Assembly (NCBI GenBank): GCA_031082155.1 | Contig: JAVHLL010000006.1 | Location: 952 to 64,951, forward strand | Reading direction: 5' to 3' | From: Thermodesulfovibrionales bacterium | GTDB lineage: Bacteria > Nitrospirota > Thermodesulfovibrionia > Thermodesulfovibrionales > SM23-35 | Length of the DNA: 64,000 nt | Shown here: one piece after another, positions 1-64,000 of the stretch | Position numbering within the stretch: position 1 is the stretch's first letter | Layout of the letters: each line of letters opens with the position of its first letter | Made by a program: the position numbers and the translations under genes | Notes under the pieces: generated by a model | Seen by the model: the letters and a program-made list of their open reading frames with translations, nothing else | Database searches by the model: none | Told to the model about the DNA's origin: nothing

Positions 1-150
1 GCTCTGTACATTGCAAAATCCCTCAGCCCCCATGCGAGGCCTTTCAGATTGAACAAACCCAGCGCCCCGCCGACAAGGATGCTGAAAGGGAGTTTTTTCC
101 ATTCATAGACTGCAGAGAGCGCAGCTGCAGCCACAAGGATTACTATGCTC
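1..150 (-). CDS. membrane protein, ATP synthase protein I (AtpI)-like; only the 5' part is in the window (gene continues past position 1)
   Basis: The minus-strand frame is open from about 150 to position 1. It reads ...LSIVILVAAAALSAVYEWKKLPFSILVGGALGLFNLKGLAWGLRDFAMYR, a hydrophobic sequence directly downstream of the AtpZ-like gene. The start codon is not resolved. Confidence 0.3.
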
Positions 151-153
151 AGC

Positions 154-390
154 TTATTTATTCTCTTTATCAGATCTGTCATCAATATTTTTTATCATGT
201 TGAACAGGTCTTTGAATCCGGCTGCAACGCCGAGCAATGCGAAGATAAACAGGAGCCAATGGCTCTCCATGCCGAACAGTTTCTCTAAAAAGTATCCTAT
301 GGCGCCGCCTATAACCGTAGCAATAACTATGTTCAGGCCAGCTGTACTGGCCTTCCACATTTGCTTTAAAATTGTTATGTCGAATATCAT
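154..390 (-). CDS. AtpZ/AtpI family small membrane protein (putative F0F1-ATPase-associated subunit)
   Basis: 78-aa ORF with two hydrophobic helices. TAGLNIVIATVIGGAIGYFLEKLFG...LLGVAAGFKDLFNMIK fits the AtpZ family pattern. Confidence 0.7.
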   Translation of the reverse strand: MIFDITILKQMWKASTAGLNIVIATVIGGAIGYFLEKLFGMESHWLLFIFALLGVAAGFKDLFNMIKNIDDRSDKENK

Positions 391-472
391 GGTTGGTTTG
401 GTAATCCATAAAACCCTTTAAAATCTCCCTTTCCGTTAAGAGGGGAAATAAGGGGAGTTGCGTTCTTTTGGT

Positions 473-1759
473 TCATCTGATTTCCAGGAGAGACTCGTAC
501 GCTGCCCGAATTGTCTTTTCTATGTCGTTCACTGAGTGTGCGAGAGAAATGAAGCCCGCCTCGAACTGCGAGGGAGCGATATATACTCCTTTTTTGAGCA
601 TGCTCAAAAAAAACTTGGCAAATCTGGCAGTATCCGATATCTTCGCAGTCTGATAATCGACTACCGGAGTATCCGTAAAATAAGTGCAGAACATCGTCCC
701 TGCACGGTAAAACCGCGTCTTCACCCCGGCTCTCTTTGCAGCATCGATAAGTCCTTTTTCCAGGAATGATGCTTTCTGCTCCAGTTTTGTATACGTATCC
801 TTTTTTGAGAGTATCTTCAGTGTCTCGATGCCCGCCGTCATTGCAAGCGGATTCCCTGACAGGGTGCCTGCCTGATACACAGGCCCTTCAGGTGATACCA
901 TTGCCATGATTTCCTTCTTGCCGCCGTATGCACCAACAGGGAGTCCTCCGCCGATAACCTTTCCCAGACAGGTCATATCGGGAGATATGCCGTAGTAAGC
1001 CTGAGCGCCGCCATAGGTCACCCGAAACCCTGTCATAACTTCATCGAAGATCAGGACGATGCCATGGGCCTTTGTGAGTTTTCTTAACGTTTCGAGAAAA
1101 CCGGGCTTCGGGAGAACACAGCCGATATTCCCGACAACGGGTTCGAGTATCACACATGCAAGAGATTTCCAGTTATTTCTGATAACTTTTTTGCAAGCAG
1201 AAATATCATTAAAAGGCACCGTGATGGTATTTTTCGCATAAGATCTTGGCACCCCCGGACTGTCGGGCACACCGAATGTAGTTGCTCCGGACCCTGCTTT
1301 GACAAGCAGTCCGTCAGCATGTCCGTGATAGCATCCTTCGAACTTGATTATTTTGTCCCGGCCCGTAAACCCGCGCGCAACCCTGATTGCGCTCATGGTT
1401 GCCTCGGTGCCTGAGTTCACCATCCTCACCTTGTCCATTGACGGATAGGCTTTCAGTACAAGTTCTGCGAGTTCAATCTCCAGGGAGGTTGGCGCCCCGT
1501 AGCTTGTACCTTTGTCCAGGGCTTTCCTGAGTGCGCTCAGGACTTTTGGATGGGCATGACCGAGTATCAAGGGCCCCCAGGAAAGGACATAATCTATATA
1601 CCTGTTCCCGTCAACATCATAGATCTTTGAACCTTGCCCCCTGGTAACAAACACCGGATTTCCCCCGACCGCGCGGAAAGCCCGCACCGGGCTGTTGACT
1701 CCTCCCGGGATAAGTTTGAGGGCTCTTTTATAGAGCCTGTGTGATTGAGTAAACCCCAT
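473..1759 (-). CDS. hemL: glutamate-1-semialdehyde 2,1-aminomutase
   Basis: 428-aa ORF with the N-terminus [25 protein letters not shown]. The body is a full-length class III aminotransferase, typical of HemL. Confidence 0.95.
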
Positions 1760-1893
1760 GAATATCCCCCTGTAATTGTTTTCAGGAATCTTTTTTTACT
1801 ATATCATACTGCAGCAACAATGATATCACTTTTCTGTATCAAAAAGAATGTATCTTATGCTATAAAAAGAAAATTTATTTTATGGGAGGATCT

Positions 1894-2835
1894 ATGAAAA
1901 GATTCACAATTGTGATAACCATTTTTCTCCTTTTTGCTTTCATCGGATGTGCAAAAAAGGGTGAACAGAAGGGGGCATATCTCGCAAAGGTCGGTAGCGC
2001 AAAGATCACGGAAGCTGACCTTGACCGTGAAATCAAAAACCTGCCCGAATTCGCGCAGAAGCTGTTTGAAGGCAGCGGGGGAAAGGAAAAGTTCCTCGAT
2101 GAACTCGTCAAGAAAGAACTCCTCTATCAGGAAGCCGTTAAGAAGGGCCTGGACAAAGATACCGAATACCTGAAAAAACTTGAGGACTTCAAGAAGCTCA
2201 CGCTTATCAGTGTTCTCCTCGAAAAACAGATTGAAGAAAAGACAAAGGTTTCAGACCAGGAAGTAAAAGATTATTATGAACAGCACAAAAATGATCTCGC
2301 AACAATCAGCAAGATGCGGGCCAGCCATATTCTGGTAAAAAGTGAGGACGAAGCGGGGAAAATACTGGCAAGGATAAAGAAAGGCGAAGATTTCGCAAAG
2401 ATCGCCGAAAAAAGCTCCCTTGATACCGGCACCGCGAAAAATGGCGGCGACCTGGGGTTTTTCTCTCAGGGGCAAATGGTTCCCGAGTTCGAGTCTGCGG
2501 CTGCCAAACTGAAAGCGGGCGAAATCAGTGAGCCGGTAAAAACACGCTTCGGGTACCATATCATCAAGGTAACCGACAAACAGATGGGTAAGCCGATAGA
2601 GTTCGAAAAGATTCAGAGCAACATCTACCAGCGCCTCGCAGCAGAAAAACAGAAGGAATTTTTCGATTCTTACATCAGTAACCTGAAAACCCAATATAAG
2701 GTTGAGATCAATAAAGATGCGGTAGCCAAACTGTCAGGAGGGCCTGCAACACAAGAAGAGCCGGTTGAACAGCCAGAGCAGAAACCTGAACAGACAGAAA
2801 CAGGGAAAGAAAAACAAGAGCCACAAAAGAAATAA
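1894..2835 (+). CDS. parvulin-type peptidyl-prolyl cis-trans isomerase lipoprotein (PrsA/SurA-like)
   Basis: Signal peptide with lipobox LFAFIGC. PpiC domain ASHILVKSEDEAGKILARIKKGEDFAKIAEKSSLD...GGDLGFFSQGQMVPEFE...FGYHIIKV. A GGAGGA RBS lies just before the ATG at 1894; the ORF-track start at 1882 contains that RBS. Confidence 0.85.
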   Translation: MKRFTIVITIFLLFAFIGCAKKGEQKGAYLAKVGSAKITEADLDREIKNLPEFAQKLFEGSGGKEKFLDELVKKELLYQEAVKKGLDKDTEYLKKLEDFKKLTLISVLLEKQIEEKTKVSDQEVKDYYEQHKNDLATISKMRASHILVKSEDEAGKILARIKKGEDFAKIAEKSSLDTGTAKNGGDLGFFSQGQMVPEFESAAAKLKAGEISEPVKTRFGYHIIKVTDKQMGKPIEFEKIQSNIYQRLAAEKQKEFFDSYISNLKTQYKVEINKDAVAKLSGGPATQEEPVEQPEQKPEQTETGKEKQEPQKK

Positions 2836-2846
2836 GCAAGGAAAAA

Positions 2847-2868
2847 CCCCGCGGTAAAAACCGCGGGG
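2847..2868 (+). terminator. GC-rich hairpin after the PPIase gene (terminator-like, no clear U-tract)
   Basis: ccccgcgg-taaaaa-ccgcgggg, an 8-bp perfect stem, lies 12 nt after the stop codon. Confidence 0.45.
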
Positions 2869-3056
2869 TATCAAACAGAAAACATGAAACTTGACACTCT
2901 TTGTCATTCCCCGACTTGATCGGTATGCGACTCATATAAAGGAAATCCGGGGCTAAGAAATCGGATTCTTCGGTTACGCAAGAGTAAGGTAAATAGAATT
3001 ATCAATGCAATGAAACAGTGCACACCAGCTGCGCTTTTCGAAATATTTAGCGGTGC

Positions 3057-3503
3057 ATGAAACCATTTAAAATCCTCGACATCTCAGGCGACATCGGCCT
3101 GAGATCTTTTGGCAAAACCGTTCAGGAAGCGTTCGTCAATGCCGCGATCGGGATGTACAGTCTCATTACCGATACCGGGAAAATTGAGGAGAAGAAATCA
3201 ATTGCTATCTCGCTTGAGAATGATTCGCTTGACAACCTTTTGGTTGCCTGGCTGAATGAACTTGTTTTCCATTTCGATGCATATGGATTTATCGGGAAAA
3301 AGATATTAATCACTGAATCAAATCTTCTGTCAGTTCAGTCAACAAACTCCACCTCCTACCAAATAGAGGCTGTTCTCTCAGGCGAGGATTTCGATCCGGA
3401 AAGACACGAGAGCCGCCTGCTGATCAAGGCAGCCACATATCATCGGCTCAGGATACGGAAATCGAATGATGTATGGAAGATTGATATTATCTTCGATATT
3501 TGA
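3057..3503 (+). CDS. archease (RtcB activator/chaperone family)
   Basis: 148-aa ORF. MKPFKILDISGDIGLRSFGKTVQEAFVNAAIGMYSLI and the C-terminal KAATYHRLRI match the archease family. It lies immediately upstream of rtcB. Confidence 0.85.
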   Translation: MKPFKILDISGDIGLRSFGKTVQEAFVNAAIGMYSLITDTGKIEEKKSIAISLENDSLDNLLVAWLNELVFHFDAYGFIGKKILITESNLLSVQSTNSTSYQIEAVLSGEDFDPERHESRLLIKAATYHRLRIRKSNDVWKIDIIFDI

Positions 3504-3567
3504 AGTGAAAGGCCCTTCCATTTTCAGTTAGAATAAAAAGAGAAACAACAAAAATAAGAAAGCCTAT

Positions 3568-5013
3568 ATGTCATTGGAAAAAATCAAAAGAATTGATCAA
3601 GCGAGGATAGAAATCCCTGCTGATTACAAAGAGGGGATGCACGTAAAGGGGATTATCTATGTCGATGAACTCCTTGAGAAAGAGCTTGAGCCGCAGGCAA
3701 TAGACCAGGTTGCAAATGTGGCAACGCTGCCCGGGATCGTCGGCGCTTCCTTGGCAATGCCTGACATTCATACAGGATACGGATTTGCAATCGGAGGGGT
3801 AGCGGCATTTGATCTCCAAGAAGGTATCGTATCACCCGGCGGGGTTGGGTACGATATAAACTGCGGAGTACGTCTCCTCAGGAGCAACCTTACCAGGCAG
3901 GAGGTCTTGCCCAAACTCGAGAATCTGGTGAGCCTTCTCTATTCAGAAATACCGTCAGGAGTCGGATCAAAGGGAAAGATACGGCTCGGCCCTGAAGACC
4001 AGAAAAAGATATTGGTCAGGGGCGCCCGCTGGGCTGTAGAACAGGGATTCGGGGATGCGGAAGATCTCCAGAAAATTGAATCAGGGGGTTGTATGGAAGG
4101 CGCCGACCCTTCTCTTATCAGCAATAAAGCATATGAGCGCGGCAGAGCGCAGCAGGGAACGCTTGGCTCTGGCAACCACTTCCTCGAAATACAGTATATC
4201 GATAAGATTTTTGATGAAAGGGCTGCAAACAGTCTCGGCCTTTTCAAAGACCACATTACGCTCATGATCCATACCGGTTCCCGTGGATTCGGACATCAGG
4301 TATGCACTGACTTTCTCCAAGTCATGGAGCGGGCTGCACAGAAATACCAGATTCCCTTGTACGACAAGGAGCTTGCCTGTGCCCCCTATGACAGCCCCGA
4401 TGCCCGTGATTATCTCGCAGCGATGAAGGCCGCCGCCAATTATGCCTGGGCAAACAGGCAGTGCATCATGCACTGGGCGCGGGAAGTTTTCATGAAACAG
4501 TTCGGCTTGCCTCCTGGGAAGCTTGGCATGAATTTAATATACGATGTCGCGCACAACATCGCGAAGATTGAGGAACATGAAATCAACTGCGTCAGTAGGA
4601 AGCTCATTGTCCACAGAAAGGGTGCAACTCGGGCATTTCCTCCCGGTCATCCGGAACTGCCGGATATATATAAACCTCTGGGACAACCAGTCCTTATTCC
4701 GGGAGACATGGGAAGGGCCTCCTTCGTTCTCCTTGGAACACAAAAGGCAATGGAGGAAACATTCGGGTCCACATGCCACGGAGCAGGAAGGCTCATGTCC
4801 AGGCATCAGGCGATAAGAAAGGCGAAGGGACGATCAATCCGGAGAGAGATGGAAGACAAAGGCATCATAGTGAGGTCTGCAGGCCGCGAGACCCTTGCCG
4901 AAGAGATGTCAGATGCATACAAGGACATTTCAAATGTCGTAGAGGTTGTCCATACAGCCGGCATCTCTACAAAGGTAGTTCGCCTTAAACCGCTTGGGGT
5001 GATAAAGGGATAA
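3568..5013 (+). CDS. rtcB: RNA-splicing ligase RtcB
   Basis: 481 aa with RtcB signature blocks GGVGYDINCGVRLL, GSGNHFLEIQ, HTGSRGFGHQV and CHGAGR. Confidence 0.95.
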   Translation: MSLEKIKRIDQARIEIPADYKEGMHVKGIIYVDELLEKELEPQAIDQVANVATLPGIVGASLAMPDIHTGYGFAIGGVAAFDLQEGIVSPGGVGYDINCGVRLLRSNLTRQEVLPKLENLVSLLYSEIPSGVGSKGKIRLGPEDQKKILVRGARWAVEQGFGDAEDLQKIESGGCMEGADPSLISNKAYERGRAQQGTLGSGNHFLEIQYIDKIFDERAANSLGLFKDHITLMIHTGSRGFGHQVCTDFLQVMERAAQKYQIPLYDKELACAPYDSPDARDYLAAMKAAANYAWANRQCIMHWAREVFMKQFGLPPGKLGMNLIYDVAHNIAKIEEHEINCVSRKLIVHRKGATRAFPPGHPELPDIYKPLGQPVLIPGDMGRASFVLLGTQKAMEETFGSTCHGAGRLMSRHQAIRKAKGRSIRREMEDKGIIVRSAGRETLAEEMSDAYKDISNVVEVVHTAGISTKVVRLKPLGVIKG

Positions 5014-5037
5014 GAAGAAATCCTGTTTTGCACCTGA

Positions 5038-6243
5038 TTATTTCAGAATCAGATACTGAACCACCGCTCCTGCAAAAACAATTACTCCTGCCGGGATCAT
5101 CATCTTGTACATCTTCCAGAGATCAGCCTTGAAGTATTCCCTTGTCAGGATAAGACAGACATGGACCGGCGACAGAAGAACACCGATGAGCCCTGATGCA
5201 AACGCGAATGAGATTGCAGCCACAGAGGTATTTTCGGTCAGACTTATCAGAAGCGGGAATGTGCTCCCCACGAAGCCTACCGTAATCCCCGTGAGAACAC
5301 CTGAAATAAAGGGGAGCAGGAAGAGGATAGGAGAAACAGGGATATTTTCCCCCAGGAAGAATTGGCTGAGATTTCTCACTGCTCCTGAATTCTCCATCGC
5401 CTCCTTAAAAAACATCACGCCGAGTATGAGGACAATGACATCAAGGGAAAACCCGTGTCTGAATGTGGCGAGAATATTTTTCGCGCGGTAGCGGTAAAAG
5501 AAAAAGAGGAACAGAACGACCGCAATCAGGGAATAATGGAGCTCTATGCGAAAAAGCATAACGAGCAGGAGCACCGAAACGATTGGAGCGAAACTCCATA
5601 TGCCATGTGCAGACATATGCTTTTCCGCAACTGTCCCCCCTCGCAGACCGTGCATGGCAAACATGAATCCGGTGATCACGAGAAGAGCGGCATATGCAGA
5701 ATTCGCCAGGATAAGATCATAGAGCTGTATCTTCGTAATCGCGGCTGCGAGCAGAATGCCGGGATACAATGGCAGGATATATTCCCATGGGTGTCTGAAC
5801 CAGTAGTTGACAAATCCTTTCTCCTCTGGGCTCATGCGGGTATCATTCGTCGTCTCCGCAACCATTGGGGCCGAAAAGTATGCCCCGCCCACCGAGGGCA
5901 TGAGCCCGATCAGGAGGGGCATCGAGATCGTTACGATTTTGCGGTTTCGAAAGACCGTTTTTACCGTATCCATCATCAGGGCAAGGACTTTATGCTCCCT
6001 GAGGATCATCTCAAAAATTCTGATAAACGATAATGCGAGGATGAGTTTGAGGGTAACCGGATTCGTGACCGTACTCCTGCATGTAGTCCATATCTTGTCC
6101 AGGGGCATCTTATAGAGCAAAATGAGGACAGAAGCTGCGAGAAACATGACAAATCCTATATTGAGCTTCTTCCTGAGGAGAATCATTATGGCTATGAAGA
6201 CCAGGAGGAGTTTTCCCACATCATACATGCACCATTTTAGCAT
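5038..6243 (-). CDS. DUF401 family integral membrane protein
   Basis: Polytopic membrane ORF. MPLLIGLMPSVGGAYFSAPMV...SPEEKGFVNYWFRHPWEYILPLYPG matches the DUF401 pattern. I chose the ATG at 6243 because GGAG lies 9 nt upstream; the ORF-track start is 6339. Confidence 0.7.
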   Translation of the reverse strand: MLKWCMYDVGKLLLVFIAIMILLRKKLNIGFVMFLAASVLILLYKMPLDKIWTTCRSTVTNPVTLKLILALSFIRIFEMILREHKVLALMMDTVKTVFRNRKIVTISMPLLIGLMPSVGGAYFSAPMVAETTNDTRMSPEEKGFVNYWFRHPWEYILPLYPGILLAAAITKIQLYDLILANSAYAALLVITGFMFAMHGLRGGTVAEKHMSAHGIWSFAPIVSVLLLVMLFRIELHYSLIAVVLFLFFFYRYRAKNILATFRHGFSLDVIVLILGVMFFKEAMENSGAVRNLSQFFLGENIPVSPILFLLPFISGVLTGITVGFVGSTFPLLISLTENTSVAAISFAFASGLIGVLLSPVHVCLILTREYFKADLWKMYKMMIPAGVIVFAGAVVQYLILK

Positions 6244-6752
6244 ATTTGATTCTCCGTACTTTGTGCATAACATATGCAACAGAATATATACACCTGTTGC
6301 AAAAAGGATACAGACACTCCTGCTGAACAGAACAGGCACCGGATATGGGGAAGTATTTATTTTTACAATAATTACAACAGGTTAGAAGCTGCAACGCTGA
6401 AAGAGCGTTTTTTTTATGATCTGGCCTCTTTTTTGCATTTTTGGTTATACGGTCTTTGACAAAATTGTCAGAACTTAATTATACTTTTGCTCATAAATTT
6501 CTTGACAAAATATTCAGAGTAATGATATAAATTTGTCAATATTTAGATTGATATACGGGTTTCTTATTACAGTGACAGTATTTAAATTAGGCAAAAGACC
6601 TCCGTTGGGGGTCTGCACCCTTTCATAAGGGAGGTGATAGAAAGTTTAGAGCAGATAGAGAATTTCTATAAATAGAGTGGTAAACCCGCCATAGGCGGAT
6701 CGAGTTAAGAATCATGGAAATTTCTCAATAATTAAATTAGGAGGGTTAGCAA

Positions 6753-8138
6753 GTGAGAAAATATCTGGTTTTAGTGTTAAGTTTGCTTTTCGTAATAAGT
6801 CTTGCAGCTACCGCCTCTGCTGAGGACAAGACCGATATTACAATCGGCGGAAAAATCCTCGTCAAAGGATGGTATGTTAAAAATGTCACCGGTATATCCG
6901 GATCGGATGAAGTCCCTACTGATTCAGAATCGCATGCCTTCTGGCACCAGAATGTCAATTTAACAGTTGATGCAAAGGTAGCTGACAATGTCCGTGGCTT
7001 CGTCGAAGTCGAGACAGCTACCGGCTCATCCGGCAAAAGCGGTCTCTGGTACTGGGGCGATGCAGGACGCGGTTATGATGCAAAACCGAATACAAACATC
7101 CTGATCAGACAGGCCTGGATTCAGTACACCGGTTCCGGCCTTCTCGGCATGCCTGCTGGAATCAAAATCGGCCATATGCCGATTTCAGTCGGCGAGAAAC
7201 AGTTCCTGAACAACGAAAGATTCGGCGACGACGCCCTTCTCGTCTGGGTAGACCCCATGAAGGAACTCCATGTCGCAGCGGGAACAGTAAAGCTCAATGA
7301 AGGCGGTACCATGCAGCATTGGGATGACCTTGACGGTTATGTTCTCCTGATGACCTACATGTGGGACAAAGACAATACTCTGGGAGCCAACTGGGTCTAT
7401 GCACACAGCGACGGCAATTGTCCTTCATTAGGTTCGGGAATCAATGTTGATGACCTCAATTTTCACAACATCGGTATTCACGGAAACGGCAAAATCGCCG
7501 GCTTAAGTTATGCGGCAGAAGCTGATATGCAGTTCGGCAAAGTCAAGGATATCCTCTTTTCAGGTGCAGACCTGAAAGCAAAAGGCTGGGCGGTCTTCGC
7601 AAAACTCGGCTATGCCCTCGATATGGTAAACCTGAGAGCGTCATTCGCATATGGCAGCGGTGACGACAATGCAAACGATGAAGACTGTGACGAATTCCAG
7701 ACCCTCCAGGGTTCTGATTATAACGCAACAGCCAGACTCGTACATTACACACAGATTTACGAGCGTACAGTCAGAACAGCAGCTCATGCTGCAGCCCTTA
7801 CCACAACAGTCGGCGGCAACACCACAAACACCGGCATCGCAAATACCACCTACTTCAACCTCGGAGTCGATGTCAACCCGATAAAAGAACTCAGCCTTTC
7901 TCTTGATGGCTTCTATCTGATAGCTTCAGAGACCGGCGCATGGGCAGATGACCTCGGCGTGGACGTTGACGACAGCCTCGGCTGGGAAATCGACACAAAG
8001 ATTTCATACAAGCTCGCAAAGAACCTCTCCTACTTCATAGAGGCCGGCTGGTTCAAACCGGATGATTTCTATACGGACATCGGTGCAGAAGATGAGACCG
8101 TTACACAGCTTATTCACGGTTTAGCGCTCACCTTCTAA
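6753..8138 (+). CDS. porin-like outer-membrane beta-barrel protein
   Basis: GTG start after an AGGAGGG RBS. Signal peptide MRKYLVLVLSLLFVISLAATASA. Alternating beta-strand-like sequence with a C-terminal ...GLALTF (terminal Phe) typical of OMPs. No specific family recognised. Confidence 0.6.
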   Translation: MRKYLVLVLSLLFVISLAATASAEDKTDITIGGKILVKGWYVKNVTGISGSDEVPTDSESHAFWHQNVNLTVDAKVADNVRGFVEVETATGSSGKSGLWYWGDAGRGYDAKPNTNILIRQAWIQYTGSGLLGMPAGIKIGHMPISVGEKQFLNNERFGDDALLVWVDPMKELHVAAGTVKLNEGGTMQHWDDLDGYVLLMTYMWDKDNTLGANWVYAHSDGNCPSLGSGINVDDLNFHNIGIHGNGKIAGLSYAAEADMQFGKVKDILFSGADLKAKGWAVFAKLGYALDMVNLRASFAYGSGDDNANDEDCDEFQTLQGSDYNATARLVHYTQIYERTVRTAAHAAALTTTVGGNTTNTGIANTTYFNLGVDVNPIKELSLSLDGFYLIASETGAWADDLGVDVDDSLGWEIDTKISYKLAKNLSYFIEAGWFKPDDFYTDIGAEDETVTQLIHGLALTF

Positions 8139-8161
8139 TTTATTCTGCATAAGGTGATCTC

Positions 8162-8194
8162 AAAGGGCGGCTCATATGAGCCGCCCTTTTTATT
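8162..8194 (+). terminator. rho-independent terminator of the porin gene
   Basis: aaagggcggctca-ta-tgagccgcccttt, a 13-bp perfect stem, is followed by a T-run. Confidence 0.85.
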
Positions 8195-8262
8195 GTCAAT
8201 GGAAAATCTTTTCTGATAAACTAGAGGTGAAAATCAATCTCATAATTCTTAACCTTTACCAT

Positions 8263-9252
8263 ATGAATTACCGCAAAATACTGAATAGTTTTAAAAAGAA
8301 ACGCATACTTGTCATCGGGGATATCATCCTCGACCGTTATATCTGGGGCAAGGTAAGCCGGATATCCCCTGAAGCGCCTGTCCCGGTTGTTGAGGTTACC
8401 GCTGAGGACTTTCTTCTCGGAGGCGCCTCGAACGTTGCGCATAATATCGTATCACTCGGCGGCAGTGCGACCCTTGCCGGTATTGCAGGGAATGACAGGG
8501 GGGGAGATATCCTCAGAAAAATGTTCGATGACAAAGGGATACAGCACGATGGCGTCCTATGGACATCCCGTCCAACAACCATGAAAACCCGTGTGATCGC
8601 TCACGGCCAGCAGGTCGTAAGATTCGACAGGGAAGAAAAGAACAAAGTCGACGGGAAGCTCTCTGCCCATCTTATCGGGCATATAAAAAAATCGCTTCCG
8701 GATTATAATGCGGTTATCATATCCGACTATAGAAAGGGTGTTATCTCCTCTGAACTTGTGAGAGAGATTGTAAGACTGGCAAAGCCAAAAAAAATATTTG
8801 TATCGGTTGATCCCAAGGTCGGCCATTTTCATTGCTATAGACTTGTTTCTCTCATTACCCCAAACGTCCAGGAGGCCTCGGCAGCGTCCGGCATAGAGAT
8901 CAGGGACGAAAAATCGCTTGTGACCGCAGGGAGGACCCTTCTGAAAAACCTGCGCTGTGATGCGGTCCTGATCACCAGAGGAGAGCATGGCATGAGCCTC
9001 TTCAAAAAAGACAAAGCAGTGCATATCCCTACCGTGGCAAAAAACGTGTATGATGTCACCGGTGCAGGGGATACGGTTATTGCAGTGTATACTCTTGCAC
9101 ACGCATCAGGAGCAAGTGCGGAAGAAGCTGCAGTCATTGCAAATCACAGTGCGGGCATCGTGGTAGGTGAAGTCGGAACTGCCGTGATTACCCAGGAACA
9201 ATTACGAAATTCATTTTCCTCTGTTCGTCGTAAGTTGAAGTCGTCGGCATAA
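8263..9252 (+). CDS. D-glycero-beta-D-manno-heptose-7-phosphate kinase (RfaE/HldE domain I, PfkB family)
   Basis: From the ATG at 8263: MNYRKILNSFKKKRILVIGDIILDRYIWGKVSRISPEAPVPVV...GGASNVAHN...DVTGAGDTV. The ORF-track start at 8176 lies inside the upstream terminator hairpin. Confidence 0.8.
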   Translation: MNYRKILNSFKKKRILVIGDIILDRYIWGKVSRISPEAPVPVVEVTAEDFLLGGASNVAHNIVSLGGSATLAGIAGNDRGGDILRKMFDDKGIQHDGVLWTSRPTTMKTRVIAHGQQVVRFDREEKNKVDGKLSAHLIGHIKKSLPDYNAVIISDYRKGVISSELVREIVRLAKPKKIFVSVDPKVGHFHCYRLVSLITPNVQEASAASGIEIRDEKSLVTAGRTLLKNLRCDAVLITRGEHGMSLFKKDKAVHIPTVAKNVYDVTGAGDTVIAVYTLAHASGASAEEAAVIANHSAGIVVGEVGTAVITQEQLRNSFSSVRRKLKSSA

Positions 9253-9323
9253 TCCCCGTTTTCAGGTATATCAAGGAACAAGTATTCATTGAGAATGAAC
9301 AAAACAGTGAGAGGAATTTCCAC

Positions 9324-10370
9324 ATGGCAAAAGCAGTAGCCCTCTGTTCAGGAGGTCTTGACAGTACCCTTGCGATCCTTTCAATTCTGAAACAGGGCAT
9401 TGAAGTCCATGCGTTGAAATTTATTACCCCCTTTGACTGTCACATACAGGGGGAAAGATCGGAGAAAGGAGATCCTTCCTCTCTGGCGGAAAAGTTCGGT
9501 TTTTCACTTATCTTCTGTGCTTTGGACACGCAGTTCCTCGCTATGGTCAAGAACCCACGGCACGGATACGGGAAAAACATGAATCCCTGTATCGACTGCA
9601 GGATCCTTATGTTGAGAGAGGCAAACAAAATTATGGAAGCTATCGGGGCGGACTTCCTTGTTACCGGAGAAGTGCTGGGACAGCGCCCGATGAGTCAGAG
9701 GAAAGACATGCTTTATCACATAGACAAGGAAACCGGGCTGAAAAACCTTGTGGTGAGACCGCTGAGCGCCAAGCTGCTCAGAACTACAATCCCCGAGGCC
9801 CAGGGAATCCTACAGAGAGAACTGCTCTATGGGTTCAGCGGCCGATCACGCAAACCACAGATCGCACTCGCGGCAGAATATGGCCTGAATGATTATCCTT
9901 CTCCTGCCGGCGGATGCCTGCTTACTGATCCGATATATGCTCACAGGCTGAAAGATCTTTTTGTTCATACCCCGTCTCCTTCCCTCATGGATATCGCACT
10001 GCTGAAAACAGGCAGGCATTTCCGGTTCTCTCCAACCTGTAAAATCGTGATCGGGAGGGACAAGAGCGAGAACACAAAGATAGAGTCTCTTCGCACAGAC
10101 ACTGATTTTCTTTTACGGGTTGAGGGATATGGAAGCCCGCTGGCGCTGGCAAGAGGTCAGGTTTCTGATGAGGCGTTAACCGTCGCTGCTTCTCTCTGCG
10201 CGCGGTATTCCGATGCGAAGAATGAAGAAGAAGTCCTGGTTTCGGTAATTCACCGCAGCAATTTCTCTTCGCTCAGGGTCACGTCTGCCGGGGATATGGC
10301 GGTTGAAGCATACAGGATAGAGAAGAGGAAAAGGTCTCTTGAGATTTCTCAGGCCGAGTTGTTAAGCTAA
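9324..10370 (+). CDS. PP-loop ATP pyrophosphatase family protein (tRNA thiolation-type enzyme, ThiI/MnmA-like)
   Basis: N-terminal PP-loop VALCSGGLDST. Cys-containing block NPCIDCRILM. GEVLGQRPMSQ block. The exact subfamily is not recognised. Confidence 0.6.
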   Translation: MAKAVALCSGGLDSTLAILSILKQGIEVHALKFITPFDCHIQGERSEKGDPSSLAEKFGFSLIFCALDTQFLAMVKNPRHGYGKNMNPCIDCRILMLREANKIMEAIGADFLVTGEVLGQRPMSQRKDMLYHIDKETGLKNLVVRPLSAKLLRTTIPEAQGILQRELLYGFSGRSRKPQIALAAEYGLNDYPSPAGGCLLTDPIYAHRLKDLFVHTPSPSLMDIALLKTGRHFRFSPTCKIVIGRDKSENTKIESLRTDTDFLLRVEGYGSPLALARGQVSDEALTVAASLCARYSDAKNEEEVLVSVIHRSNFSSLRVTSAGDMAVEAYRIEKRKRSLEISQAELLS

Positions 10371-10398
10371 TATATATAAAATTTCCCAAGGAGGTCAT

Positions 10399-10815
10399 AT
10401 GAAAAAGATACTCTCACTTATCGTGATTGTTTTACTGCTCTCATTGATTTTCGGTTGCACACAATATCATGCACAGGGAGCAGGAGCGGGAGCATTACTC
10501 GGCGGCGTAGCCGGAGCACTCCTCGACCATAAGAACCCGTGGAGAGGCGGAGTAATCGGGGCAGCTATCGGCGGAGTCGGCGGCGCGACATTGACAGACA
10601 TTTCGATGAGGGCATCGAAAGAGGCTGCTGCCTCAAACCAACCGGTGGAATACAGAACTAATGACGGCGCCGGTGTCTATCGTGCTGATCCTGTAAGTTA
10701 TAACGCTCAGACAAAATGCCATAAGGTCCGTGAGAGAGTATGGGAAAAAGATCAGCTTGTAAAAGACCAGGTGCGGGAAGTATGCGAAGGCGATAAAACA
10801 GAACCGACTTATTAA
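10399..10815 (+). CDS. glycine-zipper lipoprotein
   Basis: Signal peptide with lipobox LIFGC. The Gly-rich zipper is GAGAGALLGGVAGALLD...GGVIGAAIGGVGGA. An AGGAGG RBS is present. Confidence 0.6.
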   Translation: MKKILSLIVIVLLLSLIFGCTQYHAQGAGAGALLGGVAGALLDHKNPWRGGVIGAAIGGVGGATLTDISMRASKEAAASNQPVEYRTNDGAGVYRADPVSYNAQTKCHKVRERVWEKDQLVKDQVREVCEGDKTEPTY

Positions 10816-10845
10816 TCCGGAACATTCATTTTATTGCTGTATTGG

Positions 10846-10895
10846 AAAAATGCAGATGGTGCGAAAATTATTTTTTCAGCACTATCTGCATTTTT
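10846..10895. terminator. bidirectional intrinsic terminator between convergent genes
   Basis: aaaaatgcagatggtgc (10846-10862) pairs with gcactatctgcattttt (10879-10895). The stem is 17 bp with one mismatch, and is flanked by an A-run and a T-run. Confidence 0.75.
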
Positions 10896-10974
10896 AGTTC
10901 TTTTGATTCATCAATTCACCACAAAACACGTCAGATGCAGTATTCCTCCGGGAATTTATCAGGGATAGTCAGGC

Positions 10975-12945
10975 TTAAGATTCTTTCAGGGGATAGGCTT
11001 CCCGCAAGAACTTTTTCAGCTCCTCCGGGTCTGCAATCGGCGCGTAACAGATTGTATCGATACAGGGAACAACAAAACCCCTGTCGTCTTCATACACAAC
11101 ACTCAGGTAGGGCATGTATAATGCAAGGGCTGTTCTCGTTAGTGGACTGTCCGGCTTTGCCTGTATTGTTAATTTCATCATCATAAAGAATGCATCGAGG
11201 GCACAGAAGTAATATGCGGCATGAAGAGGAGAATTTTTTGCTGTCGATGAAAAAACCTTGAACGCAGTTTCTGCATGCACACGATACTGCATTTTTCCGG
11301 TCATGGAATAGAGTTGCAGGAGAAGCAGAATACCCACTGCGTTCGCCGACGGATGGGGGATGTCTTCTATGCTTTTCAAACGCAACCCGACAACCTCTGT
11401 CTCTGTGTCAAAGAATCCTCCCTCTTCCTCATCCCAGAACTTTCCGATGCATGCATCCATGCATTCATCTGCCCGATGGAGATAAGAGGAATCACCTGAC
11501 ACTTCATACGCAGCGATCAGCGCCTCTGTAAGATAGATATAATCATCGAGCACAGCCTTGACTCCTTCTGTATGAAACAGTTCCCCTCCGGCCAAATGCA
11601 TCTGTAAAATCCTCTTCAGGCTTGTAAGCGCAAATTCCCGGATATCCGCATCACCAAGAATTCTTGAGGCCTTGAGACATGAGGTGACAAGCATGCCATT
11701 GAGAGAGGTATAGAATGTCCTGTCCACAAAAGGTGTTCTTCTTTTCTTCCGTGCAGCGAGCAGCTTCTCTTTCCCGGAGCGGATTGCCGACTGTATTGTC
11801 TGCGCGTCCTTTCCCGTGCTCCGGATAATTTCCTGCAGAGCCGTCGAGACAAACAAGACTTTCCTGGACTGGTTCTGGTGCATGGCTCCCCGCTCATCAA
11901 GCAGGTGGAGGGACAGGATCTCATATTCGTCATCACTGAACGTCCGTCTGAAATCTTCCTCTGTCCAGGTAAAATATCCTCCTTCATCTCCAGGACCGCT
12001 ATCGGCATCCTGACTTGCGTAGAAGCCGCCCTGCGGGTCGGAGAGCACATCTCTGAGGAATTTGATAATCCCCTCTGCGACATCTCTGAAATATTCATCC
12101 CCGAACACCGCATACGCGTCTGTGTAATTCCTCAGATGCCATGCGTTGTCATCAGCCATCTTCTCGAAGTGGGGTATAATCCATGCCTCGTCAACCGAAT
12201 ACCGGTGGAACCCGCCGCCGATCTGGTCGTGTATGCCGCCATCCGCCATTGCTTCAAGGGTCTTCTTTACGGCATTTCCGTCCGATTCTCTTTTTGCAAG
12301 GAAAAACCTGTTTGTGAGGAGGGTGAGAGCCCCCGGCATCGGGAATTTTGGAGAGAGTCCGAACCCGCCATTCCGGGTATCAAAGGCAGAGAGGACACCT
12401 TTCACAGCCTCGTCTGTCAAAAGCCTGTTTATCTCACCCCCTCCAGGATATTGAGGCTTCAGGAGATCAAGGAGCTTTTGGCTATAGGTTAAGACTTCAG
12501 CGCGGTTTGTAGAATAATATTCAGCTATCTTTTTGAGAACATTCTTGAATCCGGGCCTTCCCTGCATATCCGCAGGAGGAAAATATGTGCCTCCGAAAAA
12601 AGGCATCCTGTCGGGAGACAGAAATACACTGAGTGGCCAGCCTCCTCCATGCCCCATCATAGCCACTGCCTGCTGATATCTTCTGTCTATATCAGGCCGC
12701 TCGTCTCTATCGATCTTGATGCATATATACTGTTTATTGAGCAGCTCTGCAATTTCAGGGTCTTCAAAAGACTCCTGAGCCATGACATGACACCAGTGAC
12801 ACCAGACGGCGCCTGCACTGAGGAAAACCGGTTTGCCTTCCTGCCTCGCCCTGTCAAATGCCTCATCCGACCAGGGATACCAAGCGATCTTCTGCTTTGC
12901 TGCATGCCTGAGATAGGGAGATTTTTCATTTGCTAATTTATTCAT
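10975..12945 (-). CDS. thioredoxin-domain protein, DUF255/YyaL family
   Basis: 656 aa. The N-terminus NKLANEKSPYLRHAAKQKIAWYPWSDEAFDRARQEGKPVFLSAGAVWCHWCHVM is the hallmark of this family. The body is a six-hairpin glycosidase-like domain. Confidence 0.9.
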   Translation of the reverse strand: MNKLANEKSPYLRHAAKQKIAWYPWSDEAFDRARQEGKPVFLSAGAVWCHWCHVMAQESFEDPEIAELLNKQYICIKIDRDERPDIDRRYQQAVAMMGHGGGWPLSVFLSPDRMPFFGGTYFPPADMQGRPGFKNVLKKIAEYYSTNRAEVLTYSQKLLDLLKPQYPGGGEINRLLTDEAVKGVLSAFDTRNGGFGLSPKFPMPGALTLLTNRFFLAKRESDGNAVKKTLEAMADGGIHDQIGGGFHRYSVDEAWIIPHFEKMADDNAWHLRNYTDAYAVFGDEYFRDVAEGIIKFLRDVLSDPQGGFYASQDADSGPGDEGGYFTWTEEDFRRTFSDDEYEILSLHLLDERGAMHQNQSRKVLFVSTALQEIIRSTGKDAQTIQSAIRSGKEKLLAARKKRRTPFVDRTFYTSLNGMLVTSCLKASRILGDADIREFALTSLKRILQMHLAGGELFHTEGVKAVLDDYIYLTEALIAAYEVSGDSSYLHRADECMDACIGKFWDEEEGGFFDTETEVVGLRLKSIEDIPHPSANAVGILLLLQLYSMTGKMQYRVHAETAFKVFSSTAKNSPLHAAYYFCALDAFFMMMKLTIQAKPDSPLTRTALALYMPYLSVVYEDDRGFVVPCIDTICYAPIADPEELKKFLREAYPLKES

Positions 12946-13057
12946 TTTTGCAGCATCTCCATGATCTCCCGCATAAAGGCAGGGATTTCAGAATGCTATC
13001 GTGAGGTGATGAGATTGCTGTCAACTACCACCTCGCTGCCCTTGCACACTACCCCCC

Positions 13058-13636
13058 TTACTTCAACCTCCCTTCGACAGCGTTCCAGTTGATGTTCTTG
13101 AAGAAGGCAGTGATGTAGTCAGCCTTTTTAAGCCCATAATCGAGCATAAACGCATGTTCGAAAACATCCATGATGAGGAGGAGAGTACATCCTGCGGGAT
13201 GGGCGACATCGTGCTCATTGATCCAGAAGTTTATTAACCGTCCGCTTGCAGGATCCTGATAGAGAGCAACCCAACCGATGCCTCTCATCGCCCCGGTAGC
13301 TCTGAAATCCTTTTCCCATACTTCATGGTTTCCGAAATCCTCAACAAGCTTCTTCGAGAGCCGGCTTGCCTTGTCGAGCGGTGTTTTGCCGCCGAGGTTT
13401 TCAAAATAATACTCATGCAGTCTCATGCCATTAAATTCCCATCCGAGTCTTCTCTTCAGTTCCGCAAATTCAGGATTGCCGGCTTTGTCGTCCTTCACCA
13501 TCTGAGCGAGGGAATCAAGCACCTTGTTCGTATTGGTAACATACCCCTGATAGAGGGTAAAATGATTTTTCAGGAGAGTTTCGCTGAATCCCTCTATCCC
13601 CACGATATTCGAATAATCCTTTGCAGTGTACGCCAC
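13058..13636 (-). CDS. Fe/Mn-family superoxide dismutase
   Basis: 192 aa. Family blocks LKNHFTLYQGYV, GWVAL, and DVFEHAFMLDYG (metal-ligand D...H region). Confidence 0.9.
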   Translation of the reverse strand: MAYTAKDYSNIVGIEGFSETLLKNHFTLYQGYVTNTNKVLDSLAQMVKDDKAGNPEFAELKRRLGWEFNGMRLHEYYFENLGGKTPLDKASRLSKKLVEDFGNHEVWEKDFRATGAMRGIGWVALYQDPASGRLINFWINEHDVAHPAGCTLLLIMDVFEHAFMLDYGLKKADYITAFFKNINWNAVEGRLK

Positions 13637-13658
13637 GGTGTTCCTCCTTTTCGGCTAT

Positions 13659-13916
13659 TTATGTATCTTTTGACTGAAAACCCTGCTGCACAAGCCTCAT
13701 ACGTTGTGCCAGCTCCCTCAACGAATCGGCAAGACTCATTCCTTTATCCATGAGTTCTCTCACAACATCAGCCTTTGAAAGCTCATTTACGATTGTTTCG
13801 CTGTTTTTATCGGTCAGACAGATATTCTGCCCTGTATCAATCTGCTGGGTGATACATCCTTCTATCTGTTCTGCGGTATACTTCTTCGCAAGTTCCCTGA
13901 TCTGTTTTACGTCCAT
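13659..13916 (-). CDS. hypothetical small protein
   Basis: 85-aa ORF co-directional with and 22 nt upstream of the SOD gene. No family recognised and only a weak RBS. Confidence 0.4.
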   Translation of the reverse strand: MDVKQIRELAKKYTAEQIEGCITQQIDTGQNICLTDKNSETIVNELSKADVVRELMDKGMSLADSLRELAQRMRLVQQGFQSKDT

Positions 13917-14089
13917 AGGTATATACCAATAAGAGCAAGAGCAATGCCAGATTGCAACTGTTTGATATTATTGATATTTAATACACCTACCCGTCTTTTC
14001 ACAAGTCATTTTGCCGTACCCTGAGGACAAAATTCCCTGAGACTGTTCAACCGAAATTTGTCCAGAACAAATGATTTAGACTGCCGGAA

Positions 14090-14262
14090 AGGAATGGATA
14101 TGGCGAAATTTCTGAAGAGAGATCACGGGTAGTCTCGATGAGGCTGAAGACAAAGCGGAAGCCTCACGTATGAATTGAATAAAAACATTGCAGTCAGATA
14201 AAGGCTGGGATAAAAGCAAAGATAGTTTATCTCTCTTCAGAAATTTCGCCATATCCATTCCT
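14090..14262 (+). repeat. structured intergenic element, copy A (candidate ncRNA or PATE-like MITE)
   Basis: 14090-14123 is the exact reverse complement of 14229-14262 (34 bp). The interior shares ordered conserved blocks with 25342-25506 and 20004-20129. Confidence 0.7.
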
Positions 14263-14351
14263 CAGAATATTTTGGAAAACCATGAATTTGTATATAATGA
14301 TTAAAGCATACAGTATCATACTGCTTACAGCCTTGCAGGCAAGGAGGATAT

Positions 14352-14984
14352 ATGGACGCCAAAGAAAAAGCTCTGGAGATTATCAAACGGTTAAGAAAGG
14401 AGTATCCTGAATTGAAAACAGTCCTTCAGTTCGGCAATCCCTTCGAACTTCTTGTTGCAACAATCCTCTCGGCACAGACCACAGATGTCCTTGTCAATAA
14501 AATTACTGGAAATCTTTTCAGAAAATACCGGACGATAAAGAATTATGCAGACGCACCGCCCGGAACTTTCCAGAAGGAAATCAGTTCTGTGAATTTTTAC
14601 AAAACGAAAGCAAAGAATATACAGAACACTGCAAAAATGCTGATGGAGGAATTTCACGCAACAGTGCCAAAGACCATGGAAGAACTCATACGCCTTCCCG
14701 GTGTTGCGAGGAAGACCGCGAATATCATCCTTTTCAATGCCTACGGCATAAACGAAGGGATCGCAGTGGATACCCACGTGAAGAGGCTTGCAAAAAGGCT
14801 CGGACTTACCCGGAATGAAGACCCGGTAAAAATCGAGCAGGATTTAATGAAAATCATCCCAAAAAACCAATGGGGAAACATTACCCATCTTCTCATATTT
14901 CACGGAAGGGGAATATGCCAGGCAAGAAAAACGAACCACAGCGAATGTGTTCTTTACGAGATCTGTCCTTCGCGAAATATTTGA
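14352..14984 (+). CDS. nth: endonuclease III
   Basis: 210 aa. FELLVATILSAQTTDVLVNK, the HhH-GPD region LPGVARKTANIIL, and a C-terminal 4Fe-4S Cys cluster C-x6-C-x2-C-x5-C. Confidence 0.95.
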   Translation: MDAKEKALEIIKRLRKEYPELKTVLQFGNPFELLVATILSAQTTDVLVNKITGNLFRKYRTIKNYADAPPGTFQKEISSVNFYKTKAKNIQNTAKMLMEEFHATVPKTMEELIRLPGVARKTANIILFNAYGINEGIAVDTHVKRLAKRLGLTRNEDPVKIEQDLMKIIPKNQWGNITHLLIFHGRGICQARKTNHSECVLYEICPSRNI

Positions 14985-15031
14985 CAGATTCCGCAGAGAA
15001 CAGAAATACAGAAAAAAAAGAGGGGAAACCT

Positions 15032-15598
15032 GTGGAAGACTCGGAGCTCAAATTCCTTGAACCGAAAAAAAAGTCCGGACTCATCGTGGTCTTGACCGGT
15101 GACGGGAAGGGAAAAACTACGTCTGCACTCGGAATGGCACTGAGGGCAGCCGGGTATGACATGCGGGTCTGCATCATCCAGTTCATGAAAGGCGATATGC
15201 ACGCGGGGGAAATTGACGGTCTAAAGAAATTATCACCCGCAGTTGAGTTCCATACTACCGGCAAAGGCTTCTGTGGTATACGGGGAGACTCTCATTCACA
15301 CGAAGAGCACCGCAAAAATGCCCAGAAGGCAGCAGAAATGGCGAAGCAAAAAATGCTTTCAGGAAAGTTCGACATGCTGATCCTCGATGAAATCAACAAT
15401 GCGGTCTTGCTGAAACTCGTTGACCTCTCCCAGGTCCTTGATCTAGTCGAAAAGAAACCTCCGCTTCTGCACCTTATTCTCACTGGCAGAGATGCCCATC
15501 CGGAGTTAATCGCAAAAGCACATACGGTAACGGAAATGAAAGAAGTGAAGCATGCCTACAGGCAGGGGATTGAGCCCCAAAAGGGGATTGATTATTGA
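15032..15598 (+). CDS. cobO: cob(I)yrinic acid a,c-diamide adenosyltransferase (CobO/BtuR type)
   Basis: GLIVVLTGDGKGKTTSALGMALRAAGYDMRVCIIQFMKG plus ILDEINNA. I propose the GTG at 15032, preceded by AGAGGGG. The ORF-track ATG at 14870 would overlap nth by 115 nt. Start remains uncertain. Confidence 0.8.
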   Translation: MEDSELKFLEPKKKSGLIVVLTGDGKGKTTSALGMALRAAGYDMRVCIIQFMKGDMHAGEIDGLKKLSPAVEFHTTGKGFCGIRGDSHSHEEHRKNAQKAAEMAKQKMLSGKFDMLILDEINNAVLLKLVDLSQVLDLVEKKPPLLHLILTGRDAHPELIAKAHTVTEMKEVKHAYRQGIEPQKGIDY

Positions 15599-15768
15599 GA
15601 GACTTCCCGAAATCGTGGGGAAAGGTAACACCCCGCTTTTTACAAGGGGAGGAGTAAATAAAAGGATATCGTCCCTTTTAACTATTTGAAGTCAGTTTAT
15701 AACTTCCTGAAGCTTCAAAAACTAACGATGATAAAAAAGATGCATATTCCTTAATGAATAACCCCGCA

Positions 15769-15931
15769 GTCCCGAAAGCTTTCGGGACGAGTATCTAAAG
15801 ATGTCATTCCGGCTTGTCCGGAATCTTTCTTTGCTTTTCAGTATTATTGTGTATACGCATTATCTCAGAAGGATTCCCGACAAGCGGGAATGACAGAATA
15901 AGGGATATAGTTACCCCGAAGCAAAGCTTCG
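15769..15931. repeat. cluster of short REP-like palindromic units
   Basis: Four units. A 20-bp perfect palindrome gtcccgaaagctttcgggac (15769-88). attccggcttgtccggaat (15806-24) and its inverted partner attcccgacaagcgggaat (15873-91), both with TGTCATTCC/GGAATGACA flanks. cgaagc-aaa-gcttcg (15917-31). A degenerate TGTCATTCC unit also occurs at 2902-2923. Confidence 0.6.
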
Positions 15932-16023
15932 AGGAATTCTTTTGATTAAAATAAATGGTCTGACAGATATGCTTGCACTTAATTAGTATCATTATGAATA
16001 ATATTTGCAGGGAATAGAGAAAA

Positions 16024-16770
16024 GTGATGATAATGCATATTAATAAAGGTGGAATCACATTTGACGTGCAGGCAGATCAAGTTTTCGACCTTGTAAGATT
16101 TTGGAGGGATGTTGCGAATGGGCAATGGGAACCCAATACGTTTAAGATTTTTTCTTACTTCCTTAATAAAGATTTTTGTTATGTTGATGTTGGTGCATGG
16201 ATTGGTCCCACAGTTCTTTATGGAAGCCGATTATCAAAACATTGTTATGCGATAGAACCCGACCCGATAGCAACGGAGATCTTAAATGCTAATATTAGTT
16301 TAAATCATTTCGAAAACATTACCATTTTTTTTGGAGCAATAAACAATAGAAATGGGAAGACTCTTATGGGAAATTATCTTGGATTGCCAGGAGACAGCAA
16401 GTCCAGTATATTGTTTGCCAATAGTAATACTGCCTGGGTTACAGATGGGGTAACATTGAGCAAATTTTTTGAAATGAATAAAATTACAAATTGCAACTTT
16501 ATTAAGATGGATGTTGAAGGGAGCGAAATATTAATTTTGCCAGAAGCGCGTGATTTCTTATGTTCCTTTGATCACACTTTATATTTGTCGTTGCATAGTA
16601 CATTTTTTAAAAATAATGAAGTGATGAAGCCAATACTTGATTGCCTGGAGAATGTATACAAAAACTTATACCTAGATGATGGAACAAAAATTAATAGAGA
16701 TTATATAATGCAAAAGAATCATAATCTGGAAATTGTTGCAACAAATAAGCATTTGGAATTTTTATGGTAA
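16024..16770 (+). CDS. FkbM-family SAM-dependent methyltransferase
   Basis: 248 aa in visibly AT-rich sequence. VDVGAWIGPT (SAM-binding loop) and FIKMDVEGSEILIL are typical of FkbM-family proteins. Confidence 0.7.
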   Translation: MMIMHINKGGITFDVQADQVFDLVRFWRDVANGQWEPNTFKIFSYFLNKDFCYVDVGAWIGPTVLYGSRLSKHCYAIEPDPIATEILNANISLNHFENITIFFGAINNRNGKTLMGNYLGLPGDSKSSILFANSNTAWVTDGVTLSKFFEMNKITNCNFIKMDVEGSEILILPEARDFLCSFDHTLYLSLHSTFFKNNEVMKPILDCLENVYKNLYLDDGTKINRDYIMQKNHNLEIVATNKHLEFLW

Positions 16771-16932
16771 TATACTTCCTGCGCCATTCTGCAAACATCC
16801 CTTGTGTCACATTGTCTGATCACTACAAACACTTATTTATCGAAAGACGGAATATTGGGTGATTTTCACAAGAAATATATAGATCTGAACGCAGTTCCAA
16901 AGCTACAGACAAGGAAGAATCTTCTCTTCAGA

Positions 16933-16969
16933 GAAAAAATAAGCGAGGGACCCCTGAGAGTTCCTCGCT
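16933..16969 (-). terminator. intrinsic terminator of the secreted-protein gene
   Basis: agcgagg/cctcgct is a 7-bp stem. On the minus strand it is followed by ttatttttt. Confidence 0.55.
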
Positions 16970-16992
16970 GTATCATTCATTGAAACAACCCT

Positions 16993-18222
16993 TTAAGGCA
17001 CCGTTATGATATCAACGGCGTCGTCATCAAAGTCCTCATTGAGTGACATTATGGCATAGCTATCTTTTACAAGTGGATAGAGGTCTGCAAACGAAGCGGT
17101 CTCGGTAAACGTGAAACCGAAAACAGGAACGCCAATGCCAAACCTTGTTTCTCCTGCCTCAACTCCGTTCAGAAAAGAGATACCTCCTGAACCAAAGGGG
17201 ATGGCGTTTACGGTTCCTACTGCGCCATAGTCCCAGTTGGCAGAATTCCCATTGTCGTCATAGGATGAACCAGAGAGGGTTGTTTTAAAGTGTGCTGAGG
17301 AAGGGTGTGAACTCTGTGGAGCAACCAGGACGAGTATGGTTTCTGACCCTACCGAAGCATTCTCGTTGTAGCGAGCCCAATAATTCCCTAGATAGGAACC
17401 GAGTGCACGGTACAAGATATCTCCAGGATCACATACAATATAAGGTGGAAAAGGGGTGAAGAGATTGTCAGAGAGCAAGAGTTCGACAAAATCAATGTCA
17501 GCACCGCTGGCGTCGTCTACTATGGCGAAAACGTCAACTGTATCCCCATCATTATTCAAGTCACAATTGCGGTCTACATTTGGAGTCGTAGTAGTGTTGA
17601 CAAAATCAGCACCTTCTGCGATTGCTGGTCCTTGATTTCCAAAGCCCTGTAACATTGCTGCATTTAATGCAAAAGCGCTGTTTGGGTTGAGCATAGCATA
17701 TCTCACTATAAGAACATCAGGGGCTATGGCATACTGATTAGCGATAGAACCGGAGGGTGCCCCGCCGGGACCGGAACATCCTGTATTGTTTCTGATTATA
17801 CTGAGATAGCCCCTCTGGATGCCGTCAGAACCCGCCGGTGCAGGAACGGTAACCGCAGGGCCGGTGGATACTTCGTTGAGGTCAGGGGTGCCTCCAAAGG
17901 CAGTATCCCCATAGTCATAGAGCGAGAGATTGACGCCGTCGCCGTTTACCACAATACCGATGTTGTCACGGGGTTTAAGGGACAGGTTAAAATTCATGAT
18001 CTTCGTGCCGGCACTGTCATAGAAACCCGCATGGATAGCTGCGCAGGTTCCGGATATCTCCTGGATGTTTATCAGGGTCTGCCATCCCCCGCCGGCCTGC
18101 CAATATGCGAAGCCCGCACCACCCGGAGCATTATCAAGTGAAGAAGTTGCAGCATTCGAGAGCACAGGCAGTAAACCTAAAAGACATACCACCAGTAATA
18201 CTATCCCCATTTTGCTCTTCAT
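16993..18222 (-). CDS. secreted hypothetical protein (no recognisable family)
   Basis: The start at 18222 has a strong RBS (AAGGAGGAGGAAA-ATG). Signal peptide MKSKMGIVLLVVCLLGLLPVLSNA. Gly/Asn/Asp-rich body with DLNNDGDTVD (Ca-binding-like). The ORF-track start at 18303 is rejected. Confidence 0.6.
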   Translation of the reverse strand: MKSKMGIVLLVVCLLGLLPVLSNAATSSLDNAPGGAGFAYWQAGGGWQTLINIQEISGTCAAIHAGFYDSAGTKIMNFNLSLKPRDNIGIVVNGDGVNLSLYDYGDTAFGGTPDLNEVSTGPAVTVPAPAGSDGIQRGYLSIIRNNTGCSGPGGAPSGSIANQYAIAPDVLIVRYAMLNPNSAFALNAAMLQGFGNQGPAIAEGADFVNTTTTPNVDRNCDLNNDGDTVDVFAIVDDASGADIDFVELLLSDNLFTPFPPYIVCDPGDILYRALGSYLGNYWARYNENASVGSETILVLVAPQSSHPSSAHFKTTLSGSSYDDNGNSANWDYGAVGTVNAIPFGSGGISFLNGVEAGETRFGIGVPVFGFTFTETASFADLYPLVKDSYAIMSLNEDFDDDAVDIITVP

Positions 18223-18637
18223 TTTCCTCCTCCTTGTATTTATTAGGTTATGTATCAAATAGTATCGACAATTAGAAATATTTTCAAGCTGGAAAAAATA
18301 CAAGTCGTAAATTACTCAAAATCTATCTTCCTATGTGAACTGTGGTGTTCCACGGAGAGTCTTTGACGCGTTTACTCCACGAAGGATCCTATATGTGTAG
18401 GATCCTTCGAATATAATTCAAAATTATGTGCTATCAATTCCCCCTCCTGTGCTAATTTTATGAACTAAAAGAACTTCACAATCCAATCTTCTTTTTCTCC
18501 TTGACATGGAAATAGCTCTATAGAGATAATTTGACTACATATATGCCACGTAACGTATTTACTAAGAAAGATTATGTCACAATAATAAGACAAGTTTTCA
18601 GAGTAACCGATGTAAATTATCACAGGAGGTAGTTCGT

Positions 18638-19027
18638 ATGAAATTCTCTATGCAGTTCAACTGTGTGGTACTCATTATTCTTCTGCTTATGCCTGCAACA
18701 TCTTTTGCTGCTTCGAATGATATATTACATTTCGGGTTTTCAACGGTTTTTGGGGCAGCGAGCGAAACTGTATTGCATTATAAAACTGACATCAATGACG
18801 CCGGGAGAATAATGTTAGGTACGGTCCTCGGGAGCTTGCCGGGTCTGGCAAAAGAGATATCTGACAGCACTGAAGAAGACAATCATTTCAGCGGAAGCCA
18901 AATGGCGATAGATGTTGCTGGTGCTTTTGTCGGTGCTGTCATTGCCGATTTGATCAATAATAAAATAAAGATGAGAATTGAAACTAGCAAAAAGAGTACC
19001 GTGGTTTCCTTATTGGTTGAGTTTTAA
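18638..19027 (+). CDS. small secreted/membrane-associated hypothetical protein
   Basis: AGGAGG RBS. Signal peptide ...LLLMPATSFA. Gly-rich hydrophobic stretches and a terminal Phe. Confidence 0.5.
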   Translation: MKFSMQFNCVVLIILLLMPATSFAASNDILHFGFSTVFGAASETVLHYKTDINDAGRIMLGTVLGSLPGLAKEISDSTEEDNHFSGSQMAIDVAGAFVGAVIADLINNKIKMRIETSKKSTVVSLLVEF

Positions 19028-19239
19028 GTAGCATCTTCTCATAATTTTCACAGATATACAGGCATACCGCCTTATTGTTTGATGATTTATAAATAATCAT
19101 TTTTCAGCGCCTTTTGGTTGTGCGTACTTGTATCTTTGGAAAACCACTCCGGACTTCTGATATTGATTTTTCAAAGAAGCCTGAGGGAACAGACGATTCT
19201 CAATTTTTTGCAAACACACTCAGGGAAAAAGCAGGTAAT

Positions 19240-19908
19240 TTACAGGAACTGCAATAAAGGGGCAGGGTCCGAAAGGTCCCCTGCAACATAGTCTGCCCCG
19301 GCATCCCTTAAGTCGTCAGCGGAATAAGGGCCTGTAGCTACCGCAAAACAGGCAGCGCCATAAATCTTTGCACATTCCACATCACGGGGGGTATCTCCTA
19401 CCACAATGCATTCTTCAATCCGTATTGTGTGTGAGGAAAACGCCTGGTAGCGGGTGACTGCAACTGGCAGAAGCATGTTTCGGTCTTCATCATCGCTGCC
19501 GAACGCACCGGTCGGGAAATATGCATTGAGCTGAAACGGTTCCAGCTTTATTCGTGCACCCCTTTCCAGGTTCCCGGTGAGAAGGCCGAGGGCAATATCA
19601 TTTCTGTGGTACAGCTTCTCCAGAGTCTCGTAGATGCCGGGTTTGATGCTCTTCCGATCATTCTGTACCTCCGAATGGAGATGTCTGAGATATGTTTTCA
19701 CGACTAGTTCCAGATTACCGTCTACCGGCAAACCGTGCTTTATGAGACCCTCCCGCATGATTAACGGGTCTGTCTTTCCGGCCATACTGATGCCGCGGAA
19801 ACCGTTCTCTATTGAAAATAATTCTTTCAGGGCGAAATCAAGGGCACGAACCCCTGCTCCGCCTGAGTCGATAAGTGTACCGTCTATGTCGAACAGTATC
19901 AGACGCAT
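19240..19908 (-). CDS. HAD-superfamily hydrolase (phosphoglycolate phosphatase-like)
   Basis: Motif I MRLILFDIDGTLIDS. Later motifs LLTGN and VVGDTPRDVECA. Confidence 0.85.
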   Translation of the reverse strand: MRLILFDIDGTLIDSGGAGVRALDFALKELFSIENGFRGISMAGKTDPLIMREGLIKHGLPVDGNLELVVKTYLRHLHSEVQNDRKSIKPGIYETLEKLYHRNDIALGLLTGNLERGARIKLEPFQLNAYFPTGAFGSDDEDRNMLLPVAVTRYQAFSSHTIRIEECIVVGDTPRDVECAKIYGAACFAVATGPYSADDLRDAGADYVAGDLSDPAPLLQFL

Positions 19909-20003
19909 GAATTATTTTACCTTTAAAATCACAGAATATACACCCTTTCATTGATCCTTGGCAAGGAGGCAGACCTGTTTCAAATAACTATTTCTACCTA
20001 CTA

Positions 20004-20129
20004 GGAATTTATGGGACATGGCTCAATCTCCGAATCGAACCCACTGACAACTTCGATGAGACCGAAGACGACGCTCAGGTTCCCGGGGCTTATCAGGTTT
20101 CCATGATATGCCGGCATGCCCGAATTACC
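20004..20129 (+). repeat. structured intergenic element, copy C (shorter, more diverged)
   Basis: Core TTCGATGAGACCGAAGACGACGC at 20051-20074. It sits between imperfectly complementary arms ggaatttatgggacatgg (20004-21) and ccatgatatgccggcatgcccgaattacc (20101-29). Confidence 0.4.
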
Positions 20130-20277
20130 TTGACTAATTTCTTCAGCACATGATAAGGTACTAATAAGATTTTAGAAGTTTTTGCGTTCACAGAAGGCCA
20201 CAAAGACTTTTAGCTTTGTGGCTTTTTTTTATTGAGTCCTTCTGAGATTTTAGTTTATAGATAAGGAGGTAAACAAA

Positions 20278-20478
20278 ATGACACAAGGAACTGTGAAGTG
20301 GTTCAACGATAGCAAAGGGTTTGGCTTCATTACTGCTGAAGACAATACTGATGTTTTTGTCCACCATACGTCTATTCAGGGCAGTGGCTTTAAAAGCCTT
20401 GCCGAAGGTGACAACGTCAGCTTTGATACTGAACAAGGCCCGAAAGGTCCCAAAGCGATCAATGTAGTTAAACTCTAA
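20278..20478 (+). CDS. cspA: cold-shock protein, CspA family
   Basis: 66 aa. [15 protein letters not shown] (RNP1) and VFVHHTSI (RNP2). Confidence 0.95.
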
Positions 20479-20490
20479 TTAATTGGGCAA

Positions 20491-20513
20491 GGTCCTCTCC
20501 AGTGGAGGGGGCC
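20491..20513 (+). terminator. hairpin downstream of cspA (terminator-like)
   Basis: ggtcctctcc-agt-ggagggggcc forms a 10-bp stem including 2 G-U pairs. It is followed by ttctccttt. Confidence 0.4.
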
Positions 20514-20540
20514 TTCTCCTTTGAGAAGAATGAGAGGGAC

Positions 20541-20909
20541 ATGAATAATAATAAGCATGCAGCAATGATGGAGAGGAAGCAGGAGATGATGCAGCAGAGA
20601 CGTGACGCAGGCTCTATAGAGACAAACTTTCCTGAGGTTACAAGCATCAACATGAATATGACCTATAACCAGAAAGGGACAAAATCGATACTCCGGACCT
20701 TTCATTTCATTCCCAGCAGCTATGCTTTTTTCATAGTGAATTGCTTACGAAAAGACTGCGTTGATGGTGGATTTGATCTCACCCAGGTTATAACCACGAT
20801 GGTCAGAAACCACAGGGCAGAGGTCAAGGGAGCACTCAGTTGCAAAGGTACAGACTCTTCTACCAACCACTCGGATATTGTTTACGAGGTTTCCATACAA
20901 TACGCATAA
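20541..20909 (+). CDS. hypothetical protein
   Basis: ORF with an ATG at 20541 downstream of the csp hairpin. No family recognised. Confidence 0.4.
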   Translation: MNNNKHAAMMERKQEMMQQRRDAGSIETNFPEVTSINMNMTYNQKGTKSILRTFHFIPSSYAFFIVNCLRKDCVDGGFDLTQVITTMVRNHRAEVKGALSCKGTDSSTNHSDIVYEVSIQYA

Positions 20910-21568
20910 AAATTGCTCCACAAGTTGTTGTTTCAGAGATGACCTTCTGTTTAGCGCCTCGCTGAAGTCGTTATTCTCCTTAAAATACTCTCAAAGGATT
21001 AGAAGCTGTACGTCTGATTAAGATAATATGTTATGCTTACTACAGAGGAAATAATCGAACAGGGGCACTGATAAATAGATTTCATTTCGCAACGCTCACC
21101 TTTTAGCGGTCTCCCAGATTTATGAACATTTTTTCTTTTCATCTTTGAGAAAGGACTTTCTTGCCACTTTATATAAGCAAATGCACACATAAGAACAGGG
21201 AGAGTAAACGCATATACCATATTGGGAAATCTATCATTTTGCCTCATGTCCGTTATATAGAGAATGGGGATCATAAAGGCATGATGTTTCATTCTCAAGT
21301 TATAAGCTCCCAGGGACGTTGTCATACCTTAGGATGCAATAGGATGGATGTTTCTGGTCTATGTTTGGGACATAAGACAAGCAGGAGAGAGTTTTTGCAA
21401 AGATATTGTGGTGCCGAACCAGAAACAAGGATACACAAATAATGAAAAGGATGAAGGCGCTAAGATATAAGAAACACACAAATTTAGGTAAAAGCGCAGA
21501 TTCCTGCAAAGAAACTCTTATTAATTATGGGCCAGTAAAAACCAGCCCACTTGCTTATGGAGGTTGTT

Positions 21569-21799
21569 ATGAAAGCACTCGTTGAACTTATGGCGAAATA
21601 TCTGGTGGATAATCCTGAGGAGGTTGTAGTTACAGTGGCAGATGGAGAAAAAACCTCTGTGTTTGAATTGCGTGTCGCTGCAAGTGATATTGGGAAGGTT
21701 GTCGGAAAGCGGGGAAATACAGCACATGCAATGAGAACAATAATGAGCGCTGCCGGCACTAAGCTTGATAGGCGTTTCGTTCTCGAAATATTGGATTAA
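21569..21799 (+). CDS. KH-domain RNA-binding protein (YlqC/UPF0109 family)
   Basis: MKALVELMAKYLVDNPEEVVV...DIGKVVGKRGNTAHAMRTI carries the GxxG KH motif. A GGAGG RBS precedes the ATG at 21569. Confidence 0.85.
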   Translation: MKALVELMAKYLVDNPEEVVVTVADGEKTSVFELRVAASDIGKVVGKRGNTAHAMRTIMSAAGTKLDRRFVLEILD

Positions 21800-21947
21800 A
21801 CTGAGTTGTAATTTCTTAATCGCTGAGCATAAAAGATAAAAGTTACTATCTTCTCCGATCTCACAATAGAGATAAAGCTACCTATTTGGAGGTAAGCGCA
21901 GGAATTTAAAAAACTGCTTATTATTCGGTAACTTAAGAGAGGCATAC

Positions 21948-22421
21948 ATGAAAGAAATCAAAAGGATTGCGTTGGTAGCCCATGATAATCGCAAAAAAGA
22001 TTTAGTCGAATGGGTTGAATGGAACTATAAATTGTTAATAGTCCATAAATTAATATGTACAGGAACTACCGGAAGATTAATTGAACAGACTATCAAAGCG
22101 AAACTCAAAAAAGAAGATACTGTTCCATATGAAATAACTTTATTAAAATCGGGACCTTTGGGAGGAGACCAACAATTAGGGGCCATGATAGCGGAGGGAG
22201 ACATTGATTTAGTAATCTTCCTTTGGGACCCAATGGAGCCGCAACCGCATGATGTTGATGTAAAGGCCTTACTGAGGATTGCAGTTTTATATAACATTCC
22301 GACTGCATGTAATCGTTCAACTGCCGATTTCATGATATCATCATCTTTATTAAACACGAAGTATGAACCGATAATGAAGGATTATTCCGGGTATATGAAA
22401 CGCACTTTTAGCTATGAATAA
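21948..22421 (+). CDS. mgsA: methylglyoxal synthase
   Basis: IALVAHDNRKKDLVEWV...LICTGTTG...GPLGGDQQLGAMI...VIFLWDP. Confidence 0.9.
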   Translation: MKEIKRIALVAHDNRKKDLVEWVEWNYKLLIVHKLICTGTTGRLIEQTIKAKLKKEDTVPYEITLLKSGPLGGDQQLGAMIAEGDIDLVIFLWDPMEPQPHDVDVKALLRIAVLYNIPTACNRSTADFMISSSLLNTKYEPIMKDYSGYMKRTFSYE

Positions 22422-22492
22422 GACTATTCAAAAGACTTTGACATGCAAAGAACCAAACATTGCATTAGAGAAGAGAAATAAAAGGAGATTAA

Positions 22493-22999
22493 ATGCAGCA
22501 ATACGAACCTGATGGTAAAATTCGCTATTTGACTCTTGTATCCGAATTTCTCAGGGATTTCAGAGAACTTCATTCCCAATTAGACATTTTTGACCGATTT
22601 GGCAGAGATTGTCTGACGGATATAACAGATATCCCTCAGACTGAAACCCTGGCCATGGGTGCATCCTGGCCCGAGGGTTCGGAAAAAAAGGTATTTCAAT
22701 TTAAAGAATCAGAGAAAAGGTGGGGCATTCTTGATCTCATATTCTATAAAGGAAGACTTGTGAACTTTCGTGCTCAGATATTTTTCCAAGGATGGTTTGC
22801 AAAATCGAAAGCGGTTAAGTTCAATTCACTTAAACTTCGCCCTTTAATAAAAAAAAGCTTCGAAATGGGAAATGTTTACCATGATCTCTCGAATGATACT
22901 TGTTCCTGTTATGATGGTCATGGATTAAAAATAACCTTTCGTTATGTACCTAAAACAACAAGCATTGCAACTACAATTGCCGAAGAAGCCTATGTATAA
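22493..22999 (+). CDS. hypothetical protein
   Basis: 168-aa ORF with an AAGGAG RBS. No family recognised. Confidence 0.5.
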   Translation: MQQYEPDGKIRYLTLVSEFLRDFRELHSQLDIFDRFGRDCLTDITDIPQTETLAMGASWPEGSEKKVFQFKESEKRWGILDLIFYKGRLVNFRAQIFFQGWFAKSKAVKFNSLKLRPLIKKSFEMGNVYHDLSNDTCSCYDGHGLKITFRYVPKTTSIATTIAEEAYV

Positions 23000-23054
23000 A
23001 TCTTTAAGGGACAAGGTCAATTGTATATGGTATGCAGGGTTGGATAGTATTTGA

Positions 23055-24335
23055 TCAAACGCCGATCGATGGCGGTCTGATGTTGTATTCCTTGTCCAGG
23101 CTGTACGCCATGATGACCGCTTTGTCGATATCTTCGTAGGGGAAATCAGGAGTGCTTAAGACGAGATGGGGGGCTTTGTCATCAAATTTTAGGCCGAATT
23201 CCTCACTTTTTTCATAAAGGACAGTGCCCGGAAGCACATGGAGAATGCTGAAAACAATATTCGAAGGATGCATATCCATAATTGTCTTTACTGATTTGAC
23301 AAATTTGAAAAAGTTATCGCCGGGCAGCCCGATGATCAGATCCGAAGTAACTTCTATTCCATTTGTTTCGAGGAGCCTCACTGCATTTCTGTATTTTTCT
23401 TCGTTGAAATAGCGGTTGACATTCTTCAGGGTGTCTTTATGCACTGTCTGCGGACCTGTTTCTATGCTTTTAATCTTCGCCTGCCTGAAAAGAGTTATCG
23501 TTTCTTCGTCCACAAATTCTGCAATGATCTCGACTGTCCGCAATTCAGCCCCATACCGGTTGGCCCGTGATATCATTTCAACTGTTTTCTTCAGATACTC
23601 TTTTCTGCAATTAAACACTGTATCGACGAAGTGAAAACTTTTTATCTCCGGACGGCTCAGGACAAGTTCTATCTCGCTCCTGACCCGTTCCTCAGGGAAA
23701 AAGCGCAGCCTTGGAATGTTTTTCCCTTCAAAACAGTAATGGCATTTGAACATGCAACCGCGATAGGTTTCTATATAGGTTACCTTATCCCTTGGGGAAA
23801 GGATCCCCTCCAGATAGGGAGAAGGGATCATACCGAGGTCTTCAATGGGAGCTCTGTCCGGGTTTGCCTGAATCTTCCCATTGTTCCGGAAACTTATGCC
23901 CTGAATATCTTCGAGATTGCCTTTCCCCGCATACCACCTCAGGAGTTCTGTAAAGGTAAATTCCCCTTCCCCTTTCACAACAAAATCGACCGAAGGATTT
24001 TCACGGAGATATTTTTCACCGACTGGTCCGACTTCTGGACCGCCGAGCACAATCTTTGTTTCAGGGCGGATCGTTTTTATTATCCGTGCGGTGTCAAGAA
24101 CCTTGCTGATATTCCAGCAATAACAGGAAAATCCAATCATATCGGGCCTGAACTGGGTCAGATAATAGACAACCTGCTGTACATTGAGCATCTCGGTATC
24201 GAAGTCGATGATCTCTATCTCGGCAACATCCCGGATGAAGGCGTCTTTGAACGCATAGGCCTTGAGATACCCGAGCGCCAGAGAAAAATGGTTCGCCCAG
24301 TTGAATGAGAGGAGGAGTACTCTTCTCTTAGACAT
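23055..24335 (-). CDS. B12-binding-domain radical SAM protein
   Basis: The N-terminus is cobalamin-binding-like (RVLLLSFNW...MIGFSCYCWN). The radical SAM cluster is YRGCMFKCHYCFEG. Confidence 0.85.
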   Translation of the reverse strand: MSKRRVLLLSFNWANHFSLALGYLKAYAFKDAFIRDVAEIEIIDFDTEMLNVQQVVYYLTQFRPDMIGFSCYCWNISKVLDTARIIKTIRPETKIVLGGPEVGPVGEKYLRENPSVDFVVKGEGEFTFTELLRWYAGKGNLEDIQGISFRNNGKIQANPDRAPIEDLGMIPSPYLEGILSPRDKVTYIETYRGCMFKCHYCFEGKNIPRLRFFPEERVRSEIELVLSRPEIKSFHFVDTVFNCRKEYLKKTVEMISRANRYGAELRTVEIIAEFVDEETITLFRQAKIKSIETGPQTVHKDTLKNVNRYFNEEKYRNAVRLLETNGIEVTSDLIIGLPGDNFFKFVKSVKTIMDMHPSNIVFSILHVLPGTVLYEKSEEFGLKFDDKAPHLVLSTPDFPYEDIDKAVIMAYSLDKEYNIRPPSIGV

Positions 24336-25179
24336 GCAAGGCCTTTATGTTCTCGGTGTATTTACTGGCGGTTACCGGGAAAAACTCCCGGTCTCCGAAT
24401 TGCGTGAGGTATCTTGTCTCAGCGCCGGGGCAGAGTTCCCTGAAGATGCATTGAACACACGCGTTATGGTGCTGGAACGTTCTTTCATAAAGACCTGTCA
24501 GGCCGGACAAAAGTTCACCGATATGAGGTTCAAGCCCCTGCATGACACAGAAGGGAAGGCCCTCGGTGAGGATCCAGACACGGTTGAAAATACTGATATT
24601 GAGAGAATTCGCGATGCGGGGGAGAAGAGACCCGAAGGGTATGGAATAGTCGTATACTGAGAGGATGATACGGTTGATTCCGAAATTCAATACCGTAGTA
24701 ACAGTATTTTCAAGATCAGTGACATTCTCCCTGCAGACAGGGATGCGTATGCAGATGAATTTTTCCTGGGGAAGTTCGGCAATATTTTGCACTCCCTGGA
24801 TCGTCTCCCAGAAACTTCCGTTCACCCTGGTAATATGGTCATGGAGAGAGGGGTTCGAAGCCCAGAGTTTTATTTCAAAGAGAGAACACCCTGTACTGAG
24901 GATTCTGTGGAGATAGTGCGGATCAGAAAATGCCCTTCCGTTTGTAAAGAGTTTGATTCTTCTGTACCCATTTTCCCTGGCAGCCTTAAGAATATTGAAG
25001 ATATCGTGCCGGACAGTCGGTTCACCACCATAGAATGCGATGCTGTCAGTTTCTCTCTGGCTCATTGCGGCTACTATTGACTCTGAATCAATTTGTGGTG
25101 AAGTCTTATGTCCTGCGGAACAATGAAGGCATGCATTGTTGCATTCACCGCCAAGGAATATTTCTTTATACCGCAGCAA
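24328..25179 (-). CDS. radical SAM protein with C-terminal Cys-rich (SPASM-like) tail
   Basis: GGECNNACLHCSA carries CxxxCxxC. The C-terminus has CVQCIFRELCPG. The stop overlaps the start of the B12-rSAM gene by 8 nt. Confidence 0.8.
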   Translation of the reverse strand: MLRYKEIFLGGECNNACLHCSAGHKTSPQIDSESIVAAMSQRETDSIAFYGGEPTVRHDIFNILKAARENGYRRIKLFTNGRAFSDPHYLHRILSTGCSLFEIKLWASNPSLHDHITRVNGSFWETIQGVQNIAELPQEKFICIRIPVCRENVTDLENTVTTVLNFGINRIILSVYDYSIPFGSLLPRIANSLNISIFNRVWILTEGLPFCVMQGLEPHIGELLSGLTGLYERTFQHHNACVQCIFRELCPGAETRYLTQFGDREFFPVTASKYTENIKALHV

Positions 25180-25341
25180 CGGTGTCCTTTTTTATAAGTT
25201 CCCCTCTTCAGGAAAAGAGGGGCAGGGAGAGATTTGATCAATGAAGGGGTTTTTAAAAATCCTTTCGTTCATATCAAAATTATACCACAAGTGTTTTTTG
25301 TTCGATTGAATCATTGCCATTTGTTCAAAATAATCAGGTAT

Positions 25342-25506
25342 AGGGATAAGGCTTTATTTCCAGATAGAAATCACGGATAACCTCGATGAGATCGGAGACG
25401 AAGCATAGTTCTCAACTCTTCATAGTTCACTGCCAGAAAAGTCAGGGGAAGGTTTGCACAGAAATAGAGAGAGTTTATTTCGATTTGGAAATAAAGCCTT
25501 ATCCCT
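25342..25506 (+). repeat. structured intergenic element, copy B
   Basis: agggataaggctttatttcca (25342-62) is the exact reverse complement of 25486-25506. The interior blocks ATCACGG, CTCGATGAGATCGGAGACGAAGC and AGTCAG-GGG-AAGG are spaced exactly as in copy A. Confidence 0.7.
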
Positions 25507-25583
25507 CTGGTTCTTTCAGAAATAGTTATTCGGGGATGGTCTGAAATTGAATAAGGTCAAGAGAATCTTTTATAGTAAGTGAT

Positions 25584-27437
25584 ATGTACAGGGAACGGGA
25601 TTATGATGTGATCGTAATCGGCGCAGGGCACGCAGGCTGCGAGGCGGCCCTTGCGTCGTCAAGGATGGGCCTTGAAACCTGCCTCTTTACCATAAACATT
25701 GACACCATCGCGCAGATGTCCTGCAACCCTGCAGTCGGAGGACTTGCAAAGGGGCACATAGTGCGTGAGATTGACGCCCTCGGCGGAGAGATGGCAAAGG
25801 TCACAGACAGGGCCGGTATCCAATTCAGGATGCTCAATATGTCGAAGGGTCCTGCGGTCTGGTCCTTGCGGGCACAGGCAGACAGGGTACTATACCGGCT
25901 CGCAATGCGACAGAGTATCGAATCGCAGAAAAACCTGGATATCAAACAGGCTCTCGCCGAAAAAATCGAGGTCGGAGACGGCAGGGTGAAGGGTGTGCTC
26001 ACCTCCCTCAGCGTCTTCTATGGTGCAAGGGCAGTGATTGTAACAACAGGCACTTTTCTGAAGGGACTGATCCATATAGGACTTGAGAACTTTTCTGCAG
26101 GCAGGGCCGGCGAATTTCCTTCAATAGGGCTTTCTGATTCCCTGCAGAATCTCGGACTGCAAATGGGCCGCCTGAAGACCGGCACCCCGCCCCGCCTCGA
26201 CGCAAAGACAATAGATTTTTCGAAGACAGAGCCCCAGTATGGTGATGATCCTCCGCAGCCTTTTTCCCACAGCACGGAAGAGATAACCAATCCGCAGCTG
26301 CCGTGCTTCATCACCTACACAAACCCTGAAACCCACTCAGCCATACTGAACAACCTCGACCGCTCTCCTCTCTACAGCGGAAAGATAAAGGGGATCGGGG
26401 CACGTTATTGTCCATCTATAGAGGACAAGGTAGTGCGCTTCGCAGAGAGGCCCAGGCACCAGGTCTTTCTCGAACCTGAAGGTCTTGAGACACAAGAATA
26501 CTATGCGAACGGCATCCCGACAAGCCTTCCCTATGATGTCCAGGTGAAATTCGTGAGGACGATCCCCGGGCTTGAAGCAGTCGAGATCATGAGGCCCGGT
26601 TATGCAATAGAATACGACTTTGTGTTTCCTGCGCAGCTGCAGAATACTCTGGAGACAAAGGATATCGACGGGCTGTTTCTTGCCGGACAGATCAACGGGA
26701 CATCAGGATATGAAGAAGCTGCTGCACAGGGGCTTATGGCAGGGATCAATGCGGCATTGAAACTCCAGGGCAAAGAACCCCTTATCCTTGGTCGCCACGA
26801 AGCATATATCGGGGTGCTTGTTGATGACCTTATCACAAAGGGCACCAATGAGCCATACAGGATGTTCACTTCAAGGGCGGAGTACAGGCTTCTCCTCAGA
26901 CATGACAATGCGGATCTCCGTCTTATGGACAGAGGACATGCGATCGGTCTGCTCGATGATGAGGTGTACGGGAAATTCCTCGAAAGAAAAAGGCTGATCA
27001 ACGAAGAGCGTGAACGCCTTGGGAAAACACGCGTCAGGTACAACGACCCCTCAAAGACTGAAACCCTGGAGCAGCTCCTGAAGAGGCCCGAACTCACCTA
27101 TGCGTTCATAGACAAAGTTTCTCCTTCCCATAAAAACCTTGCTCCCGTCATCAAGAAGCAGGTTGAGATTCAGATCAAATATGACGGGTATATTGTCCGC
27201 CAGATGGAGGTGGCAGAGAAACTCAAGAAGATAGAAGGGAAGGTCATCCCCGAAGACTTCAATTATACCGCGGTCAACGGACTTTCCCGCGAGGTCCTCG
27301 GCAAACTGCAGGAAGTCAGGCCCGCAAACCTCGGTCAGGCGAGCAGGATCCCCGGCATCACTCCTGCCGCCCTCTCGCTGTTAATGGTAGCAATCGAACG
27401 GAGAAAGAGAGAGGGAAAAGATAAAAGAACTTCTTAA
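25584..27437 (+). CDS. mnmG: tRNA uridine 5-carboxymethylaminomethyl modification enzyme MnmG (GidA)
   Basis: 617 aa. YDVIVIGAGHAGCEAALA FAD motif and full-length GidA similarity. Confidence 0.97.
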   Translation: MYRERDYDVIVIGAGHAGCEAALASSRMGLETCLFTINIDTIAQMSCNPAVGGLAKGHIVREIDALGGEMAKVTDRAGIQFRMLNMSKGPAVWSLRAQADRVLYRLAMRQSIESQKNLDIKQALAEKIEVGDGRVKGVLTSLSVFYGARAVIVTTGTFLKGLIHIGLENFSAGRAGEFPSIGLSDSLQNLGLQMGRLKTGTPPRLDAKTIDFSKTEPQYGDDPPQPFSHSTEEITNPQLPCFITYTNPETHSAILNNLDRSPLYSGKIKGIGARYCPSIEDKVVRFAERPRHQVFLEPEGLETQEYYANGIPTSLPYDVQVKFVRTIPGLEAVEIMRPGYAIEYDFVFPAQLQNTLETKDIDGLFLAGQINGTSGYEEAAAQGLMAGINAALKLQGKEPLILGRHEAYIGVLVDDLITKGTNEPYRMFTSRAEYRLLLRHDNADLRLMDRGHAIGLLDDEVYGKFLERKRLINEERERLGKTRVRYNDPSKTETLEQLLKRPELTYAFIDKVSPSHKNLAPVIKKQVEIQIKYDGYIVRQMEVAEKLKKIEGKVIPEDFNYTAVNGLSREVLGKLQEVRPANLGQASRIPGITPAALSLLMVAIERRKREGKDKRTS

Positions 27438-27492
27438 AAAAGGCCTGCAGGAACTCGGCTATCCCCCTGATGCTGACAAGCTGGATGCCTTC

Positions 27493-28044
27493 ATGATATA
27501 TCTTTCGGAACTGAAGAAATGGAACAGGGTATACAACCTCACAGGACTCAGGACGGATGAAGATATAATCATAAAACATTTCCTGGATTCGGTGCTCTAT
27601 CTGAACTTTCTGCCCGCTAAAAGAATAACCGTCGCAGATATCGGGAGCGGAGCCGGATTCCCGGGGATACCGATGAAGATGGTCCGCCCCGAAATAAACA
27701 TGTACCTTATTGAGCCGTCTGCAAAGAAATCCTCTTTCCTGAACCACCTTATCAGAACAATGAATCTGGATGCGATCATGGTAATAGAAAAACGGGTTGA
27801 AGAGGCGATGACACCCGGCGATATAATCCCTGTTGATGCTGCGGTTTCAAGAGCCCTGTTTTCAGTAAAGGACTTTGTAAGAAAAACATCCCATATGGTA
27901 AAACCGGGAGGCAGGCTCGTTTTGAGTAAGGGACCAAAAGTCTCTGGGGAACTGAAGATGATGAACAATGCAGAGGTTGAGATCATCATGCGCAGACTCC
28001 CCCTCAGTGATATCAAACGATTTTTTGTGGTGATTACCCTGTGA
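27493..28044 (+). CDS. rsmG: 16S rRNA (guanine527-N7)-methyltransferase RsmG (GidB)
   Basis: LKKWNRVYNLTGLR...DIGSGAGFPGIPMK. The first ATG is 27493, but RsmG-like N-terminal sequence (IKELLKKGLQELGYPPDADKLDAF) is encoded in-frame from 27421 with no canonical start codon. Confidence 0.9.
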   Translation: MIYLSELKKWNRVYNLTGLRTDEDIIIKHFLDSVLYLNFLPAKRITVADIGSGAGFPGIPMKMVRPEINMYLIEPSAKKSSFLNHLIRTMNLDAIMVIEKRVEEAMTPGDIIPVDAAVSRALFSVKDFVRKTSHMVKPGGRLVLSKGPKVSGELKMMNNAEVEIIMRRLPLSDIKRFFVVITL

Positions 28045-28136
28045 TGAGGCATTGCATGATGAGGTCCAAACTTCCCCGCATATTGATACTTTACAGTCCT
28101 TCCTTTTGCATATATACTTTACCTTAAAAGGATTGT

Positions 28137-28814
28137 ATGAAAAAGATCATTATCCCACAAGACATCAAAGCGTTCCTTGAAAAAGAGCAGTGTTTTCTCG
28201 ACAGGTCGGACATGACAATATTCACGACATCGGACAATGAGGAGGTACTTGCCCTGCACAGGATTGAAAAAGCCGACCTTATTATCGCAAAGCTTGACAC
28301 TCCAAGAATGAACGGGGAATCCCTCTGTTCCCTTATCCGGGATGACAAGAAATTATGCAGGGTCTCTATTCTTATCGTATGTTCAGGCACGAAAACAGAG
28401 ACTGAACGGTGTCTGCAGTGCAGGGCAAATTCTTATATCACCACCCCGATAAACAACGCAACGTTATTGGTGGAAATACATCAGCTCCTGAATATCGCCC
28501 CGAGGAAAGCGCTAAGGATCCCCATGAGCATTAAAATTCACGTAACTTCAAAAGGGGGCCCTTTTACCGGCTACGGGGAAAATATCAGTGTATCAGGCAT
28601 GCTCTTGCATACCGAAACGCTTCTTGCAGATGGAGACACTCTCACCTGCAGTTTCTACCTTCCCGATTCCACTCACATCACTACGAATGCCGAAGTTATG
28701 AGATTGCTTGAAAGAACAACAGAACATGACACCAATGGGTATGGCATCAAATTCATTGACCTGAGCGCCGGTTTTCATTCAGCAATTGAAAGGTTTATCG
28801 GCAAAAGGATCTGA
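28137..28814 (+). CDS. receiver-like domain / PilZ domain protein (c-di-GMP effector candidate)
   Basis: N-terminal CheY-like fold (DLIIAKLDTPRMNG...ILIVCS). C-terminal PilZ motifs RKALR (RxxxR) and ENISVSGM (D/NxSxxG). Confidence 0.7.
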   Translation: MKKIIIPQDIKAFLEKEQCFLDRSDMTIFTTSDNEEVLALHRIEKADLIIAKLDTPRMNGESLCSLIRDDKKLCRVSILIVCSGTKTETERCLQCRANSYITTPINNATLLVEIHQLLNIAPRKALRIPMSIKIHVTSKGGPFTGYGENISVSGMLLHTETLLADGDTLTCSFYLPDSTHITTNAEVMRLLERTTEHDTNGYGIKFIDLSAGFHSAIERFIGKRI

Positions 28815-28975
28815 CCGGAATAAGATGCGGCCCGGGCAGTGTGTGTGGGAAACTTGCATTCCATCCAGTGAAGTTCCATGGTCAATTATTATTGTGATAA
28901 TAAATACCGATAAAAGATTTCCGTTTGTACTTAATCGTCTTTAAGCACCATATTTCAGATGAGTAATTCAGGAAG

Positions 28976-29275
28976 TTATTGAAGGGGTTGCTTCTGTTGT
29001 TCAAGAAATTCTAAGCCGTATCTGTAGTAAAGACCATTATATTGTTTAGTCCAGCGGACAGTTGCGGACAGGGAAGATGGGAAGATATGATTCTTGACTG
29101 TTATCACTTGACCATTGTTAAGCGCCTCTGTTGCAAGAAGACATAGCCCCGACTGACTGATATTGGCAATAATACAATCAAACTCTCTCACAGGATTTGA
29201 TTGTTGATATAGCGTACACTCCATGGCTTTCACCATTTCTTTTCTTTCATGCCTTCTTTTCTGTGATTTTTCCAT
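28976..29275 (-). CDS. PilZ-domain protein
   Basis: 99 aa with RRHER (RxxxR) and ANISQSGL (NxSxxG). Confidence 0.7.
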   Translation of the reverse strand: MEKSQKRRHERKEMVKAMECTLYQQSNPVREFDCIIANISQSGLCLLATEALNNGQVITVKNHIFPSSLSATVRWTKQYNGLYYRYGLEFLEQQKQPLQ

Positions 29276-29701
29276 TTTTCATATTAATACAAATAATCAT
29301 TTTCTGGCAAGGCTTATCGTTTCAATCGAAAGGGATAAAGTTTCAGGCATTTTGCCTTAATATTTATCATTTGTTAATAATTAGGGATCAAGATATTTTA
29401 TATGATCAATATTTATCTGAACTGTTGCCTGTAAAAAATAGCCTGTAAAATACACCATGTCAGGTTTGTTTTAAATATAGCTGTATATATTTCGAAATTT
29501 ATAGATATGTTTTGTCACGTTTTAGTCACCTTTTTGTTAAATAGATGTTGAGATGGGTTCTGAACTCTATCTTATATTTTCGATATTTTCTGCTACAATT
29601 TTGCTGCAGTCGCATAGCGGCATTTCATATAGGAATTTATACCTCACCAGGCCCAGGGGCAATTGTATTCTGATCTTGAGATACAATGCGCAAAACTTTC
29701 C

Positions 29702-30598
29702 CTACCGCTGCTGTTCCTCGCCTTTTATCACAAGCCAATAAACAAAGCCGATCACCAAAATAGAGGCAATAAGGTACATCATCATTTCTGACTGTTCATG
29801 TTTCAGTGTTGCAATCATCGTTTCTCTTATGACCGCGACAAGCGCTACACTCACAAATACACTGATCCGAAATTTTCCTCCCTTAAGATGGGATATTTCT
29901 GTGTTCATCAGTTCTATCATCACCCATATGATAAGCAGGGAACCAAGTGAAGTGATGATGCCATGCTCAAGGTCTCCTGTAAAAAGTTTTTGTGCATCTG
30001 TTATAAATAGTCCAATAGCGCCCAAAGTTAGTCCAATCAGTGCAAGGATAAGAATGAGATTTGCACTCTGAAGAAATTTCTCCGAAAAATCTATGAGGGT
30101 ACTTTTAATGCGGTAGATTGAAGAATAATTTCTGATCTCTTCCTCAATATAAGATGACGTCATAATATCAAGATTGATGTCAAGAATCTTTTCGAAGACG
30201 AGCAAATTGGCAATGATTTCTTCCTCTGAATCTTTCTGGTTATAGAGAATATCAACCCCCAGGGTTCTGATTATGTTGACAGCTCTGTTGAGATAATGCG
30301 CATCTATTTCTCTCTTTACATGTACAATACCGATCTTAATGAGCCTTTCGAAGTATTTATTGTCATATTTTCCCTCAAACATAGCCAGATACCAACTCTT
30401 CTGCGCTTCGAATAAATGTGCTTTTCTTATATCTTCCGTCAATAATCTGGCCCCAATTTTTGTGCTCATAATATATGAGCTAAGAGCGCCTGCTATTTCC
30501 TGAACATGGACTTCCATGATCGGCTTCAGTCTCATAAGTCTCTGCTCGTCATCAGAAGTAAAATTGTAATTGTCCTTAATTTCCCTTAACGATCTCAT
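29702..30598 (-). CDS. protoglobin (globin-coupled sensor) domain fused to a PsiE-like membrane domain
   Basis: The N-terminal ~150 aa resemble protoglobin (FTSDDEQRLMRLKPIMEVH...EAQKSWYLAMFEGKYDNKYFERLIKIGIVHVKREID). The C-terminal ~110 aa carry TM helices resembling PsiE (LIIWVMIELMNTEISHLKGGKFRISVFVSVALVAVIRETMI). Confidence 0.6.
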   Translation of the reverse strand: MRSLREIKDNYNFTSDDEQRLMRLKPIMEVHVQEIAGALSSYIMSTKIGARLLTEDIRKAHLFEAQKSWYLAMFEGKYDNKYFERLIKIGIVHVKREIDAHYLNRAVNIIRTLGVDILYNQKDSEEEIIANLLVFEKILDINLDIMTSSYIEEEIRNYSSIYRIKSTLIDFSEKFLQSANLILILALIGLTLGAIGLFITDAQKLFTGDLEHGIITSLGSLLIIWVMIELMNTEISHLKGGKFRISVFVSVALVAVIRETMIATLKHEQSEMMMYLIASILVIGFVYWLVIKGEEQQR

Positions 30599-30965
30599 GG
30601 TTGCCTCTTAAAATATTGCAGCTGGTAATATCGCATGCATAAAAAATATCCTATTTCCATCTTTTATGTTTCCAGTTCGATTTTGATTGTTTTAACCTGT
30701 CTTTTGCCTTTTGGCTCTTTTCTGAGCATTACTATTGTTGAAAGACATTAGAATTAATAATCATTATAGCAAAGATTAAAATTGTGTTGTTCAGATGGAA
30801 GAATACACCTTATAAGATACCGAGCGTTGAAGCGGGTTTCAGCCGCATTACAACCAACTGAAGGATAATCGCAAGACATAGCCTCGCATCGCTCAATGCG
30901 ATTACAGGGGCTGTGATATAATTTACACGTCCAAACCAAATCTGCGTACTATCGGGAGGAATGTA

Positions 30966-31928
30966 ATGGGTCTCCGATTTGAGGTCCAGCCTTTGCGAGG
31001 GTTTTTCCTATCTGGGATTCTGTGTCTAACGATATTGGTCACGATTTCCATGGTCGTTCTGCCATCGACGTCTTGCGCTCAGACAGACGGATACAATCCA
31101 GCGGGAAATGCAGTAAACTTCTCCTTCTCCGCAAGCACTCTCTACCAGTTTAACGCGCCTGTTGATGGTGGCGGAAAGTTGAATATTGCGCGCTACAACG
31201 CCGCCTTAGACATGTCGAGCAGGGTGAGCAGGGATCTTCGAATCGGTCTTAGCCTTGCCTATGAGTATGATGATTACGACTTCTCAGGCCTTACCAATTT
31301 CCCCATTGCACGCCCCTGGTCAGAGGTCAATCGCTTTGGCATCAGTGTCCCGGTTCACTACACCTTCACAGACAATTGGAGGCTCTTCGTGAGTTCTTCA
31401 GTCCAGTGGGCTGGAGAATCGCGCGCCAAATGGGACAATGCACTGTCCTATGGTGCTGTGGCGGGCATTTCTTATAAAATCCGTGACGTTCTAATCGGCC
31501 TCGGCGCGGGTGTTTACTCGAACATTGAGGATACCACTGTGTTTCCCTATATCACCGTCAACTGGCAGATGACCGAACGCCTTCGCCTCATCAATCCTTC
31601 CCGCACAAGCCCTGCCGGCCCCGCGGGTCTCGAACTCGTCTACTCCATCAACAAGTACTGGGAAACCGGTTTCGGCGCTGCATACCGATCCTATCGCTTC
31701 CGCCTTGAGGAGGATGGCCCGATCCCGAATGGCATTGGAGAGTACAAGACCGTTCCGGTCTTCGCCCGTATTTCCTGCAAGTTCACACCCCGGATATGTA
31801 TCGATGTGTATGGGGGTTCCACTTTTGTCAACAAGATATATATCGAGGACCAGGATGGCGATGAGCTTTTCAGTACGAAGACCGATATCGCACCGCTTAT
31901 CGGCCTAACCTTCGTGGCCAGATTTTAG
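30966..31928 (+). CDS. putative outer-membrane beta-barrel protein
   Basis: GGGAGGA RBS and a signal peptide ending ...STSCA. Amphipathic strand pattern with a C-terminal ...LTFVARF. Confidence 0.5.
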   Translation: MGLRFEVQPLRGFFLSGILCLTILVTISMVVLPSTSCAQTDGYNPAGNAVNFSFSASTLYQFNAPVDGGGKLNIARYNAALDMSSRVSRDLRIGLSLAYEYDDYDFSGLTNFPIARPWSEVNRFGISVPVHYTFTDNWRLFVSSSVQWAGESRAKWDNALSYGAVAGISYKIRDVLIGLGAGVYSNIEDTTVFPYITVNWQMTERLRLINPSRTSPAGPAGLELVYSINKYWETGFGAAYRSYRFRLEEDGPIPNGIGEYKTVPVFARISCKFTPRICIDVYGGSTFVNKIYIEDQDGDELFSTKTDIAPLIGLTFVARF

Positions 31929-31964
31929 CAGCTGACAGAAGGAATCGAACTGAGAATTGTAACT

Positions 31965-32366
31965 TCAGGACAAGCTGATAAGGCTTTTTCCGCCTCCAAT
32001 TAATGGGAGTATCTTTTCAACGCTAAAATATACTAAAAACTTTGGGCCCTTCTGCTTGTCCTCTTCCGGGGTCAAATTGCGTCTGGTCATTTTAGCTATT
32101 AAGGCTAAGTCAGTCGCTTCCTTTACCTTTTTCAAAAACAGCCTTACACCTCTGTGACCTGAGACATTCTCAATAAAAAGAAATGCCGCATAGGGATTTG
32201 ACTGCAGGTTAAGATGGGTCAGATGTTCTCTCATGATAAAAGCTAACGTTCCGTCATCAAAAATATAGGGGACAGAATAGATTGCTGCATCTACTTTCCC
32301 TGATGAATCAGCCGTAGACAAAACTCCTGTACCATTTACGCTGTCAAAGTATTCTTTCAGTGTCAT
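31965..32366 (-). CDS. pyridoxamine 5'-phosphate oxidase-family (FMN-binding split-barrel) protein
   Basis: 133 aa. GTGVLSTADSSGKVDAAIYSVPYIFDDGTLAFIM...NPYAAFLFIE is typical of this fold family. Confidence 0.65.
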   Translation of the reverse strand: MTLKEYFDSVNGTGVLSTADSSGKVDAAIYSVPYIFDDGTLAFIMREHLTHLNLQSNPYAAFLFIENVSGHRGVRLFLKKVKEATDLALIAKMTRRNLTPEEDKQKGPKFLVYFSVEKILPLIGGGKSLISLS

Positions 32367-32373
32367 GTTTCTC

Positions 32374-32955
32374 CTATGGTTGATCTGTTTTAATAAGGTT
32401 CGAGGTATTATATTGGTTATCCTTTAGGCGGGAGAGAATCGCTTCATATAATTCTCCCTCCATCTTCCTGGTGCGACTTAAAATCCAAAGGTATTCCCGG
32501 CTCGGATGTCCTATAATGGAGTATTCATAGTTTTTCCCCAAGTCGATTATCCAGTAGTCCCCTGCAAAAGGCCAGAAAAAAGATACCTTGAGCTTGGCAT
32601 TTGATTCTTTGTCCACTACCCATGCCTTACCTTTAGCAGACCTTATCTTGCCGCTGAATGACTTGTCATAGCATTCGTTGAGAACAGTGATCTTCCCATC
32701 ATCTCTCAGAGTATACGTTGCCTTGCTTCCCACGCAACCCTCCTGGAAGCTGTGCGGATATCTCGCAATCTCGTACCATACCCCTGTATAACGGTTTACA
32801 TCTACATAAGGAACAACCGGTAAGGGGGAAGATGTTTGTTTCGACATCTTAGCGCATCCTATCAGGCCCAGAAGTATTGAAGTTATGGTTAAAATACAGA
32901 ATGCTTTTAACCCTGATGTAGAATTATACCGATTCATTTTTCGTCTTTGTTCCAT
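32374..32955 (-). CDS. blc: bacterial lipocalin (Blc) outer-membrane lipoprotein
   Basis: Lipobox LGLIGC. Lipocalin signature VDVNRYTGVWYEIARYP plus YWIIDLG..YEYSIIG...YLWILSR. Confidence 0.85.
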   Translation of the reverse strand: MEQRRKMNRYNSTSGLKAFCILTITSILLGLIGCAKMSKQTSSPLPVVPYVDVNRYTGVWYEIARYPHSFQEGCVGSKATYTLRDDGKITVLNECYDKSFSGKIRSAKGKAWVVDKESNAKLKVSFFWPFAGDYWIIDLGKNYEYSIIGHPSREYLWILSRTRKMEGELYEAILSRLKDNQYNTSNLIKTDQP

Positions 32956-33483
32956 GCGCTCATTAACAGGAGCTTTTGCATTTACAGGTCAATGACATTC
33001 GCTTAGATACTTTTCTGATTTTCATGAAATCTTCCCTTTAGAGGATAAAGCAAACTTCTTGTCCGGTTGTTTCGGTCCTTATTAATTATATATAATTTAA
33101 AAATAATTTTCTAATTGCAAACTTGTGGTTTGGACGGCAAAGATGAACAGGTATATATCACCGGAACATACAGCAATGATCATACATGATAAATCGGTGA
33201 CAAGCATTGAGTTCTCACTGTGCTGGCAGAGCTCCGATATACTCCACACCGACTGCTTTTTTTGCAGGGAAAGTGAATTTTTACCGGGGTATCTTTCCAC
33301 GGAAGATTAACGATTTACTTATGGGAAAGGGAGATACAATAGAAATTCCAAACATTGTAAAGGACATTGTATCGCCCTATGCACAGGATTCTGAGGCCTC
33401 TCAGGATATGCGGTTTCGATTTGTCTATGGAAACCTAAAAGAAGCGCTTACGGATGTTTTTACGTAATCAGAACAACTAACGA

Positions 33484-33939
33484 ATGGAGGCATTGATGCC
33501 GCTTTTTGAAGGATTAGTATCTGGATTAGCAGCGGGAATCCTGATGGGCCTGATATCCCATGCAGGGTTTAAGGGTGGGATGTTTAAATCAAGCATTCTC
33601 ATTATTGACGGCATGTTTGTTCAGCAAAAAGCAAGGTTGAAATACAACCAACAACAAGCGATACTGTTCGGAGTTCCTGTTCATCTCTTTACCAGCGTAA
33701 CTTTCGGCCTTGCCTATGCAGTTCCCATCAGCATCATGAAACTCGAATTACTGAATGGATGGCTGATTGCCCTCTATGTTTTCCTGCTCTGGCTTTCCAT
33801 GCTGTTTATAGCACTTCCTACCGCAGGACAGGGATTCCTTGGAAGAAGATTAGGATCATTTACCTGGCTTGAACAGATGGTGATTCATGTGATATTCGGC
33901 ATAGGGTTATGGGGCATCCTATATTTTCTCGAAGGATAA
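33484..33939 (+). CDS. hypothetical integral membrane protein
   Basis: 151 aa with four hydrophobic helices. No family recognised. Confidence 0.5.
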   Translation: MEALMPLFEGLVSGLAAGILMGLISHAGFKGGMFKSSILIIDGMFVQQKARLKYNQQQAILFGVPVHLFTSVTFGLAYAVPISIMKLELLNGWLIALYVFLLWLSMLFIALPTAGQGFLGRRLGSFTWLEQMVIHVIFGIGLWGILYFLEG

Positions 33940-34752
33940 TAAGTAGCTTTTCCTTTTTATGGCATGGACGATAAGAAATGTGTTCCATTCTTTTTGTTTT
34001 TTCCCCCAAGTCCCGTCACTGTTTTGCGTCTCTCTTAATTTAAGCAAAGTCCGTTTGAGTAACTTGTCTGATTGTTCAAGATTCAGATGTCTAAGTGCAT
34101 TCACCGTCTGATAAAAAGGTATTTGTATGGGCCAGCTACCGTCTTCCCTCTGCACTGCTTCTAATCTTGACAGAAACAACCTTACTACGTTACTTTCTCT
34201 ATACTTTGGATGTACTGCAAATGCCCTAAGAAAGTTATTTGAACATGACCAAGCACACCACTTGCCTTCTTTCTCTTCGCCTTTAATGCGAAGCATTTCA
34301 TAGACACGGATGATTCTTGTATCGCGTTCTTCACCGAAAATAGTCGCAAGAAAAAGAATGGCACACTTTGCGAAATGCTCATAACAGCCATGAGAAAAGG
34401 GAAGGTTCTGCAGACCCCGGGCAAATACTTTTTCTGACGGCATGTACAGGTTCGTTTCTTGTTCTAAAAACACCTCCTGTGACAGGAGCCATTCGAGGGC
34501 TTTTTCGATCTGTTCATTCTTATTTCTCACTGTCAGGTGCAGTGCAAATAACCTTTGGACTGTGATTAGAAAAGAATTTTTCCATAAACCATTTATACTT
34601 TGTTCTGAATACAGAGCATCTACTGTTTGTTTAAAATCATTTTTCCATCTGCGCGTGTCTTCCTGTAACCACTTTTGTCTTACATAGAGCGCCATGGGAG
34701 TCTTGCGCTTGCTAAAAACCTGCAGAGGATTATGTGTCAAGAATGGTTTCAT
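33919..34752 (-). CDS. hypothetical protein with prenyltransferase/terpene-cyclase-like repeats
   Basis: Repeated xDG(S/T/L)W motifs (INGLWKNS, REDGSWP, NSDGTWG). The functional assignment is weak. Confidence 0.4.
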   Translation of the reverse strand: MKPFLTHNPLQVFSKRKTPMALYVRQKWLQEDTRRWKNDFKQTVDALYSEQSINGLWKNSFLITVQRLFALHLTVRNKNEQIEKALEWLLSQEVFLEQETNLYMPSEKVFARGLQNLPFSHGCYEHFAKCAILFLATIFGEERDTRIIRVYEMLRIKGEEKEGKWCAWSCSNNFLRAFAVHPKYRESNVVRLFLSRLEAVQREDGSWPIQIPFYQTVNALRHLNLEQSDKLLKRTLLKLRETQNSDGTWGKKQKEWNTFLIVHAIKRKSYLLSFEKI

Positions 34753-34858
34753 AGGGGGAAAAACTCACGATATCGGATGCTATGGTCCCTTAATATTCTA
34801 ACGCGTTACCTCTACCAAGGAGGTTTATCCACATTTTCTTTCTATAAGCCTCGACCAT

Positions 34859-36067
34859 TTATAAGAATCTTTTCAAAAATTGTGTGATATGTACATGCGT
34901 GATACCTTTTTCACCACCTTCGATCATCTTGTCCATAGAGACCACGAATTTCGGGTAATTATCCCGAATCTGAAGTAGATTTCCAAATTCTCTTGCGTGC
35001 GCCTTTTCGTCGGGAATAAGGTATGCTACCTGCACATAGAACCTCTCCCCTTGTTTTTCGCAGACAAAATCGATCTCCTTTGAGCCTAATTGTCCGATCG
35101 TGACAGTATAACCCGATGCACGGAGGTGCATATATACAATATTCTCAAGCATTTTATTGATATCAGACGGTTTGTAGCCGACAAGGGCATGTCTCAGCCC
35201 GCTATCCTCAAAATAATATTTCTCGTTGATCTCAAAAATACGTTTGCCGCCTATCTCGGAACGGCGTACCTTGAAGATAAGAAAAGCATTGGCCAAAAAG
35301 GAAAGATAGTTCAGGACGATGTTGGGTGAAATGTTGGTCTTCTGCGACTTCAGGAAATCGCTGATCTTTTTTGCGGAAACCAGCCTTCCCGTGTTGTCCG
35401 CAATATACTCGACAAGCCTCTCAAGAAATGCAATGCTCCTGATTTTGTACCGCGCAACCACATCCTTAAAGAGTATTGTATTGTTGATGCTTCTCAGATA
35501 GTCGTAGACAACCATATCATTCAGATCGAGATTGACCAGATAGGGAAGCCCGCCATATTTTATGTATTTCAAAAAAGAGTCTTCGTTATTATCAAGATTA
35601 TGGAATACGAGAAACTCAGGATAGGAGAGGCTGTACACATCTATTTCCACGTATCTTCCGGACAGATTCGTGGCAAGTTCGCCGGAAAGGAGATCGGCAT
35701 TGCTTCCGCTGCAGTAAATATCAAATCTGCCGCTTGCCTGAAGATCCCTCAGCGCTTTTTCGAACTGAGATATGCCCTGGATTTCGTCAATCAGGAGAGC
35801 GGTTCTCTTTTGTTTCCCTGCTCTCTTTTTTATATAACTCAGCAGGTCGTGATAATCCCTGATCGGCTCGAATTCATGCAACTCCTTGTTGATAGAGAGA
35901 ATTGCATCCCTTTTCGTTCCCTGCCTGACCAGCTCATCTATTATCTGGAACAATAGATAACTCTTCCCGACTCTTCGCTGCCCTACAAGGACTTTGATGA
36001 TGTCCTTATTCATGAAAGGCAGTATACGGTCGAGATAGTATGAACGTTTGATATACTTTTTAATCAT
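34859..36067 (-). CDS. AAA-family ATPase with DUF4143-type C-terminal domain
   Basis: Walker A GQRRVGKSYLL and Walker B LLIDEIQ. The C-terminus is typical of the ATPase/DUF4143 family. I chose the ATG at 36067 (MIKKYIKR). Confidence 0.8.
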   Translation of the reverse strand: MIKKYIKRSYYLDRILPFMNKDIIKVLVGQRRVGKSYLLFQIIDELVRQGTKRDAILSINKELHEFEPIRDYHDLLSYIKKRAGKQKRTALLIDEIQGISQFEKALRDLQASGRFDIYCSGSNADLLSGELATNLSGRYVEIDVYSLSYPEFLVFHNLDNNEDSFLKYIKYGGLPYLVNLDLNDMVVYDYLRSINNTILFKDVVARYKIRSIAFLERLVEYIADNTGRLVSAKKISDFLKSQKTNISPNIVLNYLSFLANAFLIFKVRRSEIGGKRIFEINEKYYFEDSGLRHALVGYKPSDINKMLENIVYMHLRASGYTVTIGQLGSKEIDFVCEKQGERFYVQVAYLIPDEKAHAREFGNLLQIRDNYPKFVVSMDKMIEGGEKGITHVHITQFLKRFL

Positions 36068-36392
36068 GATTAAAATATTCCTATATTTATAAGTATGTTT
36101 TAAGTATACATAAAACAGCAAAGAGATGAAATAAGAAAAGAAGAGCTTGCCTTATCTCTTTTTGATAGGAAAATTGTCATTTCGTACTTCCTGCAATTTG
36201 CCTTGCCTCTTACAGGAATCGAAGCCGTGACACCAAAGAAGATATCAAGATATGCCCATCATTGCCCAGAATTTCTGAGACATGGCGTAGAAGTTCTGGA
36301 AAATTGCTATAGATTTGCTACAGTTGATAATCCTGATCATAATGAAGCAAAAGCAGGGGTTGTGTAACGTGTCGAAGTTTAAGGGTAAAGGT

Positions 36393-36442
36393 GGTACCCC
36401 CTGCAGGAATTGAACCTGCGGCACCAGGTTTAGGAAACCGAT
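36393..36442 (-). tRNA. tRNA-Arg(CCT)-like 3' fragment (anticodon arm to CCA); putative att core, not an intact tRNA
   Basis: The minus strand reads TCGGT-TTCCTAA-ACCTG-GTGCC-GCAGG-TTCAATT-CCTGC-AGGGGGT-A-CCA. That gives an anticodon loop U-U-CCU-A-A, a 5-nt variable loop, a canonical T-arm, the acceptor 3' strand and an encoded CCA. The adjacent 5' side has only 21 nt and cannot form a D-arm. Confidence 0.55.
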
Positions 36443-36555
36443 TTGGCCGGGACCAAGAAGGCTTGAAAATACCTAATTTATTGCATCATATCAATAAGTT
36501 ATCATGCTTTTGCACTACGTTAAGATTTGTCGTATTTTGCCTTGTTTTGAGCTAT

Positions 36556-36577
36556 TTTTATCACACTTTTATCACAC
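36556..36577 (+). repeat. tandem 11-mer (ttttatcacac x2), possible recombinase/accessory-protein arm site
   Basis: Two exact adjacent copies lie 114 nt inside the island from the tRNA fragment. Confidence 0.35.
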
Positions 36578-36865
36578 CCCCTTTAATGGGAAATTCCCTT
36601 AAAATTAAAGATTTGATGCCTCGTACTGAAGGAGATATTTAAAAGTTACACAAAGAGAATATTGCCTAACCCCAATCTTTTTGACGATTTCATTGCCTTT
36701 TTTATTCAAGGCGTGATATATATGCAACGTACTAAATTGCGTATTCCTGTGAAAGCTGCCACCGTTTCCAGTCAATCTGCCACCTGTTACAGACAATAGG
36801 TCAATTCTTGATACACAATTCTTGATAACGCTTGACAATAGTAACGCGATGGGATATTATTAATT

Positions 36866-37144
36866 ATGATTAAATCGTTCAAGTGCCGTGATACTGAAGC
36901 TATGTTTAACGGCAAACGCATAGAGCGGTTTATCAGTATTCAGTCTGGGGCTATGCGGAAACTTGCGCTATTGAATGTTGCCGGGAGGATAGAAGACCTG
37001 AGAGTGCCGCCGGGCAACAGGCTTGAGGCGCTCAAGGGCAAACGGCAAGGACAATGGAGCGTTCGTATTAACGATCAGTGGCGCATCTGCTTCAGGTGTG
37101 AAGCTGGTAACGCCTTTGATGTTGAGATTGTCGATTATCACTAA
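36866..37144 (+). CDS. higB: type II toxin HigB (RelE/ParE superfamily, killer protein)
   Basis: 92 aa. MIKSFKCRDTEAMF...PPGNRLEALKGKRQGQWSVRINDQWRICFRCEAGNAFDVEIVDYH is the classic HigB pattern. Confidence 0.85.
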   Translation: MIKSFKCRDTEAMFNGKRIERFISIQSGAMRKLALLNVAGRIEDLRVPPGNRLEALKGKRQGQWSVRINDQWRICFRCEAGNAFDVEIVDYH

Positions 37145-37156
37145 GGAGGCTGTTGT

Positions 37157-37456
37157 ATGAGAAAAAGACAAGTGCCATATCCTACGCCAGGCGAAATTCT
37201 GATTGAAGAATTTTTAAAGCCTATGGGGCTAACACAATACCGGCTTGCAAAAGAAATAAGCGTATCCCAAAGACGGATCGGAGAAATTATAGCCGGCAAG
37301 CGTGCTATCACAACGAACACCGGGCTCCGGCTGTCTCGTTTTTTCGGTCTGAGTGATGGGTTTTGGGAACGGTTGCAGATTGACTACGACCTGGCTGTTG
37401 CAAAGGACGAAATGGCTGAAACACTTAACAGAATAAAGCCGTATGCTGTCGCGTAG
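37157..37456 (+). CDS. higA: type II antitoxin HigA (XRE-family HTH)
   Basis: 99 aa. PGEILIEEFLKPMGLTQYRLAKEISVSQRRIGEIIAGKRAIT...LRLSRFFG. It lies 12 nt downstream of higB. Confidence 0.85.
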   Translation: MRKRQVPYPTPGEILIEEFLKPMGLTQYRLAKEISVSQRRIGEIIAGKRAITTNTGLRLSRFFGLSDGFWERLQIDYDLAVAKDEMAETLNRIKPYAVA

Positions 37457-37580
37457 GAAATGGCAACCTTCATAGGAATTGGTGGCAGGAATCATCCGGA
37501 AAATGCACTTAATTCTTAATTGGGTGACACTTATCGAATATCCTTATTGTAAGGGCCGATTTTTGCTCCAGTCTTTTCTA

Positions 37581-37730
37581 TAAGAACGTCGCTGTGGTGT
37601 GACTAAAATCCATGTTTTTGCCATTTACCAGTTCCTGAAGATATTCTTTTCGGGTCCATTTTTGATATCGGCACACGGATTTCCCCCACGTTCTTACACA
37701 CCTGATGTAGTAACTTTTTCTAAGTTGAAG
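37581..37730 (-). pseudogene. remnant of a tyrosine integrase N-terminal (arm-binding) region
   Basis: A 50-codon open frame without a start codon: LQLRKSYYIRCVRTWGKSVCRYQKWTRKEYLQELVNGKNMDFSHTTATFL*. The YYIR..GK......T(R/K)KE...L pattern is typical of integrase N-termini. No catalytic domain follows. Confidence 0.4.
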
Positions 37731-37758
37731 TTATAGCATGCATGCTATATGCTAAATC

Positions 37759-37809
37759 ATGGGTTGGACAATCGAGTACTACGCGACTCTGAAGGGAGAT
37801 ATCCTATAG
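37759..37809 (+). pseudogene. 16-codon stub of a Gp49/HigB-like toxin gene
   Basis: MGWTIEYYATLKGDIL* resembles the conserved N-terminus (W.IEYY) of Gp49/RelE-like toxins that normally precede XRE antitoxins. It is truncated 25 nt before the antitoxin ATG. Confidence 0.4.
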
Positions 37810-37834
37810 AACTCCTGTGAAGGAGAGGTATAAC

Positions 37835-38128
37835 ATGAAAAAGATAACGTATGAAGAACATGTCAAGGAGTTGCTCAAGAATAAAAAGGTCAGGGAGGAA
37901 TACGAAAAACTTCTTCCTGAGTATGAGCTTGCACGGAGCATCATTGAGCACAGGCTGAAGAAGAAGATGACACAGGAAGAGGTAGCCAAGAAGGCCGGAA
38001 TGCCTCAGTCTACGATTTCCCGAATCGAAGGACTTACACATGGACTCCCTAAAATTTCTACACTGAAAAAGATAGCGAATGCCCTTGATGCAAAAGTTGT
38101 TGTAAGGCTTGAATCCAAAAGGGCTTAA
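37835..38128 (+). CDS. XRE-family HTH protein (orphan antitoxin-like)
   Basis: AAGGAGAGG RBS before the ATG at 37835. HTH MTQEEVAKKAGMPQSTISRIEG. The C-terminus ends KIANALDAKVVVRLE. Confidence 0.75.
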   Translation: MKKITYEEHVKELLKNKKVREEYEKLLPEYELARSIIEHRLKKKMTQEEVAKKAGMPQSTISRIEGLTHGLPKISTLKKIANALDAKVVVRLESKRA

Positions 38129-38225
38129 AAGAGAAAAATATCCTCTCATTAGACGTTTCTGTATATCTGTGCATGCAGTGGGATATCAAACTGATAACAA
38201 CAAATAATTTTTATAACATATTGCG

Positions 38226-38927
38226 TCATGAAGTATTAATATTTCTACCATATATCAGTAAATCTCCAGTTTCAGGATTCTGCGCGATTGTATCTATTCT
38301 CTTCCTCCCTCCGGGATATGGAGAATCGTCCAGTGAATGAACAACGATAGGTCTTAACCCTCTTCCTGCATATTCAAGTGTTTTGAATAAGTAACCCATG
38401 AACGAGCCCGAATAGCGATAGCGTCGTATGCAGTCCTCAATACTCTTTTGAAGCAAATACTCATATCCCTCCCAACGAGAAATTTTGGGATTATGTTCGA
38501 TCCACTCATCAATAGTGAACCTTACCAACTTAATAATTTCCTGTCTGGCTGTCACATTTCCTTTCTGGGCAATTCTCACTAACGCGATACTGATAATGTC
38601 CCGTATAGAATCATTATCTTTGTCAGCCGGAGTTAAAAAGGTGTAGAGTTTGTCATTATATTTATGAAGAATAATGTTGACCTCAGTTTCACTTCGATAA
38701 AGTTTGGTTCCGTTACGCCGGGATGTAACCCATTGTTTTTGAAATTTACGATCCAAAGCACGGGTAATTCTATCCCAGTCTATGCCGCCGCTTTCTCTTC
38801 TTATGTTCTTCTGAAAGAATCGATAAATATGTGGAGCGTATCCTCGTATCCAGGAGCTATTGAATGTATGCGGTTGTTTCTTTCTTAGCAGTTTGTTTAA
38901 AGTTTTAATAGCAGAATCAAAATCCAT
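38226..38927 (-). CDS. hypothetical protein (weak sigma-70 region-2-like segment)
   Basis: 233-aa ORF. ...CIRRYRYSGSFMGYLFKTLEYA loosely resembles sigma region 2. Its first ~30 codons and its upstream region are duplicated at 42306-42505. Confidence 0.5.
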   Translation of the reverse strand: MDFDSAIKTLNKLLRKKQPHTFNSSWIRGYAPHIYRFFQKNIRRESGGIDWDRITRALDRKFQKQWVTSRRNGTKLYRSETEVNIILHKYNDKLYTFLTPADKDNDSIRDIISIALVRIAQKGNVTARQEIIKLVRFTIDEWIEHNPKISRWEGYEYLLQKSIEDCIRRYRYSGSFMGYLFKTLEYAGRGLRPIVVHSLDDSPYPGGRKRIDTIAQNPETGDLLIYGRNINTS

Positions 38928-39101
38928 TGTCTTAACTTATATCGAAACGGTAGTGACTGCAGGGCTTTCCGTTTGAGGCCGTAGATTTACAATAGGAAAA
39001 TGAGGAAGGTTTTTCAATAGTCCCTCGTTCATTTGGGAGAGGATTGTGTTCATTTATTTAATAAGTACATTTTCAGTGAACGATAAATATTACTGAACAT
39101 G
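38831..39101. repeat. direct repeat copy I (5' end of the 233-aa gene plus a divergent promoter/operator region)
   Basis: It aligns with 42306-42505, for example tatccaggagctattgaatgt...gcagaatcaaaatccattgtcttaacttat...ggattgtgttcat...ataaatattactgaacatg. Copy I carries an extra internal segment of about 60 bp. Confidence 0.75.
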
Positions 39102-39217
39102 AAAAAGTTAACATGTTAACCTTCAAGGTCAATTGGCTTTTTGGAGAGTGCAAATATAACCTCTTGGATTCAAAAATAATTCTCCCATAGAAGATTTTTA
39201 TTCAAGAACTTGACTTT

Positions 39218-39270
39218 TGTTCATTTTTTTTGTATGTTCATATTAACTGAACAGTATAAATAAGTGAACA
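39218..39270 (+). promoter_or_regulatory. nested inverted-repeat operator: TGTTCA-n11-TGTTCA-n7-TGAACA-n11-TGAACA
   Basis: Half-sites at 39218-23, 39235-40, 39248-53 and 39265-70. The last one abuts the ATG at 39271. Further TGTTCA/TGAACA sites occur at 39047, 39094, 42449, 42466 and 42496. Confidence 0.6.
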
Positions 39271-40329
39271 ATGACTATGGACAGAAGAACGAATAGAGAC
39301 ACACAAGAAGAAATCTTTCGCCTTGCTATCGAGGCTTTCCGAAAGAACATCCAGGCGCAAGCCGAGATTGAGATTTTGGCCGAGGAACCTGCCTTTGCAA
39401 TGGGGTTTCGGCCAGACCATCGAGTAAGGATGATGATACAAGAGAAGGCAATGGTTTACTATGCCGAAATAAAAACAACCATTACGAAACCATACAAGCT
39501 CTTATTGCTGATGCACAAAGAGAAACTCAACTACCCTCTTTTATTGGTCGCAAAATATGTAAATGCACAGATGGCGGAGCAGCTGAGGCTTGATGGCATC
39601 GAATTTATCGACACAGCCGGCAACGCCTTTATAAACCAGCCGCCAACATATATATTTTTGAAGGGTAACAAACCGACAGAGGATGTCAGAACAGCTCCGC
39701 TCAAAAGAGCATTCAAGCCCGCAGGCCTCAGAATCATTTATGCTTTCTTGTGTAATCCCGGTTTTGAGAATAAGACCTACCGTGAGATAGCTGGAGCAAC
39801 AGACGTAGCCCTCGGTACAGTCGGCTGGATCATGAAAGAACTAAAGGACCTTGGCTTTCTTTTGGATATGGGGAAACGAGGGAATAAACTGACAGAAAGA
39901 GAAAATCTGTTTCAAAGATGGGTTACAGCTTATCCGGAAAAATTGAGACCAAAGCTAATTCTCGGGCATTATAAAGGCGAACATGGATGGTGGCAGCAGA
40001 AGAAACTTGACCCGCTGGCAGCACAGTGGGGTGGAGAGGTTGCTGCTGAAAAGCTCACACATTACCTCAAACCCGAGGTCATCACGATATATACAACGAC
40101 TCAGCAGCTCAATCAGCTGTTACTCGGGAACAGACTCAGGAAAGATCCTGAAGGAGATGTTGAAATCCTCGAAAAGTTCTGGAAGCCAGTTGGTAAATTG
40201 GAATACGAAGACCTTGTGCATCCGATCCTTGTTTATGCAGATCTCCTGGCAACCGGGAATCAGAGGAATATTGAAACAGCGAAGATGATCTATGAGCAAC
40301 ATATCATTCGACTTATCAGGGAAGATTGA
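39271..40329 (+). CDS. AbiEi-like (type IV TA antitoxin-type) DNA-binding protein with an N-terminal PD-(D/E)xK-like domain
   Basis: 352 aa. D...AEIK nuclease-fold-like motif, central wHTH (YREIAGATDVALGTVGWIMKELKDLGFL) and a C-terminal domain. It is followed by a nucleotidyltransferase. The family call is from memory of the AbiEi_2-type architecture. Confidence 0.6.
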   Translation: MTMDRRTNRDTQEEIFRLAIEAFRKNIQAQAEIEILAEEPAFAMGFRPDHRVRMMIQEKAMVYYAEIKTTITKPYKLLLLMHKEKLNYPLLLVAKYVNAQMAEQLRLDGIEFIDTAGNAFINQPPTYIFLKGNKPTEDVRTAPLKRAFKPAGLRIIYAFLCNPGFENKTYREIAGATDVALGTVGWIMKELKDLGFLLDMGKRGNKLTERENLFQRWVTAYPEKLRPKLILGHYKGEHGWWQQKKLDPLAAQWGGEVAAEKLTHYLKPEVITIYTTTQQLNQLLLGNRLRKDPEGDVEILEKFWKPVGKLEYEDLVHPILVYADLLATGNQRNIETAKMIYEQHIIRLIRED

Positions 40330-41158
40330 TCAACAGACCGTAGAAGCCCTTGCTATGGTAAAGAGGATTGCTGATTCTTTGAGCATTCCGTTTTTTGTAG
40401 TTGGCGCTTCCGCAAGGGACTTCATTCTTAAATATTGCTACGGCATCGAACCGCCGAGGATGACGAGAGATATCGACTTGGGTGTCGAAGTCGCCGGTTG
40501 GGAGCAGTTCAACCAGTTGAAGGAAGCATTAATAGCAACGGGCAAATTCTCTCCTGCAAAGGAACAACAAAGGCTCAGCTTCGATTTTGTCATGATCGAT
40601 ATTGTTCCCTTCGGAGCTATTACTGATGAAAACAAGCAGATAAGTTGGCCGCCAGAGCATGAGATATTTATGAGTATGGTTGGATTTAAGGAGGCTTATG
40701 AATACTCAATTACAGTCAGGCTAAGCTCTGATCCTGAACTCGACATCAAGTTACCTACCTTGCCAGGGCTGGCGCTCATGAAAATCATTTCCTGGAAAGA
40801 GAAATATCCTGAACGAAAGAAAGATTCTGAGGATATGTTGCTCATTATGCAGAAATATGAAGAAGCCGGTAACTTTGACAGGCTTTACGATAAAGAGCAG
40901 GATCTGCTACAGGAAGAGAATTTTGATACGAGGCACGCCGGTATCAGGCTGCTTGGCCGGGATATGGCAAAGATCGCCGATCCAGAAACACTGAATATCG
41001 TCAAGACCATTTTAAAGAGTGAAACAGAGGAACAGTCTCAATACAGATTAGTCACTGATATGATCAGAGGCTCTCTCACACTCGATCGTCATTTTGAAGA
41101 AGTATTGCTTCAGGTTGAGAAACTGAGGAAAGGGTTTGACGAGGCTGGCAAAAAATAA
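40292..41158 (+). CDS. nucleotidyltransferase-fold protein (AbiEii/MNT-like toxin candidate)
   Basis: 288 aa. Pol-beta NTase signature VVGASARDFIL...TRDIDLGV (G[AS]-x-DxD). It overlaps the upstream gene by 38 nt. Confidence 0.6.
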   Translation: MSNISFDLSGKIDQQTVEALAMVKRIADSLSIPFFVVGASARDFILKYCYGIEPPRMTRDIDLGVEVAGWEQFNQLKEALIATGKFSPAKEQQRLSFDFVMIDIVPFGAITDENKQISWPPEHEIFMSMVGFKEAYEYSITVRLSSDPELDIKLPTLPGLALMKIISWKEKYPERKKDSEDMLLIMQKYEEAGNFDRLYDKEQDLLQEENFDTRHAGIRLLGRDMAKIADPETLNIVKTILKSETEEQSQYRLVTDMIRGSLTLDRHFEEVLLQVEKLRKGFDEAGKK

Positions 41159-41265
41159 ATTACTTTAGGGTCCTCTTCAGTGCAAATCAGGCAAGTTCGC
41201 AAATATGTCCCTTCTTGTGCACATATTTTAACCATTTTATGATTAATATATAATCGGTTTAATCG

Positions 41266-42348
41266 ATGATAAAGGTCGAAGAGATAAAAGAGGTGTATAA
41301 TTTTGAACCCAAATACACCTTCTCGCAACTCGAACAGAATTTGCCGAAGGGATTTGAGGCAAAAATACAAGATGGCAGCCTTTATAAAGCGGTTAGAAGG
41401 CTTACGGATAAAGTTTATCCTACTGAAGAAAACAGCTATGAAAAGAAATGGTTCGACTTCTATCTGCCGCTCAAACGGAGGGGTTATTTTATTCTCGTGC
41501 CGCTGGGAATAATTCTGTATGACAAAAGATTTTTTTTGGCATTTCCGCATTCAAACGTTGAAGTGCACACCGGCAAGGAAAAGAACGAGTTTTATCTATG
41601 TTTGATACAGCAGACCGTGGAGTTTTCACGAGTACTCAAAAAAGATCCGGGGATTATCGCGAAGGCGATACCATTTGATATTAGAACAGGGCATGTGCTT
41701 GGGAAATATGTTCTGGAAGATCTGTTACCTATAGAGAAAAAGGAAGAGATTTTGAAGCTATATGGAGACCATGGTAAAAGGGGAAAAAGGTCGCGTGGCG
41801 TCTCTCTTAGCGATTATCTGAATACAGCTGCCCTTTGCTACAAGGCTGCCTTTGGCAGTAAGACCAATGGTTTGACTGCCGAACAGATGTACAGGAAATG
41901 GGCTGACGGTAGAGATTGCGGCATGCTCCGCAGAAAAAATAAGAAAAGTAAAAAGGACTTCAGTCATTGGTTAGACACCGAGGCACATTGCGGAGGACAT
42001 CCCTTTGAGATAGTATTCAGTTGGTTCGGCCACGGCATTCATCTGTTTCCACCAGACCTGAACAATCCTTATTTTACTTTGCGTGTGACGAATTACATGT
42101 ATGCATTGGCTTTTCTCGAAATGGTCAAAGAATTTATTAAAAACAGGATACCGTTTAAGGCCCATAAACTCGAAGGTGTTCTCGATTATTTGTCTGGTGA
42201 AAGTTATTTTACCGTCAATGCCCATGACGAGCACAATATTTTCTATTCCTATGAGGATCGAAAACTTTTGAGACATATAGAATGGGACGAGCCTAACATA
42301 TTGATATGGAAAGCAAGTCCCAATATCCAAGAACTATTGAATGTTTGA
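41266..42348 (+). CDS. hypothetical protein
   Basis: 360-aa ORF with no recognisable family. Its last ~100 nt overlap an antisense truncated paralog of the 233-aa gene. Confidence 0.5.
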   Translation: MIKVEEIKEVYNFEPKYTFSQLEQNLPKGFEAKIQDGSLYKAVRRLTDKVYPTEENSYEKKWFDFYLPLKRRGYFILVPLGIILYDKRFFLAFPHSNVEVHTGKEKNEFYLCLIQQTVEFSRVLKKDPGIIAKAIPFDIRTGHVLGKYVLEDLLPIEKKEEILKLYGDHGKRGKRSRGVSLSDYLNTAALCYKAAFGSKTNGLTAEQMYRKWADGRDCGMLRRKNKKSKKDFSHWLDTEAHCGGHPFEIVFSWFGHGIHLFPPDLNNPYFTLRVTNYMYALAFLEMVKEFIKNRIPFKAHKLEGVLDYLSGESYFTVNAHDEHNIFYSYEDRKLLRHIEWDEPNILIWKASPNIQELLNV

Positions 42349-42404
42349 GGTTGTCTATCTACCAGTAGTTTATTTATGGTTTTAACAGCAGAATCGAAAT
42401 CCAT
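42249..42404 (-). pseudogene. truncated paralog of the 38226-38927 gene
   Basis: MDFDSAVKTINKLLVDRQPQTFNSSWILGLAFHI... compares with MDFDSAIKTLNKLLRKKQPHTFNSSWIRGYAPHI... Homology is lost after about 30 codons and a stop follows at codon 52. Confidence 0.6.
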
Positions 42405-42505
42405 TGTCTTAACTTATACCAAAACCCCCAGTCATTGGAGAAGGATTGTGTTCACTTATTTTATATGTTCATCTTTAGTAAACAATAAATATTACTGAAC
42501 ATGGC
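42306..42505. repeat. direct repeat copy II (see 38831-39101)
   Basis: It shows the same ordered sequence blocks as copy I, upstream of the second AbiE cassette. Confidence 0.75.
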
Positions 42506-42652
42506 AAAAATTTATAGTAAACAAAGGAGACGGATACGTTGATCTGAAGGCACAAAGGTAGGGATAGAGACAGTGCCATTTTTAAAGCAATCAATTCTCT
42601 TGACCAATTATTGTAAATGTTATATTATGTAAGCCATAGGTAGGCTGTAGAG

Positions 42653-43462
42653 ATGTCAAACGGCGCACAAAATATAACAAGAAGCCCATTAGGAAGAACT
42701 GAAGCCCGATTTCTTGCCAGAATAGGCATCCGTCCGACATTCAGCATTGAGGATGCGCGCCGTGTCTTGGGTCACAAAGATAGTGATCCAACCAGACAAT
42801 TTCTTGAACGCCTTCAAACTAAGGGTTGGATCAGACGTATTAAACGCGGACGCTTTGCTATTATACCGCTTTCATCGGGAGAAAACCGTACCCCTCAACT
42901 GCATGAATTCATCGTCGCTATGGAACTCGTATCCCCTGCAGCAATTGCCTACTGGTCTGCGCTTAACCATCATGGCATGACCGAGCAACTTCCGCGGACT
43001 GTGTTTGTGGCTACCAATCATCCTGTCCGCAGGCCTCCTGGTGAGGTGCTTGGTGTTAGTTACAAGGTCATCTCGCTGCGCCCTGAGAAGTTTTTTGGCG
43101 TTGTAAAAGACTGGATTAATGAGATGCCCTTTATGGTTACAGACAGGGAGAAAACCATAATTGATGGACTGGATCTTCCACAATATGTCGGAGGAGTAGC
43201 AGAAGTCGCAAAAGTATTGTCCATCGGCTGGACACAACTAAATGAATCCAAACTTCGTAAATATGCAGTTAAAATAGGTATCAGCGCTGTTGCAAAGCGA
43301 CTTGGTTTCTTGATGGAGACATTAGGCCTGGGAAATGTTGAAGCGTTCCGAAGGGTGGTCACCCTTGCCCCAGGCTTTTCTCCGCTCGATCCTACACTTC
43401 CGCATCATGGAAAATACAACCGCAGGTGGGGATTATTGGTTAACACGGAGATTAAGGCATGA
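42653..43462 (+). CDS. abiEi: type IV toxin-antitoxin system antitoxin AbiEi
   Basis: 269 aa. N-terminal wHTH (FSIEDARRVLG...RQFLERLQTKGWIRRIKRGRFAIIP) followed by IAYWSALNHHGMTEQLPRTVFVAT...DREKTIIDGLD, typical of AbiEi. Confidence 0.8.
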   Translation: MSNGAQNITRSPLGRTEARFLARIGIRPTFSIEDARRVLGHKDSDPTRQFLERLQTKGWIRRIKRGRFAIIPLSSGENRTPQLHEFIVAMELVSPAAIAYWSALNHHGMTEQLPRTVFVATNHPVRRPPGEVLGVSYKVISLRPEKFFGVVKDWINEMPFMVTDREKTIIDGLDLPQYVGGVAEVAKVLSIGWTQLNESKLRKYAVKIGISAVAKRLGFLMETLGLGNVEAFRRVVTLAPGFSPLDPTLPHHGKYNRRWGLLVNTEIKA

Positions 43463-43625
43463 TTACGACTGCCGAACTACATCGTATAGCGGAAAAAGAA
43501 GGTCTTCGCTTCTACCAGGCAGAAAAGGACTATGTAATCCTATGGGTTTTATCAGGACTGGTGCATTCCGGGTTAACACGTCATGGATGGGTCTTCAAGG
43601 GCGGGACATGTCTCAGACAAAGAGG
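43459..43625 (+). pseudogene. AbiEii/AbiGii nucleotidyltransferase toxin, truncated after about 54 codons
   Basis: MITTAELHRIAEKEGLRFYQAEKDYVILWVLSGL...WVFKGGTCLRQ matches the AbiEii N-terminus (EKDY...FKGGT.L). The start overlaps the abiEi stop (ATGA). Beyond about 43625 the frame is antisense to another gene and loses similarity. Confidence 0.65.
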
Positions 43626-43883
43626 ATTGCTGACTCTTTCAGCATCTGAGTCCTCGAAAGCTTTCATGCTATCTTCCAGGTCTTTCATAAATAAAGGATC
43701 CTGTGATGCTTCGGCCATCCGTTTGCGAAGCTTTTCTTTTTCAATCTTTTTTGAATATTCTTCCAATGCTTCTTTGACGCCTGCATTTAAAGAAGGAATG
43801 TCCTGGTTCTTTGCATATTCCTTTAATCTTTCGAGTAGCTCTACAGGCAAAGAAAACGTTGCATTTTTTACATTAGTTGCCAT
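43581..43883 (-). CDS. ribbon-helix-helix (CopG-like) antitoxin-type protein, 3' end probably altered
   Basis: ATFSLPVELLERLKEYAKNQDIPSLNAGVKEALEEY is an RHH motif. The tail ...RVSNPLCLRHVPPLKTHP reads antisense through the AbiEii remnant. No toxin partner lies downstream. Confidence 0.55.
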   Translation of the reverse strand: MATNVKNATFSLPVELLERLKEYAKNQDIPSLNAGVKEALEEYSKKIEKEKLRKRMAEASQDPLFMKDLEDSMKAFEDSDAERVSNPLCLRHVPPLKTHP

Positions 43884-43993
43884 ACAATCACCCCCTCTTT
43901 ATATGTTTATTGTATTATTAATATTGTGCATTTCACAATAAATAAAGACATATTTTGCTTTGATAAGAGTCCTTAAATCGTTATTGCAGTGAC

Positions 43994-44821
43994 TTATCGG
44001 TATCGTTCTCTGAATATTTCGAAGTGCATGCTATCAAGATCAATCTTCACGTATGTAAAGTCATCAAGCTGACCTGGCTGTATGCAGGTTGTCTTGCCAA
44101 GTTTCGCGGTCCACTTCCCAGTCATTTGAGGGGATTCATGTATATGCCCATGAAGAGCTAAAAGTGGCTGATTTTTTTTGATGAAGTCGTAGACCGCCTT
44201 CGAACCCACTTCCATACCGCCATAACATTTATCCAGTCCCAGTCTGGCGGGTGGCATGTGAATAACGTATATAGCCTTTCTCATATTTTTAGGACGAACC
44301 AGCCTATCCAACTCACCTTTGAGAGTAGGCAGTGATCTGGCATAGGCAGGCCAGTCCTTTAACTCTTTAAATCCCTGTTGAGTTGACAACAGGCCCGTAC
44401 CGAGCTGCCTCTCGAATACATAGTCGTTCGTATCCATCCGGCATCTGTCCTTCAGACGAAAGGGATAGTCGACAACCCAATTCAAACCGATAAACTCATA
44501 CCCATTGATGTCATACTTTCGCTGGGCCAGAGGCACGACAAAGTTGTATTTGCCACAGACCTCCTCGAATAGCTGATCGTAAATCATAAGATCGTCATTT
44601 CCCAGATAGCAGAGATGGTAGATTCCTGCATCATTAAACTTCTTAAAGTATCCATCCAGAAATGATGTTATAAAATCCTTTTGCTGTGACAGCCCTTCGT
44701 TTTTGGGCAGCATATCGCCACCATTGATCACAATATGTGCCTTTGAGGCTGCTGCGACCTCAAGCAGCCGATTATATTTCCATACGGACCCATGTAAATC
44801 TGTGACAAAGATTATTCTCAT
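43994..44821 (-). CDS. calcineurin-like metallophosphoesterase
   Basis: From the ATG at 44821: MRIIFVTDLHG, INGGDMLP, YLGNDD, LHGHIHESP. Confidence 0.8.
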   Translation of the reverse strand: MRIIFVTDLHGSVWKYNRLLEVAAASKAHIVINGGDMLPKNEGLSQQKDFITSFLDGYFKKFNDAGIYHLCYLGNDDLMIYDQLFEEVCGKYNFVVPLAQRKYDINGYEFIGLNWVVDYPFRLKDRCRMDTNDYVFERQLGTGLLSTQQGFKELKDWPAYARSLPTLKGELDRLVRPKNMRKAIYVIHMPPARLGLDKCYGGMEVGSKAVYDFIKKNQPLLALHGHIHESPQMTGKWTAKLGKTTCIQPGQLDDFTYVKIDLDSMHFEIFRERYR

Positions 44822-44928
44822 TGTATGATTATAGAACTTTTGAATCCTTATGCCGTAGTGCTTGAACGGGTTTTGATGCCGGCACACAGGGGATTTGATT
44901 GCCAAAAAAGATAAACATGTCCTTCTCA

Positions 44929-45573
44929 TTATCGAATGTTTGTTATCAGATAGTAGAGAATGATAGTCAATATAACCGCAGCAATCCATCTTTTTCGAGT
45001 GCTTCTAAACTTATACGGATTGTTCAGAGCAATTTTGTGTGGAGCCACTTTGGGTATTCTGGGGACATATACGTCCGTGCTATTCCATTCCTCCAATAAT
45101 CTCGCTTTGGGTCTGTCAACGGAATCACCCAGGGAAAAGGGATAATTCTCCGCCTTGATTTTGTAAGATCTTGTCACATTCCTCATGTTGCCGTCTGTAC
45201 TTACCAGGATTACTCGCCCAATACCTTCTTCCTTGAGCTTTATTGCGGTTCCAACGATCCTGTTGTCAGCGCTGCTGGCGAGATCATCAATGACATGATA
45301 CTGATTGTATATCCTCACGATGGATCCAGCGGAAGTCCTGGCCCCGGTCGATATGTCCTGATAACTTCCCAGCATATCAAGAGTTCTTGTCACCTGCCTT
45401 GCCGCTTTCGCCCTGTGCTCATCCGGATCAGGATGTTTCTTCAACCCGTCAAGTTCTTTGAGAACAGCGGTGGGTATGACGATCTCATTGCCCCCCAGTT
45501 TAAAGAGGACATCCGGATCTTCTATTAACACGCTGGTATCAATCACAAAGATCTTCTTCCTTACATCATCCAA
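44929..45573 (-). CDS. PIN-domain protein (PhoH/YlaK N-terminal type) with a C-terminal membrane anchor
   Basis: KIFVIDTSVLIEDPDVLFKLGGNEIVIPTAVLKELDGLKK...NRIVGTAI...VILVSTDGNMR. The C-terminus has a hydrophobic WIAAVILTIILYYLI helix. Confidence 0.7.
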   Translation of the reverse strand: MDDVRKKIFVIDTSVLIEDPDVLFKLGGNEIVIPTAVLKELDGLKKHPDPDEHRAKAARQVTRTLDMLGSYQDISTGARTSAGSIVRIYNQYHVIDDLASSADNRIVGTAIKLKEEGIGRVILVSTDGNMRNVTRSYKIKAENYPFSLGDSVDRPKARLLEEWNSTDVYVPRIPKVAPHKIALNNPYKFRSTRKRWIAAVILTIILYYLITNIR

Positions 45574-45769
45574 TATGCTATCTCTCCTTTCTTGGTTATT
45601 TTTAGTGATATCATATAAACTTTTAAAGATAATTTAATATCATTAAGAAGTAATTATAGCATTTTGTGATCATTTGTCAAGTCATTTTATGCTATTATTT
45701 GATTAAGAAATTGATGTTTTTTTCTTCAGGTGATAATATGTATACATTTAAAGACAGGCGGGGTGAACC

Positions 45770-46000
45770 ATGTTGATCGTAAACCTCAAAGCTCTCATAG
45801 AACGGAAAAGCGCTGTAGAAAGAAGGAAGATTACCTATAAAGTAATCGAGCAGGAAACCGGCGTTAAGGCTTTAACCTTATCCAGGATCGCAACCAATCA
45901 CGACTACAACGTCAGCCGGAAGGACCTTGAAAAACTTCTACTCTTTTTCAACTGCCAGCCTAATGATCTACTGACGTTGATCAAAGAGAAAGAAAAATGA
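45770..46000 (+). CDS. small HTH (Cro/C1-type) transcriptional regulator
   Basis: 76 aa. ITYKVIEQETGVKALTLSRIATN...DLEKLLLFFNCQPNDLL. Confidence 0.65.
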   Translation: MLIVNLKALIERKSAVERRKITYKVIEQETGVKALTLSRIATNHDYNVSRKDLEKLLLFFNCQPNDLLTLIKEKEK

Positions 46001-46060
46001 GGACAATGAAAGCACTGATTCCTGTTGAAGTGATTGAAAAGGTTACACTCCTTGACTTTT

Positions 46061-46116
46061 GTTTCACTATAATATATAGTTTCACCATATGGTGAAACAG
46101 TCTTATAAAGTGAAAC
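46061..46116 (+). promoter_or_regulatory. nested inverted-repeat operator: GTTTCAC-n11-GTTTCAC-n6-GTGAAAC-n11-GTGAAAC
   Basis: Half-sites at 46061-67, 46079-85, 46092-98 and 46110-16. The central CATATG contains the ATG (46089) of the downstream gene. The geometry matches 39218-39270. Confidence 0.6.
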
Positions 46117-47171
46117 AGTTTATCGAGAAAGATCTGCTTAAGAGAGCAAAGAACAGTATAACGTCTGTTATTTCAGATATCACCTTCCTTGCACTAAAGG
46201 ACTTTAAAACCAATGCCAGAACCAACAATAAAGAAGTCGATTTTGTATTAAGCACCCTTATTTCCGGAAAGCCTGCAAAATTTATTGTAGAAGTTAAATC
46301 ACAAGGCGAGCCTCGTCTTGTAAGAATGGCAATTGCTCAGCTTAAAGATTATCTTAAGGGCTTTAAAGACTCCTATGGCATACTTGTCGCTCCCTATCTA
46401 AGTGACGCCAGCAGGCAGATATGCAAAGAGGCCGGCATAGGTTGCGTTGATCTGGCAGGTAACGCATTTCTATCCTTCAAGAATGTATTTATAGACAGGA
46501 GTGGCAGGCCCAATCCTTTCGCTGCTACCCGTCTATTAAAATCTGTCTTCTCACCAAAATCAAGCAGGATACTGAGGGTGCTTCTCTCTGCCCCATCAAA
46601 AAAATGGCATGTCGAAGACTTATCTAAAGAAGCAGGTATCAGCATAGGGCTGGCCTCAAGGGTGAAACAGGCGCTTCTTTCTGAAGAATGGATAAAGGAA
46701 GAAAACAAGAGTTTCTATCTTGTCAAACCTGAAGAAGTGCTTAACCAGTGGGTCAATAATTATTCCTATGAAAAGAATCAGAGCTTTTCATTCTATTCAG
46801 GTCTTACAGAAGACCAGATTGAGACAGCAATCAAACAAGAGTGTGAAAAAAGGAAATATCGTTACGGGCTCTCATTATTTTCAGGAGCAAGAAAAGTAGC
46901 GCCGTTTGTAAGATTCATGCGGTTCTTTTCCTATATTGATGGTAACATTGAAAATATTGCAAAAGCCCTACAACTGAAAAAAGTAGAGACCGGAGCAAAT
47001 CTAACGCTTCTTCAGCCATATGATGAAGGTATCTTCTATGGTCTTCAGGATATTAACGGTATTAATGTTGTATCTGACATCCAGCTTTATCTTGATCTGA
47101 AGAATTATAAAGGAAGAGGCGAGGAAGCAGCACAGGCCATATTTGAACAAAGGATTAAGACCAAATGTTGA
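46089..47171 (+). CDS. AbiEi-like DNA-binding protein with an N-terminal PD-(D/E)xK-like domain (paralogous architecture to 39271-40329)
   Basis: 360 aa. EVDFVL...FIVEVKSQG, then the shared block GIGCVDLAGNAF (compare GIEFIDTAGNAF), a wHTH (WHVEDLSKEAGISIGLASRVKQALLSEEWI) and LNQWVNNY (compare FQRWVTAY). Confidence 0.5.
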   Translation: MVKQSYKVKQFIEKDLLKRAKNSITSVISDITFLALKDFKTNARTNNKEVDFVLSTLISGKPAKFIVEVKSQGEPRLVRMAIAQLKDYLKGFKDSYGILVAPYLSDASRQICKEAGIGCVDLAGNAFLSFKNVFIDRSGRPNPFAATRLLKSVFSPKSSRILRVLLSAPSKKWHVEDLSKEAGISIGLASRVKQALLSEEWIKEENKSFYLVKPEEVLNQWVNNYSYEKNQSFSFYSGLTEDQIETAIKQECEKRKYRYGLSLFSGARKVAPFVRFMRFFSYIDGNIENIAKALQLKKVETGANLTLLQPYDEGIFYGLQDINGINVVSDIQLYLDLKNYKGRGEEAAQAIFEQRIKTKC

Positions 47172-47229
47172 TAATGGGTTTTATAATAGTGGGGAAACAG
47201 GATCAAGCGACATATGGAGAGCAGCAATC

Positions 47230-48273
47230 ATGATGACTTTAAAACAATTCTCGATCAAGCCTGAAACCGTACCAAGCATAACGTCGTGGTATCTGTCAGA
47301 CCTCGGCGAAGCTCGCGGGAGACAAGAGCTTTTCACAAAGCAATCTCCTCAGAAGCTAAAGGTTCTTAGGGAACATGCGTTGATAGAAAGCGCCGTATCA
47401 TCAAACCGCATAGAAGGTGTGACTGTCGCTGATGCGCGTATCCGTACTATCGTGTTCGGCAAGTCGCATCTGCGCGACCGCGATGAGGAAGAAGTGCGAG
47501 GGTATCGCAATGCGTTAAAGCTCATTCACGAGCAGGCAGCAAAACTGCCGGTATCGGAGGAGACGATCCTGAATCTGCACAGACTGGCGAAAGGTGACAT
47601 CTGGGATGCCGGTAAATACAAGGAGAAAGAAAGCGACATCATTGAGAAATACCCTGACGGGACTTCGCGTGTGCGATTCAGAACGGTTTCCCCTGCCAAG
47701 ACGCCGGTATTTGTGGCCGAGCTGATTGACCTATGGAATCAATGTCTTCGCGAACGATGGGTGCAACCGATAGTTGCTATGGCAGCGTTTAATCTCGATT
47801 TTCTCTCTATCCATCCCTTCCGTGATGGAAATGGTCGAGTTTCAAGGCTGCTTCTGCTGCTTCAATGCTATCACCTTGGTTATGATGCAGGCCGTTACAT
47901 CAGCATTGAGCGGATTATTGAACAAAGCAAGGATCGGTATTATGAGACTCTTGAACAAAGTTCACAGGACTGGCATGAGGGGAAACATGACCCGTGGCCA
48001 TATATAAACTACGTTCTATACACACTCAAGACTGCTTACAAGGAATTCGAAGAGCGGGTCGGGCAGTTGCGGTCGCCAAAAGGAGCCAAGACGGAGATCA
48101 TTAGGTCTGCAATAGAAAAGACTCTTAGGCCGTTTCGAATCGCTGATATTCAAAAAGAATGCCCCAGCGTGAGTGTAGATTTGATCCGTCAGATCTTGAA
48201 AAAACTGCGTGACGAGGGAAAGGTCGAGTGTCTCGGAAGGGGTCAAAGCGCACAGTGGCAGAAAAGGAAATAG
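47230..48273 (+). CDS. Fic-family protein (AMPylase-type) with a Fic_N inhibitory-helix motif and a C-terminal wHTH
   Basis: Catalytic HPFRDGNGRVSRLL. N-terminal SSNRIEG ([ST]xxxE[GN]). The ATG at 47230 is preceded by GGAGAG; the ORF-track start at 47143 overlaps the upstream gene. Confidence 0.85.
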   Translation: MMTLKQFSIKPETVPSITSWYLSDLGEARGRQELFTKQSPQKLKVLREHALIESAVSSNRIEGVTVADARIRTIVFGKSHLRDRDEEEVRGYRNALKLIHEQAAKLPVSEETILNLHRLAKGDIWDAGKYKEKESDIIEKYPDGTSRVRFRTVSPAKTPVFVAELIDLWNQCLRERWVQPIVAMAAFNLDFLSIHPFRDGNGRVSRLLLLLQCYHLGYDAGRYISIERIIEQSKDRYYETLEQSSQDWHEGKHDPWPYINYVLYTLKTAYKEFEERVGQLRSPKGAKTEIIRSAIEKTLRPFRIADIQKECPSVSVDLIRQILKKLRDEGKVECLGRGQSAQWQKRK

Positions 48274-48464
48274 GTAATATCTATTTAATTGGGTAATGAA
48301 TTAGGTAAGATAACAACCTTTCAGATTTTTCAGAAAAGTGAAGATTGAAGGAAAAGGAATTCCAACACTTGAGCGGGAGGATATTCTTGCATGTGTCGAA
48401 TATGCACCATAGAGCATGGCTGGTCAGAAAAATTTTCGTTCTTCATAAAGGGAGATAGGGTATT

Positions 48465-51400
48465 GTGCATGATGATTTGACCTTCTTCACGAATGAACCG
48501 GGCGCTACCATCCTTGACAGATTCAGGAAAACCCTGAAAGATGTCCAATTCTTTGATATACTCGTCGGCTATTTCCGAACAAGCGGCTTTTTCCGTCTCT
48601 ACAAATCCTTTGAAACAATAGATAAGATCAGAGTCCTTGTCGGCATAAATATCGATAAGACAGCATTTGAAATAATCGAGTCCTCAAAATCACGGGGAAA
48701 GCTTGATTTCGAATCTCACAAACGGACAAAGGAAGTATTCTCCGACGACCTTGCTTATGAAATGGAACATTCTGAGGACACTTATGATACTGAAATAGGG
48801 GTAAAAAAGTTCATTGAATTTTTACAGTCAGGAAAACTCGAAATCAAAGCCTATCCAAGCTCAAAAATCCATGCAAAGGTTTACATAATCCGGTTTTCTG
48901 AAGAAGACCGTGATTACGGGAGAGTGATTACCGGTTCCAGCAATTTTTCAGAAGCCGGCCTTATTGAAAACCTTGAATTCAATGTTGAACTGAAAAATAG
49001 CGCTGATGTTAAGTATGCCCTCGACAAGTTTGAAGCTTTATGGAAAGATGCTGTTGATATCTCCAAGGAATATGTCGAGACGATAAATGCGAGAACCTGG
49101 CTGAATGATTATATCACCCCATATGAGCTTTATCTGAAATTTCTTTATGAATATCTCAAGGAAGATATCAATATAGATGAGGATTTTGAGAGTTATCTCC
49201 CCGAAGGTTTCCTTGATATGAAATACCAGAAGCAGGCTGTGGTTTCAGCAAAAAAGATACTCGATGCCTATAACGGAGTATTTCTCTCCGATGTCGTCGG
49301 ATTGGGCAAAACATATATTTCAGCGCTTCTCGCGCAACAGCTTCCTGGGAAAATTCTTGTTATCTGCCCTCCCGTTCTTGAGGATTACTGGCATGATACT
49401 TTTTTTGAGTTTGGGATAAGAGGCTACAAAGTTGAATCTCTGGGCAAGCTCGACCATATCATAAAAAGCGGAGCGGAACGATTTGATTATATATTTGTCG
49501 ATGAAGCTCATAGGTTCAGAAATGAAGTGACCCTTGGATATGAAAAACTCCATCAGGTTTGTTTTGGCAAGAAGGTGATCCTCGTTTCGGCAACACCCTT
49601 AAATAACACTATTGACGACATTTACAGCCAATTAAAGCTCTTTCAGGTGCCAAAGAAAAGCACAATCCCCGGCGTCCAAAATCTGGAGAAATTCTTTGGG
49701 TCATTAAAGAAGAGAATAAACAAATATCAGAAAAATCAGCCCGAATATATCGATACAATAAAGCTTGTCTCAAAGGAAGTGAGAGACAAAATCCTCAAAT
49801 TTGTTATGGTCCGAAGGACACGCACAGAGGTTATGAAATACTTCAGTGAAGATATGGAGAAACAGAATGTCTCTTTCCCTGAACTGGACGATCCAAAACG
49901 TATTATCTATACCTTTGACGAGAAGACCGGCGATGTTTTCAACAGAACTATTGCCCTTTTGAAGGATTTCTCCTACTCCAGATATACCCCTTTGCTCTAT
50001 CTAAAGACGCCGGTTTCCGAGTTTGAACTCCAGTCTCAACGGAATATCGGAGGATTCATGAAGGGCATCCTTGTGAAACGACTGGAGAGTAGTTTCCACG
50101 CCTTTAAGAACACCCTTAGACGCTTTGTCGATTCTTACCGGAAATTTATCGAAATGTATCAGCAGGGAACTGTTTACATCAGCAAGAAGGTGAATGTTTA
50201 TGATTTTCTTGATGCTGACAATGAAGAAGAGCTATTGAAGCTTGTGGATCTGGACAGGGTTCAGAAATACGAATCCTCTGAGTTCAAAGAAGAATTTCTT
50301 CGTAACCTTCAGAAAGACCTCACTTTACTTGAAAACATTCAAAAACTATGGAGCGATATAGACTCAGATCCGAAGCTCGAACAATTTATTAATGAGCTGA
50401 AAGAGAATCTCATCTTGAAAGAGAACAAGCTTGTTGTCTTTACAGAATCCAAAGAAACCGGTGAATATCTCTTTAAAAAACTAAACAAGCATCTGCCTTC
50501 AAAGGTTCTTTTCTACTCCAGTGTGGGCGGAATTTATGGAGATGATGAGAAGAGCATACCGGTTGCCCGGAACCTGATTAAGGAAAACTTCGACCCGAAG
50601 AACAAACCGCAGAAAGATGATATCAATATACTGATTGCGACAGATATCCTTGCTGAAGGGATTAATCTGCACCGTTCAAATACGGTCATTAACTACGATC
50701 TCCCGTGGAATCCCACTCGTGTATTGCAGCGGGTAGGCAGGGTAAACCGTGTAGGGACTAAGCACAAAGTGATAAATATCTTCAACTTCTTCCCGACTGC
50801 CCAGTCAGACATGCACCTTGGGTTGGAAGCAAACATAAAAGCCAAGATACAGGCATTCCACGACACTCTCGGGGAAGATTCAAGGTATCTTACCGAAGAA
50901 GAAGAAGTCTCCACTCATGAATTATTTGGCGATTTTATTTATAAGAGATTAAGTGACAAGAAAACGTTTCAGGGGGAAGATGAAGAAGAGCGATCGGAGC
51001 TTGAGTATCTTCAGCTTCTTCGGAATATCCGGGATAAGCACCCTTCCTTATTCAAAAAAATAAAACGTCTTCCCAAAAAGGCCCGAACATGCCGGGAGCT
51101 TGAAAACAACAAGAAAGATAATCTGATTACTTTTTTCAGAAAGGGGAAGCTGAAAAAGTTCTTCCTTGCGGATTCCTCTGCTTCGCGCGAACTAACATTT
51201 TTTGAGGCTGTTGATCTTTTCAAATGTGATTCTGCAACCCCTAAAGCGGCCTTCCCTAAAACCTTTTATCCATTCCTTGATGCGAACAAAGCCGCATTTG
51301 ATCAGGCAACGTCCGACGAGACCGCTGAAAAAGATCATCGAGCCAGTAGTTCGAACGAAAGTTATATCATAAAGCGGCTTAAAGCGAAGGATTTGCAGAA

Positions 51401-51662
51401 ATTTTCGGGCTTTACTGAAGAAGATGAAGAGTTTATAAGGTCAGTCTTGAAGGCCTTTGAAAACGGAGTAGTCCCTAAAAATACCAGCAAACGTCTCAAA
51501 AATGAACTCGAAAAAGAAATTGCTCCTCTTAAAGTGCTTGCCATACTGAAAAAGAATCTCCCCCCGACCATTTTGTCTGTGTCACCCTCCACCCAGAAAA
51601 TCGGACATGACAGAAGAGAAGTGATTCTCTCTGAATATCTGTTGAGAATTGGATTAAAATAA
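48465..51662 (+). CDS. PLD (HKD) nuclease domain fused to an SNF2-family helicase
   Basis: 1065 aa with a GTG start. The HKD motif is KIHAKVYII...TGSSNFSEAGL. Helicase motifs: GLGKT, FVDEAHRFRN, SATPLNN, and ATDILAEGINLH...NYDLPWNPTRVLQRVGRVNRVG. Confidence 0.85.
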   Translation: MHDDLTFFTNEPGATILDRFRKTLKDVQFFDILVGYFRTSGFFRLYKSFETIDKIRVLVGINIDKTAFEIIESSKSRGKLDFESHKRTKEVFSDDLAYEMEHSEDTYDTEIGVKKFIEFLQSGKLEIKAYPSSKIHAKVYIIRFSEEDRDYGRVITGSSNFSEAGLIENLEFNVELKNSADVKYALDKFEALWKDAVDISKEYVETINARTWLNDYITPYELYLKFLYEYLKEDINIDEDFESYLPEGFLDMKYQKQAVVSAKKILDAYNGVFLSDVVGLGKTYISALLAQQLPGKILVICPPVLEDYWHDTFFEFGIRGYKVESLGKLDHIIKSGAERFDYIFVDEAHRFRNEVTLGYEKLHQVCFGKKVILVSATPLNNTIDDIYSQLKLFQVPKKSTIPGVQNLEKFFGSLKKRINKYQKNQPEYIDTIKLVSKEVRDKILKFVMVRRTRTEVMKYFSEDMEKQNVSFPELDDPKRIIYTFDEKTGDVFNRTIALLKDFSYSRYTPLLYLKTPVSEFELQSQRNIGGFMKGILVKRLESSFHAFKNTLRRFVDSYRKFIEMYQQGTVYISKKVNVYDFLDADNEEELLKLVDLDRVQKYESSEFKEEFLRNLQKDLTLLENIQKLWSDIDSDPKLEQFINELKENLILKENKLVVFTESKETGEYLFKKLNKHLPSKVLFYSSVGGIYGDDEKSIPVARNLIKENFDPKNKPQKDDINILIATDILAEGINLHRSNTVINYDLPWNPTRVLQRVGRVNRVGTKHKVINIFNFFPTAQSDMHLGLEANIKAKIQAFHDTLGEDSRYLTEEEEVSTHELFGDFIYKRLSDKKTFQGEDEEERSELEYLQLLRNIRDKHPSLFKKIKRLPKKARTCRELENNKKDNLITFFRKGKLKKFFLADSSASRELTFFEAVDLFKCDSATPKAAFPKTFYPFLDANKAAFDQATSDETAEKDHRASSSNESYIIKRLKAKDLQKFSGFTEEDEEFIRSVLKAFENGVVPKNTSKRLKNELEKEIAPLKVLAILKKNLPPTILSVSPSTQKIGHDRREVILSEYLLRIGLK

Positions 51663-51746
51663 TTCCGTCTCATATATTGACAAAAGCATCTTTATAATGT
51701 ATTCTTTTAGCATAATCTAATTTGAATAATGCAATGGGAGTAGTAA

Positions 51747-52865
51747 ATGCGAAATCCATTTACATTAGGCATAGCTCAGAAAAATGATTTTTGCAACAGA
51801 AAAAAAGAAATAAACGACCTGTTACAGCATGCAAAAAATGGTGATAATACAGTTCTGTTTTCGCCCAGAAGATACGGCAAATCTTCTCTGATAGCAAGGA
51901 TTATCGAACAACTCAGGGAAGAAGGATATCTGACTGTTTATGTGGATCTCTACCCGATAACCTCGGAGCAGGATTTCATTTCAAGGTTTTCCAACGGCAT
52001 TTTTAAAGGGATTGGGCGCGGCGCGGATACCCGTACTATTGCGGACAGGCTCAAAAATATCTTCAGCAGACTTGTCCCGAGTCTTGAGGTTAGGCCTGAG
52101 GGGTATAATATCTCCGCCAGATTTGACCGTACTTCCCAAACAGGGTTGCTGCTTGATGACCTTTTAGACGGACTGTATAAATATGTAAAGAAAGAAAAGC
52201 TCCGGGCATGTATTGCCCTCGACGAATTTCAGGAGATTACCGAACTGCCTGATTCCAAAAAAATAGAGGGCATACTACGCTCGCAAATACAGTTCCACAA
52301 AGAGATATCATATTTTTATATTGGGAGCAGACGCCGGATACTGACGGATATGTTTACCGACAAAAACAGGGCTTTCTACAAGAGCGCGTTTTCATATACG
52401 TTGAAGGAAATAGCCAGGGATGAATTTGTTCCCTTCATAGAGGCAAAATTCAGGAAAACGGGAAAGGTTTGCCCATCGGAGGTGGCAGCAAAAATATACG
52501 ATACCGTCAGAGGCTACCCATATTATGTTCAGAAGCTTTCTTCTATAGCATGGGATATTACGATAAGAAAATGCACTGATGAAATAGTATTTGAATCCTA
52601 TACTCTTCTCCTCACTATGGAAAAGACGGATTTTGAAGGCATATGGGGAGGTCTGGCCCTGATACAGAAATCGGTTTTGAAGGCAATAGCCAAAGAACCG
52701 ACAACATCTCCTTACTCCAGAGAATTTCTCGAAAGACATCGGCTTTCAATAGGCGGCACCCAAAAAGCAATGGACGTCTTACTCTCAAGAGACCTCATAG
52801 AAAAAGATGATGAAGGCAAATACAGGTTGACAGACCCTGTAATGGAGGCGTGGCTTCGGGAGTAA
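51747..52865 (+). CDS. AAA ATPase (archaeal-ATPase/DUF234-like family)
   Basis: 372 aa. FCNRKKEINDL, Walker A SPRRYGKSSL, Walker B CIALDEFQE, and a C-terminal wHTH-like domain. Confidence 0.75.
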   Translation: MRNPFTLGIAQKNDFCNRKKEINDLLQHAKNGDNTVLFSPRRYGKSSLIARIIEQLREEGYLTVYVDLYPITSEQDFISRFSNGIFKGIGRGADTRTIADRLKNIFSRLVPSLEVRPEGYNISARFDRTSQTGLLLDDLLDGLYKYVKKEKLRACIALDEFQEITELPDSKKIEGILRSQIQFHKEISYFYIGSRRRILTDMFTDKNRAFYKSAFSYTLKEIARDEFVPFIEAKFRKTGKVCPSEVAAKIYDTVRGYPYYVQKLSSIAWDITIRKCTDEIVFESYTLLLTMEKTDFEGIWGGLALIQKSVLKAIAKEPTTSPYSREFLERHRLSIGGTQKAMDVLLSRDLIEKDDEGKYRLTDPVMEAWLRE

Positions 52866-52874
52866 CGTAACCAT

Positions 52875-55800
52875 ATGGATAGACAAGAAGCAGTCAGATT
52901 AATTGAAGAAACCTTTAATAAACCATTTGATGAATGGCAGTTCCGGTATTTTGTAAAGAATCTGCTGAATGAAATTGACGAATCGAAGTCATTGGAAATC
53001 CACGGCGCTTACATTAAAAACGCATTTTCAGATTGTATCAGGCAGTATAAACGAATCGGAACATTCACAGACTCTGAAGGGTTAAAGTTGGATGTTCTGA
53101 TTGTGAACCTCAAGAGGGGCATCTCAGTCGAAAGAGCAAGGACCACTCAAAGGAATTTCGTAGCCCACCATCTGAAACAAAGGGATAACAAAGATGCAGC
53201 TTTAGTCGCTTTTTATTCCGATGGATCGGAAGACTGGCGATTTTCTTTTGTCCACATGGATTACAGGACAATCCAGACAGAAAGCGGCAAGGTAAAAGTT
53301 GAGGAAGAACTCACTCCTGCGAGAAGATACTCTTTTCTGGTCGGTGAGAACGAGCCAAATCATACAGCCCGGCAACAACTTGTCCCCATTCTTGAAGATG
53401 ACAGGAATAATCCGACCCTTGCAGATATCGAACATGCCTTTAACATCGAGTCTGTAACCAAAGAATTTTTCAACAGGTATAAAGACCTTTTCCTGAAAGT
53501 GAAAGAGGAGCTGGATACTGTAGTAGTCGTTGATCAAAAAATAAAAACGGAATTCGAGAGCAAGCAAATTGACACTGCAAACTTTGCCAAAAAGCTCCTC
53601 GGCCAGATCGTTTTCCTCTATTTCATTCAGAAAAAGGGCTGGCTGGGTGTCGGTAAAGACAGGACATGGGGTACCGGACCGAGAAACTTCTTACGAAGGC
53701 TTTTTGAGAAAGAGATCGTCAGCTATGACAATTTCTTCAATGATATCCTCGAACCTCTGTTCTACGAAGCACTTGCAATAGACAGAGGGGAAATATCATT
53801 TTACAGCCGGTTCAACTGCAAAATCCCGTTTCTGAACGGCGGCTTGTTCGAACCGATTAATGGTTACAACTGGGAGGAGACGGATATTCTCCTTAAGAAC
53901 GAGACCGTCAGAGAGATCCTCGATACCTTTGACCTTTACAATTTTACCGTCCGGGAGGACGAACCGCTTGAAAGAGAAGTGGCTGTTGACCCTGAAATGC
54001 TCGGAAAGGTTTTTGAGAACCTGCTTGAGGTCAAAGACCGCAAGTCAAAAGGCACCTATTATACCCCTCGCGAGATTGTCCACTACATGTGCCAGGAAAG
54101 CCTCATCAATTATCTGGACACTACTATCAATACTCAGGAAGAGACTGTAATTCCTCAAAAACCTGTTCAGAAAAGTCTTATAGGAGAAGATAAGCCGGAA
54201 CAGGCATCACTTACCGTTCAGACACATAAGGTGGTAATCCCTCGTGAAGACATTGAAGCCTTTATCAGGAGAGGCGATTTTGCAATAAACAATGATCTTG
54301 CGAAAGAACAAGGGACAAAATCATATACCTACAAAATGCCCGAGAGTATACGGAACAATGCGCGGCTCTTTGATGACAAGCTAACAGATATAAAAATCTG
54401 TGACCCTGCCATTGGGTCAGGGGCATTCCCCGTCGGTATGATGCATGAGATTGTTCGGGCAAGAGAAACATTAACAACTTATATTAATGAGGGCAGAAGT
54501 AGAACCGCCTATAATTTCAAACGCCATGCTATCCAAGAGTCGATCTATGGCGTCGACATTGACCCCGGTGCTGTAGATATAGCAAAACTCCGCCTTTGGC
54601 TCTCCCTTGTCGTTGATGAAGATGACTTCAAAACCATCAAGCCTTTGCCTAATCTTGATTATAAGATCGTCTGCGGAGATTCTCTTTCGAGTGTAAATAC
54701 TTTGTTCCATCACATCGAACTCAAGAAGCTTGAGAGGCTCAAAGCGAAATACTTTGAGGAGACCAGACCCAGAGAAAAGACACATATAAAAGAAGAAATT
54801 GATAATCTCATAAGCGAGATTACGAATAATGATAAGCATTTCGACTTTAAAGTCTATTTCAGCGAAGTTTTTCATAAAAATGGTGGATTCGACATTGTGC
54901 TCGCAAATCCTCCATACATACGTCACGAAACTATCAGGGAGTTGAAACCTGAGCTAAAGAAGGAATTCGGCGATTTCTTTTGCGGCACGGCAGACATCTA
55001 TACTTATTTCTACAAGAAGGGAATCGAACTGCTAAAGCCATACGGTCACCTTTGCTTTATCGCGCCAAACAAATTTATGCGGGCCGGCTACGGCAAGAAT
55101 ACTCGAAAATTGCTTGCTACACAGGTAACGCCGAAGGTGATCATCGATTTCTGCGATCTCCCGATATTTGATGCAACGACATATCCGTCAATTATCCTTG
55201 TTGAGAAAACGCCTTTTGTAGGGGCGGCCCTATGTGGCCGCCCTGATTTGATTAATCAACAACCACCAAAAGAAGGGCAACCACACAGGGTTGCCCCTAC
55301 AAAAACGGAATTTCTTGCCGCAACATTTACCGACGCCGCCCAATTGGAACGGCTGGAAGAAACCCTATCAAACATTGGATTTCCAATACCAATCTCTTCA
55401 TTGAGAGAAGAAGGCTGGAATCTTGAGCGGCCTGAGATTTTAGCGTTGATGGAAAAACTGCGCAAAGCCGGAACGCCGCTTGATGAGTATGTGCAGGGAC
55501 GGTTTTATCGGGGCATATTGACAGGTCTTAATGAGGCTTTTGTAATTGATGAAGTTACTCGGAAAAACCTTATTTCAGAAGACCCTAAAAGCGAAGAACT
55601 TATCAAGTCGTGGTTAAGAGGAAGGGATATTAAGAAATGGAAGGCTGAATGGGCAGGATTGTATTTGATAAATATTCCAAGTAGTGCAAATCATCACTGG
55701 CAATGGTCAGATGAAAAAACTGAGGGAAAGGCGAAAAAAATATTTTCCCGAACTTATCCCGCCATCCATAAACACCTGTCGCAGTGGGAAGACAGGCTTG

Positions 55801-56264
55801 TCAAGCGCGATGACCAAGGGAAATTTTGGTGGGAATTAAGGTCATGTGCTTATTACAAAGAATTCGAGCAGCCGAAGATTGTTTATCCCAATATTACAAA
55901 AACAAACATCTTTTCTTTCGATACAACCGGCATCCTGACCAATCAGAAATGTTTTATTATCCCCACCGATGACCTCTGTCTTTTGGCAATTCTCAATTCC
56001 AGTCTTGGGATGCAATGGTTCGTTTCAACACTTCCCTTGCTGAGGGGCAGCTTTTTTGAACCGAGTGCCATTTTTATGCAACATTTTCCTATTGCCTCCG
56101 CCTCCGACAAGCAGAAAGCCCCCATTATCGAGCGCGTTCAGACCATCCTTGCCAATCCCGACAGCCCGGATGTCCCTCGCCTCGAAGCGGAGATAAATAA
56201 ATTGGTCAACGATCTTTACAACCTCACGCTGGAGGAGATTGCGATTGTGGAGGGGAAAAGATAA
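52875..56264 (+). CDS. Eco57I/PglX-like N6-adenine DNA methyltransferase (type IIG/IIL-like, 1129 aa)
   Basis: Motif I ICDPAIGSGAFP and motif IV VLANPPYIRHE. The C-terminal half is target-recognition-like. I could not recognise a nuclease motif in the N-terminal ~380 aa. Confidence 0.85.
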   Translation: MDRQEAVRLIEETFNKPFDEWQFRYFVKNLLNEIDESKSLEIHGAYIKNAFSDCIRQYKRIGTFTDSEGLKLDVLIVNLKRGISVERARTTQRNFVAHHLKQRDNKDAALVAFYSDGSEDWRFSFVHMDYRTIQTESGKVKVEEELTPARRYSFLVGENEPNHTARQQLVPILEDDRNNPTLADIEHAFNIESVTKEFFNRYKDLFLKVKEELDTVVVVDQKIKTEFESKQIDTANFAKKLLGQIVFLYFIQKKGWLGVGKDRTWGTGPRNFLRRLFEKEIVSYDNFFNDILEPLFYEALAIDRGEISFYSRFNCKIPFLNGGLFEPINGYNWEETDILLKNETVREILDTFDLYNFTVREDEPLEREVAVDPEMLGKVFENLLEVKDRKSKGTYYTPREIVHYMCQESLINYLDTTINTQEETVIPQKPVQKSLIGEDKPEQASLTVQTHKVVIPREDIEAFIRRGDFAINNDLAKEQGTKSYTYKMPESIRNNARLFDDKLTDIKICDPAIGSGAFPVGMMHEIVRARETLTTYINEGRSRTAYNFKRHAIQESIYGVDIDPGAVDIAKLRLWLSLVVDEDDFKTIKPLPNLDYKIVCGDSLSSVNTLFHHIELKKLERLKAKYFEETRPREKTHIKEEIDNLISEITNNDKHFDFKVYFSEVFHKNGGFDIVLANPPYIRHETIRELKPELKKEFGDFFCGTADIYTYFYKKGIELLKPYGHLCFIAPNKFMRAGYGKNTRKLLATQVTPKVIIDFCDLPIFDATTYPSIILVEKTPFVGAALCGRPDLINQQPPKEGQPHRVAPTKTEFLAATFTDAAQLERLEETLSNIGFPIPISSLREEGWNLERPEILALMEKLRKAGTPLDEYVQGRFYRGILTGLNEAFVIDEVTRKNLISEDPKSEELIKSWLRGRDIKKWKAEWAGLYLINIPSSANHHWQWSDEKTEGKAKKIFSRTYPAIHKHLSQWEDRLVKRDDQGKFWWELRSCAYYKEFEQPKIVYPNITKTNIFSFDTTGILTNQKCFIIPTDDLCLLAILNSSLGMQWFVSTLPLLRGSFFEPSAIFMQHFPIASASDKQKAPIIERVQTILANPDSPDVPRLEAEINKLVNDLYNLTLEEIAIVEGKR
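55218..55301 (+). repeat. in-frame palindromic element (28 codons) inside the methyltransferase gene
   Basis: The outer pair gtagggg (55218-24) / cccctac (55294-300) encloses two hairpins: gggcggcc/ggccgccc (55222-29/55236-43) and gggcaacc/ggttgccc (55275-82/55289-96). It translates as VGAALCGRPDLINQQPPKEGQPHRVAPT. Confidence 0.6.
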
Positions 56265-56327
56265 GCTGTAATGCTGTTATATTAACAACAGGTCTTTGAG
56301 GAAATGTAATTGCTGGAGGTTTAATAA

Positions 56328-57278
56328 ATGACAACTAATAGATGGACTGGATGGGCTGGATATGTTCAGGGAACTAATCGCGGGAAAGCCTTTGTTCACA
56401 TCAAAATATCAAATGCGACTTTAATCGGTGATTTTGTCTTTAAAGATATTGCATATGGAACAGCGGCTGCCAAAATTAAGGGGAGACTCAACAATAGCCA
56501 AATTACAGCCGACCTCTTTGATTTTGTTTTTGCCAAGCCTCTGCCGTTAGAGCCACAGGCAGGTCAAATATCGATGACCATCTCAGAAGATGGTAGTGAA
56601 CTCTCTGGAGCATGGGCTACGGATATTGGAACTCATGGTCAATGTCATCTTTTTAAAATTAACTTTTTTAGGGCATTACCTATATTTTCACCGCTTTTAT
56701 ATCGAACATTTCTTTTTATAAAACGTGGGCTTATTGCAAATTTAAAGTACCTTTATTTAGTTTTCTCGCTTCTTGTGATGATTACTTCAGCAACAGGTGT
56801 TTTAAAAGAGAAAATTGGCCTAACAGAGACTATTATATTAATAATTCCATTGATATTTCTTTTTCAAAATGAGATCAGGAATTTTTTCATTATTACGGGC
56901 TTAAAAAAAATAGGGCCCGTTGAATTTCAAGAACAAACAGCTACCCCCGTTGGAATAAATCAAGAAGTTATAAGTAGACTTGTTCAGGAATATGCACAAC
57001 TATTCCCTTTTTTCGTTTACTTAAATCAATTTTTTGTACCACGTACAAAGGCGCTTTTACGTATACTCGCAGCTGCACCTTCAATCACACGAGGAACTTT
57101 CAATCAATATGCGCGTGTTTTAGGAATCGAAGAAAGTAATATTCAGGTAACCTATGACGTTCTTGAGTTAAATCAGTGCTTGCAAGTAGACCCAAATGGG
57201 CTTATTAGTGTTACTGAAATTGGGCAGAGGTTTCTCGAATTTGAAAGTCGCTTCAATCAACTTTTTCCTTCAAGATGA
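56328..57278 (+). CDS. hypothetical membrane protein
   Basis: 316 aa with a GGAGG RBS. A soluble N-terminal ~110 aa, three to four TM helices (about residues 115-190), and a C-terminal ~120-aa soluble domain. No family recognised. The sequence is AT-rich. Confidence 0.5.
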   Translation: MTTNRWTGWAGYVQGTNRGKAFVHIKISNATLIGDFVFKDIAYGTAAAKIKGRLNNSQITADLFDFVFAKPLPLEPQAGQISMTISEDGSELSGAWATDIGTHGQCHLFKINFFRALPIFSPLLYRTFLFIKRGLIANLKYLYLVFSLLVMITSATGVLKEKIGLTETIILIIPLIFLFQNEIRNFFIITGLKKIGPVEFQEQTATPVGINQEVISRLVQEYAQLFPFFVYLNQFFVPRTKALLRILAAAPSITRGTFNQYARVLGIEESNIQVTYDVLELNQCLQVDPNGLISVTEIGQRFLEFESRFNQLFPSR

Positions 57279-57306
57279 ACGAAAGAGAAACCCAAACCTG
57301 GAAAGA

Positions 57307-57392
57307 GGACAGGTACATTTTCTGAAGGGGGAAAGAGTGATAGAAACGACGAAAATGGAACTCGATCAAATCGGGGTCTAGCTTGAAATACA
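57307..57392 (+). pseudogene. duplicated 5' region and first codons of tcmP (decayed copy)
   Basis: ggacaggtAcattttct...ATGgaactcgatcaaatcggggtcTAG (MELDQIGV*) compares with ggacaggtGcattttct...ATGaaacttgatcaaataggcttctgg (MKLDQIGFW...) at 58573-58660. Confidence 0.55.
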
Positions 57393-57473
57393 AATGATTC
57401 GCGAGAGGCGCTTCCGCGCGCTGGCGAAGATTGAAAAAGATACCATCTTAAATTTATTCAAGAGGCGACATCA

Positions 57474-58559
57474 ATGAGGGAAGCTTTTGACTTACGGGTA
57501 AGAAAGGATCGAGAAGCTCTGGCAAAATTTCTTCCAACTATAGACAACTATACTTTCACTATTTCACGAAGAGATTTTATTGAGGCGCTGTCTTCCCTAT
57601 CATTATTCTTAAGAGAGCCTGAATGGTTGATATACCAGTATGGAACTCTTGGACCTATACCCGCAGGGAAGTCAAAGTTGGTTTTTTCGATCTCCCGTGC
57701 TTGCGAGTTGGGTATATGGCTTAGAGATTTATCCAGATTTAGAGATTTTGATAAACTTACAGCCGGTTTTTCGAATCCTACGCAATTCGAAGACAGTTGT
57801 TTTGAGACAAAAGTCGCTCACTGGTTTTCAACCCTGCCAGCTATCAGAGATATTATGTTCTCTCCTTCTTATCTGGTGAACGGGAAAATAAAAAATCCAG
57901 ATTTCGATGTGAATGGTATTTGCGGAAGTTTAACTGTTGAATGTAAACGACCACATCATTATGTTCAGCAGGCATTTCAGAAGTTTAATAATGCTGTCGC
58001 AGAATTCCAAGCTGCGATGAAGAAAAGACAATGGCCTGATCATTTGCGTTTGGAAATCGAGATGATTGGCAATATTAGAGAATCGCTGCAAACACTAACT
58101 CAAAATACAATTGACATAGCTCTAAAAACCTCTAAGAAATGGATAAAACGATTCTCTTATAAAGATACTGTTCGTGGTTTTGTTGTAAAGCGTAACTCGT
58201 TGTTCCGCCTTACCAATGTGAAAGTCCACACAGATATAATGATAATCGGAGATAAAGCCACGGGATTACTTAACCCAGAATTCACATTACTGCGGGTTGG
58301 TACGAATCGATTAGACGCTCTGCAGAGGAAATCTATTGGTTCACGAATAGCTGATGCACTTCACCAACTTCCTAAGGATCGTAATTGCATTATTTTTGTT
58401 GGAGGAGTCCCATATCGTATAACTGAACCGGCTTGTAAGGATAGGCTGTCAGATAAGGCATATTCACACGTCAGAGCATTTGGCGCATGGGACGATGAGT
58501 TAAAGTTTGTATATAGGAGACGTGACAGAGCGTTCATACGCTCTCTTTTTGGAATATAA
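57474..58559 (+). CDS. hypothetical protein with a PD-(D/E)xK nuclease-like motif
   Basis: 361 aa. KNPDFDVNGICGSLTVECKRP fits PD...(D/E)xK. No family recognised. Confidence 0.45.
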   Translation: MREAFDLRVRKDREALAKFLPTIDNYTFTISRRDFIEALSSLSLFLREPEWLIYQYGTLGPIPAGKSKLVFSISRACELGIWLRDLSRFRDFDKLTAGFSNPTQFEDSCFETKVAHWFSTLPAIRDIMFSPSYLVNGKIKNPDFDVNGICGSLTVECKRPHHYVQQAFQKFNNAVAEFQAAMKKRQWPDHLRLEIEMIGNIRESLQTLTQNTIDIALKTSKKWIKRFSYKDTVRGFVVKRNSLFRLTNVKVHTDIMIIGDKATGLLNPEFTLLRVGTNRLDALQRKSIGSRIADALHQLPKDRNCIIFVGGVPYRITEPACKDRLSDKAYSHVRAFGAWDDELKFVYRRRDRAFIRSLFGI

Positions 58560-58630
58560 TGCAGAAAAAAGTGGACAGGTGCATTTTCTCTATGCAATGA
58601 GTAAAGGGAATAGATTGTTAGAGGGATGAG

Positions 58631-59455
58631 ATGAAACTTGATCAAATAGGCTTCTGGTCTGAAATAAAGCTTGAGATAATCAAGAAATACGCTGGCGCAT
58701 ATACGAGCATTATGAAAAATCAGTCATGGTGCAAGGGGTATGTATACATTGATGCATTTGCTGGAGCCGGCAAGCACATCAGTAGGCAAACTGGGGAAAT
58801 GGTTCCTGGATCGCCGTTAAATGCCCTTGAGGTTAAGCCTCCTTTTACAGAATATTTTTTCATCGATCTTGCCGAAGAAAGAGCAGATGTTTTTATTGAA
58901 CTTGCCAGGGAGAATCCTAATATCCATTCTTACCATGGTGACTGCAACGAAGTCCTTATTAACGATATCTTTCCCAATCTTGGATGGGACACGTTTAAAA
59001 GAGCATTATGTATTCTTGATCCGTATGGGTTACATCTTAAATGGGAAACAATAAAGAAAGCTGCTGAGTTAAAGACAGTAGATATCTTTATCAACTTTCC
59101 AATAATGGATATCAATCGGAATGTACTATTTGATGATTTCGCTAAAGCTGCACCTGAAAATATTGCAAGAATGAACGCTTTTTGGGGTGATGCAAGCTGG
59201 AAGGAATTGTTGTATAAAGAACAGGATACCCTTTTTGGTGATAAACAACACATTAAGCTTGAAGGATATCCTACTCTTGCAAAAGAGTTCGGGGAAAGAG
59301 TTAAAAATATAGGTTTCAAGAGTGTGCCGGAGCCGATCCTGATGAGAAATGTAAAGAACGGTCCTCTTTATTATCTGTATTTTGCATCTCAAAAGGATGT
59401 TGCTAAGGACATCAGCAAAGATATTTTTAATAGATATAAAAAAGGCCAAAAATGA
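58631..59455 (+). CDS. tcmP: three-Cys-motif partner protein TcmP-like (methyltransferase-fold candidate)
   Basis: 274 aa. FWSEIKLEIIKKY...YVYIDAFAGAGKH...GSPLNAL...ILDPYG matches my recollection of the TcmP family (TIGR04474). Confidence 0.7.
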   Translation: MKLDQIGFWSEIKLEIIKKYAGAYTSIMKNQSWCKGYVYIDAFAGAGKHISRQTGEMVPGSPLNALEVKPPFTEYFFIDLAEERADVFIELARENPNIHSYHGDCNEVLINDIFPNLGWDTFKRALCILDPYGLHLKWETIKKAAELKTVDIFINFPIMDINRNVLFDDFAKAAPENIARMNAFWGDASWKELLYKEQDTLFGDKQHIKLEGYPTLAKEFGERVKNIGFKSVPEPILMRNVKNGPLYYLYFASQKDVAKDISKDIFNRYKKGQK

Positions 59456-60603
59456 AAAAGACTAATCTCTATAACGATAATCATCCAATGTTAGATATGA
59501 AGACCGGGGAGCAGGTGATTAAATATGGTCAAGAACCCAAGCCACAACCTCTTGTCTCCGAACTTTGGGCAATTCGGGGACATTGTGATGAGTTAAGAGC
59601 CCAGAAAATATCCAAAAGAGCAAATTTGCCTCTTCAGTGGTTCGACAAAATACCATCTCTGAACAGAACAAAAGGGATAGAGAAGCTCAGGGCTGAACGA
59701 GGGGTGCTTTTATTAAGAAACCGGACAAGTGCTTTTATAGATCAGTTCCAACATCCTATCGGCAGATGTTCCAAATTCTACAAGTTAACTGCTTACAACA
59801 ACTGTAATTTCTGGTGTGAGTATTGTTATCTGTACCTAACATTTAGAAATATGCCCATATCCACGCATTTCGTAAATTATGACAAGATGTTCCGCGAAAT
59901 AATCAGCTTTGACAAAGCGAATATTCCAGACATGCTAAGAGTTTTGAATCTCGGTGAACTTTGCGACCCCTTGGCAGTTGAAGATATAACAGGGTTTGCT
60001 GAAGAACTCATCCCATTTGCTGCACAGGAAACTTACAAGACAAAGCTGCTCTTCCTTACAAAAAGTGACAATGTAGATTCTTTATTGAATATAGAACATG
60101 GGGGTCGGTCGATAATGTCTTTCAGTATCAATACTGATAAGGTTTACCAGCAACTTGAACATAGAACCGCTTCTCCAGAGGCAAGATTAATAGCAGCGAA
60201 GAAACTGCAGCAAGCCGGGTATGAGATACGCTTGAGGATAGATCCTGTTATCCTTTATTCAACATGGAAAAAAGATTATATCGATCTTGTTGAAAAAATA
60301 TTTGTATTTGTTAAACCCGAACGGATTACCATAGGAGAATATCGTCCCTCAAAAGGCCTTGCTTCACACATCAGCTCTCGCTTTCCTTATTCTCCTCTCC
60401 TCAAGATTAATTCCGGATTAGTTAACGATGGACCAAAACTAAGATATCCTGAAGAACACCGCCTGGCAATGTTCAGAGTTATTGTCGATGCGATAAAGAA
60501 ACATGACAAGAAAATTAAAATCGCCCTCTGCAAAGAGGATGTCAAAATTTGGAAAAACCTTGACATGCAAATTAATGGATTACAATGTAACTGTCTCGGT
60601 TAG
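59452..60603 (+). CDS. radical SAM protein (SplB/DNA-photolyase-like, COG1533-type)
   Basis: 383 aa. AYNNCNFWCEYCYLY carries CxxxCxxC. The ATG overlaps the tcmP stop (ATGA), so the two are translationally coupled. Confidence 0.75.
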   Translation: MKKTNLYNDNHPMLDMKTGEQVIKYGQEPKPQPLVSELWAIRGHCDELRAQKISKRANLPLQWFDKIPSLNRTKGIEKLRAERGVLLLRNRTSAFIDQFQHPIGRCSKFYKLTAYNNCNFWCEYCYLYLTFRNMPISTHFVNYDKMFREIISFDKANIPDMLRVLNLGELCDPLAVEDITGFAEELIPFAAQETYKTKLLFLTKSDNVDSLLNIEHGGRSIMSFSINTDKVYQQLEHRTASPEARLIAAKKLQQAGYEIRLRIDPVILYSTWKKDYIDLVEKIFVFVKPERITIGEYRPSKGLASHISSRFPYSPLLKINSGLVNDGPKLRYPEEHRLAMFRVIVDAIKKHDKKIKIALCKEDVKIWKNLDMQINGLQCNCLG

Positions 60604-61118
60604 TTTGACTGTAAGTCATCATGTTTTCTCGCTTGCCTGACCTCTATACTTAGAGAATAAAAAAAGGAGAAAGTGGGCTACCCCTTTCCTCAGAACACGA
60701 TTTTTGCTCTGCACAATCGATGAAGCTTCTTTGGTAACCTCTCTAAGATTAAGAAATCATCTTTGCGAAAAAGGAACTGTCCCCTGTTGTTGTGCAACCC
60801 ATAGTTAGAGTATTCGACGCAGGAGATATTGGACTTCTCCAGAGAGGTACCGTCTCTCAGCTAATATCATCGAGAATATAACGCTGTGAGGCGAATAGCT
60901 ACCCATCGGATCGTCAAAATATCTAGTGACATAAAATTCACCTTATCAGACAGTATTAAGTCAGGACCAAAAAACTAATAATTACAGCAAGTTAGTTCAT
61001 GCCCGTTTTTCAGGGTGGGATATGGACACGTGTATGGGGATGCGCACAGGGTGCGGCATGGTCTGCATCTGAACAATTAATTCAAAGACAGGTCTGAAGC
61101 GGAGTCGGAACAAGCTTG

Positions 61119-62204
61119 TCACAACTCCCCATTTTTCCATTTTTTCCACTCGCCTATTGCGCCGAACGAAACAGCAGATTGACCTGTTATCCCGGTTTTT
61201 TGAATATACACCTGGTGCCATTTTTCTTTTTCACTTTCGGGAAGAGCGTTGAATTCCAACTCCAGCCTTTCGTCAATTTCTCGGATCTGTTCAGATTTCA
61301 TTCTGGCGACGAAACGTCTTTCCTCTTCCCTGTGTTTAACCTCAATGAGCTGGCCTGGAGTAGGACACTCGGGTGGATGCAGGATACCAGCACGTATCAT
61401 CCCCTCGATGACATTTCTCCATGTTTTATCGACAACATACCCATTCTGCACCTGCCAATGAAGAACCCAAAGCGCATGATATATTTTGCCCCTGGACAAC
61501 TTGGGATGTGCGAGCACAACGCTCTCGGCTACCGAGAGGGCGCTAATGGGTAAAAATTCTGCGACTTTGTCTTGTGTGTATTCTCTTTCTTCTTCATTAT
61601 CAATAACTACTACATTCGGCTGCTGTCCCGTAGTAGTTCTTTGCGTATTCTCTGAGGTATTCTTTGTATTAGAATTGAGGTCAAGTTCTTTCATTTCTGC
61701 ATCTGTCGGTTGATGCTCTCCAGAAGATGCAGTTTTATTATCTACAGTAGATGAAGAATAATTATCTGCTGCTGAATCGGTTAGGCCATCTATAATACCC
61801 TGTACAACGGTCTGATTCCTTCGGTACCATGTAAGGCCTGTTCGTTTGTCGATATAGCTCAGATAAGGCTTTTCCATAAATGGATTTCCTGCCAGTGATG
61901 CTTCTATAAAAGCAGTCTTGGATTTGTATCTGATCCCTATTTCGTCAAATGCGTTTCTGAATTCAGAAGAACTAAAGCTTAAAACCTCGGTGAAGGAATC
62001 ACCTTCACGGTAGTCCTTATGGTCCGGACAGGGTTCCATGAATTTGTAGAATGGTTCGCCTTCCTTGATACTAAACAGATACTCAAGCTGTTGAAACAGT
62101 ATTGAACCGGAAATCGACTTTGCGATCTTTCGCAGTGCCGGATAATATGGTATGCACCGTGAAGTCAGAGCAAGAACATTTTTTTTGTATTCCCCCATAG
62201 GCAC
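61119..62204 (-). CDS. hypothetical protein (possible replication/DNA-binding protein of the element)
   Basis: 361-aa ORF with a low-complexity acidic/polar middle. Its position is upstream of the sigma-like gene in the regulatory module. The functional guess is weak. Confidence 0.4.
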   Translation of the reverse strand: MPMGEYKKNVLALTSRCIPYYPALRKIAKSISGSILFQQLEYLFSIKEGEPFYKFMEPCPDHKDYREGDSFTEVLSFSSSEFRNAFDEIGIRYKSKTAFIEASLAGNPFMEKPYLSYIDKRTGLTWYRRNQTVVQGIIDGLTDSAADNYSSSTVDNKTASSGEHQPTDAEMKELDLNSNTKNTSENTQRTTTGQQPNVVVIDNEEEREYTQDKVAEFLPISALSVAESVVLAHPKLSRGKIYHALWVLHWQVQNGYVVDKTWRNVIEGMIRAGILHPPECPTPGQLIEVKHREEERRFVARMKSEQIREIDERLELEFNALPESEKEKWHQVYIQKTGITGQSAVSFGAIGEWKKWKNGEL

Positions 62205-62206
62205 CT

Positions 62207-62797
62207 CTACACTGCTTCGAGAGAACGGCCCGAAATCAGTTGACGCATGATTTTGGGTGCGCGTTTCTCTAATGCATAGACTTTGCTCAAAGGCATTCCG
62301 AGCGTAATGGATGTTTCCTGGAGCGTATAACCCTGCAGCCGCAGGCTCAGAACAGCCTGCATTGGCGGAGTGAGCAGACTTAACGCCTTATTGATATGCA
62401 TTTTTTCAACGATTGCTTCTTCGGTGTTCTTATTGGACTGAGGAAGTTCGCCCCCCGTCTCTACCATTTCTTCCAGGCTCTCTGTTTTGTGACTCAGAAA
62501 AAGATCTCTGAATGCCTGCCTCAGGCTGAGTACGAGTATCGCACACGCATGTCTTTCGTTGACGATAGATACATGAGATACCAAAAAACGGCTGATGCCC
62601 TCATGTGCGACTTCCTCCCAATCGTAGTCACAGTACTTTGTTTTTGCAATCAGCAGTAGCCATGGATATTTCCTTTCAACAACTGCTCCTCTCTCCTCCA
62701 ACGTGTTATAATCGTGGCGAGGGGGAGCGCCAAGTGCGTTTACCTGACCTATACGGCACCTCCTTTTGAAGAGGTGGTGCTGTCCTATCAGTTCCAC
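62207..62797 (-). CDS. sigma-70-like / LuxR-type HTH protein
   Basis: The C-terminus LSLLTPPMQAVLSLRLQGYTLQETSITLGMPLSKVYALEKRA resembles sigma region 4. Confidence 0.5.
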   Translation of the reverse strand: MELIGQHHLFKRRCRIGQVNALGAPPRHDYNTLEERGAVVERKYPWLLLIAKTKYCDYDWEEVAHEGISRFLVSHVSIVNERHACAILVLSLRQAFRDLFLSHKTESLEEMVETGGELPQSNKNTEEAIVEKMHINKALSLLTPPMQAVLSLRLQGYTLQETSITLGMPLSKVYALEKRAPKIMRQLISGRSLEAV

Positions 62798-62885
62798 CTC
62801 TTATTTTAAATTAGTTAGCGTTAACCAATAACATTGTTAGTAATATACACTAGCCTTTAATTTATATCAAGGTTTGTTTTATTTG

Positions 62886-62914
62886 TTGACAATGTTAGTA
62901 GTTTCCGTTATAAT
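62886..62914 (+). promoter_or_regulatory. consensus sigma-70 promoter (TTGACA-17 nt-TATAAT) giving a probable leaderless mRNA
   Basis: TTGACA at 62886-91 and TATAAT at 62909-14. The ATG at 62921 lies 6 nt after the -10 box with no SD. The ATGTTAGTA repeat sits in the spacer. Confidence 0.6.
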
Positions 62915-62920
62915 TTTTGT

Positions 62921-63691
62921 ATGAAGAAAAAGAATGAATCTAAAACTGAGTTGGGTGCTCTTTTTGCGGTGGTTAGAAAAGGGAAGGGAATAACTCAGAA
63001 TGATATTGCAGAAGCAGTCGGCCTGGCACGTTCCGCCATCGCACAGTTTGAGCGGGGCCATGCATCTCTCAGTAATGACACTCTTATAAAAATTGCCCCT
63101 CTCCTGAACATAAATCCGGATTATATTGCTATCAAAGAGGTGAATCCATTCAAGAGTGGCAGCAATGACCTCATTAAGCTATATCTGCCCGAAAACACCA
63201 TGACCTTGGCTCTCGACTATTCACTGATATATTTTCTTGCTGCAACTGAGGCAAACAGATCCCTGGACTTCTTGTTTCTCTCTCCCGACGTTAGGGCTGC
63301 CACTATCGTTAACCCGTTTGAAGCAGTCATCTATGCTATGGCCGCGCGCGATTCGGCAAATAACATTTTTCTATTCAGACGAAAATCACACATGGCCTGG
63401 GGAAGTGTCACAGGAGAAAAAGAGTTGCAGACAAGAATTACTCAACTGTCCGAAGAAAAGGGGAAAAAGATCTCCTTCAAAATAAAAAAGATTGATAGCC
63501 GTCTCTACGAAATAATACGCGAGTGGACTGCCGTTCGAAGAGATATAGAACCTTTATTTGAATCCGCTGAGATACCTTTGATGAGTTCGTTGACAGATGC
63601 GGAAAAGAAACTCATTGCTGAAATGAGGACAAAAAAGATTTCTCCATCAAAAGTAATTCGCAGCCTTGATGAGTTTGACAAGAAGCATTAA
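62921..63691 (+). CDS. XRE-family HTH repressor-like protein (cI-like)
   Basis: The N-terminus LFAVVRKGKGITQNDIAEAVGLARSAIAQFERG is an HTH motif. The C-terminal domain of about 180 aa is of unknown family. Confidence 0.7.
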   Translation: MKKKNESKTELGALFAVVRKGKGITQNDIAEAVGLARSAIAQFERGHASLSNDTLIKIAPLLNINPDYIAIKEVNPFKSGSNDLIKLYLPENTMTLALDYSLIYFLAATEANRSLDFLFLSPDVRAATIVNPFEAVIYAMAARDSANNIFLFRRKSHMAWGSVTGEKELQTRITQLSEEKGKKISFKIKKIDSRLYEIIREWTAVRRDIEPLFESAEIPLMSSLTDAEKKLIAEMRTKKISPSKVIRSLDEFDKKH

Positions 63692-63747
63692 GTCAGTTTC
63701 ATACATTTCTTTATTAACCCTTAATATTCGTTGGACTAAAATTCGAT

Positions 63748-64000
63748 CTAACCTAAAACTTCTCTCTTGGCAATTTCAATGATTCTGTCTACGTCAGTTA
63801 CGCTTGTGGCCAGGGTCTTCTTGCTCTTCACCGGTTGCTTGAAGCCGGGCTTTATCCTGTCCTTTGCATCTCGGGACTTTGAATCCAACCACGCCTGAAT
63901 CTCTGACTCCTTGAATCTCAACAGTCGCCCCGTGATCTTCAGGCAAGGTATTTGTTTCCGCGCGACCATGCCGTATACAGACACTTTTTCAATGGTTAGA
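63748..64000 (-). CDS. excisionase/AlpA-family DNA-binding protein (5' end beyond window)
   Basis: The frame is open to the window edge: ...LTIEKVSVYGMVARKQIPCLKITGRLLRFKESEIQAWL. This is the typical excisionase-family HTH_17 pattern. Confidence 0.7.
   Translation of the reverse strand, partial: LTIEKVSVYGMVARKQIPCLKITGRLLRFKESEIQAWLDSKSRDAKDRIKPGFKQPVKSKKTLATSVTDVDRIIEIAKREVLG

Follow-up and report, generated by a model that had tools for sequence, protein, structure and literature searches.

A probable new family of MITEs in Thermodesulfovibrionales enclosing a conserved hairpin module

Introduction

What is the 173-base hairpin that lies upstream of nth in a contig of a Thermodesulfovibrionales bacterium: a structured RNA, the leader of a gene, or a piece of mobile DNA? 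The window in which it occurs is the whole stretch of that contig which was analysed, 64,000 nucleotides in length. A first-pass annotation of the window, made from its letters alone, had placed the element at 14090-14262, had counted three copies, each in the + orientation upstream of a + strand gene, and had proposed either a new ncRNA, as a discrete transcript or within a 5' UTR, or else a PATE-like MITE. The attraction of the RNA reading is plain, as a perfectly compensated, long closing helix resembles textbook RNA covariation. We asked which of these descriptions the copies of the element, in the window and beyond it, would sustain.

Results and Discussion

The hairpin and its copies in the window

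The arms of the copy next to nth (copy A), at 14090-14123 and 14229-14262 on the + strand, are exact reverse complements of one another (34/34 nt) and enclose 105 nt, which bears out the perfect 34-bp closing helix described at first pass. Copy B likewise encloses 105 nt, between arms of 30 nt each (25342-25371 and 25477-25506) which are 93% complementary, one G·T and one A·G being the non-Watson-Crick pairs of its helix. The statement that each copy is internally perfectly complementary is thus correct for copy A and not for copy B. The ordered interior blocks ascribed to both copies were recovered as a 35-nt pattern, present with 0 mismatches in copies A and B against 0.00 matches expected from shuffles. 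Folded as RNA, copy A reaches -80.2 kcal/mol (z = -11.6), and copy B has a z of -6.6.

Between the arms of copy A, the 5' side of the core is occupied by a conserved domain (ATCACGGGTAgtCTCGATGAGgctGAAGACaAAGCGGAagcCTCA; 14124-14170, +) whose columns are invariant or nearly so in alignments of 30 and of 82 copies. It contains two hairpins. The first, h2, pairs 14126-29 with 14134-37 (+) and has an invariant G·U inside, while the second, h3, pairs 14139-45 with 14160-66 (+), closes a 14-nt loop and varies among copies by GC<->AU and UA<->UG<->CG changes. The latter includes the inner hairpin that had been said to change while keeping most of its pairing, and it does so: GAGGCT (14140-45) pairs with AGCCTC (14160-65) in copy A, and GAGATC with GTTCTC in copy B, where 5/6 pairs are kept. 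The remainder of the core, up to the right arm, is variable and A-rich (14171-14228, +), with semi-conserved blocks AGTCAGATAAAGG and AAAGrTAGTTTAT.

The third copy (copy C) is truncated. Its core match (20052-20074) has 2 mismatches, and it retains the left arm and the first ~42-45 nt of the core (20013-20083). The right arm and the closing helix are absent, the fold has a z of only -1.1, and the copy was not recovered by the covariance model described below. Two of the three reported copies, A and B, are therefore full and one is a fragment.

The family, its hosts and its consensus

A strict pattern of the core found 35 loci in a species-representative genome set, and the same pattern found 56 loci in metagenomes. 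The named hosts of the genome loci are Thermodesulfovibrionales/Nitrospirota MAGs throughout, with the exception of a single locus (L010), which is a chance match within a GC-rich coding region. Neither a plasmid collection nor viral contigs yielded a match to the element, and the family is specific to Thermodesulfovibrionales (Nitrospirota). Individual MAGs hold from 1 to 16 strict-pattern copies. Contig ends lie within ~200 nt of many copies, which points to a multi-copy repeat that breaks assemblies, and truncated, tandem and interrupted copies are present among the loci. A covariance model built on 30 copies and scanned over the 91 loci returned 82 full-length copies, 72 of them distinct.

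In the resulting alignment the arms have a consensus of ~30 nt, AGGGATATGGCTCAATTTCTGAAGCnrrAT. The 5' core domain, with its two hairpins, is strongly conserved over 47 nt; h2 has the consensus CGGG-UAAY-CUCG, in which the G·U is invariant, and h3 the consensus UGAGrCy-GAAGACGAAGCGGA-rGyCUCA. The 3' core (~58 nt) is variable and A-rich throughout the family, and its half of the core showed no conserved pairing in the family alignment. One candidate there, an alternative pairing between AAGGCU and the 3' strand of h3, was rejected as it follows subfamily and not compensation. The unit as a whole codes for nothing. Its only in-frame start opens a mini-ORF of ~10 codons with a misplaced Shine-Dalgarno, and no periodic codon pattern is visible in the family alignment.

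As to novelty, which the first-pass annotation had suspected, Rfam gave no match over the element at the gathering threshold in a scan of the whole window, nor any at E <= 10 in 13900-14500. No literature on repeats in Thermodesulfovibrionales was found, and searches with sequence strings of the element matched only unrelated primers. Several familiar motifs and elements were considered and rejected. Compared by eye, the core CUCGAUGAG…GAAGAC is not that of a hammerhead, as there is no GAAA after stem II, nor that of a k-turn or box C/D motif, as there is no GA on the 3' strand. Also dismissed were a retron, as no reverse transcriptase lies nearby, attC, as the arms are conserved in sequence and not in structure only, and REP/RAYT, as the element is too large and has no GTAG head.

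An outer unit with terminal repeats and target duplications

The boundaries 14090-14262 delimit an inner module only. The 173-base hairpin is the interior of a MITE of ~232 bp, which in copy A reaches to about 14052-14284. One flank of almost every copy carries a motif, X (AATATTTTGGACAGCAATG(AT)), which always faces outward. Of its 45 matches, 36 are element-adjacent, and in 31 of these 36 the motif stands 7-10 nt from the arm; across 659 kb of locus DNA it is confined to the neighbourhood of elements. A second, inverted copy of it, X' (TTTTGGACAGATATG), is found on the opposite flank, where a spacer of ~22 nt (consensus TTTCCnGCAnGTTnAAA on the outward-reading strand) separates it from the arm. 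The full unit accordingly runs from X' (CAT..CTGTCCAAAA) through the ~22-nt spacer, an arm of 30-34 nt, the 105-nt core, the second arm and ~8 nt to X (…TATTTTGGACAGCAATG). Its ends form imperfect outer terminal inverted repeats of ~20 bp, beginning with CAT (CATTGYTGTCCAAAATA… / …TATTTTGGACAGCAATG or …TATTTTGGACAGNNATG); at one locus, L075, the repeats of the two sides agree at ~13/18 positions. Two other identities for X were set aside. As a gene start, its ATG opens a conserved ORF at one locus only (L001/L005/L043), the ORFs from this ATG at other loci having 1-40 codons, and as a general host promoter motif it would not be expected to occur, as it does, beside elements only.

A 9-bp target-site duplication flanks the whole unit from X' to X. 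In a test anchored at the predicted termini of 27 copies, for which the chance expectation is ~0.003 at >=8/9, the duplication is perfect at L075 (AGTCCGAAT, unit of 234 bp) and at L049 (GATGAATAT, unit of 231 bp), and matches at 8/9 positions at L070 (ATTTTCAAG/ATTTTCATG). These three are the only clear cases among the 27 testable copies, and in most the duplication is unrecognisable. Copy B, which is outside the 27, keeps what appears as a 7/9 remnant (CGATTGAAT, 25303-25311, and AAATTGAAT, 25544-25552) when its X' end is placed by eye, and its orthologs L031 and L091 scored 6/9 and 2/9 in the automatic test. At the boundaries of the inner arms there is no duplication, the distribution of matches being that of shuffled sequence. 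A free search for duplicated k-mers was uninformative, with 37/76 observed vs 30.6 in controls.

The outer unit can be traced around each copy in the window. The whole of copy A, aligned by its flanks to the consensus of side 2 and side 1, spans ~14052-14284 (~233 bp); as the target duplication has decayed there, these limits are approximate, and the length agrees with the 231- and 234-bp copies that are bounded by perfect 9-bp duplications. Side 2 of copy A (14052-14089, +) follows the side-2 consensus across loci, with an X' (ccgaaatttgtccagaa) that is a degenerate form of CAT..CTGTCCAAAA and the ~22-nt spacer, and side 1 (14263-14284, +) is the outer terminal repeat X (cAGAATATTTTGGAAAACCATG), which includes an outward -35-like TTGGAA at 14272-14277. 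Copy B spans 25312-25543 (232 bp), and its outer frame is opposite to that of copy A in the genome, with side 1 at its left end and side 2 at its right. The truncated copy C extends over 19974-20083 (+), comprising an X'-like end (19974-19988), the left arm (20013-20041) and ~42 nt of core.

Terminal inverted repeats combined with 9-bp duplications define a MITE of the TIR-plus-duplication type. PATEs derive from IS200/IS605 and bear subterminal hairpins that are recognised by the Y1 transposase, and IS200/IS605 derivatives have neither terminal inverted repeats nor target duplications. The present family resembles PATEs in consisting of small, non-coding, hairpin-bearing mobile repeats in which a folded single strand matters, but it has both of the hallmarks that they lack, and an IS200/IS605 origin is thereby ruled out. 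Of the label PATE-like MITE, the second word is upheld by copy number, terminal repeats and duplications, and the first has to be given up.

Mobilisation of the unit would occur in trans, through a putative transposase with affinity for the outer repeats and a 9-bp stagger between its cuts. An autonomous insertion sequence with matching termini was not present in the 659 kb of fetched loci. The ends of such a parent would be expected to read CATTGYTGTCCAAAATA … TATTTTGGACARNNATG. The ortholog sets contained no clean empty site. Where L043/L056 are compared with L001/L005, X and X' are present and the inner module alone is missing, a state that resembles a deleted palindrome more than a naive site; all other orthologous sites are occupied.

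We consider it highly probable that these copies constitute a new MITE family of Thermodesulfovibrionales, of which the element noticed at first pass is the internal hairpin module of ~165 nt. The order, sulfate-reducing and for the most part uncultured, would thereby gain a defined MITE family and a covariance model for it, which should be of use in annotation, in accounting for assembly breaks and as a strain-typing marker.

Concerted change of the arms and inversion of the core

The compensated arm changes that had been read from copies A and B recur across the family. In the set of 72 distinct copies, standard pairs fill 97.2% of helix cells and both sides have changed at 28 of 40 pairs, with a covariation score of 0.406 as against 0.171 for shuffles and <=0.093 for slid partners. 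A simple, recent MITE had been envisaged as many copies with identical arms and no compensatory pattern; the copies are indeed many, but compensation is present in them. It is, however, not clean evidence for an RNA. Copy A and its ortholog L022, whose flanks are ~92% identical, differ by matched double substitutions in both arms, GGCTCAA in L022 having become GGCGAAA in copy A with the change mirrored on the other arm. The repeat of copy A has also grown outward relative to L022, its left flank now matching the complement of ATTCCT, the ancestral right flank. Changes of this concerted kind are what template switching or gene conversion from arm to arm would yield, and they can account for some of the compensation. 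Compensated arms alone are hence not evidence for RNA, and the caution is a general one, as part of the covariation signal in this family comes from inverted repeats that evolve in concert at the DNA level, a process by which the core is flipped as well.

On the MITE reading, exchange or template switching between arms is thus one of two ways in which their pairing would be kept, although we infer the molecular route. An exchange of this sort belongs to the same class of events that would invert the core, and it would flip the core in place. Inversion in place is what the orthologs display. With all loci oriented by their cores, L012 has flanks that read as the exact reverse complement of the L022 and copy A flanks. 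In a BLAST comparison of the nth locus, only the arm-core-arm segment is flipped, and the sequence on either side of it, X included, is collinear. At this locus the window and L022 share one core orientation and L012, L048 and L062 share the other, L048 and L062 being distant orthologs with flanks ~77% identical. A second inverted locus is seen in L040 vs L042. The breakpoints of inversion fall in the arms. Family-wide, 23 copies have the core directed towards X and 12 have it directed the other way.

Such behaviour invites comparison with phase-variable invertons, in which a dedicated site-specific recombinase would flip the 105-nt core and thereby switch the neighbouring, often divergent, genes. 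The two inverted orthologous loci with breakpoints in the arms are as this explanation would have them, as are the commonness of both orientations relative to X (23:12), the over-representation of divergent gene pairs (28/70) and the location of all three window copies between divergent genes. Several observations nevertheless make it very unlikely. Firstly, at least nine contig pairs that are >=98% identical and come from different samples have the same orientation in every case, opposite orientations being found only between genomes that differ by at least 5%; inversion therefore looks slow, unlike fast phase variation. Secondly, no sigma-70-like site lies inside the core of either full copy in the window, and the 38 nt nearest the outward -35 are unchanged by inversion because the arms are identical. 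Thirdly, the arms vary in sequence and length among copies of one genome, unlike the site of a recombinase, and no recombinase was found among the ten annotated window proteins near the copies. Correia elements, moreover, already provide a known case of a MITE core that is inverted by its own repeats. Established invertons such as fimS and the Bacteroides polysaccharide promoters share with the present segment its short length, its bounding inverted repeats, the occurrence of both orientations at a locus and a frequent position near gene starts. The segment described here differs from them in that it has neither a promoter nor a linked recombinase, in that no mixed orientations within a population were seen among the contig pairs compared, and in that it belongs to a transposon with target duplications.

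Strand-specific folding and conservation between genomes

The second way in which a MITE of this kind would keep its arms paired is selection on the folding of the core-sense single strand. On the core strand, G·U mismatches outnumber A·C mismatches by 72:19 in the closing helix (counted by cells, binomial p = 2e-8), by 23:1 in h3 and by 92:1 in h2. Copies of either orientation relative to X are biased in the same direction (28:6 and 8:2); under the most conservative count, of distinct column/type combinations, it is 23:13 and not significant. In h3, pairs evolve from UA through UG to CG, that is, via wobble intermediates. Since a strand-specific excess of G·U over A·C indicates the folding of one single strand, the core-sense strand, as RNA or as ssDNA, is probably selected to fold.

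Copies are also retained at the same locus across species that share only 71-85% identity in the flanks. In 9/12 ortholog pairs the 5' core has an identity of 92-100%, and in the other three of 81-88%, while the flanks are 71-94% identical; the variable 3' core is 81-98% identical. Random paralogs have 84% identity in the 5' core and 67% in the variable region. Many loci have thus kept the element for a long time, and in most ortholog pairs its conservation equals or exceeds that of the flanks, which are partly coding. Such persistence and conservation, taken with the strand-specific G·U bias, suggest some role at the level of the host or of RNA in addition to selfish spread, and the family offers a reasonable test case for RNA- or ssDNA-level selection on mobile repeats.

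What such a function might be can be outlined with varying plausibility. If the MITE had given rise to a domesticated structured RNA, the core-sense strand would be the one transcribed, and RNase III would cut the ~30-bp helix and free an RNA of ~105 nt, acting in cis or in trans, with the conserved two-hairpin domain as a 5' handle and ~58 nt of locus-specific, variable sequence as its 3' region. A G·U bias over A·C that extends to three helices and tracks the core, not the outer frame, fits this proposal, as do the wobble intermediates of h3, the identity of the 5' core between orthologs relative to that of the flanks, and the maintenance of elements at orthologous loci. Folding of ssDNA in transposition or replication would, however, give the same G·T bias. 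Furthermore, promoters and terminators have no fixed place relative to the core, orientation with respect to flanking genes is random, the variable region is without conserved pairing, and Rfam has no match. We therefore regard a domesticated RNA as unlikely. A related idea, to which we attach similarly little weight, is that the inner module is a structured RNA or ssDNA device which the host has retained on the MITE, with the same handle and variable tail and likewise released by RNase III from the ~30-bp stem, and in which arm inversion would switch the sense/antisense state relative to neighbouring promoters; if true, it would amount to an invertible, dispersed riboregulator family in Nitrospirota. 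On the MITE reading that we prefer, a read-through transcript would simply form a duplex hairpin of ~30 bp, which by analogy with Correia elements may be a substrate of RNase III.

Relationship to known repeats

The closest known systems are the Correia elements and bcr1, and the family in Thermodesulfovibrionales belongs to neither. Correia elements have terminal repeats of 26 bp, duplicate a TA dinucleotide and contain a central IHF site, to be compared here with a conserved two-hairpin domain beside one arm. Likenesses to these elements (CREE/nemis, of Neisseria) are numerous: they too are non-coding, intergenic units of 100-250 bp with inverted repeats of ~26-30 bp that form a long hairpin, they are dispersed in variable copy number and often lie just upstream of genes, their core inverts in place, and they have outward promoter elements (PMC10969869), which in the present family are candidates only. 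Correia elements carry promoters, invert, and have terminal-repeat hairpins that RNase III cleaves, their co-transcribed copies being substrates of that enzyme (PMC10969869). In the present family, on the other hand, the long hairpin repeat is internal, nested in outer terminal repeats of ~20 bp, and the hosts belong to another phylum. It is by the 9-bp duplication, the CAT termini and the host phylum that we set the two apart.

For RNA-type covariation in a mobile repeat, the nearest precedent is bcr1 of the Bacillus cereus group, a transcribed, mobile intergenic repeat of ~155 bp in which compensatory changes keep the helices (PMC3184786). It differs in having 5-bp direct repeats of its own and a cruciform of two independent stem-loops (PMC3184786); no in-place inversion is given in that paper, and its sequence and host are unrelated.

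ERIC sequences of the Enterobacteriaceae are comparable as imperfect palindromic MITEs of ~127 bp that occur in transcribed intergenic regions in either orientation, with orientation-dependent effects on mRNA decay. They are distinguished by their TA flanks, by having neither nested repeats nor a conserved, asymmetric two-hairpin domain, and by an unrelated sequence. Nested architecture, a conserved asymmetric two-hairpin domain and a strand-specific wobble bias are unusual features for a MITE.

Genomic context and possible promoters

All copies are intergenic. According to crude gene calls, 28 of 70 lie between divergent genes, 32 between tandem genes and 10 between convergent genes, and the core may point either way relative to the genes that flank it. 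In the window, copy A is situated between a gene for an Fe/Mn superoxide dismutase (-) and nth (+), copy B between a radical-SAM gene (-) and mnmG (+), and copy C between a HAD hydrolase gene (-) and a cold-shock gene (+). The regularity noted at first pass, a + orientation upstream of a + strand gene, thus describes the window but not the family, which occurs in both orientations and in all contexts.

That regularity, with three cores all pointing to a + strand gene 77-200 nt away, is what would recommend the element as a cis-regulatory leader (a 5' UTR, or riboswitch-like) of nth, mnmG and csp. Seen across genomes, this becomes extremely improbable. The element at the nth locus faces away from nth in L012, L048 and L062, the family is also found in '-|-' (17) and '+|-' (10) contexts, the neighbouring genes are unrelated to one another, and in the window a TATAAT (14293-98) intervenes between copy A and nth. 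No promoter or terminator in a fixed position relative to the core was found in the family, and no conserved hexamer pair in its alignment; conserved flanking motifs are limited to X and X', both of which face outward. The family has no consistent 5'-UTR relationship, and with the mixed contexts and the flipped nth copy of three genomes, neither a stand-alone ncRNA nor a 5' UTR is supported.

What the MITE may contribute to its neighbours is part of a promoter. The motif X contains an outward TTGGAC(A), ~8 nt short of the terminus, and -10-like hexamers (TAnnnT, >=4/6 matches) stand 15-18 nt after TTGGAC in 28/67 distinct flanks vs ~10 expected from neighbouring positions. The outward -35-like TTGGACA could accordingly pair up with a -10 already in place and so create hybrid promoters for the genes nearby, nth being a candidate. 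At copy A, 15 nt separate TTGGAA (14272-77) from the TATAAT (14293-98) after it, and nth begins beyond them, at 14352. As this pair of hexamers lies ahead of nth, the transcription start of nth is probably downstream of the hairpin, and the end of the MITE may supply the -35 element. The family may in this manner provide promoters to housekeeping genes such as nth. The TTGGAA/TATAAT site had been missed by a consensus scanner because its spacer falls outside 16-18 nt.

Insertions and apparent deletions within the family

Three family members, all at loci matching the core pattern in genomes or metagenomes, carry a core that is split by foreign sequence directly 3' of the conserved 5' domain. 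The interrupted cores at L015:4720-4800 and L023:1745-1860 hold a G/C-rich palindromic repeat (…CCCCCTCGCCCCCCCTTAGCTTAAGAGGGGGTTGGGGGG…); that at L025:6830-7000 holds an insert of another kind, approximately 110 nt long. These inserts may represent a second small mobile repeat which nests in the MITE family.

An apparent loss of internal sequence is encountered at a locus orthologous to the occupied loci L001 and L005. Here, the outer terminal repeats X' and X are retained (L043:~5050-5110 and L056:~5790-5870) and approximately 30 unrelated nucleotides stand in place of the arm-core-arm module, as would be expected if the MITE had lost its inner part by deletion. A conserved 56-codon ORF (MIIQENxLN…) appears to begin at an ATG inside X at this locus. 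Additional solo or tandem arm copies were noted near full elements at L019:120-229, L089:4864-4885 / L090:1289-1310, and L033:1579-1600, which suggests partial duplications or decayed neighbouring copies.

The sole match outside the Nitrospirota, L010:594-626, lies in a MAG labelled 'delta proteobacterium'. It matches the pattern by chance, within GC-rich coding sequence; neither arms nor a match to the family model were found there.

Reading frame in the arm

An ATG in the arm (GATATGGCTC…) begins a mini-ORF that runs for some 10 codons (MAQFLK..HG*), found at 14097-14130 of the window and at equivalent positions in other copies. Judged by eye, its stop always falls within or just past the loop of the core hairpin h2, and is supplied by TAA, TAG, TGA, or the TGA of TCGATGAG. 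As the upstream AGGGA is separated from the ATG by only 1-2 nt, the mini-ORF is probably coincidental.

Other features of the window

The gap between the start of the superoxide dismutase gene (13636, - strand) and the MITE upstream of nth spans approximately 415 nt (13637-14051), an unusual length given how compact the region is. Its sole content is an 85-codon ORF (13659-13916, - strand), for which no Pfam match was found. The only Rfam match in the window is a predicted tRNA (36395-36462, - strand) which scores 29 bits, exactly the gathering threshold, and has a short D-arm region.

Between the truncated MITE copy C (19974-20083) and a cold-shock gene starting at 20278 sits a strong hairpin resembling an intrinsic terminator (GGCCACAAAG…CTTTGTGGC, followed by T8; 20195-20232, + strand). 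This hairpin may serve as an attenuator within a long leader of csp; alternatively, it may mark the end of a small transcript which includes the remnant of copy C.

Follow-up and report, generated by a model that had tools for sequence, protein, structure and literature searches.

The hairpin that lies upstream of mnmG in the window analysed here forms the inner module of a MITE 233 nt in length and is not a stand-alone RNA element. The window is the whole stretch of DNA that was examined, 64 kb in length (contig C56:952-64951), and comes from a 2.65-Mb assembly in 56 contigs, referred to below as G000. It holds three related copies, designated A, B and C, of which copy B is the one next to mnmG. 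We consider it very probable that copy B represents a non-autonomous, Nitrospirota-specific MITE of ~233 nt that inserted long ago, no longer moves and is slowly decaying, with inner arms that exchange with each other and a core that flips. The kind of element is ordinary, and its nested, invertible architecture is unusual.

The geometry of the hairpin had been described in a first-pass annotation of the window and proved accurate. A perfect 21-bp helix is formed by agggataaggctttatttcca at 25342-25362 and its exact complement at 25486-25506, with 123 nt enclosed; within it ATCACGG occupies 25370-25376, CTCGATGAGATCGGAGACGAAGC occupies 25382-25404, and AGTCAGGGGAAGG begins at 25440. The 5-nt and 35-nt spacings of these motifs are, as claimed, those of copy A (hairpin at 14090-14262). 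The companion claim that the 35-nt spacers of A and B are unrelated did not survive comparison: in each, the 3' strand of an inner hairpin, P3, makes up the first ~10 nt, and the remainder differs because the copies represent two different subfamilies within a single repeat family, which are separated by substitutions without indels. The neighbourhood was also described correctly, with copy B 77 nt upstream of mnmG (Pfam GIDA, E = 2.5e-175) and a divergent radical SAM gene, on the minus strand, on the other side.

When the fold of copy B was tested against shuffled controls, the plus strand gave -58 kcal/mol compared with -34.6 +/- 3.5 for the controls (z = -6.6). The minus strand folds almost as well (-52 kcal/mol, z = -5.6), as would be expected of a palindrome. 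Rfam, applied to the 64-kb window at gathering thresholds, returned no match on the copy B element, and the best relaxed match was MIR173, with 15.8 bits against a threshold of 70. A single ORF overlaps the hairpin (25386-25544, 52 aa). We rejected a coding role for the small ORF (MRLKTKRK...) since its start ATG is absent from several copies, which have GATAAG, GATTAG or GAGGAG variants. A hammerhead-like reading of CUGAUGAG...CGAAGC was also rejected: the likeness is superficial, stem II cannot form and there is no Rfam ribozyme match. The consensus of that motif among the copies is YYYGAUGAG.

Iterated nhmmer searches of G000 identified 33 copies, 22 of them full length (~162 nt) and all of them intergenic. 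Joint folding of the copies, which the first-pass annotation had put forward, was carried out with RNAalifold on 19 full copies and yielded one consensus with three helices. P1 is a 28-bp closing helix with both-sided changes in 26 of its 28 pairs. P2 is a small hairpin, CGGG/YYYG, in which the only changes within G000 are from G-C to G-U. P3 (pairs 50-54:69-73) has two alternative states, GCU/AGC and ACC/GGU, that covary. The observed covariation was reached by none of 500 shuffles and was also above all slid controls.

A covariance model was built from the copy alignment and used to count copies in other genomes. It found 34 copies in G000 and 6, 30, 28 and 35 in four congeners (G001 to G004, respectively). 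Two other genera of the same family, represented by G009 and G022, had 56 and 34 copies, and several further genera had a few copies each. In nearly every other family of the order the model found 0 copies, with one borderline match (G029, E = 8e-4). A pattern scan of 185,579 species genomes returned Thermodesulfovibrionales/Nitrospirota MAGs and one Dissulfurispiraceae MAG. Pattern matches outside the Nitrospirota (beta-proteobacterial, Planctomycetaceae, Desulfobacterales, Gemmatimonadaceae, Actinomycetes, Kocuria and Flaviflagellibacter) were rejected as members, as 0 of the 7 match the model; the four that we inspected are unrelated GC-rich sequence, and we treated these matches as chance. 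The family was therefore found only in the Nitrospirota, in Thermodesulfovibrionales and one Dissulfurispiraceae MAG. In the full-text literature that we searched, MITEs are not described for Thermodesulfovibrio or Nitrospirae, and this MITE family of the Thermodesulfovibrionales is apparently undescribed.

The outer frame of the element is best introduced through G009, where the copies are near-identical, which indicates a recent burst, and where the flanks are conserved beyond the hairpin, in the arrangement (TSD)CACATCTGTCCAAAATAATACTTCATGCTCTTAGAAAG-hairpin-TTATATAGAATATTTTGGACAGCAATGA(TSD). The outermost ~17-20 nt of the two flanks are inverted repeats of one another. The 8-bp target-site duplications (TSDs) that bound them match at 8/8 positions in six copies and at 7/8 in three more, and a 60-nt derivative that consists of just the two outer ends retains an 8-bp TSD, TTTCGGAT. 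Transposition creates an 8-bp target duplication, and the outer inverted repeats (TIRs) of ~20 bp, CACATCTGTCCAAAATA ... TATTTTGGACAGCAATGA, are the ends used in it. These TIRs are present in G009, G000, G004, G015 and one Dissulfurispiraceae MAG, and are degenerate in copy B. The hairpin is separated from the outer repeat by a linker of ~26 nt at the left end and ~13-15 nt at the right end; the element is thus asymmetric, and the orientation of the core relative to the ends can be read from the linkers. In G000, the right-end motif, M, follows 12 of the 22 full copies. We considered M as an independent target motif and rejected this, since each strong 'solo' occurrence in G000 is joined to a right-arm remnant. 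We also rejected the flank motifs as direct repeats, att sites or a long TSD, since they are the outer TIRs with a palindromic AATATT and unequal linkers.

Outer TIRs and an 8-bp TSD were found around the hairpin of copy B as well (Table 1), which makes it part of a longer mobile element, an outcome that the first-pass annotation had itself named as one that would count against its reading. Apart from an autonomous partner, which our searches did not find, the family has the features by which MITEs are recognized, namely a length of 233 nt, no coding capacity, TIRs, a fixed 8-bp TSD and dispersed copies. We set the ends of copy B by the G009 burst consensus CACATCTGTCCAAAATA...TATTTTGGACAGCAATGA, a reverse match of the M-motif HMM in the left flank, and the empty sites of G001 and G002. 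The short-linker end of copy B corresponds to TTTTGGACGGCAATGA and TTTTGGATGGCAATGA in the G004 and G003 orthologues, with a linker of 13, and at the other end the reverse complement of 25507..25543 aligns to the left outer segment of the family (linker ...TATTTCNNNCTGCAAGAAC... plus TIR). Copy A has perfect 34-bp arms with 105 nt between them, and its right TIR, TTTTGGAAAACCATGA, stands at a linker of 13.

Table 1. Coordinates in the window of copy B, its component parts and target-site duplications, and of copies A and C.
Feature	Coordinates	Strand	Remarks
Left target-site duplication, 8 bp, CGATTGAA	25303..25310		imperfect, 6/8 match to AAATTGAA at 25544-25551
Full MITE copy B, 233 nt	25311..25543	- (by outer ends)	short-linker end left, long-linker end right
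Outer end, 'right-end' type, TIR + short linker, TCATTGCCATTTGTTCAAAATAATCAGGTAT	25311..25341		reverse complement matches right-end motif CCTGAATATTTTGGACAGCAATGA
Left inner arm of hairpin, 5' side	25342..25371		inverted repeat (repeat finder), 30 nt, 93% complementary to 25477-25506, 21 bp perfect, 105 nt between arms
Conserved invertible core	25372..25476	+	ATCACGG, P3 hairpin, AGTCAGG, GAGAGTTTA
Inner hairpin P3 (TGAGATC / GTTCTCA), loop GGAGACGAAGCATA	25387..25414	+	degraded: one T-T mismatch, altered loop/stem bases
Right inner arm of hairpin	25477..25506		
Outer end, 'left-end' type, long linker + degenerate TIR, ...GGGGATGGTCTG	25507..25543		
Right target-site duplication, AAATTGAA	25544..25551		overlaps -35 hexamer of promoter-like site
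Sibling copy A, ~233 nt	14053..14285	+	canonical orientation; left end 14053 approximate
Copy C, truncated, degenerate	20013..20117	+	model positions 1-94; nhmmer match C56:20964-21068

Orthologous sites were found both filled and empty. The congeners G003 and G004, whose mnmG DNA is 94% identical to that of G000, carry the element at this locus with the same duplication as copy B; in G001 and G002 (mnmG DNA 83% and 78% identical) the site is empty and AATTGAAT occurs once. Copy B inserted at AAATTGAA, directly upstream of the -35 of a likely mnmG promoter, once the G001/G002 lineages had separated but before G000, G003 and G004 diverged from one another. Filled and empty orthologous sites were seen at further loci too. 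Deletion derivatives occur at several loci, as in G004 at C56_105067, where the last 17 nt of the right arm are left.

Alignment of orthologous loci shows that the core inverts in place after insertion. At C5_66056, G000 and the G004 orthologue share flanks, outer parts and arms, but the interior in G004 reads as the exact reverse complement of that in G000. The core of copy A is likewise reverse-complemented in its G004 orthologue, and at C31_21835 the interior is reversed between flanks and arms that are identical. We counted such flips by comparing the strand of the flank matches with the strand of the covariance-model matches. Core orientation was opposite at 5 of 11 loci between G000 and G004 (three of these confirmed at the sequence level), at 1 of 7 loci between G000 and G003, and at one locus at least (C55_48706) between G000 and G001. 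Within G000 about 13 copies are canonical, compared with about 5, copy B among them, in which the core is reversed, as seen from their swapped linker lengths. The covariance-model match of copy B (G000:C56:26291-26458, 160.5 bits) lies on the plus strand, and its core is opposite to its own outer ends and reversed relative to the canonical G009 and G000 copies. The core was reversed in 0 of 17 copies of the young G009 burst, and the young G022 burst showed no flips. Since the core inverts at orthologous loci, it has no fixed strand relation to the neighbouring genes. If flips are neutral, a difference at about half of the loci at ~6% divergence would correspond to a flip rate ~10 times the per-site substitution rate. 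Such a rate would fit rare spontaneous recombination or template switching between repeats of 28-30 bp, and not phase variation.

The inner arms, of 28-30 bp, constitute a second, nested set of inverted repeats around the conserved core of ~105 nt. From the conserved spacing, the first-pass annotation had argued for a structural constraint and against plain drift of a repeat. This was right insofar as the arms are coupled within each copy; an RNA-type structure is not supported as the cause. An arm pairs with its own partner at 93.6% Watson-Crick positions, compared with 63.4% when the right arm of another copy is substituted, and left arms are 64% identical between copies. The 'compensatory' changes in the stem are best explained by arm-to-arm exchange, not by a regulatory RNA. 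We propose that recombination or template switching between the two arms of a resident copy inverts the core in place, and that the same exchange, through heteroduplex repair or template switching, would copy the sequence of one arm onto the other. Arms would for this reason stay complementary within each copy as the copies drift apart. The comparisons do not distinguish RecA-type recombination from template switching during replication.

Several observations favour exchange over selection for an RNA stem. Nearly all of the ~20 copies sampled from the near-identical G009 burst have the same four non-wobble arm mismatches, which are inherited from the master copy. Spread thus does not require perfect pairing, which is seen in older copies only. 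One arm position reads T-A in copy B of G000, A-T in its G003 orthologue and as a C/T mismatch in that of G004, an in-situ double change within ~6% divergence. In the arms of G000 the excess of G-U over A-C pairs (13 vs 7) is not significant. The covariation of P1 is strong but symmetrical between the strands, and, as noted above, both strands fold. In larger inverted repeats, arm-to-arm conversion is the accepted explanation of arm identity. Chloroplast inverted repeats, the 2-micron plasmid and Y-chromosome palindromes similarly have arms kept identical by intramolecular exchange and a spacer found both ways round; here, by contrast, the arms are only 28-30 bp, the 105-nt spacer lies inside a MITE, and it is comparative genomics only that points to the process. 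A further precedent is template-switch mutagenesis at quasipalindromes in E. coli, where imperfect palindromes are likewise 'perfected' by copying of one arm (PMC7202029).

The blocks AAATCACGGGT, GAG-RYY-GRAGWCGAAGCRNA-RRY-CTC (P3 and its loop) and GGTAGTTTAT are conserved across genera, in elements of 46%, 40% and 30% GC, and persist while the arm sequence changes. The interior is thus better conserved between genera than any other part, the termini included, an unusual property in a MITE. Because the blocks are conserved across genera, something must select on them. In resident copies, comparison of orthologues gave no sign of host-level constraint on the core, since resident cores evolve as fast as their flanks (0.86-0.97 identical for orthologous cores vs 0.86-0.95 for flanks). 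Compared with G004, copy B has lost P3 pairing and has two uncompensated arm changes; its G004 orthologue keeps an intact P3, GAGACC...GGTCTC. In copy B the core now points opposite to the outer ends, and since insertion uncompensated changes have accrued in the arms and P3. P2 is not maintained in G022, where it has a C-A pair and three G-U pairs, and on the plus strand of the core G-U exceeds A-C, by 28:2 in P2.

The most likely explanation of core conservation, although the step of our account that we hold least firmly, is that the element requires these sequences in cis in order to spread, and not that they serve the host. Selection would in that case act among elements, with only those copies mobilised that have an intact core in the canonical orientation; this, too, belongs to the weakest part of the proposal. 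In G022 the hairpin module is set in another outer frame, one that lacks these TIRs, and other inverted repeats lie ~70 nt away. G003 has, at the mnmG locus, a P2/P3 variant that is 12 nt longer and that also occurs in two unlinked G000 copies, and modules therefore move between copies by conversion.

The position of copy B relative to mnmG also bears on its role. A promoter-like site, TTGAAT-18-TATAGT, lies at 25547-25576, between copy B and the mnmG ATG (25584). The mnmG promoter is therefore likely downstream of the element, which would place the hairpin outside the leader, and insertion of copy B duplicated the -35 hexamer of this site. We found no convincing promoter in the core of copy B, promoter-like matches being confined to its outer part and the flank. 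All three copies of the window lie upstream of a plus-strand gene; over 33 copies, gene contexts are mixed and without sense bias. An apparent antisense bias (15 vs 4 between co-directional genes) was discarded, as the tally was crude, ORF-based calls are wrong at some loci, and cores flip. An RNA-type structural element tied to mnmG is not supported, given the TIRs and TSD of a mobile element, the in-place inversion, the likely downstream promoter, the decay of resident copies at the pace of their flanks and the absence of an Rfam match.

As to the enzyme that would mobilise the family, the TIRs and 8-bp TSD would imply a DDE-type transposase acting in trans; several DDE transposase families make 8-bp duplications. 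No transposase gene recurs near the 113 loci that we surveyed, and enrichment analysis of neighbouring genes gave only housekeeping paralogues. In G000 and G009, no TIR pair encloses a transposase. The Y1, IS110, IS256, ISL3 and IS1595 families are absent from the MAG with the youngest burst, G009, although MAGs often lose IS copies. Since MAGs commonly lose multi-copy IS elements, absence from them is weak evidence. None of the five families co-occurs with the element, and the IS256-like and ISL3-like genes of G000 are without the MITE TIRs and have unrelated ends. Two candidate autonomous elements were also examined and rejected. A pair of half-copies on C34, 6.6 kb apart, has no transposase-like ORF between them, by the ORF list alone, and a 1.7-kb TIR pair in G009 (C152) consists of two MITEs flanking a 399-aa ORF that does not look transposase-like.

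We weighed these results against other readings of the hairpin. A structured non-coding or cis-regulatory RNA, with a fold kept by selection and acting on mnmG or another neighbour, is in our judgement very improbable, even though it would account for the strong fold (z = -6.6), the massive covariation of P1, the alternation of P3 between ACC/GGU and GCU/AGC, the restriction of P2 changes in G000 to G-C to G-U on the plus strand, and the placement of the three window copies, each upstream of a plus-strand gene. It is largely refuted by the inversion of the core in place, seen at 5 of 11 orthologous loci whose neighbouring genes are the same. In addition, the core sits inside a TSD-flanked mobile element, the 33 copies show no sense bias in gene context, the promoter-like site of mnmG is downstream, the minus strand folds nearly as well, orthologous cores and flanks evolve equally fast, P2 is not kept in G022, and Rfam gave no match. 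Inversion itself might suggest a programmed inverton, in which the arms are recombinase sites and the core carries a promoter or terminator, as a phase-variation switch for the adjacent genes; like fimS and hin, the element has a short segment between inverted repeats that is found both ways round, at the same locus in close relatives. We find this barely credible. The flips observed are between genomes and the inferred flip rate is far too low, by orders of magnitude, for phase variation, with no flips in the young bursts of G009 (0/17) and G022. There is no convincing, still less demonstrated, promoter in the copy B core, no dedicated recombinase was found recurring near the 113 loci, and, unlike recombinase sites, the arms differ from copy to copy among the dozens of copies per genome.

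The remaining readings concern what moves, and how. The core could be a functional RNA or ssDNA module of the element, such as a recognition or guide structure for an enzyme or a small RNA serving the element, and as such the real unit of selection. We regard this as unlikely. It would fit the conservation of AAATCACGGGT, GAG-RYY-GRAGWCGAAGCRNA-RRY-CTC and GGTAGTTTAT from genomes of 46% to ~30% GC, the two covarying states of P3 in several genera, and the different outer context, with other inverted repeats, in G022. A one-strand excess of G-U (13:7 in the G000 arms and 28:2 in P2) hints at selection on one strand, although P2 is lost in G022; the different inner-module variant of G003 at the mnmG locus points to exchange between copies. 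Against these stand the facts that the two P3 states represent only one or two evolutionary events, that resident copies decay neutrally, that flipping relative to the outer ends is tolerated, that template switching at the DNA level can likewise 'perfect' small hairpins, and that no associated protein was found in the survey of 113 loci and five transposase families. There is, in the same vein, a small chance that the core, with its one-strand-biased features (the ATCACGGG block, P3 whose GAAGWCGAAGCG loop is invariant, and the GGTAGTTTAT block), is in itself an RNA or ssDNA cassette with a function, conserved among Nitrospirota genera, carried in various transposon frames and exchangeable between copies; were that so, the inner arms would be an orientation switch for the core and the MITE a mere vehicle. 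A REPIN-like origin, with a hairpin REP doublet mobilised on single-stranded DNA by a RAYT (Y1/HUH) transposase, appears extremely improbable. REPINs are also dispersed intergenic hairpin repeats that evolve as populations within genomes, the element has some strand-specific features, and Y1_Tnp genes occur in G000 (2 matches) and most relatives. However, Y1 transposition does not produce 8-bp TSDs and outer TIRs, a ~105-nt non-palindromic conserved core takes the place of two REPs, and Y1_Tnp does not correlate with the element, being found in 34 of 41 genomes irrespective of it, including most of those that lack the element, and absent from G009 with its 56 copies.

The MITE reading places the family beside known bacterial elements. 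Correia elements (CREE/NEMIS) and ERIC/IRU are bacterial MITEs that fold into long hairpins. Like the present family, these elements of Neisseria and enterobacteria, respectively, are short (100-250 nt), without coding capacity, multi-copy and intergenic; they likewise have TIRs and a TSD, presence or absence at orthologous sites, and a predicted long stem. The Correia TSD is TA, whereas here it is 8 bp. The family further differs from both in its two nested sets of inverted repeats, its restriction to Nitrospirota, the lack of a known partner IS, and an interior that is better conserved than the termini across genera and inverted between close relatives.

The combination of nested repeats, a middle part flipped at about half of the shared loci in genomes ~6% apart, and a conserved interior is notable. 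It also exposes a trap for genome scans, in that a highly significant fold and abundant 'compensatory' changes do not by themselves establish a functional RNA; in palindromic repeats, compensatory changes can arise from arm-to-arm exchange at the DNA level. The family offers a natural system for measuring recombination between short inverted repeats, and the 'perfecting' of palindromes, in the wild. For annotation, it is relevant that the units sit at promoters, as at the -35 of mnmG. We also observed that the 230-nt units break MAG assemblies, with many G009 contigs ending inside one.

Among the copies of the MITE we distinguish a variant inner module (CCCGAATAGGCTTTAGCCTTTCGGG), which is ∼12–16 nt longer and has a different small hairpin in place of P2 and the 5' half of P3, the small inner hairpins of the core. 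At the mnmG locus the variant occurs in the congener G003 and is absent from both this genome (G000) and the congener G004, which implies that unlinked copies of the element exchange sequence.

Further repeats were observed at the intergenic sites concerned. One dispersed repeat consists of a hairpin, CCCCTCTT..AAGAGGGG, followed by CAGGGAGAGATTT, and at several loci it adjoins or replaces the MITE; such sites therefore seem to accumulate several repeat families. Another repeat is palindromic (ATTATCCGG-N-CCGGATAAT), with a hairpin, TCCCCGACTTGATC...GATCAAGTCGGAGGA, close by. At one of its two loci in G003 it breaks the MITE copy shortly past the start of the left arm.

Derivatives of the MITE were read at four loci (L202, L203, L201 and L205) in Nitrospirae bacterium L.E.D.9, which represents another genus of the same family. 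These include a 60-nt form reduced to the ends, in which the entire hairpin is deleted and the 8-bp TSD is intact, as well as forms with partial internal deletions; in one of the L.E.D.9 copies a further, different hairpin repeat has inserted, nested within the element. Many L.E.D.9 contigs start or end inside MITE copies, showing that the element fragments the assembly. The AT-rich Nitrospirae bacterium L.E.N.5_1, from a further genus, contains ∼34 near-identical hairpin modules (loci L062–L075 and L209–L212), and the outer ends CACATCTGTCC/GGACAGCAATGA are absent from these. Many of the modules are housed in a larger common repeat (…AGCTTATAGTAAACAACTAATAACATAATC-hairpin-AAACAACCCCCTGACCCCC…), and one copy with unique flanks is bracketed by different inverted repeats (AATGCAATTGAAATAATGCGGA), which lie ∼70 nt outward. 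Either the core may have moved to another vehicle or the outer ends may have diverged.

The −35 hexamer of a promoter-like site ahead of mnmG belongs to the duplicated target of the MITE. Since the site lies so near the start codon, and its surroundings are kept in the congeners G001 and G002, both of which lack the MITE, mnmG may be nearly leaderless here.

Features at MITE loci and elsewhere in the window
Feature	Position	Remarks
Variant inner module	L014 (G003:C332)	orthologue of copy B
Variant inner module	G000 C55:48706, C5:3116	MITE copies
Second dispersed repeat	window 25208–25245	directly left of copy B
Second dispersed repeat	G000 contig C5	left of MITE copy C5:3116
Second dispersed repeat	G003, C5_66056 locus (L030)	
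Third palindromic repeat	L024 (G003:C316), L025 (G003:C261)	sites holding MITE in G000
Promoter-like site	window 25547–25576	TTGAAT-18-TATAGT; ends 8 nt ahead of mnmG start codon
Direct repeats, two, ∼200 nt	window 38827–39277, 42304–42508	78–82% identical
Third, weaker direct-repeat copy	window 39204–39277	74 nt, 61% identical
Inverted repeat TTTTGTAGGGGCGGCCCTATGTGGCCGCCC...	window 55214–55304	36 nt, 81% complementary, 19-nt loop
Candidate tRNA	window 36395–36462, − strand	Rfam match, 29 bits, exactly the gathering score

Elsewhere in the window, the ∼200-nt direct repeats carry TGTTCA(T/C)TTATTT..AGTGAACG-like motifs upstream of ATG codons and seem to be duplicates of a promoter or operator region serving paralogous operons. 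The inverted repeat may represent either a terminator or a further repeat. The candidate tRNA, whose D region is shortened, is the sole Rfam match in the window.

Follow-up and report, generated by a model that had tools for sequence, protein, structure and literature searches.

The question raised by this locus is whether a gene for an AbiEi-like regulator and the gene for a Fic protein directly behind it form a functional unit or have become neighbours by other means. A sequence-only reading of the window, i.e. of the whole 64,000-nucleotide stretch of DNA analysed here, had seen a three-gene module consisting of a helix-turn-helix (HTH) gene, the regulator and Fic, and a modular family in which AbiEi-like autoregulators are coupled to interchangeable effectors. 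Our analysis upholds the AbiEi_2-type regulator, the geometry of its operator and the position of Fic in the place of a toxin, but neither the three-gene module nor the modular effector family. Rather, we assign a probability of about 0.8 to a locus that consists of the AbiEi_2 front half of an AbiE cassette and an independently mobile Fic unit, which recombination brought together in a single lineage and which are mutually independent (table 1).

Table 1. Features of the locus, with positions as counted in the window.
Feature	Position	Strand	Evidence
HTH76, 76-aa Cro/C1-type HTH gene (HTH_26)	45770..46000	+	Pfam HTH_26 E 7e-8
Sigma-70-like promoter of AbiEi_2 (putative)	46052..46080	+	promoter scan, 10/12 matches
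Four-half-site operator	46061..46116		GTTTCAC-n11-GTTTCAC-CATATG-GTGAAAC-n11-GTGAAAC; protein binding presumed by analogy with AbiEi
Orphan AbiEi_2 (COG4861-type) gene, 360 aa	46089..47171	+	Pfam PF09952, 1599 homologues, AlphaFold2 + Foldseek
Fic cassette (about 65 nt leader + CDS + 39 nt tail)	47162..48312	+	blastn breakpoints versus L081, L082, L001
Junction scar	47165..47172	+	window aligned with L001 and canonical loci L002-L010
Class II SoFic-like Fic, 347 aa	47230..48273	+	Pfam Fic E 1.3e-15; PADLOC SoFic E 4.4e-34

The regulator and its operator

The 360-residue protein matches Pfam AbiEi_2 (PF09952) with 46.6 bits, i.e. above the cut-off of 21 bits (E 5.9e-12), as does a 352-residue protein encoded at 39271 in the window (E 3.4e-43). 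The relationship between these two proteins, previously deduced from shared sequence blocks, is borne out by direct comparison (BLASTP E 1e-7; hhalign probability 93%, E 2.9e-7, residues 95-227). These blocks, i.e. D...E-x-K, D-x-(A/S)-G-N and W..Y, are conserved across 74 family members, with D51 found in 70, E68 in 67 and K70 in 60 of these, and D121, G124 and W221 in all 74. Three domains can be distinguished: an N-terminal PD-(D/E)xK-like domain, a winged HTH (wHTH) and a C-terminal AbiEi_2 domain. In AlphaFold2 models compared by Foldseek, the predicted N-terminal domain resembles NucS/EndoMS and restriction-endonuclease folds, and the predicted middle domain resembles wHTH regulators (MarR, IclR, Sso10a), in line with the wHTH that had been proposed; the C-terminal domain is poorly modelled (pLDDT < 50). 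Because the D...E-x-K triad is conserved, COG4861 AbiEi_2 proteins may have an active nuclease in their N-terminal domain, with a separate role.

Upstream of this gene, the half-sites GTTTCAC (46061-46067 and 46079-46085) and GTGAAAC (46092-46098 and 46110-46116), separated by spacers of 11, 6 and 11 nt, lie exactly where they had been described, with the ATG start codon of AbiEi_2 at 46089 inside the central CATATG. The pattern GTTTCAC-N11-GTTTCAC occurs only twice in the window, once per strand and both times at the operator, with 0.02 occurrences expected by chance and two matches in none of 100 shuffles. The cassette at 39271 has the same nested layout, as had also been noted, with half-sites of different sequence (TGTTCAT twice, then (C/G)TGAACA twice) and a pitch of 17 instead of 18 bp. 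Since 60 of 74 related loci share a layout with the 18-bp pitch, with half-site sequences differing in divergent members, an operator of four half-sites is characteristic of the family. In the window, the promoter and each of the four half-sites are perfect; in the sister contig L001 and the related locus L170, the fourth half-site has mutated.

The operator overlaps the first nine codons of AbiEi_2 and the -10 box of its promoter, which consists of TTGACT (46052-46057), a 17-nt spacer and TATAGT (46075-46080); the CTTGACTTTTG box is kept in most related loci. Judging from the position of this promoter, transcription probably starts at about 46087-46089, and the mRNA should therefore be leaderless or nearly so. 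Translation of AbiEi_2 might alternatively begin at in-frame GTG codons at 46092 or 46110. A 33-codon open reading frame that overlaps the operator (45998-46099) was discounted as a gene, because its conservation in the related locus L082 ends at codon 6. By analogy with AbiEi, the wHTH of AbiEi_2 most likely binds the four half-sites and would thereby repress its own transcription, i.e. act in negative autoregulation.

Loss of the cognate toxin gene

What normally follows this regulator is clear from its relatives. In 60 of 80 related AbiEi_2 loci, found on contigs that are mostly metagenomic and short, an open reading frame of about 280 codons on the same strand lies directly downstream and encodes a nucleotidyltransferase of the AbiEii/NTP_transf_8 type, mostly starting 7 nt ahead of the AbiEi_2 stop codon (ATGGTAA). 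Among 59 such partner proteins, 25 match AbiEii and 16 match NTP_transf_8; a search of PDB sequences with the partner profile gave no match. With the same profile, no cognate toxin was detected in the genome that the window comes from or in that of L001, compared with E-values of 1e-138 and 1e-134 in control genomes. The downstream DUF1814/AbiEii-type toxin gene by which membership in AbiE is judged is represented here only by a relic ATG at 47165-47167.

The alignment of this junction shows how Fic came to stand in the place of the nucleotidyltransferase gene, a position that had been noted from the sequence. In L001, 13 nt from the start of the nucleotidyltransferase gene, ATGGTAAGTAAAA, have been kept and run directly into the Fic leader. 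In the window, a further 12 nt present in L001 are deleted after the relic ATG and the TTGAT of the Fic leader follows, which alters the end of AbiEi_2 to KTKC and stop. The same truncation is found in L168 and L170. Together, the four toxin-less sequences (window, L168, L001 and L170) form a clade with a support of 0.999 nested among nucleotidyltransferase-bearing relatives, and the toxin-less arrangement is thus the derived state. On this reading, the cognate toxin gene was cut after codon 4, with the remainder gone from the entire genome.

The breakpoints showed neither a recombinase nor a defined recombination site, and only a short TTGAT is shared there. We also considered that the cassette might be bordered by defined sites, such as an integron-like attC, and dropped this idea, with only TTGAT and a 25-nt leader element being found at its borders; the latter is confined to the Fic copies with 97-98% identity and, in diverged form, L170.

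A Fic cassette with its own inhibitory motif

The Fic gene most likely starts not with the TTG at 47143 but with the ATG at 47230, ahead of which lies the Shine-Dalgarno sequence GGAGAG. Its active site HPFRDGNGRVSR at residue 195, which fits HxFx(D/E)GNGRxxR, and the inhibitory motif SNRIEG at residue 58, in cis and N-terminal to the core, are both intact, as first noted from the sequence, and 4/4 Fic copies keep these motifs. In the wider Fic family, an inhibitory (S/T)xxxE(G/N) motif is present in 83/83 loci. The PADLOC model for SoFic, a single-gene system, matches over 305 residues; the NCBIfam equivalog score is 54 bits against a cut-off of 550, and the protein is therefore a SoFic relative and not an orthologue. 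As far as its in-cis SxxxEG motif and the single-gene PADLOC match allow it to be judged, this Fic protein is autonomous. Its gene adjoins a PLD-SNF2 gene here, and relatives are often found beside helicase or restriction genes.

This bears on the idea that AbiEi_2 and Fic might be a true toxin-antitoxin pair, in which the C-terminal domain of AbiEi_2 neutralizes Fic directly, just as AbiEi does with AbiEii. Gene order and spacing do look like those of a toxin-antitoxin operon, and the C-terminal domain is retained and conserved. However, characterized AbiEi and MenA3 antitoxins bind their nucleotidyltransferase and induce its auto-phosphorylation, a mechanism specific to the nucleotidyltransferase toxin fold (PMC11375011; bioRxiv 10.64898/2026.01.19.700257). 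Moreover, the [ST]xxxE[GN] helix of class I Fic antitoxins is absent from both AbiEi_2 and HTH76, whereas Fic has its helix in cis; a class I FicT/FicA (VbhT/VbhA) system, with a helix acting in trans, was rejected on the same grounds. With intact Fic also occurring without AbiEi_2 and the pairing not being conserved, direct neutralization seems extremely unlikely.

A different matter is the transcription of Fic. In the 58-nt spacer between AbiEi_2 and Fic, there is no terminator-like site, stable hairpin or structured RNA (z-score -0.03), and a sigma-70 promoter scan upstream of Fic gave no match. Because of this gap without a terminator and without a complete promoter in front of Fic, read-through from the AbiEi_2 promoter is probable and would place Fic partly under AbiEi_2 autorepression. 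A conserved TATAAT lies at about 47183-47188 in the Fic leader, and Fic could have a promoter of its own, in which case read-through would be unimportant.

Distribution of the arrangement

If AbiEi_2 and Fic belonged together, they should be found together. Fic is located downstream of AbiEi_2 in one of 80 genome loci, namely in L001. Conversely, AbiEi_2 is upstream of Fic in one of 83 Fic loci, again in L001, even with a family HMM search included, and the other 82 have no AbiEi_2 within 4 kb; co-occurrence of Fic with the regulator elsewhere thus essentially comes down to this same sister contig. Upstream neighbours of Fic-family genes are heterogeneous, and copies of the Fic cassette itself that are 97-98% identical have at least three further upstream contexts. 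In L082, where the order is PIN-HTH-Fic-PLD/SNF2, the segment corresponding to 46014-47161 of the window is missing, and in L081, Fic stands behind an NTP_transf_2 gene; both carry Fic at 98% identity without AbiEi_2. L168 and L170, on the other hand, have the truncated AbiEi_2 followed by sequence other than Fic. A literature search for an AbiEi-Fic pairing found none; a paper on mycoplasmas names both, but as members of separate pairs.

HTH76 is equally loosely associated. None of the 80 AbiEi_2 loci has it, L001 included, and it adjoins Fic in only one of 83 Fic loci; in L082 it accompanies Fic but no AbiEi_2, and in L168 AbiEi_2 but no Fic. HTH76 is a neighbour and no part of a conserved module, and with this the three-gene module falls. 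Nor do the data support a modular family with interchangeable effectors: a nucleotidyltransferase follows in 60 of 80 loci and Fic in one, and the junction is a deletion/replacement scar. The AbiEi_2-Fic arrangement is a recombination scar confined to a single lineage and does not make a new, conserved family of toxin-antitoxin systems.

Nevertheless, a functional effector swap in this one lineage has to be weighed, in which AbiEi_2 represses a potentially toxic Fic from the shared promoter and loss of AbiEi_2, e.g. by phage-induced shut-off, releases Fic, making the two genes a defence or addiction unit. The 58-nt gap without a terminator and the negative promoter scan in front of Fic are in its favour; furthermore, neither gene is disrupted in two diverged genomes, where both are under purifying selection, the junction predates the split of the four toxin-less sequences, and a wild-type SoFic relative is reported to be toxic in E. 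coli, where it needs an antidote or tight repression (PMC12249575). Against this stand the intact, 98% identical Fic genes of L081 and L082, which lack AbiEi_2, the truncated AbiEi_2 genes of L168 and L170, which have no Fic behind them, the rarity of the arrangement in both surveys and the inhibitory helix that Fic already carries, which make such a swap rather improbable. Similarly improbable is the idea that orphaned AbiEi-type autorepressors are re-used as tight self-limiting promoter/regulator units for toxic effectors, among them SoFic-type Fic, so that selection would have kept the junction described here as a hybrid defence unit. Between the window and L001, AbiEi_2 has diverged to a dS of about 0.2 with the junction still in place and both genes intact, an observation that would also fit selected functional coupling.

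Selection on the orphaned regulator

An antitoxin without its toxin could simply be a remnant that no longer has a function and is turning into a pseudogene. The genome no longer contains the cognate toxin, dN/dS of AbiEi_2 in the toxin-less clade (0.16-0.26) is about twice that in canonical pairs (0.10-0.17), L001 and L170 carry a mutated fourth half-site, and the gene has been lost completely from L082. Yet, these dN/dS values are far below 1, the 360-codon frame is open in 4/4 toxin-less copies, about 100 columns that are invariant in a 20-sequence alignment have all been retained, and the window has kept all four half-sites and the promoter in perfect form. Decay is therefore very unlikely. 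Most likely, AbiEi_2 is an orphaned autorepressor that is still under selection (dN/dS about 0.2), and transcription from its promoter may now extend into a stand-alone Fic gene.

The mechanism that we propose for a composite of two independent units would then be as follows. The first unit (46051-47168) would correspond to the front half of an AbiE cassette of the COG4861/COG4849 type, comprising the promoter, the four half-sites and AbiEi_2, and the second (47162-48312) a self-contained SoFic-type Fic gene with its own auto-inhibitory helix that is found in many contexts. Any control of Fic by AbiEi_2 would be a side effect of the junction, although possibly a useful one, and the retained AbiEi_2 may serve as a regulator and/or confer immunity against incoming homologous AbiE cassettes.

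Overall, the locus seems to provide a snapshot, at the level of single bases, of how a defence-island cassette is rebuilt: the breakpoint at which the toxin gene is replaced is precise, selection still maintains the antitoxin/regulator after toxin loss and all intermediate arrangements can be seen in near-identical relatives. It also cautions that adjacency of genes in defence islands does not have to mean a functional pair. The analysis further defines two conserved and directly testable features of the uncharacterized COG4861 AbiEi_2 family, namely the architecture of its operator and the nuclease-like domain at the N-terminus.

Relationship to known systems

The COG4861 (AbiEi_2, PF09952)/COG4849 gene pair was noted by Dy et al. 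(2014; PMC3985639), and COG4861-type antitoxins are uncharacterized in more recent studies (PMC11375011; bioRxiv 10.64898/2026.01.19.700257). With AbiE systems of this type, the locus shares the AbiEi_2 domain, the wHTH and the inverted and direct repeats over the promoter, as well as relatives in which the nucleotidyltransferase gene overlaps the stop codon; unlike in AbiE, however, the toxin gene is deleted after codon 4 and absent from the genome. In contrast to the COG5340-type AbiEi proteins that have been studied (S. agalactiae AbiEi and Rv2827c), the regulator described here has an N-terminal PD-(D/E)xK-like domain. The operator differs as well, with four 7-nt half-sites at an 18-bp pitch instead of the two 23-bp inverted repeats of the S. 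agalactiae AbiE operator.

Class II Fic proteins have an N-terminal inhibitory helix (Engel et al. 2012, as cited in PMC3985639). The Fic protein resembles these and the SoFic single-gene anti-phage system (PADLOC PDLC03963) in its active site, in carrying SxxxEG on the same polypeptide, in its size of about 350 residues, in its location in a defence island and in its stand-alone mobility. It differs from SoFic in being placed behind the promoter of an orphan AbiEi_2 gene. No 47-residue AS1-like downstream gene was found inside the conserved Fic cassette. Mobile mystery proteins A and B, an HTH-Fic pair (TIGR02612/TIGR02613), were also considered and rejected, with Fic scoring 20 bits against the TIGR02613 cut-off of 124.4 and HTH76 having no match in NCBIfam.

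As in shuffled islands, neighbouring genes vary between near-identical strains, although no recombinase or defined site was identified at the breakpoints. As a whole, this locus resembles orphan antitoxins and the shuffled cassettes of defence or toxin-antitoxin islands: an antitoxin kept after toxin loss, and sharp breakpoints common to its relatives.

Partners of the AbiEi_2 family

The family of the 360-aa regulator is large, highly conserved and found in many phyla (1599 matches, many at 70–94% identity). The kinship of this regulator to the 352-aa protein at 39271, first proposed from sequence alone, is borne out by profile searches: Pfam AbiEi_2 (PF09952) matches the C-terminus of both (E 5.9e-12 and 3.4e-43, respectively), and their alignment (BLASTP E 1e-7; hhalign probability 93%) runs from the end of the N-terminal domain through the DxAGNAF block and the wHTH to the W..Y block. 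In an AlphaFold2 model of the 360-aa protein (mean pLDDT 61; N-terminal and wHTH parts ~80), the Foldseek matches are NucS/EndoMS, SfsA and restriction endonucleases for the N-terminal domain, and the wHTH proteins MarR, IclR and Sso10a for the middle one. The Pfam model leaves the PD-(D/E)xK-like N-terminal domain uncovered; a D51...E68-x-K70 triad is kept in 60–70 of 74 family members, and the D121-x-(A/S)-G-N motif is invariant. This nuclease-like domain is possibly active, and no study of an antitoxin or regulator with such a domain was found in the literature consulted.

Among 80 AbiEi_2 loci from species-representative genomes, 60 carry a same-strand ORF of ~280 aa downstream, in most cases with its ATG 7 nt ahead of the AbiEi_2 stop (ATGGTAA); of 59 such partners, 25 match AbiEii and 16 match NTP_transf_8. 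This combination of AbiEi_2 and nucleotidyltransferase is the COG4861–COG4849 pair previously pointed out by Dy et al. 2014 (PMC3985639). By tblastn, only one locus has a close match to the Fic of the window downstream: L001, a Nitrospira MAG contig with 93% identity to the window over 5.6 kb. Viewed from the Fic side, AbiEi_2 occurs within 4 kb in only one of 83 loci with relatives at ≥68% identity, and this locus (L084) is that same contig, with tblastn and a family HMM in agreement. The surveys thus speak against a regulator with interchangeable nucleotidyltransferase and Fic effectors that recurs elsewhere, as the sequence-only reading had envisaged.

Features of the AbiEi_2–Fic region (window coordinates)
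Feature	Position	Remarks
PIN_4 protein and calcineurin-like metallophosphoesterase	43994-45573, minus strand	214 aa (E 2.8e-25) and 331 aa; tandem, upstream of HTH
PIN_4 and HTH genes	44859-46050	absent from L001
76-aa protein		Cro/C1-type HTH; HTH_26 match
Segment without counterpart in L082	46014-47161	21 nt with small palindrome in place
Sigma-70-like promoter (promoter scan)	46052-46080	TTGACT - 17 nt - TATAGT; overlaps left half-sites
Operator half-sites	46061, 46079; 46092, 46110	GTTTCAC; GTGAAAC; spacers 11/6/11 nt
AbiEi_2 ATG	46089	inside central CATATG of operator
In-frame GTG codons	46092, 46110	within right half-sites
PD-(D/E)xK-like domain, COG4861-type AbiEi_2	46089-46500; also 39271-39680	residues 1-135 of the 360-aa protein
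Recurring Fic stretch	47162-48312	1150 bp
Fic start	47230	most likely; 347 aa
24-codon ORF	48338-48412	spacer between Fic and PLD-SNF2 gene

The junction and the loss of the toxin gene

L001 retains ATGGTAAGTAAAA, the same 13 nt with which the nucleotidyltransferase gene begins in canonical loci, and then switches to TTTTGATGATGGGTTTTATAATAGTGGGG..., the Fic leader. Relative to this junction, another 12 nt are deleted in the window; this leaves only the ATG of the nucleotidyltransferase gene and changes the end of AbiEi_2 from ...W(stop) to ...KTKC(stop). The truncation is common to the closest metagenome relatives, L168 and L170 (94 and 91% protein identity). Past this point L168 carries unrelated sequence. 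L170, whose AbiEi_2 is the closest relative of that in L001, carries a divergent fragment of the Fic leader (21/25 nt) and, where Fic would stand, another gene; hence the place after the truncated AbiEi_2 has been filled anew on at least one occasion. This gene (L170, 1354-1467) begins MPATFAHCLLATRAIDVLGKKK... and is cut off by the contig end after 38 codons, which gave no Pfam match.

The nucleotidyltransferase is intact in L167, L169 and L171 (88–89% identity) and interrupted by a transposase in L166. In the AbiEi_2 gene tree, the four copies without a toxin gene group together (support 0.999), nested among nucleotidyltransferase-bearing ones; within this clade the two Fic-bearing copies (window and L001) are not sisters. 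A partner nucleotidyltransferase profile, with positive controls at E 1e-138 and 1e-134 in two genomes, had no match in the window's 2.65-Mb genome or that of L001. dN/dS is 0.16–0.26 in the toxin-less clade versus 0.10–0.17 in canonical pairs, and all columns invariant in a 20-sequence alignment are retained; the orphan AbiEi_2 is somewhat relaxed, yet clearly under purifying selection.

Shuffling of neighbouring genes

The Fic stretch recurs behind other genes at 97–98% identity: in L081 behind an NTP_transf_2 gene, and in L082 behind the PIN_4 and HTH genes also seen in the window, with AbiEi_2 absent. L001 has the calcineurin-like metallophosphoesterase and no PIN_4 or HTH gene. With gene contents split in this way among near-identical relatives, HTH, AbiEi_2 and Fic assort independently, and the proposed three-gene module is not supported. 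Short palindromes are found immediately 5' of the Fic leader in these loci without AbiEi_2 (GTCACAAATTGTGAC, L082 1231-1251; GTCCATGACGTGGAC, L081 ~590-625) and may be operators or ends of upstream units. The 24-codon ORF (VKIEGKGIPTLEREDILACVEYAP, then a stop) aligns with the final 16 positions of Pfam DUF433 (E 0.0066, below cut-off) and is conserved in both L001 and L082. It probably represents the 3' end of a DUF433 gene since lost, and so a further scar.

Over window 46040-51700, identity to L001 comes in blocks—~87–95% in AbiEi_2, 94–99% in Fic and the first PLD-SNF2 part, 83–89% near the helicase 3' end—which indicates mosaic recombination within the island; the lower dS of Fic (0.085, versus 0.20 for AbiEi_2) suggests later recombination in the Fic–helicase part.

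Operator and predicted transcription

The four-half-site repeat agrees in positions and spacers with the sequence-only reading, as does the geometry shared with the 39271 cassette, where the pitch is 17 rather than 18 bp. Within the 64-kb window, the motif pair is unique to this operator (chance expectation 0.02; at least two matches in 0/100 shuffles). Because 60 of the 74 loci having upstream sequence show the 18-bp-pitch layout directly 3' of a CTTGACTTTTG -35 box, and the 39271 cassette has the same design, this geometry is an AbiEi_2 family trait, unrelated to Fic. In divergent branches the half-site shifts from GTTTCAC to TTTCAGC and then TGTTGTC, a change that fits co-evolution with the wHTH.

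The predicted promoter places the transcription start at about 46087-46089, which would make the AbiEi_2 mRNA leaderless unless either in-frame GTG codon serves as the translation start; in several relatives the central ATG is missing or an ATG lies within the fourth half-site. By analogy with AbiEi and Rv2827c, AbiEi_2 is most likely an autorepressor that acts by binding to the four half-sites; its transcript is probably leaderless. Neither a terminator nor a stable hairpin lies in the 58-nt AbiEi_2–Fic spacer, and the promoter scan gave no complete promoter ahead of Fic; we infer from this that Fic is probably co-transcribed from the AbiEi_2 promoter. A TATAAT conserved in its leader makes a start of its own possible.

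The Fic protein and its relation to AbiEi_2

Fic has the intact active site and inhibitory-helix motif previously noted (HPFRDGNGRVSR at residue 195, SNRIEG at residue 58), and both are kept in all the 97–98% copies, L081 and L082 among them. It matches Pfam Fic and the PADLOC single-gene SoFic defence model (E 4.4e-34), with a score well under the NCBIfam SoFic equivalog cut-off. The family is abundant and well conserved. Its upstream neighbours are heterogeneous, the commonest being SNF2/NOV_C helicases, some translationally coupled to Fic (NOV_C in 8 and SNF2 in 6 of 39 upstream ORFs scanned). In 8/83 loci (L083, L088, L093, L095, L098, L104, L123, L129) the upstream gene runs 4 nt into the Fic gene, and where complete (L083, L104, L123) it encodes an SNF2 helicase of ~1150–1250 aa; helicase and Fic, when translationally coupled in this way, may form a conserved defence module of their own.

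Direct neutralization of Fic by AbiEi_2 is unlikely, because the characterized antitoxins AbiEi and MenA3 work by inducing auto-phosphorylation, a mechanism specific to the nucleotidyltransferase fold (PMC11375011; bioRxiv 10.64898/2026.01.19.700257), the SxxxE(G/N) helix is absent from AbiEi_2 and present in cis in Fic, and intact Fic stands without AbiEi_2 in L081 and L082. The main rival reading is that the captured autoregulated promoter could usefully keep Fic under tight repression; in its favour, a SoFic relative is reported to be toxic to E. coli unless a small protein encoded downstream counteracts it (PMC12249575).

Comparison with known systems

The literature yielded no description of an AbiEi–Fic pair, in line with the sequence-only reading, which knew of none. 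The chimeric AbiEi_2–Fic junction is real and well documented in a single lineage, and both its parts are of already-known kinds: the first derives from a cassette of the AbiE type (COG4861/COG4849), although the locus is not an AbiE system as defined because the toxin, its defining feature, is absent here, and the second belongs to the class II SoFic-like Fic proteins.

Follow-up and report, generated by a model that had tools for sequence, protein, structure and literature searches.

A two-gene locus pairing a PLD–SNF2 helicase-nuclease with a type IIG-like methylase is a probable ATP-dependent restriction-modification system with an embedded cargo slot

A three-gene locus and the question it raises

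Three co-directional genes on the + strand, separated by gaps of 84 nt and then 9 nt, lie within the window (the whole stretch of 64,000 nucleotides analysed here). Which of them work together, and in what kind of system? A sequence-only reading had described them as a restriction-modification (RM)-like three-gene unit, and the ORF coordinates agree with the layout it gave:

48465–51662, + strand: core gene 1 of the pair, 1065 aa, GTG start, PLD(HKD) nuclease–SNF2 translocase fusion
51747–52865, + strand: embedded cargo gene, AAA+ ATPase of 372 aa (ATPase_2, PF01637, E 1.6e-12)
52875–56264, + strand: core gene 2 of the pair (methylase), 1129 aa, type IIG-like N6-adenine methyltransferase with a target-recognition domain (TRD)

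We conclude that the helicase-nuclease (48465–51662) and the methylase (52875–56264) probably constitute a two-gene ATP-dependent RM system, type III/ISP-like, with a cargo slot between the two genes. It is very likely that the pair is the functional unit and the ATPase its cargo, whereas the specific cleavage mechanism proposed below, motor-nuclease dimerisation or collision, stands at even odds.

The helicase and the methylase are linked; the ATPase is a passenger

Linkage was scanned from both sides, using the best 80 matches for each query, samples that favour closer relatives. With the methylase as query, a PLD–SNF2 helicase gene was found directly 5' on the same strand in 70 of the 73 informative genome loci among the matches listed, and these 73 loci come from more than 15 phyla. 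With the helicase as query, the methylase (its N-terminal domain) was found directly 3' in 76/77 informative metagenome loci, again among the matches listed. The intervening gap is usually 2–30 nt (median ~10–15 nt), a spacing suggestive of co-transcription and perhaps also of translational coupling. The methylase stands alone among housekeeping genes in three of the 73 genome loci (L032, L065 and L066) and is therefore able to persist without its helicase partner. The occurrence of the pair is patchy across many phyla.

The ATPase gene was found only in L001/L002 and L084 among ~150 related loci, and it is missing in ~145 of 148 that retain the helicase–methylase pair. The proposed three-gene unit thus does not hold, as co-occurrence is confined to near-identical loci, in which identity to the window is 93% for the ATPase, 92–93% for the helicase and 81% for the methylase (84% over the N-terminal 372 aa of the L084 methylase). 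Among the matches listed, the slot between helicase and methylase is empty in ~74% of loci and is filled in the rest by at least 10 unrelated gene families, including AlbA_2/HATPase_c_4, ORF6N, Bro-N, NYN, RhuM/Fic, DUF1016 and Abi_2. ATPase homologues at 60–70% identity are solitary genes in unrelated contexts, adjoining toxin-antitoxin (TA) modules or transposases. Its earlier label, "DUF234-type", was loosely right: ATPase_2 matches, but the DUF234 Pfam model gave no match at E<=0.01. A weak match to PADLOC PDC-S01 was also obtained (8.6e-5).

The 84-nt gap 5' of the ATPase gene contains one further feature:

51677–51705, + strand: promoter-like site TTGACA-17-TATTCT

This site matches 10/12 consensus positions. 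As a promoter of the ATPase's own it is only suggestive, because the region is not enriched in promoter-like sites overall (15 found, 18.4 expected). We conclude that the ATPase is an unrelated passenger inserted between the pair, not a core component. It may act in defence or regulation by itself, and it could have been functionally co-opted in this particular locus. Multi-gene modification-based systems often contain embedded genes, 96.7% of which are oriented as the host system (10.1101/2024.01.29.577857).

The locus lies in an island that also holds genes of AbiE-type, PIN and Fic families, along with PDC-S01 and PDC-M41, both PADLOC candidates. Four more + strand ORFs follow the methylase (56328–60603); they had been noted as contiguous with the trio and are indeed present, but they are not conserved with the pair, TcmP/SPL recurring in a few close relatives only. 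The only other window ORFs of at least 600 aa are GidA and one of 656 aa, which has no PADLOC match.

A helicase-nuclease with invariant catalytic residues

The first core gene divides into three regions:

48513–49064, + strand: PLD-family nuclease domain with a single HKD motif (N-terminal, aa ~17–200)
49212–50864, + strand: SNF2/SF2 ATPase core (aa ~250–800, Pfam matches)
50865–51659, + strand: conserved C-terminal region of the helicase (aa ~801–1065, low AF2 confidence)

Pfam matches bear out the PLD(HKD)–SNF2 fusion seen earlier: PLDc_2 (aa 105–193, E 2.3e-9), RE_NgoFVII N-terminal PLD (aa 103–182), SNF2-rel_dom (E 1.8e-11) and Helicase_C (E 2.6e-17), with a weak match to ResIII. The GTG start is consistent with the N-termini of homologues, of which there are more than 7,900 at E<=1e-10. 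The top PADLOC model is "HKD+Snf2" (PDLC01075, E 1.5e-60), and PbeA models align to aa 18–318. The key residues of the PLD domain are H136-x-K138, G157-S-S-N160 and E171; those of the motor are Walker A (G279-LGKT283), DEAH (346–349) and motif VI (Q755-R-x-G-R759). The HKD and GSSN residues and all three motor motifs are invariant in an alignment of 25 sequences.

Sequence matches in the PDB were Chd1, ISWI and RapA. Foldseek matches to a low-confidence model were SNF2 remodellers, SauUSI (7clg), ZorD and RapA, with SauUSI 7clg_B at rank 3 over 876 aligned columns; since the AF2 model is poor (pLDDT 58.9), this structural likeness to SauUSI is weak. The C-terminal region (aa ~801–1065) has no Pfam match, and nearly all loci give tblastn alignments that extend to aa ~1060; this region may serve as an interface with the methylase. 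We predict that this protein is the ATP-dependent restriction subunit.

A type IIG-like methylase with a hypervariable TRD

The second core gene has the following parts:

52875–53399, + strand: family-specific N-terminal alpha/beta domain (aa 1–175)
53412–53984, + strand: helical spacer domain (aa ~180–370), secondary structure mostly helical
53985–55214, + strand: methyltransferase core, gamma-class N6-adenine
55214–55304, + strand: palindromic in-frame insertion of 91 nt at the core/TRD junction
55302–56261, + strand: C-terminal target-recognition region with a TaqI_C-like domain, hypervariable among relatives

Pfam assigns Eco57I (E 7.6e-44) together with N6_Mtase, MmeI_Mtase and TaqI_C (aa 913–1073), and the REBASE-derived PADLOC model REase_MTase_IIG (PDLC03596) covers aa 1–776 (E 1.8e-288), in keeping with the RM-like character first proposed. 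Among solved structures the CamA methyltransferase is nearest, with an alignment that starts at aa 369. Motif X (GTYYTP) lies at aa ~393–398; motif I (DPAIGSGAFP, aa 510–519) and motif IV (NPPY, aa 678–681), both already recognised in the sequence-only reading, are invariant across 30 aligned methylases. The helical spacer carries an invariant block, FAKKLLGQIVFLYF(I/L)QKKGW, and is also aligned by other PADLOC type IIG models (model positions ~150–365 in PDLC03628). We predict that this protein is the modification and specificity subunit.

The TRD varies much more than the other parts of the pair, as expected of a diversifying specificity element. Only 23 of the 44 metagenome loci with enough downstream sequence had a TRD match, at 25–58% identity, where the helicase and methylase N-terminal domain average 54% in metagenome loci, and in many genome loci the methylase alignment reaches only aa ~776. 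The 91-nt insertion resembles a MITE or REP element: its inverted repeat has 36-nt arms, 81% complementary, both of which are GC-rich hairpins. Most methylase homologues do not carry it, and no second copy occurs within the window.

The HKD domain is the only evident nuclease

The N-terminal domain of the methylase occupies the position where type IIG enzymes hold their nuclease. It is modelled by AF2 (aa 1–130, pLDDT ~75–94) as helix, three strands, helix, strand, an order compatible with a PD-(D/E)XK scaffold and hence with a cryptic or non-canonical nuclease. Its invariant residues are D73, L75, L79, R89, R93 and N94, while position 78 varies and K80 lacks conservation. Alignment of aa 1–372 revealed neither a conserved D...(D/E)xK nor any other nuclease motif, and this stretch also lacks a Pfam match and any significant PDB fold match (nothing below E 0.02 for the aa 1–175 domain). 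A profile of aa 1–372 (N-terminal and helical domains) retrieved 1,139 clusters at E<=1e-30; among the best 150, almost every match begins at residue 1–10, and the entries are mostly proteins of ~1000–1340 aa, some shorter ones being probably truncated. As the sequence-only reading had it, the methylase shows no nuclease motif, and the HKD domain on the SNF2 protein is the only evident nuclease of the locus.

Proposed mode of action and its alternatives

We infer methylation, ATP-dependent cleavage, protein interaction and phage restriction as activities of the pair. The methylase would use its hypervariable TaqI_C-type TRD to recognise a short DNA motif and would mark host DNA with N6-methyladenine. 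At unmethylated sites on incoming DNA it would recruit or license the helicase partner, probably via its family-specific N-terminal domain, which carries no catalytic residues. The SNF2 motor would then translocate on double-stranded DNA, driven by ATP. Since each helicase chain contributes a single HKD motif, whereas two are required for a PLD active site, cleavage should need two motor-nucleases, dimerised or collided, as in SauUSI and type I/ISP enzymes. In the literature we found no name or characterisation of the pair, which fits the earlier suggestion of a compact, uncharacterised system; its adjacency has been noticed in passing (PMC9881135, PMC3417536). HKD-SWI2/SNF2 fusions have been assigned to R-M systems (PMC3417536), and a Bacteroides ovatus locus was described as a "Cj0031 homologue" with an upstream PLD-SNF CDS, the methylase gene undergoing programmed inversions (PMC9881135).

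One system of three components, on the pattern of Hma (helicase, methylase, ATPase), would account for three co-directional, closely spaced genes that are kept together in L001/L002 and L084, and the combination of an SNF2 helicase with an ATPase and a methylase is indeed seen in Hma and BR systems (PMC8565338, PMC12839542). We nevertheless regard it as very improbable: nearly all related loci keep the pair and lack the ATPase, their slot holds unrelated genes, ATPase homologues stand alone elsewhere, the gene has a promoter-like site of its own, and its product, at 372 aa, belongs to ATPase_2 rather than to the DUF499/BrxC-like ATPases.

The methylase might instead be a self-sufficient type IIG enzyme with a divergent N-terminal nuclease, the PLD–SNF2 protein serving as an auxiliary or backup effector. 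The extensive type IIG model match, the shared domain order, the PD-(D/E)XK-like order of N-domain elements, the three solitary methylases and the ability of Cj0031-type IIG enzymes to restrict phage unaided (PMC4889913) speak for this. We consider it unlikely, as the N-domain shows neither a conserved acidic/lysine catalytic signature nor a match to a nuclease family or fold, and the near-obligatory linkage to a nuclease-motor with invariant catalytic residues argues that the partner supplies cleavage. Least credible to us is a non-defence role, in which a possibly phase-variable methylase acts as an epigenetic regulator beside a DNA remodelling or repair helicase. Bacteroides and Prevotella relatives do have invertible TRD cassettes, a phasevarion feature (PMC9881135), and SNF2 proteins like RapA serve non-defence roles; yet the motor is fused to an invariant HKD nuclease motif, the TRD is hypervariable, distribution is patchy across many phyla, and the pair, itself located in a TA/defence island, carries cargo of typical defence types (Abi_2, DUF1016, RhuM/Fic, AlbA_2). 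The two-gene RM system with a cargo slot thus remains our preferred explanation.

Comparison with known systems

The view that the locus is neither BREX nor DISARM was upheld, as PglZ, BrxC, BrxL, DrmA and DrmB are absent from the window by ORF and PADLOC analysis. Membership in BREX, DISARM and Hma/BR systems is not supported. PADLOC places the methylase in a known class, type IIG. Automated tools would probably call it a type IIG RM enzyme, a label that leaves out of account both the near-obligatory helicase-nuclease beside it and the absence of a nuclease motif. Type IIG enzymes (Eco57I/MmeI/Cj0031-like) share its layout of a ~170-aa N-domain, helical spacer, gamma-class N6A methyltransferase and C-terminal TRD, as well as its Pfam and REBASE-derived model matches. 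Classical type IIG enzymes are, however, single-chain and ATP-independent and need no nuclease-motor, whereas here the N-domain lacks a conserved PD-(D/E)XK signature, Pfam match or fold match, and a PLD–SNF2 gene almost always precedes the methylase.

Class 1 DISARM comprises the SNF2 helicase DrmD, the methylase DrmMI, DrmA, DrmB (DUF1998) and the PLD nuclease DrmC, with drmD directly 5' of drmMI. The locus resembles it in this gene order and in domain content (SNF2, PLD and an Eco57I-like adenine methylase), and DrmD (4.9e-40, helicase) and DrmMI (1.8e-40, methylase) are the best named-system PADLOC matches, a ranking that leaves out higher-scoring RM-class or candidate-cluster models such as REase_MTase_IIG and C3a139. 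Here, however, PLD is fused to SNF2 instead of being a separate DrmC, and the helicase scores 152.6 bits against the NCBIfam DrmD equivalog, whose cut-off is 610.

Hma, or "Type-2 BREX-related (BR)", systems consist of an HKD-Snf2 helicase, a DUF499 ATPase, a DUF1156 N6-methylase and DUF3780. They share with our locus an N-terminal HKD fused to a Swi2/Snf2 helicase as predicted effector, with an adenine methylase (PMC12839542), and frequent embedded cargo genes (10.1101/2024.01.29.577857). Their core has three or four genes against two here, PADLOC HmaA matches only the helicase C-lobe (5.8e-26), and no DUF499/BrxC-like ATPase, DUF3780 or DUF1156/PglXI-type methylase was detected by Pfam or PADLOC.

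SauUSI (type IV), a PLD-helicase ATP-dependent restriction enzyme (cited in PMC12839542), likewise begins with a single-HKD PLD nuclease at its N-terminus and continues with an SF2 motor, and by analogy dimerisation and ATP are expected to be needed here. It is, however, a single protein (PLD nuclease–SF2 helicase–TRD) directed at modified cytosine, with no methylase of its own, whereas specificity here presumably comes from a separate methylase/TRD protein and the expected target is unmodified DNA.

In type III (Mod+Res) and ISP (LlaGI/LlaBIII) systems, as proposed here, a methylase-TRD sets specificity and an SF2 motor-nuclease restricts with ATP. The parts differ: an SNF2 motor and PLD replace the Res-type helicase and PD-ExK or Mrr nuclease, two chains do the work of one in ISP, and the gamma-class, Eco57I-like methylase carries its TRD at the C-terminus, whereas type III Mod is beta-class.

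The helicase and the methylase form a conserved pair

The sequence-only reading had joined three co-directional genes into one unit. Their ORFs, positions and gaps (84 nt between genes 1 and 2, 9 nt between genes 2 and 3) were borne out, and Pfam agrees on the domains.

Features of the window around the three genes
34859–36121, − strand: AAA_14 and DUF4143 ATPase, PADLOC candidate single-gene system PDC-S01 (E 2.1e-148)
39271–41158: AbiEi_2 and AbiEii, upstream of the helicase
42653–43941: AbiEi and a short AbiEii-like ORF, upstream of the helicase
43994–45573, − strand: PIN and metallophosphatase, upstream of the helicase
46089–48273: AbiEi_2 and Fic, upstream of the helicase, with 192 nt from the end of Fic to the helicase start
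48465–51662, + strand: gene 1, PLD–SNF2 helicase, 1065 aa, GTG start; Pfam PLDc_2, SNF2-rel_dom, Helicase_C
51747–52865, + strand: gene 2, ATPase, 372 aa; Pfam ATPase_2 (PF01637)
52875–56264, + strand: gene 3, methylase, 1129 aa; Pfam Eco57I, N6_Mtase, TaqI_C
55214–55304, + strand: palindromic insertion of 91 nt in the methylase gene, in frame, with 36-nt terminal inverted repeats
56328–57278 and 57474–58559, + strand: ORFs of 316 and 361 aa, directly 3' of the methylase
58631–59455, + strand: TcmP gene (TIGR04474, E 3.1e-61; PADLOC candidate PDC-M41A, E 4.7e-67)
59452–60603, + strand: spore-photoproduct-lyase (SPL)-like radical SAM gene, overlapping TcmP by 4 nt

In a scan of one genome per GTDB species, with neighbours called by tblastn using the window's proteins, a PLD–SNF2 homologue lay directly upstream of the methylase and on the same strand at 70 of the 73 loci with enough upstream sequence. 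The three exceptions (L032, L065 and L066) are solitary methylases amid housekeeping genes. Loci with the pair were found in Nitrospirota, Desulfobacterota, Chloroflexota, Bacteroidota, Spirochaetota, Cyanobacteria, Patescibacteria, Bdellovibrionota, Planctomycetota, Deinococcota, Chlorobiota, Verrucomicrobiota, Acidobacteriota, Thermotogota and Alpha-/Gammaproteobacteria. In the reciprocal test, an alignment of 25 helicases (A3) was run against metagenome contigs, and the methylase N-terminal domain followed the helicase directly in 76 of 77 informative loci. The gap between the two genes is typically 2–30 nt.

The N-terminal 372 aa of the methylase comprise an N-domain (aa ~1–175) and a helical spacer. 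A profile of this module alone matched 1,139 protein clusters (50% identity) at E<=1e-30, that is, more than 1,100 clusters from more than 15 phyla. Among the 150 clusters listed, the match begins at residue 1–10 in nearly all; most are proteins of ~1000–1340 aa, and some shorter entries are probably truncated. Since the N-domain always starts near residue 1 in these best 150 representative proteins, no helicase fusion is seen, and the helicase and methylase are separate ORFs in the window and in all ~146 related loci. In a plasmid collection the N-terminal 372 aa had only 18 matches, all weak, which makes the methylase family mostly chromosomal in these data.

The ATPase occupies a variable slot

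The ATPase was present only in L001/L002 and L084, near-identical relatives of the window locus (helicase 92–93% identical). A helicase–methylase gap of 0.4–1.7 kb is seen in 27 of the 70 genome loci and in 10 of the 76 from metagenomes. In nearly all cases this gap holds a + strand gene, and at least 10 unrelated families are represented: AlbA_2/HATPase_c_4 (8 loci), RhuM/Fic (4 loci), ORF6N, Bro-N and NYN (2 loci each), DUF1016/YhcG, Abi_2, DUF3800 and an IS200-type transposase (1 locus each), with ATPase_2 in the window. Homologues of the ATPase (60–70% identity) are solitary genes beside toxin–antitoxin (TA) modules, transposases or unrelated genes. The 84-nt gap that precedes the ATPase in the window contains a promoter-like TTGACA-17-TATTCT. 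The proposal that the trio is one system therefore fails: with the ATPase confined to near-identical loci, its slot variable and its homologues solitary elsewhere, the trio is a pair plus a passenger. We conclude that the system in the window consists of two genes with an embedded ATPase, which in practice is not to be counted among the components. The description of this protein as a DUF234-type ATPase holds only loosely: it belongs to the ATPase_2 family (PF01637), and the Pfam DUF234 model did not match it at E<=0.01. A PDB search with the ATPase sequence returned nothing at E<=1, and the PDC-S01 model matches it weakly (8.6e-5).

The surroundings of the trio are a TA/defence island on a bacterial chromosome, with TA and abortive-infection genes densely packed across 39271–48273, upstream of the helicase, and GidA/MnmG at 25.6 kb of the window. 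The nearest relatives are Nitrospirota and Thermodesulfovibrionales MAGs. The TcmP and SPL-like genes are probably a separate candidate defence module. The two ORFs directly 3' of the methylase were rejected as extra components: they had no Pfam (even at E<=0.1), NCBIfam or PADLOC match, and no tblastn counterpart in any of ~160 related loci. A TcmP/SPL-like pair also recurs near the helicase–methylase system in a few related Nitrospirota loci (L001, 15497–19552; L020, 19838–21807; L091, 4684–6656).

A motor-nuclease with invariant motifs and a methylase with a variable target-recognition domain

In the helicase, Pfam places PLDc_2 at aa 105–193, N-terminal to the SNF2 core, and a ResIII match is partial (33 bits, aa 333–378). 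The PLD-family signature HxK...GSxN, as in Nuc/BfiI/SauUSI-type enzymes, is present once per chain (a single HKD motif copy, H136-A-K138, G157-S-S-N160 and E171), and the SNF2 motor is complete (GLGKT 279–283, DEAH 346–349, QRxGR 755–759). All these HKD and motor residues are invariant among the 25 sequences of A3, which are 61–94% identical to the window protein; the C-terminal ~260 aa are also conserved but match no Pfam family. The AF2 model of the full-length helicase is poor (pLDDT 58.9, pTM 0.34), and given this low confidence its Foldseek matches to SNF2 remodellers, SauUSI (rank 3, 876 aligned columns), ZorD and RapA serve only as a coarse check of architecture. The helicase is much better conserved than the methylase (94–98% against 81% identity in the best database matches), in keeping with a specificity subunit that turns over or recombines faster.

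The methylase motifs DPAIGSGAFP and NPPY, already read from the sequence, are invariant in an alignment of 30 homologues (A1). Its X-I-IV motif order, together with a TaqI_C target-recognition domain (TRD) at the C-terminus, makes the methylase a gamma-class enzyme; it aligns with the CamA methyltransferase from aa ~369, and the PADLOC model PDLC03596 (REase_MTase_IIG) matches it over aa 1–776 (E 1.8e-288, 958 bits). The TRD is hypervariable: it is detectable in 23 of 44 loci and there shows 25–58% identity, whereas helicase and N-domain average 54%. The 91-nt insertion lies at the junction of methylase core and TRD and encodes ~aa 781–808 (PFVGAALCGRPDLINQQPPKEGQPHRVAP). Each of its arms is a GC-rich hairpin, with no other copy within the window. 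It is missing from most homologues, two of which (P0073 and P0089) have different insertions at the same site, and it looks like a MITE or REP element that a linker has accommodated.

The same pair occurs in Prevotella nigrescens (L169; NZ_CP082843.1, 379870–390856), annotated as "helicase-related protein" and "N-6 DNA methylase". After the pair, on the opposite strand, two partial "Eco57I methylase domain" genes flank a gene for an ATP-binding protein, a layout that suggests silent TRD cassettes for inversion-based specificity switching.

In the AF2 model of methylase aa 1–372 (pLDDT 72), the first ~175 aa are modelled with confidence as an alpha/beta domain whose elements run helix, three strands, helix, strand; the helical spacer comes next. 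Other type IIG models align to this spacer at model positions ~150–365, which puts the N-domain where type IIG enzymes keep their nuclease. The sequence-only reading had seen no nuclease motif in the methylase, and our analysis agrees. No D...(D/E)xK is conserved in the N-domain across A1 (position 78 varies and K80 is not conserved), and no PD-(D/E)XK, HNH or GIY motif is conserved in the methylase N-terminus. Searching 13 homologous N-termini against Pfam at E<=10 gave only noise, and Foldseek with the AF2 model of aa 1–372 found no PDB fold match below E 0.02 (TM at most 0.19). Residues D73, L75, L79, R89, R93 and N94 of the N-domain are invariant, and the modelled element order of aa 20–115 is compatible with a degenerate REase core.

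Proposed mode of action

The initial label of RM-like holds. In our proposal, the methylase/TRD protein would recognise a short motif and place m6A there on host DNA. Where the motif is unmodified, this protein would recruit the helicase-nuclease through the co-inherited N-domain, and the SNF2 motor would then translocate using ATP. A PLD active site requires two HKD motifs; since each helicase has a single one, cleavage is expected to require that two motor-nucleases dimerise or collide, in the manner of SauUSI and type I/ISP enzymes. The data show the linkage of the pair, the conservation of its motifs and the variability of the TRD; the helicase–methylase interaction, the methylation, the ATP dependence and the mode of cleavage we infer.

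HKD–SWI2/SNF2 fusions were assigned to RM systems by Aravind and colleagues (PMC3417536; also PMC2292703). Our literature search turned up no name, classification or experimental test of the helicase–methylase pair. We conclude that the pair, widespread and previously noticed in passing, is most likely a variant within ATP-dependent RM. It is plausible, if somewhat short of probable, that it represents a widespread unnamed class of ATP-dependent RM, in which a nuclease-less, type IIG-derived methylase directs a PLD–SNF2 motor-nuclease and the gene junction is a conserved docking slot for swappable embedded cargo of a defensive or regulatory kind, in this window the ATPase_2 gene.

If the two-gene model is true, a very common pair now labelled "helicase-related protein" and "Eco57I/N-6 DNA methylase" or "type IIG RM" is a distinct ATP-dependent RM architecture that would be counted wrongly in defence-system catalogues and by REBASE-style typing. 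It would also show how motor-driven systems can arise from single-chain type IIG enzymes, via nuclease loss and hand-off to a PLD–SNF2 partner, and would link type IIG enzymes to the DrmD–DrmMI module of class 1 DISARM and the HKD–Snf2 effector of Hma/BR. The recurrent cargo slot adds a further host system for finding defence genes by embedded position. Were the pair indeed an unnamed class, a formal new RM type and defence-gene discovery by "guilt by embedding" would follow.

Comparison with known systems

The pair fits neither BREX nor DISARM, as initially proposed: family models score below their cut-offs and core components are absent. The NCBIfam PglX models for BREX-2, BREX-1 and BREX-6 reach 67, 56 and 46 bits, where the cut-offs are 400, 500 and 900, and PADLOC PglX matches the methylase only at 2.7e-23, while the type IIG model gives 1.8e-288. 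None of PglZ, BrxC/PglY, BrxA, BrxB or BrxL/BrxH is found among the ORFs at 34.8–63.7 kb or the large ORFs elsewhere; besides genes 1 and 3, only GidA and a 656-aa ORF without PADLOC match reach 600 aa in the window. PglX scores far under the cut-offs and the absence of PglZ and BrxC thus rule out BREX. For class 1 DISARM, DrmD and DrmMI are the best PADLOC matches among named defence systems, and the domain content is shared. However, the window has no DUF1998 (DrmB) protein and no separate DrmA-like gene, the sole DrmA model match being a helicase lobe inside gene 1 (4.4e-20, aa 531–781), and the gene tables of L001 and L003 show neither DrmA nor DrmB adjoining the pair. The DrmD equivalogs NF038317 and NF038318 score 152.6 and 93.8 bits against cut-offs of 610 and 950. 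We therefore rule out class 1 DISARM on the absence of DrmA and DrmB and the low DrmD score.

Hma/BR type 2 shares with gene 1 an HKD nuclease N-terminal to a Swi2/Snf2 helicase (PMC12839542); its other required parts are a DUF499 ATPase, a DUF1156 methylase and DUF3780. Gene 2 is a 372-aa ATPase_2 protein with no DUF499 or HmaC match, the methylase is Eco57I/gamma-class rather than DUF1156/PglXI-type, and there is no standalone DUF3780; with all three requirements absent, identity with Hma/BR type 2 is ruled out. Unlike in type III enzymes, the nuclease is PLD rather than Res with PD-ExK, and the methylase has the order X-I-IV with a C-terminal TRD rather than being a beta-class Mod with an internal TRD. 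In type ISP enzymes one polypeptide combines nuclease, helicase, methylase and TRD, whereas here they are divided between two ORFs. The PADLOC model PDLC01075, "C3a139 HKD+Snf2", takes its name from a survey of type III CRISPR accessory clusters (PMC6546367), and we rejected it as a classification because this is an accessory cluster label rather than a named defence system.

Among curated models, then, those for BREX and DISARM do not classify the genes, while the type IIG model of PADLOC does match the methylase. Like type IIG enzymes of REBASE families, the methylase holds methyltransferase and TRD in one chain of ~1000 aa or more, and given the PADLOC match pipelines would probably report "RM type IIG". 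This label captures the family membership of the methylase, not its partner or the lack of a recognisable nuclease motif in it.
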